Of a DNA stretch of 13,187 bases, positions 1 to 13,187 are shown one piece after another (the first letter of the stretch is position 1; the number at the start of each line of letters is the position of its first letter). Under the pieces are notes generated by a model. That model was not told the origin of the DNA, made no database searches, and saw only the letters and a list, made by a program, of their open reading frames with translations. The position numbers were made by a program, and so were the translations under genes. The stretch lies in contig JAYEMF010000082.1 in NCBI GenBank assembly GCA_034717975.1, positions 1-13,187 of the forward strand, given 5' to 3'. Origin of the DNA: Campylobacterota bacterium. Its GTDB lineage: Bacteria; Campylobacterota; Campylobacteria; Campylobacterales; Sulfurimonadaceae.

Positions 1-35
1 CTTATGGGCACCTCTAAAAACCCTGGATATCATCA

Positions 36-134
36 GCGTTACATACATTTTCGTGATCAAGGCAGGTTCTTGTCAGCGTAGCAGGGCTACGGTGGCAAGG
101 TTCTAACGCAGACTCACGGACATGTATGTAACGC
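36..134. repeat. Internal hairpin arm 1 of the MITE
   Basis: GCGTTACATACAT (36-48) pairs with ATGTATGTAACGC (122-134). CGTGA (52-56) pairs with TCACG (114-118). Apical stem CGTAGC (77-82) / GCTACG (86-91). Confidence 0.85.
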
Positions 135-141
135 CCTTCGG

Positions 142-242
142 GAGGGCAAATAAGGCACAATCTTCCGTCCTAAAATCTCTTGAATTACCTATGGGTAGTC
201 CTTCAAGATTTTAAAACGAAATCTTGCACCTTCTTTGCCCTC
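142..242. repeat. Internal hairpin arm 2 of the MITE
   Basis: GAGGGCAAA (142-150) pairs with TTTGCCCTC (234-242). TAAAATCT (171-178) pairs with AGATTTTA (206-213). Inner TTGAA/TTCAA and TACC/GGTA stems. Confidence 0.8.
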
Positions 243-271
243 TGATGATATCCAGGGTTTTTAGAGGTGCC

Positions 272-533
272 CTTATCATTGCAGGTGTATCTCTGGCTTT
301 TTTAAGCTCTCCAATGCTTTTAGCCAAAGGCGGCGGTGGAATGGGTGGTAAAGGTGGCGGACAAGGCGGTATGCAGTCCAAATCCCAGACACAGACAAAG
401 TCTCAAGATCGTAAAAGAGTAAAAGATGGTTCCGGCCAACAAAACCAGTACCAATATCAAAATCGATACAAAAACGGTAACGGAGAGGGTCAAGGCAGCG
501 GAGAAAGTCAAAAAAAGGGGACAGAACAGATAA
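272..533 (+). pseudogene. Small secreted Gly/Gln-rich protein, interrupted by the MITE in its signal peptide. The native start is probably upstream of the window; the track ORF is 224..604.
   Basis: Reads LIIAGVSLAFLSSPMLLA|KGGGGMGGKGGGQGGMQ...QTQTKSQDRKRVKDGSGQQNQYQYQNRYKNGNGEG, i.e. a hydrophobic h-region plus LLA cleavage site followed by a low-complexity polar body. Removing the MITE and one TTAT restores CTT ATC ATT GCA (LIIA). Read-through from base 1 into the MITE stops at TAG 79-81. The natural end is probably TAA 531-533, one base out of frame after the A7G4 run; as sequenced the frame continues to 604. Confidence 0.6.
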
Positions 534-537
534 TCTC

Positions 538-558
538 TATCGCTTCGGCGGTACCTTT
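538..558 (+). terminator. Short hairpin with a cUUCGg tetraloop between convergent genes; possible terminator
   Basis: TATCGC-TTCG-GCGGTA (538-553) followed by CCTTT. It lies between TAA 531-533 (+) and the stop at 566 (-). The U-tract is weak. Confidence 0.4.
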
Positions 559-565
559 AAAAAAA

Positions 566-1255
566 CTAAAGCAGGAAAGTACTGCCTCCCATCAAAATGA
601 GTAAAACCGCACTCATTCTCTCCAGCCCTACGCGCCACTCTCTTAACTGTACCCTGATCTGCTCACCGAAATAGGCTATGCCTACGCCAAAGATTATGGC
701 AGGCATAAGAATGGCACCCATACCAAAGCCAAGGCCCAGAGAGAGTCCGACCGAAGCACTCGCCGTCGCAGAAGACGCAAGCATCACTGTACCCAAGGGA
801 GCGCATGGATTCAGGGCCATACCGACACCCATAAAGAAGAGGCCTCCGGGGAGAATGTTCTGCAGTCGGAACTTGCTGCCGAAACGTTCGAAGAGTCCTG
901 GGTTTACACCTGCCGAGCAGTGTTCCTGCTCTTTTTGGCTGCTGAGAAAGAGCAGGCCTACGCCGACCATGACCGTCGCGCCACCCAAAAACATACGAAC
1001 CCATGAAGTATCGAGACCCTCTTGTATCATCTGCCCCAGCAGTCCCGAGAGGAGACCGAGCATAGCGTAACCGCTGAGTCGACCAAGTGAAAATGGAAGG
1101 ATGGTCCGCCATGAGTTACGAACTCCGCCGTCTCTGGCAAAAAAAACCGGGCCAAGATATGGCAGGCAGGAGATGTTGCAGGGACCCAGACCAAAGATAA
1201 GCCCCAGCGCCACCGCCAGGGAGAAGGTCATCGTAGCCGGATCGACTTCAAACAC
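566..1255 (-). CDS. DsbD/CcdA-like (DsbD_2 / 'TauE-SafE'-annotated family) integral membrane protein
   Basis: 229 aa with about 6 hydrophobic segments, GTG start 2 nt after the activase stop. Two Pro-Cys motifs in pseudo-symmetric halves (GLGPCNISCLPY and ALNPCAPL) plus 'FSLGRLSGYAMLG', typical of this family. Confidence 0.8.
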   Translation of the reverse strand: MFEVDPATMTFSLAVALGLIFGLGPCNISCLPYLGPVFFARDGGVRNSWRTILPFSLGRLSGYAMLGLLSGLLGQMIQEGLDTSWVRMFLGGATVMVGVGLLFLSSQKEQEHCSAGVNPGLFERFGSKFRLQNILPGGLFFMGVGMALNPCAPLGTVMLASSATASASVGLSLGLGFGMGAILMPAIIFGVGIAYFGEQIRVQLREWRVGLERMSAVLLILMGGSTFLL

Positions 1256-1257
1256 TG

Positions 1258-2067
1258 TTATTCTGCTTCTTCTTCGTCAAGGTAGGCCTCAAGCGCAAGA
1301 ACTGCCGCACCGAGCGCCGTGGTGATCTGCGGTATCTCCGGGATTACAAGTCTTTTTCCCAACTCATCTTCCATGGCCGCTACTAACCCCTTGTTTAAGG
1401 CCGGGCCGCCGTCAAAGTAGACATTGCCATCGAGCCCGACACGTTTGGCCAGACGGATGGTACGCTTGGCGATGGAGTAATGGATCCCCGCAACGATCTC
1501 CTCTTTCCCATGACCATCAGCGAGCAGTCCGATAATCTCCGACTCGGCAAAGACTACACAGGTGCTGTTGATAGGAAGCGGAGCCCCTTTGATGTTAAAG
1601 TGGTAATCCCCCAGCTCTTCCAGTTCGATCTCGAGGTTCATCGCCGTCACGTCAAGGAACTTCCCTGTTCCGGCGGCACACTTGTCGTTCATGACGAAGT
1701 TGGTCACCGTACCCATATCGTCGATCTGGATCGCCTTGGTGTCCTGTCCACCTATGTTGATGATCGTCTTGATATCACCGTGTGCCCGCCCTGCCTCAAT
1801 GGCGCCGATGGCATTGGCGGTGATCTCGCTGACGGATTCGTCGGACTCTTTCATCAGCTTCCTGCCGTAGCCCGTCGAAGTCATATAGCTAAGATCATCC
1901 ATCGTGAGATCACAACCAGAAAGCATCGTCTCCAGTGCTGCGACAGCATTTTTTCTGAAGTGGCTTCCCGTCGGGGTCACTTTTGAGGCAAGAATATTTT
2001 TCTCCTCGTCTATCAGAGCGATTTTAATGGCGGTCGAACCAATGTCGATTCCTGCAAAGTAATTCAT
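1258..2067 (-). CDS. ATP-dependent [4Fe-4S] activase, BadF/BadG/BcrA/BcrD (HgdC/HadI / DCCP-reductase) family
   Basis: ASKHA motifs GIDIGSTAIK, TGYGR, IGGQDTK, MNDKCAAGTGKFL, INSTCVVFAESE and GGPALNKG. The two cluster-ligating Cys are present. ATGA overlap with the upstream gene. Confidence 0.95.
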   Translation of the reverse strand: MNYFAGIDIGSTAIKIALIDEEKNILASKVTPTGSHFRKNAVAALETMLSGCDLTMDDLSYMTSTGYGRKLMKESDESVSEITANAIGAIEAGRAHGDIKTIINIGGQDTKAIQIDDMGTVTNFVMNDKCAAGTGKFLDVTAMNLEIELEELGDYHFNIKGAPLPINSTCVVFAESEIIGLLADGHGKEEIVAGIHYSIAKRTIRLAKRVGLDGNVYFDGGPALNKGLVAAMEDELGKRLVIPEIPQITTALGAAVLALEAYLDEEEAE

Positions 2068-3344
2068 TTTCTTCTTCTTCGTTTGGCTTTAAGTGACTCT
2101 ATAAAGGCTTCAATACGCGTGGAGAGCTGTCCCATATCATCAGGGCTATAGTCGGACTCTACGAAAAGCACAGGAACTCCCGCGTCATTCAGGGCTTTGG
2201 TAATGCTGTTTTGTTCCATGGAGTAGACCTGGCAGCCGGAAAAGGCCTGGTAGACTACACCCTCGGCGGCAAACTCTTTGGCCATACGAAGCAGCTTGCG
2301 TTTGCGGTCGTCGTTTTTCGTAAAGATGGGACAGGTGCACGGTTTCAGATAGTTGTCGGCGATGCCGTCGACCATGGCATTGATGTGCCACTCATCGACA
2401 GAGACCATGTCATAGAGCATGCGGTTGGATGAACAGGTCTCATCGGCCACAATGACGCCGCCTGACTCCTCAATAAGTACAGGAAGCTTTAGGTTGGGAA
2501 AGATCGCCGGCGAACCGGTAAAGAGCAGTCTTGGAGCACGGCGCTGCGCGGCGGAGAACTTCTCCTCTTTACGCTTTTCCAGCTCTTCGTTAAGTCTGTT
2601 AACCGCTTCTGTCCAGTTTTCTATCTTGTCGAAAAAGTAGGCATTGGTCACCATAAAGACATCTTTCCCGAGGATAACGGCAGGCCCCTCTTTTCGAAGA
2701 TCATGAAGTTTTCTGTACGCTTTTTGCGCCAGAGCGACTTTGGCCATCGCCTCTTTGAGTGAGCCTTTGGTCACCTTTTTTCCGGTGATCTCTTTGAGCG
2801 AGGTGGCAAATTTCCGGATGGATCGCTGCCAGTAGAGCCGCGCCTCTTCGCTCTCTTTGACGGGAGGCACTTCCATATCGTAGACACTGTAACCCATCTC
2901 GCTAATCATGCCGCCCGCTTTTCGCTTCTGGTCACAGGTCGCAGGCAGAACAATGTCATCTATCTGGTTGATAAATGGGAGTGTCGATTTAGCATCCAAC
3001 ATACCCAACGTCGCCTTGACGAGTGAACAGGACTTTGCCGGCATAAACTCCGCCCCGTTATGGTCATCGGTGTAAAAGCCATTACAGAGCCGTACAGGTA
3101 CACCGCCAGCGGCATAGATGAGCTCGTCGGGGACCTGCACACACATGGTTCCAACGATCTTTTCGTTTTCATGCAGCGACTTGCCTTCGCAGTAGACCTT
3201 TTCGTAAAGCTCATAAAAGTAGTTCATCGACTCGGGGTTGTCGGGAAAGTCATCTGTAATACGTCGCAGCATTCTGCTGGCTTCACCCGCCTGATGCGTA
3301 AGGTTAAAGGGGGTCTTTTTCACTTCCTGCTGTTCGTTATCCAT
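2064..3344 (-). CDS. 2-hydroxyacyl-CoA dehydratase (HGD-D) family Fe-S protein, single subunit, double-cubane cluster protein (DCCP)-like
   Basis: 426 aa with motifs VGTMCVQVPDELIYAAG, VRLC, KSCSLVK, ATCDQK, PRLLFTGSP, VADETCS, PCTCP, SGCQVY and ESDYSPDDMGQLSTRIEAFIE. Nine Cys in total. Adjacent to the activase, with no second dehydratase subunit. Confidence 0.9.
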   Translation of the reverse strand: MDNEQQEVKKTPFNLTHQAGEASRMLRRITDDFPDNPESMNYFYELYEKVYCEGKSLHENEKIVGTMCVQVPDELIYAAGGVPVRLCNGFYTDDHNGAEFMPAKSCSLVKATLGMLDAKSTLPFINQIDDIVLPATCDQKRKAGGMISEMGYSVYDMEVPPVKESEEARLYWQRSIRKFATSLKEITGKKVTKGSLKEAMAKVALAQKAYRKLHDLRKEGPAVILGKDVFMVTNAYFFDKIENWTEAVNRLNEELEKRKEEKFSAAQRRAPRLLFTGSPAIFPNLKLPVLIEESGGVIVADETCSSNRMLYDMVSVDEWHINAMVDGIADNYLKPCTCPIFTKNDDRKRKLLRMAKEFAAEGVVYQAFSGCQVYSMEQNSITKALNDAGVPVLFVESDYSPDDMGQLSTRIEAFIESLKAKRRRRK

Positions 3345-4314
3345 TTTTATTTCCTTTTTCCATACGCTTGATGTAGCCCTCTACCGTCGCTTCGAAGATC
3401 GGCTGACCGAGAAAGTCCACTTGCAGCGCCCCCTCTTCCGGACAGGCGGCGACACACTTGAAACACATGATGCAGTCATCCTGGAGGATATTCCTGCTTT
3501 CGACATCATCGGCGATCTCTTTGATCTGCATATCACAGACTGTGTAACAGTCGCCGCACTTCGTACACTTCGAGCCGTCTTTTTTCAGTTTGAGAAAGGC
3601 CAGTTTGGAGAGCATAAAGTGCAGGGCGCTCATCGGGCAGAAAAAACAGAAAAAACGCTTTTTGACAAATGCTCCTGCCAGGAAAAGTCCCGTTATAAGC
3701 ATACCCAGAGTCGTTAGTATCATCTTCGTTATCGAAGAGAAGTCGATGGTAAGCTGGGAAAAGTCACCCGCAAAGATCGGGATGATGGTCCGGCCCGGGC
3801 AGATCATGCAAAAAGGCGTCGTCATATCATGGGAAAACCATCCTGCACCGATGCCCATCGGGATAAAGATCATCAGCACCAGCAGAATGTACTTGATCTT
3901 TTTAAGTTTCCTGAACTGATCCCATGTGTAGGTGGAGTAAGGAATCCCCATCTTGCTTCGGAGTGCTGAGATCCAGTCCTGAATAGTACCCAATGGACAG
4001 GCGTACCCACACCACCCTTTGTTCAAAACCAGAAACCAGAGCACAAAATATAAAAACCCGACCAGAACCGCTATGCCCGCCATACTGAAGAGCGATGAGG
4101 GCGATCTCGCCAGTTGATGCTGCAGCGGAATAAAATAGCAGGTTGCCCCCTGCCCTTCATTGTTGAAGCCGCACGCAAATGTCGGTATGCTCTCTCCAAG
4201 ATTGATCGCCGCATACCCGCCGTAGACAAACAGGATAAAAAAGAAGAGCTGAAGCCAGAACCTGAAGTTTCTCAGGTCAACCCTGTTTATTCGATCTCGT
4301 ATCTTCTTAATCAA
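3337..4314 (-). CDS. Membrane-bound 4Fe-4S polyferredoxin, NapH/MauN/RdxA-like
   Basis: 325 aa with 4-5 TM segments. Motifs WCGYACPLG, FCMICPG and FCFFCPM, plus a C-terminal 2x[4Fe-4S] domain (CTKCGDCYTVC; CIMCFKCVAACP). TTG start overlaps the upstream stop (TTGATTAA). Confidence 0.92.
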   Translation of the reverse strand: MIKKIRDRINRVDLRNFRFWLQLFFFILFVYGGYAAINLGESIPTFACGFNNEGQGATCYFIPLQHQLARSPSSLFSMAGIAVLVGFLYFVLWFLVLNKGWCGYACPLGTIQDWISALRSKMGIPYSTYTWDQFRKLKKIKYILLVLMIFIPMGIGAGWFSHDMTTPFCMICPGRTIIPIFAGDFSQLTIDFSSITKMILTTLGMLITGLFLAGAFVKKRFFCFFCPMSALHFMLSKLAFLKLKKDGSKCTKCGDCYTVCDMQIKEIADDVESRNILQDDCIMCFKCVAACPEEGALQVDFLGQPIFEATVEGYIKRMEKGNKNG

Positions 4315-5284
4315 GGCGCTGCTCCTTGTATACGTTCAGACGTCTTCTTCGGTAGAGATAAACAGCTAAACCCGATGCGAAAAGTCCAAAGAGGCCGATC
4401 AAAAGGCCGTAGAGGTAGGACTTGTAATCTTTTGTCGAAGGGTAGTAACTCCCATGAGCGGTTGCTTTATAATGGATACTTTTAAAGCCATCTCCCTTGT
4501 AGAGACCGAAATCACTGCTCTCGTATTGGGCAATAATCAGAAAGTTTTCCCGTGTACGCCTTTTAAACTCATGCCACTGCGGGTAGTAGTCGCGTATCAT
4601 CTCGAAAGAGACCCTGCCTTCGGCATTGCTTTTCAACGTCTTGGCCCACCCTTTTTGCGTGACCATCGTCACCGAAGCACCACTGAGCGGCTTACCGTAG
4701 TGCAGGAGTGTAAAACTGACGACATCGCCTGATGTCACATGGGTATGCAGGTTCTCTTTGGGAAAACGTTCGCGGATGATATCGATAGGCGCATCGTTAT
4801 AGCTGTTGGCGACTATCTTCTGTGCAACGTCGTCATGCCCTTCCCTGCAGCTGTGCTGAAGGGCTTCTTTTTTTGCTGTAGAGATATGCAGCGTATCGCC
4901 ATCGAGATGCTTGCTGATCATAAAGAGGTTGTAATACCCCTCATCGGCCATCTTGAACATCGCCTCGGCATAGCCTCTGTTCTTGAAAGCAATCGGCTTG
5001 ATGCTCTTTTTGGCATCGAGCAGCATAAGCGGTGTCTTGTTTTGTTTGACATAGGAAGACGTAACGAGGTCCTCCCCTTCACGCAGCCAAAGCCTTTTGG
5101 CCGTCCCACCTTCTCTGCTTCTCTGAACAAGTCCATCGTGTGAGGAGCGCATTTTTTTGGCAATCTCTTTGGTAGGAGGGGTATCGGAAAACCAGTAGGT
5201 CTGCGATGCGAAAAGTTCACTGCCAAGCAACATTGAAAGAATAAGTGCCGGCACTGCTTTATAATTGAAAAAAGAATATATCAT
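4307..5284 (-). CDS. Exported, C-terminally membrane-anchored protein with a DUF4198-like / transthyretin-like beta-sandwich domain
   Basis: Start reassigned to ATG 5284 (325 aa) because GGAGG lies at 5291-5295 and the track's longer start falls inside a terminator hairpin. Signal peptide ...ALILSMLLGSELFA|SQ; 'VSFTLLHYGKPLSGASVTM...KSNAEGRVSF' signature; C-terminal TM helix followed by RRRR. Confidence 0.7.
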   Translation of the reverse strand: MIYSFFNYKAVPALILSMLLGSELFASQTYWFSDTPPTKEIAKKMRSSHDGLVQRSREGGTAKRLWLREGEDLVTSSYVKQNKTPLMLLDAKKSIKPIAFKNRGYAEAMFKMADEGYYNLFMISKHLDGDTLHISTAKKEALQHSCREGHDDVAQKIVANSYNDAPIDIIRERFPKENLHTHVTSGDVVSFTLLHYGKPLSGASVTMVTQKGWAKTLKSNAEGRVSFEMIRDYYPQWHEFKRRTRENFLIIAQYESSDFGLYKGDGFKSIHYKATAHGSYYPSTKDYKSYLYGLLIGLFGLFASGLAVYLYRRRRLNVYKEQRLD

Positions 5285-5318
5285 CGTAGACCTCCAGGTT
5301 TTATCAAAATAACGGAAG

Positions 5319-5364
5319 TGTAAAAAAGGGGTGCCTTTACCTAGCAGGCACACTCTTTTTTACA
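5319..5364 (-). terminator. Rho-independent terminator-like hairpin directly after the TonB-dependent receptor gene
   Basis: Minus strand TGTAAAAAAGAGTGTGCCT-GCTAGGTAA-AGGCACCCCTTTTTTACA: a GTGCCT/AGGCAC stem extended by A6/T6 arms, 10 nt after the stop at 5374. Confidence 0.75.
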
Positions 5365-5373
5365 TCTTATTTA

Positions 5374-7587
5374 CTAAAACCTCATACTCAGACCGGCATA
5401 AAAGACACGACCCGGGTTAACGGTAAGTCCCATATCGCCTGCATTGTACAGACCATCGTCATTTCTGTCCCCGGTAACACGCGGCATCATGTACCACTGC
5501 TCATCAAAGACATTGTCGACCTTGGCAAAGAGTTCTGTATCAAAACCAAGCAGTGCCGTATTGTATTTTGTTCGCAAGTTATAGACTTCATAGCCCGCTA
5601 CTTTTACCTGATTCAGTTCATCGGCATACTGGCTTGATTTGTGAGTAACCTCAGCCGTCAGTGACCAGTTATTCAAGATTTTGTAATCAGCACCAAGATA
5701 AACCGTATGCTTGGATATTCTTGGTACACTATTTCCTGCAAGATCGTATCTATCTACTACGACATCAGCTCCGCGCGGAGGAACTGTTTCATCAAAAACC
5801 ACAAGGGTGTAGTTATCGTAGCGCGTATATTCAGAATCAAGATAGGTATAGGCCAGATCGAACGACAAGTCCTTTGTTCTATCACTATTCAGGCTCAGCT
5901 CCAAACCTCTGTTACGTACATCTGCAAAGTTACCGTACTGAGACGCATAATCAGGGTCTGTCACATAGTTACCACCGTTGCGCACGATCATATCATCCCG
6001 GTTAAGTTGATAGACTGATACCTCGTACTGTATCAGGTCAGTTTTTCCACGATAGCCGATCTCATAGTTATAGGTTTTCTCTGTGTCTATATCTGGATTA
6101 TTTTCATAAACATAACGACCAGAGAGAATATCTCCGGCATAAAGCTGATCAATAGTCGGCACCCTGAAACCTGTAGAGACACTGGTGTAAACGATACTGT
6201 CAGGATTGAACTTGTATACGGCACCTACCCTGTAAGAGAATTCTTCAAAATCTTTATTCCATGTTTCTGATGCTGCCGGGTCAAAGTCATTTGAGTAATC
6301 ATAGTCCAAAGCATCATACCTGGCATTAACCGATGCGACCAACTTATCGGTAACTCCATATTTCACCTCACCGTAGATGGCACGTATCTTTTCCTCAAAA
6401 CTGGTATCGCTGTTAACCTCACCCACAGTGTGGTCTGTACCTCTCCTGTCAGTGTAATCGACTCGATAAACACTGTTTTTATCCTCTTCATTGTTGGCGA
6501 GGTCCAGACCGATCATCGTGGCCAACACTTCACTGTCATTGCGCAACTCCGACTTGATCCCTGTCTGGATGGTATTGGCATAAGCATCATATAAGTGATC
6601 GTCTCTCCCACCATCTCTATCGGTATCATATGCACCACTTTTATTCTCTGTGGTATCTTCATAACGGTAAACCTGCGCCATCAGGTTGGCCGTATCACTG
6701 AAGTCTTTCGAGTAGGTAAGGAAGAACTTGCTCAGATCAATATCATAATCGGTGCTATACCCGACTTCACCTTTACTTTCCGGATTGGTCGCAATCTGAT
6801 CAACAGGATTTCCTAAATCATCATAAACGACAGCAGTAATAGAACCCGAATCATTTTCATAACGCTTCGTCACATCAGCCCCGAAAGTAATATCACTGGT
6901 ATCGTCGATGTAGTACTGCAGTTTTCCGTTAATCGACTTCGTCCAGTAGTCAGAATCTTCCCAGTACCCGTCACTCGCCTTGTAGCTTCCCTGAACCATT
7001 ACGGCAAAGTCTTCCGTACTGCCGTTATATTGGGCCAGGTATTTTTCATAACCGTGACTTCCCTGCTCCGTCGCGATCATCCCTTCATTTTTAGCCTTAG
7101 CTCTTTTTGTGGTAATAACTACCGCTCCGGCCAACGCATCATTACCGTATAAGTAAGAAGCACCACCCTTGATCACTTTGATGCTTTCAATATTATCCAT
7201 ATCGATGTTGACACTACCGGCACGCTCCTGAACAGGAACACCGTCGATTACAATGGCGACACCCGGTTTTTCACCCATATATACTTCTTGACCAATACCG
7301 CGGATATGGATCTTGTTGGAATCGCCTTCGTTGATCCGTGCCGTAACACCCGGGATGGTATTTAAAACATTGGCAATATTTTCCGCGTGGTGCTTCTCAA
7401 TCTCCTCGCCGCTTCTTACCGCAGTACTTGAGACTTCCGTTCTTTTAGACTCGAACCTGTCGTCGATCGTCGATGACTCAACGGTAATCGCATCCAATTC
7501 AACTGCATCTGCAGCATTCAGTGCAGCGCTGCTCCCCAATAAAAAACAAAGCAGCGTAGTACTTTTTGCCAAGTGACCTATTCTCAT
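5374..7587 (-). CDS. TonB-dependent outer-membrane receptor
   Basis: 737 aa with a signal peptide, TonB box (LDAITVES), plug motifs (IPGV, IHIRGIG, IVIDGVP, IESIKVIKGGASYLYGNDALAGAVVITTK), barrel motifs (GFRVPTIDQLY, VDNVFD) and a C-terminal Phe (PGRVFYAGLSMRF). RBS AGGGGAG upstream. Confidence 0.97.
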   Translation of the reverse strand: MRIGHLAKSTTLLCFLLGSSAALNAADAVELDAITVESSTIDDRFESKRTEVSSTAVRSGEEIEKHHAENIANVLNTIPGVTARINEGDSNKIHIRGIGQEVYMGEKPGVAIVIDGVPVQERAGSVNIDMDNIESIKVIKGGASYLYGNDALAGAVVITTKRAKAKNEGMIATEQGSHGYEKYLAQYNGSTEDFAVMVQGSYKASDGYWEDSDYWTKSINGKLQYYIDDTSDITFGADVTKRYENDSGSITAVVYDDLGNPVDQIATNPESKGEVGYSTDYDIDLSKFFLTYSKDFSDTANLMAQVYRYEDTTENKSGAYDTDRDGGRDDHLYDAYANTIQTGIKSELRNDSEVLATMIGLDLANNEEDKNSVYRVDYTDRRGTDHTVGEVNSDTSFEEKIRAIYGEVKYGVTDKLVASVNARYDALDYDYSNDFDPAASETWNKDFEEFSYRVGAVYKFNPDSIVYTSVSTGFRVPTIDQLYAGDILSGRYVYENNPDIDTEKTYNYEIGYRGKTDLIQYEVSVYQLNRDDMIVRNGGNYVTDPDYASQYGNFADVRNRGLELSLNSDRTKDLSFDLAYTYLDSEYTRYDNYTLVVFDETVPPRGADVVVDRYDLAGNSVPRISKHTVYLGADYKILNNWSLTAEVTHKSSQYADELNQVKVAGYEVYNLRTKYNTALLGFDTELFAKVDNVFDEQWYMMPRVTGDRNDDGLYNAGDMGLTVNPGRVFYAGLSMRF

Positions 7588-7617
7588 ATTTAACTCTCCC
7601 CTAAAATAGTTGTTGCG

Positions 7618-7653
7618 ATTATTGCGTGGAAGTGTTAATTATGTGTTAATTAT
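7618..7653 (-). promoter_or_regulatory. Putative regulated promoter of the receptor cluster: perfect 11-bp tandem repeat plus a -10-like AATAAT
   Basis: GTGTTAATTAT twice at 7632-7642 and 7643-7653 (minus strand ATAATTAACAC x2). AATAAT on the minus strand at 7618-7623, 9 nt from the proximal TAACA. An 11-bp period is typical of OmpR/PhoB-family boxes. Confidence 0.65.
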
Positions 7654-7729
7654 TTATTTTTATATTAAGTTAAGACTATAGGATAATTTAAAAGGGTTGT
7701 ATTGAGCATTTATGTAACGCGCCCTGCCT

Positions 7730-10700
7730 TTAAGAGGTAGCGAAATTTTTGTGGGTATAGCTGTACATAACCGGCAGGTAGAGCAGATTCAAGACAGTCC
7801 CCCACGCCAGACCGAAGCCCAACGCTACTGCCAGCGGCTGGAAAGTCGCTGCCTGCCCGGAAGCGAAAAAGATAAGCGAAGAGAGCCCGATAACCGTCGT
7901 AACGGAAGTGAGAACGATAGGTCTGAATCTTCGCCCCGCCAAGACAAATATCTCCTCTTTGACCTTGGCCTGCTTCAGCGTAGACATCATGATGATCCCG
8001 TCATTCACAATGACCCCTGCAAGCCCAAGCGCTCCTATAAGTGAAGGGAGCGAAAGGTTCATTCCCATGATAAAGTGTCCCATAAAGACCCCCAGAAAAG
8101 AGAAGGGGATGATAGAGATGATGATCAGCGTCTGTCTGATGGAGTTGAAAAGATAGAGAATAGAGATAAAGATCAGGGTAACAGAGAGGAGAGTCGCCAG
8201 AACCAGATCGGTTTCAAGTGCTTTTTTCTGCTCAGCTTCGCCTTTGAGCTTCAGCCTGACCCCCTCATTTTTGAGTTTGTCGAGGGTCGGCTGAATCTGC
8301 TCCATCGCCTCCGTTGCCGTAACAATTTTTGGATCGACGTTCGCAAAGACAAAAAAGCTTGTCTCCCCGTCGTCTTTGACCAGTTTTTCCAGAGATTTGA
8401 CCACCTCAAACTCGCAGACATCCTGGAGCTTGACCATTTTATTGTTCTTCAGCGGGATCTGCAGCGTCTGAAAGTGTTCATAATCATCCTGGTTGAAAGA
8501 TCTAACCTTGACCTCCAGCAGGCTCTTGTCGTCAAAAACAACCCCTACCCGCCTGGAAAGATAGAGATCCGCGATGTAGGCACCCACAGACTCTTCAGTA
8601 ACACCGAGCTTTTCACCGTAGGCATTCACTTTGAGTTTGATCTCGTCCACTCCGGTCTTGATGTTGTCTCCGGAGTACTTGATCCCTTCGACGCCATCGA
8701 GGCTTGCTTCGATCTCCCGGACGGCTTTTATCGCCTGCTGATAATCCTCGCTGACCACACCGATGCGGATATCGGCTTTGACATGCCCCATCCGTTTTTC
8801 AACCACCATCAGGTTTTTCAGTTTGAACGCTTTTTTATACCCCTTCTTCTTAAGCCAGCCGCGGAGCTCTTTTGATATCTCCTTGGATGAACGCTCCCTT
8901 AGCCTGTCGGTGTCGTCGTAGTAGAAACTAAGGTAGGGAGTAATGTATCTGTCTAAAAGATTATCGGGTTTCTTTTTATGAAGCTCCACCGTGATATATC
9001 CGACATAAGGGTACATCTCGGCTCCTCCCGTCGCACTTCTTCGGTAACCGGCGGTAGAACTGACATATTGAATGCTAAATCGTTCTTTCTCCTCCAGCAG
9101 ATCACGTTCAAGAGTCTGTACAATGTGCAGAGACTCTTCAAGCTGCATCGCCGAATCGCCTTTAAAGGTGATATCGATGGAAGTGGCATCAAAGGGCTGA
9201 AACATCTGGAATTTCGAACTTTTAATACCACCGTATATCAGTACAGGAACAATAATGACAAAAATGAGCAGAAAACTTTTCTGATAACGGACCAAAGCTC
9301 TTAACAGTGTCGAATAGAGCCGGTTTACCCGCTCCCATGAAAGTGTGCGCGATGTGGGGCTGAGCAGATGCGTGGCGTGGATCGGCAGAAAGATGAACGA
9401 CTCGATCAGCGAGGCGATGACCAGAGCACTGAACGCAATGGGGACGAGCTGTATGATCTCGCCCAGACGTCCGGTTATCATCAGCAGCGGTATAAATGAG
9501 AAGAGTGTCGTCAGAGATGCGATGGTTACGGGTTTTGCCATCTCTTTCGTACCCAGGAAAGCGGCTTCCTTGGCACTGTACCCTTTTTCGATGTACTGCT
9601 GGATATTTTCACTTACGACGATCGCATCATCGACGATAATACCGATGGCGATCAGCACCCCTATAAGCGAATTGATGTTGATGCTGTAGCCCGTGAAATA
9701 GAAATAGATCGCCCCTATGACAAACGAGGTCGGGATCCCCAGTGCGATAATGAACGCCATACGGGCATTGATGAGTGCGAAGGTCAACAGCGTTATCAGG
9801 ATGACACCGACCAGAATGTTGGAGATAACTATATTTAGCCGGTCTTTGATGATGGTGGACTGGTCACGCCTGACATCAAATTCCACGCCCTGCACACTCA
9901 TCTTGTCAATCAGTGCATAGATATTCTCCGAGAGCTTTATCGCGTCACCCTTCGGGTTTTGGGAGATCGCCAGGGTAATGGCGTTTTTACCGTTCATACT
10001 TGCGAGTGTAGAAGAGTCTTCATACCGTTTGCTGACCGTCGCGACATCACTGAGGGCTATCTGAAGATCACCGATATTGAGCATGGTCGCTTTGAACTCA
10101 TCGACATACTTCTTGCCACTCTGCGTCGAGAGGTAGTACTGCGCTTTGGCATCGTCTATCTTGCCCAGTGGAAAGATATAGGAGAGCTCGGAGATCGTCT
10201 TGACCACCTCTCTTAGCGAGAGACCGTAGGCATCGACTTTCTGCTCATCGATCAACACCTCGTAGAACATGTCCGAGTCACCGAATATCGTTACATCGGA
10301 GACATGCTCCATACCCATCAGCCGGGTCTTGAAGCGTTTTGCCAGATCTTTGAGCGCATCCCGCGATATCTCGTTTGAACGGATCGAGAGATGCATCAGG
10401 CTTCTGGAGTGGGCAACACCCCTTACGACCGGTTCATCCATATCACCCGGCAGTGTCGGCACCACAAATGCAATGGCATCTTTGACCGAGTCGAGCAGCT
10501 CCCGTTTGTCTTCACCCTTTTCAATCTCCAGGATGATGGAAAAACGGCCCGGGGAGATAACGGATGTGACGCTTTGCACCCCTACAATATTTTTTGTCTC
10601 ATCCTCAAGCGGCGTCACCGCCATCTTGTTCAGCACATCCACCGACGCCCCGCTGTAACTGCCGCGTATGGTGACCGAATCGGGTTCAATACGCGGCGAT

Positions 10701-10813
10701 ATCTCTTTGGGGGTCTGGCTGTAGGCGTAGATACCTACGGCAAAAAGAAGGAAAAAGAGGGTGTAGTTGATTTTATAGTTTTCAATAAAAAACTTTAAGG
10801 TCTTCTCAAACAT
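7730..10813 (-). CDS. RND efflux transporter permease subunit (AcrB/AcrD/AcrF family)
   Basis: 1027 aa with the 1+5 / 1+5 TM layout and two large periplasmic loops. Motifs AIGIIVDDAIVVSENI, GVIVNDGII and RRFRPIVLTSVTTVIGL. Confidence 0.97.
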   Translation of the reverse strand: MFEKTLKFFIENYKINYTLFFLLFAVGIYAYSQTPKEISPRIEPDSVTIRGSYSGASVDVLNKMAVTPLEDETKNIVGVQSVTSVISPGRFSIILEIEKGEDKRELLDSVKDAIAFVVPTLPGDMDEPVVRGVAHSRSLMHLSIRSNEISRDALKDLAKRFKTRLMGMEHVSDVTIFGDSDMFYEVLIDEQKVDAYGLSLREVVKTISELSYIFPLGKIDDAKAQYYLSTQSGKKYVDEFKATMLNIGDLQIALSDVATVSKRYEDSSTLASMNGKNAITLAISQNPKGDAIKLSENIYALIDKMSVQGVEFDVRRDQSTIIKDRLNIVISNILVGVILITLLTFALINARMAFIIALGIPTSFVIGAIYFYFTGYSININSLIGVLIAIGIIVDDAIVVSENIQQYIEKGYSAKEAAFLGTKEMAKPVTIASLTTLFSFIPLLMITGRLGEIIQLVPIAFSALVIASLIESFIFLPIHATHLLSPTSRTLSWERVNRLYSTLLRALVRYQKSFLLIFVIIVPVLIYGGIKSSKFQMFQPFDATSIDITFKGDSAMQLEESLHIVQTLERDLLEEKERFSIQYVSSTAGYRRSATGGAEMYPYVGYITVELHKKKPDNLLDRYITPYLSFYYDDTDRLRERSSKEISKELRGWLKKKGYKKAFKLKNLMVVEKRMGHVKADIRIGVVSEDYQQAIKAVREIEASLDGVEGIKYSGDNIKTGVDEIKLKVNAYGEKLGVTEESVGAYIADLYLSRRVGVVFDDKSLLEVKVRSFNQDDYEHFQTLQIPLKNNKMVKLQDVCEFEVVKSLEKLVKDDGETSFFVFANVDPKIVTATEAMEQIQPTLDKLKNEGVRLKLKGEAEQKKALETDLVLATLLSVTLIFISILYLFNSIRQTLIIISIIPFSFLGVFMGHFIMGMNLSLPSLIGALGLAGVIVNDGIIMMSTLKQAKVKEEIFVLAGRRFRPIVLTSVTTVIGLSSLIFFASGQAATFQPLAVALGFGLAWGTVLNLLYLPVMYSYTHKNFATS

Positions 10814-10848
10814 TGTTTTCCGCTATTTTTTCTCTCAATATAAGGTGT

Positions 10849-10858
10849 ATTATACTCA
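10849..10858 (-). promoter_or_regulatory. Putative sigma70 -10 element for the RND gene
   Basis: Minus strand TGAGTATAAT, with TATAAT at 10849-10854, about 35 nt upstream of the ATG at 10813. Confidence 0.5.
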
Positions 10859-10882
10859 TCTCGTTATCGATTTACGCCAATT

Positions 10883-12718
10883 TTATTTAAAATCTTTCAA
10901 AGCCGTCTCATACGCCTCTTCAAAGCCGACGACCTTGCCGCCAAATCTCTTGGCGAATCGGGACGCATCTTCTTCAGAGGCGAAGGCATATTTGCTGACC
11001 TCGCTCATAGTCCCTTTTTTCTTGCTGCCGACTACATAATAGGCCTCACTTGCCTCGATGAACCCAAGCCCCTTCGTATCAACTACCCTGATCTCCTCAA
11101 GCGGTTTGCCATTGATGTTTTTCGCTTCGGAAAGACAGTGGATGGAGCAGTACTGCAGCACTTTTCCATCTATCGTCGCGGCATGATTCGTCTTGTAGAA
11201 CATCGGCAGCTTCATCCCGCAGTTGCTGCAGGCGAGTTTATCGCTTCCCGACTGAAGGATGAGAGCCTTTTGCGGCATAACGCTTTGAAACATCTTCTCG
11301 GAGTGGGCTCCGTGACTGCCGTGATTGCCATGACCTCTCTGCGCACGTCCGTAAGTATCGAGGATGTATCCCCGGTAGAAGTTTACAGCGAGGAAAAATA
11401 TGATCAGTGACGCGGCAAATGGAAAAGCCAATATTTTTGCACTCTTTTTTGCCTCGATCAGTGCCATGCGTTTATAGAGAATGATGATTGCCCAGACGAC
11501 ACCGACATACTTTAATAATCCGAACAGATGCACCCACGCATCTTTTCGGCTTGCCAACGGGGCTATATCGACCTCCATGCCGATCCCGTAGGCAAAACCT
11601 TCGACCATCCGCTCAATATTGCTGAGAAACAGCATCTCCATGGTATGACCGATAGAACTGAGTATAAAGAGCGGCGCGAAAGCGTAGCCAAGCGTATAGA
11701 AGACCGTCGAGTACTCCTGTTTGAGAATCTTCGAGGCGATAAACATTCCCGCAATTACAGCCAACACGCTAAAGAGCGTCGCATATAAAAAAGCGAACAT
11801 CCCGATGGCATCAACAGGACCGAAACTCATGAAGCTTTCGAAATATGCCGCCGTCTTCGACCAGATGAACTCGTCGGCAATCTTGCTGCGTCCCAGACCA
11901 TGGTGAAATGCCATCGTGATCGGAATTGCCGCAAGGATCAGGATGTACGCCCACACCTCCGCCTTTTCAATCTTGAAATATGAGAACATCGAGAAGGAAG
12001 GTTTGGTCATCTTGAAGCTCACCGCTTCACAGGCATCAGAGCAGTCCATACAGAGTGTACAGTCCCCCATGGAGTTCTTTTTATCGAAATTGAACGGACT
12101 CAATCCATGCGAGCACGCCTTGGCACACTCGAATGTCTTACACTCGCTGCACGCACTCTCGTAGGTGCCAAGCCAGGTAAAGGAGAGCTTATCGTAAGCC
12201 CGTGTCAATGTACCGATGGGGCAGATATACTTACAGTAACTCATCTCTTTGTAGAGAAAATAGAACAGCACCGCCGTCAATGTCATCACCCCGAACATGA
12301 TTGCCGACCCCAAAGGTGTACGATAGACACCGGGGAACATATAGTAGACGCCCCACCAGCCTATAAAGAGCAGAAAGAGACCGATATAGCGGTTTTCCAG
12401 CCAGCGCGGCATCCGCTTTTTCAGGCCGAACTTCGTAATATAGTGGCCCATGAATCCATGAGGACAGATCCCGCAGAAGATGCGTCCGAACGTCGGCAGT
12501 GTCACCACCATAAAGAGTGACCAGAAAAGCCCCCAGAAGAGCGCCGTGGTAAAGAGGTTCTCTTTTCCTGGAACAGCAAACCCAAGAACAATGGCGTAGA
12601 TAAAAACAGCTAAAACAGCGAGCCGAAGTCCTAAAAGAAACTTCTGGTTTTTGAACAGAAACCCGAGTATGGGTTTTTTATAGATATCATTATCGTCCCG
12701 CTTTATATGCTTAACCAC
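10883..12718 (-). CDS. Membrane 4Fe-4S binding protein (NapH/NosR-C-terminal-like) fused to a C-terminal NosL-family domain
   Basis: 611 aa, GTG start. N-terminal part: GRIFCGICPHG, YCKYICPIG, CSECKTFECAKAC and CTLCMDCSDAC with many TM helices. His-rich linker GHGNHGSHGAHS. C-terminal NosL signatures CSNCGM, YCSIHC, YVVGS..GTM and AFASEEDASRFAKRFGGKVV. Confidence 0.88.
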   Translation of the reverse strand: MVKHIKRDDNDIYKKPILGFLFKNQKFLLGLRLAVLAVFIYAIVLGFAVPGKENLFTTALFWGLFWSLFMVVTLPTFGRIFCGICPHGFMGHYITKFGLKKRMPRWLENRYIGLFLLFIGWWGVYYMFPGVYRTPLGSAIMFGVMTLTAVLFYFLYKEMSYCKYICPIGTLTRAYDKLSFTWLGTYESACSECKTFECAKACSHGLSPFNFDKKNSMGDCTLCMDCSDACEAVSFKMTKPSFSMFSYFKIEKAEVWAYILILAAIPITMAFHHGLGRSKIADEFIWSKTAAYFESFMSFGPVDAIGMFAFLYATLFSVLAVIAGMFIASKILKQEYSTVFYTLGYAFAPLFILSSIGHTMEMLFLSNIERMVEGFAYGIGMEVDIAPLASRKDAWVHLFGLLKYVGVVWAIIILYKRMALIEAKKSAKILAFPFAASLIIFFLAVNFYRGYILDTYGRAQRGHGNHGSHGAHSEKMFQSVMPQKALILQSGSDKLACSNCGMKLPMFYKTNHAATIDGKVLQYCSIHCLSEAKNINGKPLEEIRVVDTKGLGFIEASEAYYVVGSKKKGTMSEVSKYAFASEEDASRFAKRFGGKVVGFEEAYETALKDFK

Positions 12719-12756
12719 TGCCCGCCTTTGAAAAGATCAATTTAAAAAATTGCTCC

Positions 12757-12787
12757 ATTATATTGACCAACTGTTACAGCATTGTTA
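12757..12787 (-). promoter_or_regulatory. Putative promoter of the ferredoxin-NosL gene: TATAAT plus an 11-bp-spaced TAACA repeat
   Basis: ATTATA at 12757-12762 (TATAAT on minus). TGTTA at 12772-12776 and 12783-12787. Same geometry as 7618-7648. Confidence 0.6.
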
Positions 12788-12821
12788 ATTTTCAGTACTT
12801 AACCCCTATCAAGCCCAAGCC

Positions 12822-12830
12822 TGATACAAT
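12822..12830 (+). promoter_or_regulatory. Extended -10 promoter (TGnTACAAT) for the flavoprotein gene
   Basis: TGATACAAT ends 7 nt before ATG 12838. The spacer TCCCTCC has no Shine-Dalgarno sequence. Confidence 0.65.
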
Positions 12831-12837
12831 TCCCTCC

Positions 12838-13187
12838 ATGAAAAGAGTCGCCATCATCGGCGGCGGGGCGGCCGGGTTGATGGCGGCTATTACCGCCGCA
12901 TCTGCCGGAGCCAGTGTCGAGGTCTTTGAGCAGAACAGCCGGGTGGGGAAGAAGATCCTCGCTTCGGGCAATGGACGCTGCAACATATCCAACACCCGCC
13001 TCAGCCAAAATGACTACTTCGGAACACACCCGGAGTTTGTCAATTTCACGCTTTCACAATTTGAATTCAGCCACTTCAAAAAATTCTGCCGCTCGATCGG
13101 TATTCTTCTAAACAGCAAAGAGGACGGCAGGACCTACCCCCTCTCTGATGAAGCCAGATCTGTAGTTTTGGCACTGGAGAGTTATGC
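12838..13187 (+). CDS. HI0933/YhiN/BaiN-family NAD(P)/FAD-dependent oxidoreductase (5' part; runs off the window; absent from the ORF track)
   Basis: Manual translation MKRVAIIGGGAAGLMAAITAASAGASVEVFEQNSRVGKKILASGNGRCNISN...EDGRTYPLSDEARSVV shows the GxGxxG Rossmann motif and the GKKILASGNGRCN family signature. Confidence 0.95.
   Translation, partial: MKRVAIIGGGAAGLMAAITAASAGASVEVFEQNSRVGKKILASGNGRCNISNTRLSQNDYFGTHPEFVNFTLSQFEFSHFKKFCRSIGILLNSKEDGRTYPLSDEARSVVLALESY

Follow-up and report, generated by a model that had tools for sequence, protein, structure and literature searches.

The window (the whole 13,187-nt stretch of DNA analyzed here) carries on its minus strand the six co-oriented genes of the preliminary description, with the junctions given there: the ORFs overlap by TTGATTAA, ATGGATAA, and ATGA, and a 2-nt gap then follows (Table 1). 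The gene identities were upheld, by Pfam and NCBIfam for the TonB receptor, the NapH-like polyferredoxin, the DCCP-family reductase (HGD-D), the activase, and the DsbD_2 protein and by fold comparison for the anchored DUF4198-fold protein. The limit of six genes was too narrow. The system reaches upstream to 12718, where a solo RND pump and a membrane protein with NapH-like, Yip1-like, and NosL parts also belong to it.

Table 1. Genes and operator sites of the import-and-reduce candidate locus
Feature	Position	Strand	Length	Sequence or basis
NapH-like + Yip1-like + NosL membrane protein	10883..12718	-	611 aa	Pfam Fer4_5 + NosL (see text)
Possible second operator	12771..12788	-		TTAACAATGCTGTAACAG; 3 mismatches to consensus
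Solo RND permease	7730..10813	-	1027 aa	ACR_tran 6.7e-131
Operator	7632..7649	-		TTAACACATAATTAACAC; 44 nt before receptor ATG
TonB-dependent outer-membrane receptor	5374..7587	-	737 aa	Pfam barrel + Plug
DUF4198-fold periplasmic protein	4307..5353 (probable start 5284)	-	348 aa	AF2 + Foldseek
NapH-like membrane polyferredoxin	3337..4314	-	325 aa	Pfam + NCBIfam matches
DCCP-family (double-cubane cluster protein) reductase	2064..3344	-	426 aa	NF040772
DCCP-R/HgdC-type ASKHA ATPase ("archerase" activase)	1258..2067	-	269 aa	PF01869 + TIGR00241
DsbD_2-family inner-membrane protein	566..1255	-	229 aa	PF13386

ORFs were clustered across 81 sources, namely, the window, 79 further loci, and L010. The predicted recurrence of the gene set was borne out in the 79 loci, which belong to Campylobacterota and Gammaproteobacteria, and is not due to chance. 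The DCCP gene was present in 80 of the 81 sources, the activase in 73, the NapH-like gene in 66, the DUF4198-like protein or domain in 64, DsbD_2 in 58, and the TonB receptor in 55; many of the absences are on short contigs. The NapH-like gene followed the DUF4198-like gene or domain in 54 of 65 cases and preceded the DCCP gene in 66 of 74, while the activase lay directly after the DCCP gene in 73 of 73. This strict synteny across the two phyla supports the existence of one system. At four loci (L034, L036, L041, and L043), the receptor, DUF4198-like, and NapH-like genes were doubled beside a single DCCP-activase pair, an arrangement that we count as front ends sharing one power unit. At L076, the DUF4198-like, NapH-like, and DCCP genes were doubled with one activase. 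No CoA-transferase, CoA-ligase, or acyl-CoA dehydrogenase family recurred in at least four of the 81 sources, in keeping with the absence of such enzymes claimed for the cluster.

Orthologs occurred in 18 of 401 Campylobacterota genomes and in 10 of 64 genera, with none in the two largest families (0/118 and 0/158). The locus titles name sulfur-cycle genera, including Sulfurimonas, Sulfurovum, Sulfuricurvum, and Sedimenticola, and we count this ecology in favor of the reading given below. Placing the window in Campylobacterota holds for its flanks and fails for its core: the five-gene core is of gammaproteobacterial type amid Campylobacterota-type flanks and has moved between phyla as one block. 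We found no paper in the literature describing the system; the gammaproteobacterial core amid Campylobacterota flanks and the operator and regulon described below are new here.

The reductase matched HGD-D at 1.1e-95 and passed the equivalog cut-off of NF040772 ("double-cubane-cluster-containing anaerobic reductase"; 358.6 bits versus 350). Its closest solved relative was the DCCP of C. hydrogenoformans (2.6e-69; 7YYL and 6ENO, ~1e-69), which belongs to the same fold family and with whose Cys seven reductase Cys were aligned. We identify the HGD-D protein as a DCCP. Residues C68, C87, C106, C137, C304, C336, C338, and C371 were invariant in 78 orthologs. The activase matched BcrAD_BadFG (PF01869) at 4.8e-52 and TIGR00241 with 231.7 bits (cut-off, 125.4), and its C130 and C170 were invariant in 69 orthologs. 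As in the DCCP/DCCP-R pair, the reductase has an adjacent ASKHA ATPase partner with two conserved cluster Cys; DCCP-R is described as bridging a [4Fe-4S] cluster through two Cys, and the solved pair as soluble, two-component, and of unknown physiological role (PMC9351452). Unlike that soluble pair, the pair here sits in an operon with two membrane polyferredoxins, capture domains, a receptor, a DsbD_2 protein, and an RND pump. Assignment of the HGD-D protein as a CoA dehydratase was ruled out by the equivalog pass, by the presence of a single HGD-D gene, and by its score of only 2.5e-15 with a 2-hydroxyacyl-CoA dehydratase beta subunit versus 2.6e-69 with DCCP.

The smaller NapH-like protein combines Fer4_5 with a dicluster domain and contains three CX2-3CP motifs and two [4Fe-4S] motifs; NapH models gave 77-78 bits, far under their cut-offs. 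C48, C59, and H66 were invariant in 65 orthologs, as well as in a set of 50, and are predicted from hydrophobic stretches and charge to sit in a loop facing the periplasm. The larger protein begins with a NapH-like part (CX2CP, CX3CP, and two 4-Cys motifs; Fer4_5 3.7e-13), followed by a 5-TM middle domain and a His-rich linker; at the C terminus is a NosL domain located in the periplasm. In structure, the middle domain resembles Yip1, as in the Atlas clusters of Campylobacterota "Fer4_5" proteins. This protein is the split-off counterpart of fusion proteins of ~770-920 aa in relatives. In 35 of 70 family members, the second NapH-like/Yip1-like protein is fused to a DUF4198-like domain, with a NosL domain between the two in 18 and without one in 17; the arrangement with NosL and no DUF4198-like domain was found in the window's protein only. 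The 919-aa protein of L035 shows Pfam Fer4_5, NosL, and DUF4198 on one chain. We count these fusions of a capture domain with the NapH-like/Yip1-like protein in favor of a joint system.

The DUF4198-like protein scored 24.6 bits with the Pfam DUF4198 model, under the cut-off of 34. Its AF2 model (pLDDT, 91; pTM, 0.85) had as top Foldseek matches both solved DUF4198 proteins, Zcp (2.7e-10) and Ni-IsDUF4198 (2.8e-6), which confirmed the fold. Zcp has been solved in Zn, Cu, and Co forms, and we count the fold match as metal-capture homology (PMC12663993, PMC12537917). The most likely start is the ATG at 5284, which has GGAGG 7 nt ahead of it and a signal peptide encoded behind it; the protein ends in a TM anchor at the C terminus with a cytoplasmic tail that is conserved. 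The invariant positions (G90, Y92, G160, W187, G197, Y261, S263, and R286) are mostly Tyr, Trp, and Gly; at one further position, 72% of sequences have His, whereas the window's group has Cys. The ortholog alignment contained neither an N-terminal His nor an invariant His triad, and metal binding by this domain is therefore only putative. The NosL domain of the larger membrane protein (Pfam NosL 2.8e-14) aligned with Pseudomonas stutzeri NosL (7osf) at 1.6e-6 and shares the CxxCGM motif of that copper chaperone, which we count as evidence for metal capture. Against a copper or metal reading, NosL is optional, being carried by 19 of 70 capture proteins and missing from gammaproteobacterial and Sulfurovum-type clusters.

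The receptor matched TonB_dep_Rec_b-barrel (3.7e-47) and Plug (1.1e-21), and its closest solved relatives were YncD and PqqU (~1e-18). It reached no NCBIfam equivalog, the best scores (siderophore, 177 bits; haem/transferrin, 161; B12, 87) all being far below the cut-offs. In the NCBIfam and solved-relative comparisons, it resembled no receptor of known metal specificity, which also speaks against a metal substrate. Genes for ExbB (33 of 81 sources), TonB (33/81), and ExbD (30/81) lie within the clusters and support an uptake role. The DsbD_2 protein scored 76.4 bits with PF13386 (cut-off, 24.9); with C26-x3-C30, C113, and C151 invariant in 57 orthologs, it may be either a thiol relay or a thiophilic-metal permease. 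RND orthologs with 59-73% identity occurred inside the cluster in 23 of 81 sources, and the RND gene lay directly after the activase in 16 of 24 cases. In the window, the RND permease gene has neither an adaptor gene nor one for an outer-membrane factor as a neighbor.

The consensus operator TTAACAC-N4-TTAACAC is a direct repeat of 7 bp spaced 11 bp, a site of the OmpR/PhoB type. The 2.5-Mb genome contains two perfect copies (0.03 expected). One is the receptor operator; the other lies upstream of an operon in which three genes contain NosL domains (a single and a double NosL) and which also includes an FtsX/ABC pair and a gene with a strong DsbD_2 match. A site with one mismatch precedes a response-regulator/kinase pair in the same genome. 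Of 60 regions upstream of related clusters, 52 contained the operator with up to three mismatches. At one mismatch or fewer, 1.26 Mb of loci held 75 sites versus 1.1 expected, 59 of them within 250 nt upstream of system genes. The operator also recurs before receptor, ExbB, regulator, and DsbD_2 genes elsewhere: system-type genes lay downstream of sites in four of five other genomes (receptors, 4; ExbB, 2; regulator, 1; DsbD_2, 2), and 12 of the 20 downstream ORFs checked there were of these kinds. Against this, in two of the five genomes, sites with one mismatch or fewer were not enriched genome-wide over a reversed-pattern control (5 versus 4 and 6 versus 8), and in one of these, G043, no checked site precedes a system gene. 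The recurring operator marks out a two-component regulon that includes NosL-domain genes and that we count in favor of the reading below. The NapH-like/NosL gene starts with GTG, and the possible second site sits 52 nt upstream of this codon; the site is one of two window sites at three mismatches or fewer, a class with a roughly estimated chance rate of ~1 per 13 kb, and is weak alone.

The reading of the locus as an envelope-spanning module stood up both to the conservation comparison and to the identification of the HGD-D protein. The analysis established gene content, conservation, fusions, folds, conserved Cys, and the operator and its regulon, whereas we infer physical coupling, the direction of electron flow, the site of reduction, and the substrate. 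We see about an even chance that the genes form an "import and reduce" system. Its cargo would be a nutrient that is scarce and tightly bound, most likely a thiophilic trace metal, and our first guess is copper. The receptor, energized by ExbB-ExbD-TonB, would bring the bound form into the periplasm, where it would meet membrane-anchored capture domains carried on or beside the NapH-type iron-sulfur proteins: the DUF4198-fold domain and, in the window and about a quarter of the capture proteins of relatives, a domain of the NosL copper-chaperone type. The activase would use ATP in the cytoplasm to drive a very-low-potential electron into the double-cubane protein. The NapH-like protein could then carry this reducing power outward, from its cytoplasmic ferredoxin domain along its membrane Cys motifs, so that reduction on the periplasmic side would free the metal from its ligand. 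DsbD_2 may import the metal or supply thiol reductant, the solo RND pump may expel or recycle the spent ligand, and an OmpR-type two-component regulator would bind TTAACAC-N4-TTAACAC and switch the operon on. A DCCP-class reductase, whose natural job is unassigned, would thus gain a testable role, most likely the harvest of tightly bound trace metal.

For the outward route, we count C48, C59, and H66 in the predicted periplasmic loop alongside the three CX2-3CP motifs. Against it, NapH-type proteins are generally taken to have their Fe-S clusters on the cytoplasmic side, and we know of no demonstration of outward electron transfer through them. Against copper, Cu(II)/Cu(I) reduction needs no potential as low as DCCP gives. 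A link to cbb3 oxidase seen in G022 is absent from the window's genome.

There is precedent for such a combination. The flavinylation-associated clusters of PepSY-like, DUF2271, DUF4198, and TonB-receptor genes likewise join DUF4198 and a receptor to a transmembrane electron-transfer protein, and reduction of an imported metal chelate in the periplasm, for iron, has been proposed for them (bioRxiv 10.1101/2021.01.07.425746). In contrast to those clusters, no PepSY, ApbE, or FMN-binding protein occurs here, and the wire is a NapH-type Fe-S protein coupled to a very-low-potential ATP-driven reductase. The cupric reductase CcoG (FixG/RdxA) is also a NapH-like polyferredoxin (Fer4_5 and dicluster) with a periplasmic beta-sandwich (PMC10045233); it handles copper and is described for copper export to the periplasm and oxidase assembly (PMC8267372). 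However, no CcoG model or FixG_C domain was matched in Pfam or NCBIfam, and the periplasmic domains here are NosL and DUF4198-fold. With nitrous-oxide reductase maturation (NosL with NosDFY and NosR/NosH), the locus has in common a CxxCGM NosL domain and NapH/NosH-type membrane Fe-S proteins, but the window contains no nosZ, nosD, nosF, or nosY, and its NosL is the C-terminal domain of an inner-membrane protein rather than a lipoprotein.

Pyoverdine iron release in Pseudomonas aeruginosa (FpvGHJK/FpvCDEF with PvdRT-OpmQ recycling) combines a TonB receptor and an efflux pump for ligand recycling with a reductase of the inner membrane that acts in the periplasm and with metal-binding proteins of the same compartment. 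In the same organism, the PfeRS- and PirRS-controlled receptors are governed by OmpR-type two-component systems with direct-repeat operators before the receptor genes. By analogy, the logic of the present locus appears to match both. The reductase and binding-protein families of the pyoverdine system are, as we take them, unrelated to those found here, and that system presumably has no ATP-driven archerase.

Reduction could instead occur in the cytoplasm, which we regard as unlikely. A small molecule or metal complex would enter through the receptor and then through a carrier in the inner membrane, either DsbD_2 or the Yip1-like domain, and DCCP would reduce it directly; the only task of the NapH-like protein would be to supply the activase with electrons drawn from the quinol pool or membrane. 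DsbD_2 is, we assume, a member of a transporter-like superfamily, and NapH-type proteins count as quinol dehydrogenases whose clusters lie on the cytoplasmic side (by their NCBIfam names and generally held topology). In addition, the solved DCCP is reported to reduce small molecules at its own cluster via substrate channels (PMC9351452). However, at the four loci with doubled front ends, the NapH-like gene doubles with the receptor and capture protein while the DCCP-activase pair stays single, which fits better with a NapH-like protein that works for the periplasmic side. The predicted periplasmic loop of this protein, with its invariant Cys, Cys, and His, argues in the same direction, and menaquinol would be a strongly uphill donor for the activase cluster.

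The same architecture might serve cobalt or a corrinoid (vitamin B12 family), with the reductase taking Co(III) to Co(II) or Co(I) and thereby freeing cobalt from an inert complex or stripping or conditioning an imported corrinoid; we hold this to be somewhat more doubtful. The Co(II)/Co(I) couple is very low and would suit an ATP-driven reductase, and at the gammaproteobacterial locus L013, genes for a CbiX chelatase and a B12-binding MerR protein adjoin the cluster. DUF4198 proteins are also tied to Ni/Co uptake (PMC12537917). Yet the receptor gave only 87 bits with the BtuB model (cut-off, 600), no btu or cob family recurred in at least four of the 81 sources, and copper is the metal suggested by the NosL domains of the regulon. 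The window and 13 loci contained no cobalamin riboswitch, and none of eight riboswitches in five gammaproteobacterial carrier genomes overlapped a cluster locus; the window's genome has no cobalamin riboswitch at all, so a missing one at its cluster is uninformative.

Every named carrier is a sulfur-cycle bacterium, which raises an improbable third option, a chalcogen cargo. The system would then send out low-potential electrons and thiols for the reductive activation of elemental sulfur (S8) or polysulfide or for the assimilation of elemental selenium. The Se0/HSe- couple is very low, the capture domain conserves aromatics rather than metal ligands, and the many invariant Cys of DsbD_2 and the NapH-like protein would suit sulfur chemistry. 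In Sulfurovum indicum, adjacent TonB receptor and Fer4_5 genes occupy the third and fourth rows of the list of genes with raised expression on S0 (5.6- and 6.9-fold versus thiosulfate), and the Fer4_5 gene ("4Fe-4S binding protein") is listed as up 18-fold in S0 reduction versus nitrate (PMC10045233, Table S2). This pair, however, consists of candidate homologs only, and the differential-expression tables of that paper contain no HGD-D, DsbD_2, or DUF4198 gene (PMC10045233). Metal starvation brought on by sulfide would explain the response to S0 just as well, and NosL and DUF4198 are metal-handling families. Sulfur users among Campylobacterota are far more numerous than the 18 carriers in 401 genomes, and to our knowledge TonB receptors do not carry S8.

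Finally, it is very unlikely that an ordinary metal-uptake operon merely neighbors an unrelated DCCP pair, since start and stop codons overlap, gene order is kept in dozens of loci of two phyla, the five-gene core moved between phyla as a block, and the operator stands upstream of whole clusters, even if distant DCCP-activase pairs (L011 and L012; 29-34% identity) do occur without the other genes nearby.

The window is one entire contig (C82, 13187 bp) out of 149 in the genome, and its minus strand carries eight large genes. The preliminary description had read six co-oriented genes, and on re-reading its junctions matched exactly: 8-nt overlaps TTGATTAA and ATGGATAA, a 4-nt overlap ATGA and a 2-nt gap. 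The protein identities it proposed were all recovered with Pfam and NCBIfam, with a reservation for the DUF4198-like protein, whose match stayed under the Pfam threshold (24.6 versus 34 bits) and spanned just the C-terminal quarter of the model. The system is larger than first described, and an RND permease and a protein joining a second NapH-like polyferredoxin to a NosL domain (NapH2-NosL) are added here.

Genes of the system in the window and the evidence for each assignment
Feature	Coordinates	Strand	Evidence
TonB-dependent receptor	7587..5374	-	Pfam, NCBIfam
DUF4198-like	5353..4307	-	Pfam sub-threshold, fold match
NapH-like polyferredoxin	4314..3337	-	Pfam, NCBIfam
HGD-D family reductase	3344..2064	-	Pfam, NCBIfam
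BcrAD/BadFG activase	2067..1258	-	Pfam, NCBIfam
DsbD_2 protein	1255..566	-	Pfam, NCBIfam
RND permease	10813..7730	-	ORF + homology
NapH2/Yip1-like/NosL protein	12718..10883	-	Pfam Fer4_5, NosL; structural likeness to Yip1

For the HGD-D family reductase, the Pfam match reached 1.1e-95, and the double-cubane cluster protein (DCCP) model NF040772 was passed by a small margin (358.6 bits versus a cut-off of 350). Subunit models of benzoyl-CoA reductase and 2-hydroxyacyl-CoA dehydratase gave only 24-109 bits versus cut-offs of 420-750 (HadC, 88 versus 700; BzdN, 109 versus 454). The closest solved relative was the C. hydrogenoformans DCCP (2.6e-69), followed by BzdN (2.8e-27) and a dehydratase beta subunit (2.5e-15). 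Seven Cys of the reductase aligned to Cys of DCCP chain 7yyl_C, and eight are invariant among 78 orthologs. The HGD-D gene is single, a second paralogous subunit (alpha/beta or B/C) being absent from the window, and CoA-transferase, CoA-ligase and acyl-CoA enzyme families were found neither in the window nor recurring in at least 4 of the 81 sources compared. With a lone HGD-D gene, low model scores and no CoA genes nearby, a 2-hydroxyacyl-CoA dehydratase or benzoyl-CoA reductase was rejected, and the earlier claims that the protein is not an ordinary dehydratase and that CoA-handling genes are missing both held. The activase scored 231.7 bits with TIGR00241, and its C130 and C170 are invariant across orthologs. 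In PMC9351452, DCCP-R, the ATPase of DCCP, is described with a [4Fe-4S] cluster bridged by two Cys; like DCCP-R, the window activase keeps two invariant Cys and its gene adjoins the DCCP gene. The same paper presents double-cubane proteins as widespread, nitrogenase-like ATP-driven reductases, with the natural substrate and role stated as unknown.

When the DCCP alignment was scanned against one genome per species, 107 relatives were obtained, and the best 80 of these 107, representing 79 loci, were used. ORF clustering covered 81 sources (the window, the 79 loci and one further locus), and the family counts are lower bounds because many loci are short contigs. The recurrence of the neighborhood, proposed earlier as a check, was found: DCCP occurs in at least 80 of the 81 sources, a DUF4198-like protein or domain in at least 64 and a TonB receptor in at least 55. 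The activase (at least 73 sources), the NapH-like protein (at least 66) and DsbD_2 (at least 58) also recur, together with ExbB and TonB (at least 33 each), ExbD (at least 30), an RND permease (at least 23) and an OmpR-type regulator (at least 10). Gene order was rigid. The NapH-like gene comes next after the DUF4198-like one in 54 of 65 instances, DCCP after NapH-like in 66 of 74 and the activase after DCCP in 73 of 73. Campylobacterota loci usually had the order receptor, DsbD_2, capture protein (a periplasmic DUF4198-like domain, alone or fused), NapH-like, DCCP and activase, then RND and/or ExbB-ExbD-TonB; six gammaproteobacterial-type loci had DUF4198-like, NapH-like, DCCP, activase and DsbD_2. 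An even sample of the Campylobacterota contained an ortholog at E <= 1e-100 in 18 of 401 good genomes and 10 of 64 genera, and in none of the genomes of its two largest families (0/118 and 0/158).

In four loci (L034, L036, L041 and L043), the receptor, capture and NapH-like genes are duplicated while the DCCP-activase pair is single, and another locus (L076) has two DUF4198-like/NapH-like/DCCP sets with one activase between them. Two Sulfuricurvum loci (L071 and L080, ~1000-5900) carry a divergent second unit without its own DCCP, consisting of a receptor, an unknown, a NapH-like protein (32-33% identity), DsbD_2 and TonB; it has a common intergenic region with the main cluster, with copies of the operator considered below in both orientations. 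In one gammaproteobacterial locus (L013:12997-15860), DsbD_2 is followed directly, on the opposite strand, by genes for a photolyase, a CbiX-type chelatase of small size and a MerR regulator that has a B12-binding domain.

Because its Pfam score was below the threshold, the DUF4198-like protein was folded to test the fold. The AF2 model, built from an alignment of 54 orthologs, had a pLDDT of 91 and a pTM of 0.85. In the PDB, Foldseek ranked first the only two DUF4198 proteins with solved structures, namely Zcp, which captures zinc in the periplasm (2.7e-10; TM by target, 0.65), and IsDUF4198, which binds nickel (2.8e-6). By sequence, a profile of the 54 orthologs found no DUF4198 chain in the PDB; one ortholog scored 35.4 with the Pfam DUF4198 model. 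From the predicted structure, the window protein is assigned the DUF4198 fold. Unlike Zcp and IsDUF4198, the window capture domain lacks their His sites as judged by sequence conservation: the 54 sequences have no invariant His and no invariant three-His site, and no N-terminal His is predicted after cleavage, the expected mature N terminus being SQTYW. The true start of the gene is most likely the ATG at 5284, which is preceded by GGAGG at a distance of 7 nt and begins a signal peptide. The C terminus of the protein has a transmembrane helix and a conserved basic tail.

The NapH-like protein matched Fer4_5 (5.5e-12) and Fer4_10 (7e-11), and all Cys of its three CX2-3CP motifs and two [4Fe-4S] motifs are invariant in orthologs. 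C48, C59 and H66 are also invariant, in a loop predicted to be periplasmic from hydrophobicity and charge. The membrane CXnCP and two [4Fe-4S] motifs are common to NapH, MauN and NosH, but the equivalog scores and partners are not: NapH equivalog models missed their cut-offs (78 versus 234 bits and 77 versus 213 bits), and the window has no nap or nosZ gene that could supply a NapG/NapAB or NosZ partner. The AF model was moderate (pLDDT 66; periplasmic loop, <50) and had no Foldseek match in the PDB at E <= 0.001. A complex predicted for DCCP with NapH-like residues 215-325, the cytoplasmic domain, scored 0.00 and was taken neither for nor against contact. The DsbD_2 protein (76.4 bits; DsbD_TM just under its cut-off, 26.4 versus 27.1) has invariant C26, C30, C113 and C151. 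As in DsbD and CcdA, two TM segments each carry a conserved Cys. Unlike for these thiol-disulfide transporters, no periplasmic thioredoxin-like acceptor family was found among the recurrent neighbors of the 81 sources; a partner may be encoded elsewhere.

The NapH2-NosL protein consists, in order, of the second NapH-like polyferredoxin, a five-helix Yip1-like domain, a His-rich linker and a NosL domain (PF05573, 54 bits versus 24). The NosL domain aligned to the P. stutzeri copper chaperone NosL (1.6e-6) and has its CxxCGM motif, a stretch that aligned weakly. Unlike the NosL lipoprotein that serves NosDFY/NosZ, the window NosL forms the C terminus of a membrane protein of 611 aa, with no nos genes near it in the window. 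The capture-protein family has 70 members: 33 are free DUF4198-like proteins, 18 combine NapH2, Yip1-like, NosL and DUF4198-like domains (about 900-920 aa), 17 have the same architecture without NosL (about 770-795 aa) and 1 is ended by a contig edge. The window's protein alone among the 70 ends right after NosL. In the fusion protein of another locus (L035, from the complete chromosome of a Sulfurovum isolate), Fer4_5, NosL and DUF4198 were all confirmed by Pfam. The fusions in relatives are direct genetic evidence for joint action of the periplasmic capture domains and a NapH-type membrane protein as one unit. Where an RND permease occurs in the cluster (23 of 81 sources), it usually lies immediately 3' of the activase; in the window, no adaptor or outer-membrane partner gene stands beside it.

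A putative operator, TTAACACATAATTAACAC, with two heptamers 11 bp apart (motif TTAACAC-N4-TTAACAC), was located at 7632-7649, 44 nt before the receptor ATG. When up to 3 mismatches were allowed, 52 of 60 regions upstream of related clusters contained the motif, in most cases 44-58 nt ahead of the start codon; the four gammaproteobacterial upstream regions scanned did not have it. With up to 1 mismatch, 75 sites were found in the 79 loci versus 1.1 expected from composition, and for 59 of them a system gene starts no more than 250 nt downstream (receptor, 38; ExbB, 12; DsbD_2, 3; TonB, 3; regulator, 2; capture protein, 1). The sole other site in the window at up to 3 mismatches is a degenerate one (3 mismatches), 52 nt before the NapH2-NosL gene.

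In the window's genome, two perfect sites were found versus 0.03 expected, one in the window and the other on contig C44. The operon following the latter (C44:22992-33349; L092:5992-16349) encodes an EF-hand protein, DUF4405, NosL, a double NosL, an FtsX/ABC pair, two unknowns, a strong DsbD_2 (170.7 bits), an unknown and a YhbP-like protein. Just upstream are an OmpR-family regulator and a kinase, preceded by a 1-mismatch site and apparently autoregulated. For the response regulator, no NCBIfam equivalog was reached, with PhoB, RppA, TctD and CopR-type models at ~118-124 bits, below their cut-offs. When sites with up to 1 mismatch were taken in five other genomes, 12 of the 20 downstream ORFs checked were system-type genes (7 receptors, 2 ExbB, 1 regulator and 2 strong DsbD_2). 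Two of the five showed no site excess over a reversed-pattern control (5 versus 4 and 6 versus 8), and in one of these two (G043) no checked site preceded a system gene. In one genome, G022, a perfect site (L121, G022:C1:2040000-2051500) precedes a DsbD_2 gene followed after 139 nt by ccoN, ccoO, ccoQ, ccoP, DUF4006, TPM-like and FixH genes, the cbb3 oxidase operon. No operator site was found at ccoN in the window's genome, and a general regulatory link to the cbb3 oxidase was rejected, the G022 arrangement not being seen there. Elsewhere in G022 (L123, G022:C1:1929000-1941000), a 1-mismatch operator accompanies a receptor gene whose neighbors are a second regulator/kinase pair and a YtkA-like/OEP/HlyD/RND set resembling a Cus-type metal efflux system.

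The window appears to have a mosaic origin. Its DCCP is 79-86% identical to proteins of six MAGs titled Gammaproteobacteria, Sedimenticola or Polarisedimenticolaceae and 51-59% identical to Campylobacterota proteins. In a FastTree phylogeny, a quick method with long outgroup branches flagged, it fell within a small gammaproteobacterial-type clade (support, 99), outside the 72-row Campylobacterota clade (support, 97). The other four core genes (DUF4198-like, NapH-like, activase and DsbD_2) are likewise gammaproteobacterial-type, with 53-91% identity; the receptor, NapH2-NosL protein and RND permease are 66-73% identical to Sulfurovum-type proteins. Because of the close identity of the core to gammaproteobacterial MAGs, mis-binning of the contig was considered. 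The genome shares its family with Sulfurimonadaceae genomes, and the composition of the contig is within the genome's range, at its upper edge (GC, 48.4% versus a genome mean of 45.3%, z = 1.9; tetranucleotide distance, 10th of 95). With the composition in range and the flanks and operator of Campylobacterota type, mis-binning was rejected as the main explanation. The simplest reading is that the native core was replaced by a five-gene cassette of gammaproteobacterial type, a swap that would have left the native capture protein without its DUF4198-like domain, abutting the RND gene. Such a replacement argues that the five genes may form one exchangeable functional unit. In the same tree, the DCCPs of L058 ("Candidatus Moraniibacteriota") and L044 ("Pseudomonadota") are nested in Sulfurimonas/Sulfuricurvum clades, and both contigs are probably mis-binned or mislabelled.

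Based on these features, a mechanism can be proposed. The receptor would import a tightly bound nutrient, which the capture domains would retain at the inner membrane. ATP would be spent by the activase and DCCP to make very-low-potential electrons, and the NapH-like protein(s) would bring reducing power to the periplasmic side. DsbD_2 would carry the product, or reducing thiols, across the membrane, and the RND pump would clear the spent ligand. An outward electron route is favored because the NapH-like gene duplicates with the receptor and capture genes while the DCCP-activase pair stays single, because the invariant C48, C59 and H66 of the predicted periplasmic loop accompany the CX2-3CP and cluster motifs, and because DUF4198 and TonB receptors accompany transmembrane electron carriers elsewhere. 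For PepSY-like transmembrane electron-transfer systems with DUF4198 and TonB receptors, periplasmic metal reduction has been proposed (bioRxiv 10.1101/2021.01.07.425746). That DCCP/DCCP-R is an ATP-powered injector of low-potential electrons, acting outward via NapH-type proteins on a captured periplasmic substrate, is put forward tentatively, as a possible but rather unlikely role.

For the cargo, copper is favored by analogy, because NosL domains occur both here and in the co-regulated operon and because the architecture is like that of the cupric reductase CcoG (PMC8267372, PMC10045233). Against copper, the His sites of Zcp and IsDUF4198 are missing from the capture domain, NosL is optional among capture proteins, and the specificity of the receptor was assigned neither by model scores nor by its nearest solved relatives. 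In addition, copper reduction should not need a potential as low as that of DCCP. Elemental sulfur or selenium is a rival cargo. In Sulfurovum indicum, adjacent genes for a receptor and a Fer4_5 protein (IMZ28_RS04480 and IMZ28_RS04475) are rows 3 and 4 of the genes up on S0 in Table S2 of PMC10045233; the receptor was up 5.6-fold and the Fer4_5 gene 6.9-fold on S0 versus thiosulfate, and the latter 18-fold in S0 reduction versus nitrate. This pair is a candidate homolog of the system's receptor and NapH-like/Yip1-like protein; those tables of PMC10045233 list no HGD-D gene, and sulfide-induced metal starvation would explain the induction equally well. For the other rival, cobalt or corrinoids, no cobalamin riboswitch was found in the window and 13 loci. 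This absence says little at the window, because none was found in its whole genome (the search control was positive in 7/14 known genomes); five gammaproteobacterial carrier genomes had 8 cobalamin riboswitches in total, none in cluster loci.

The component families are known, and so is the general type of system, in which TonB-dependent import is followed by reductive release in the periplasm. What appears new, judging from gene content, is that NapH-type membrane proteins couple such import to a double-cubane reductase driven by ATP. No literature describing the system was found, and none joining "double-cubane" with "TonB"; matches for "double-cubane" with "NapH" showed no such system by title and abstract, and the DUF4198 literature had no link to HGD-D or DCCP among the matches listed. 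The strict operon conservation ties one DCCP clade to TonB-dependent uptake, periplasmic capture domains and transmembrane Fe-S proteins, which gives this clade a concrete, testable cellular job. The operator and regulon provide experimental handles, namely a regulator, a promoter and a short list of predicted co-regulated genes. If the proposal is true, double-cubane enzymes would gain their first physiological role, and it would be the first case in which ATP drives low-potential electrons out of the cell interior. Outside the cytoplasm, bacteria of sulfide zones could then open up inert species such as Cu or Co locked by sulfide or a chelator, or even S8 or Se0. This would explain trace-metal gain at sulfidic interfaces, where sulfide and strong ligands make metals almost unavailable, and would matter for those steps of nitrogen and carbon cycling that depend on copper and cobalt.

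Further elements were observed around the system. At the left end of the contig, a 34-nt inverted repeat (3-36 and 242-275, 97%) marks where two small divergent genes have the same 5' end, with two more nested inverted repeats between them. One gene is complete (~245-604, plus strand), its product having a signal peptide and then a Gly/Met/Gln-rich low-complexity stretch (..GGGGMGGKGGGQGGM..); the second runs off the left end on the minus strand. The word GCGTTACATA occurs three times, at 36-56 and 114-134 as inverted-repeat arms at the left end and at ~7712-7722, just past the RND stop codon and upstream of the receptor gene. The word may represent a terminator or an element of REP type and is also similar to the GTAACA variant of the operator half-site. 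At the right end, a partial gene (12838-13185, ORF from 12763) divergent from the system encodes a flavoprotein of the HI0933-like/aminoacetone-oxidase family, and this family (cluster 28; representative HI0933-like by Pfam) was found in 4 loci.
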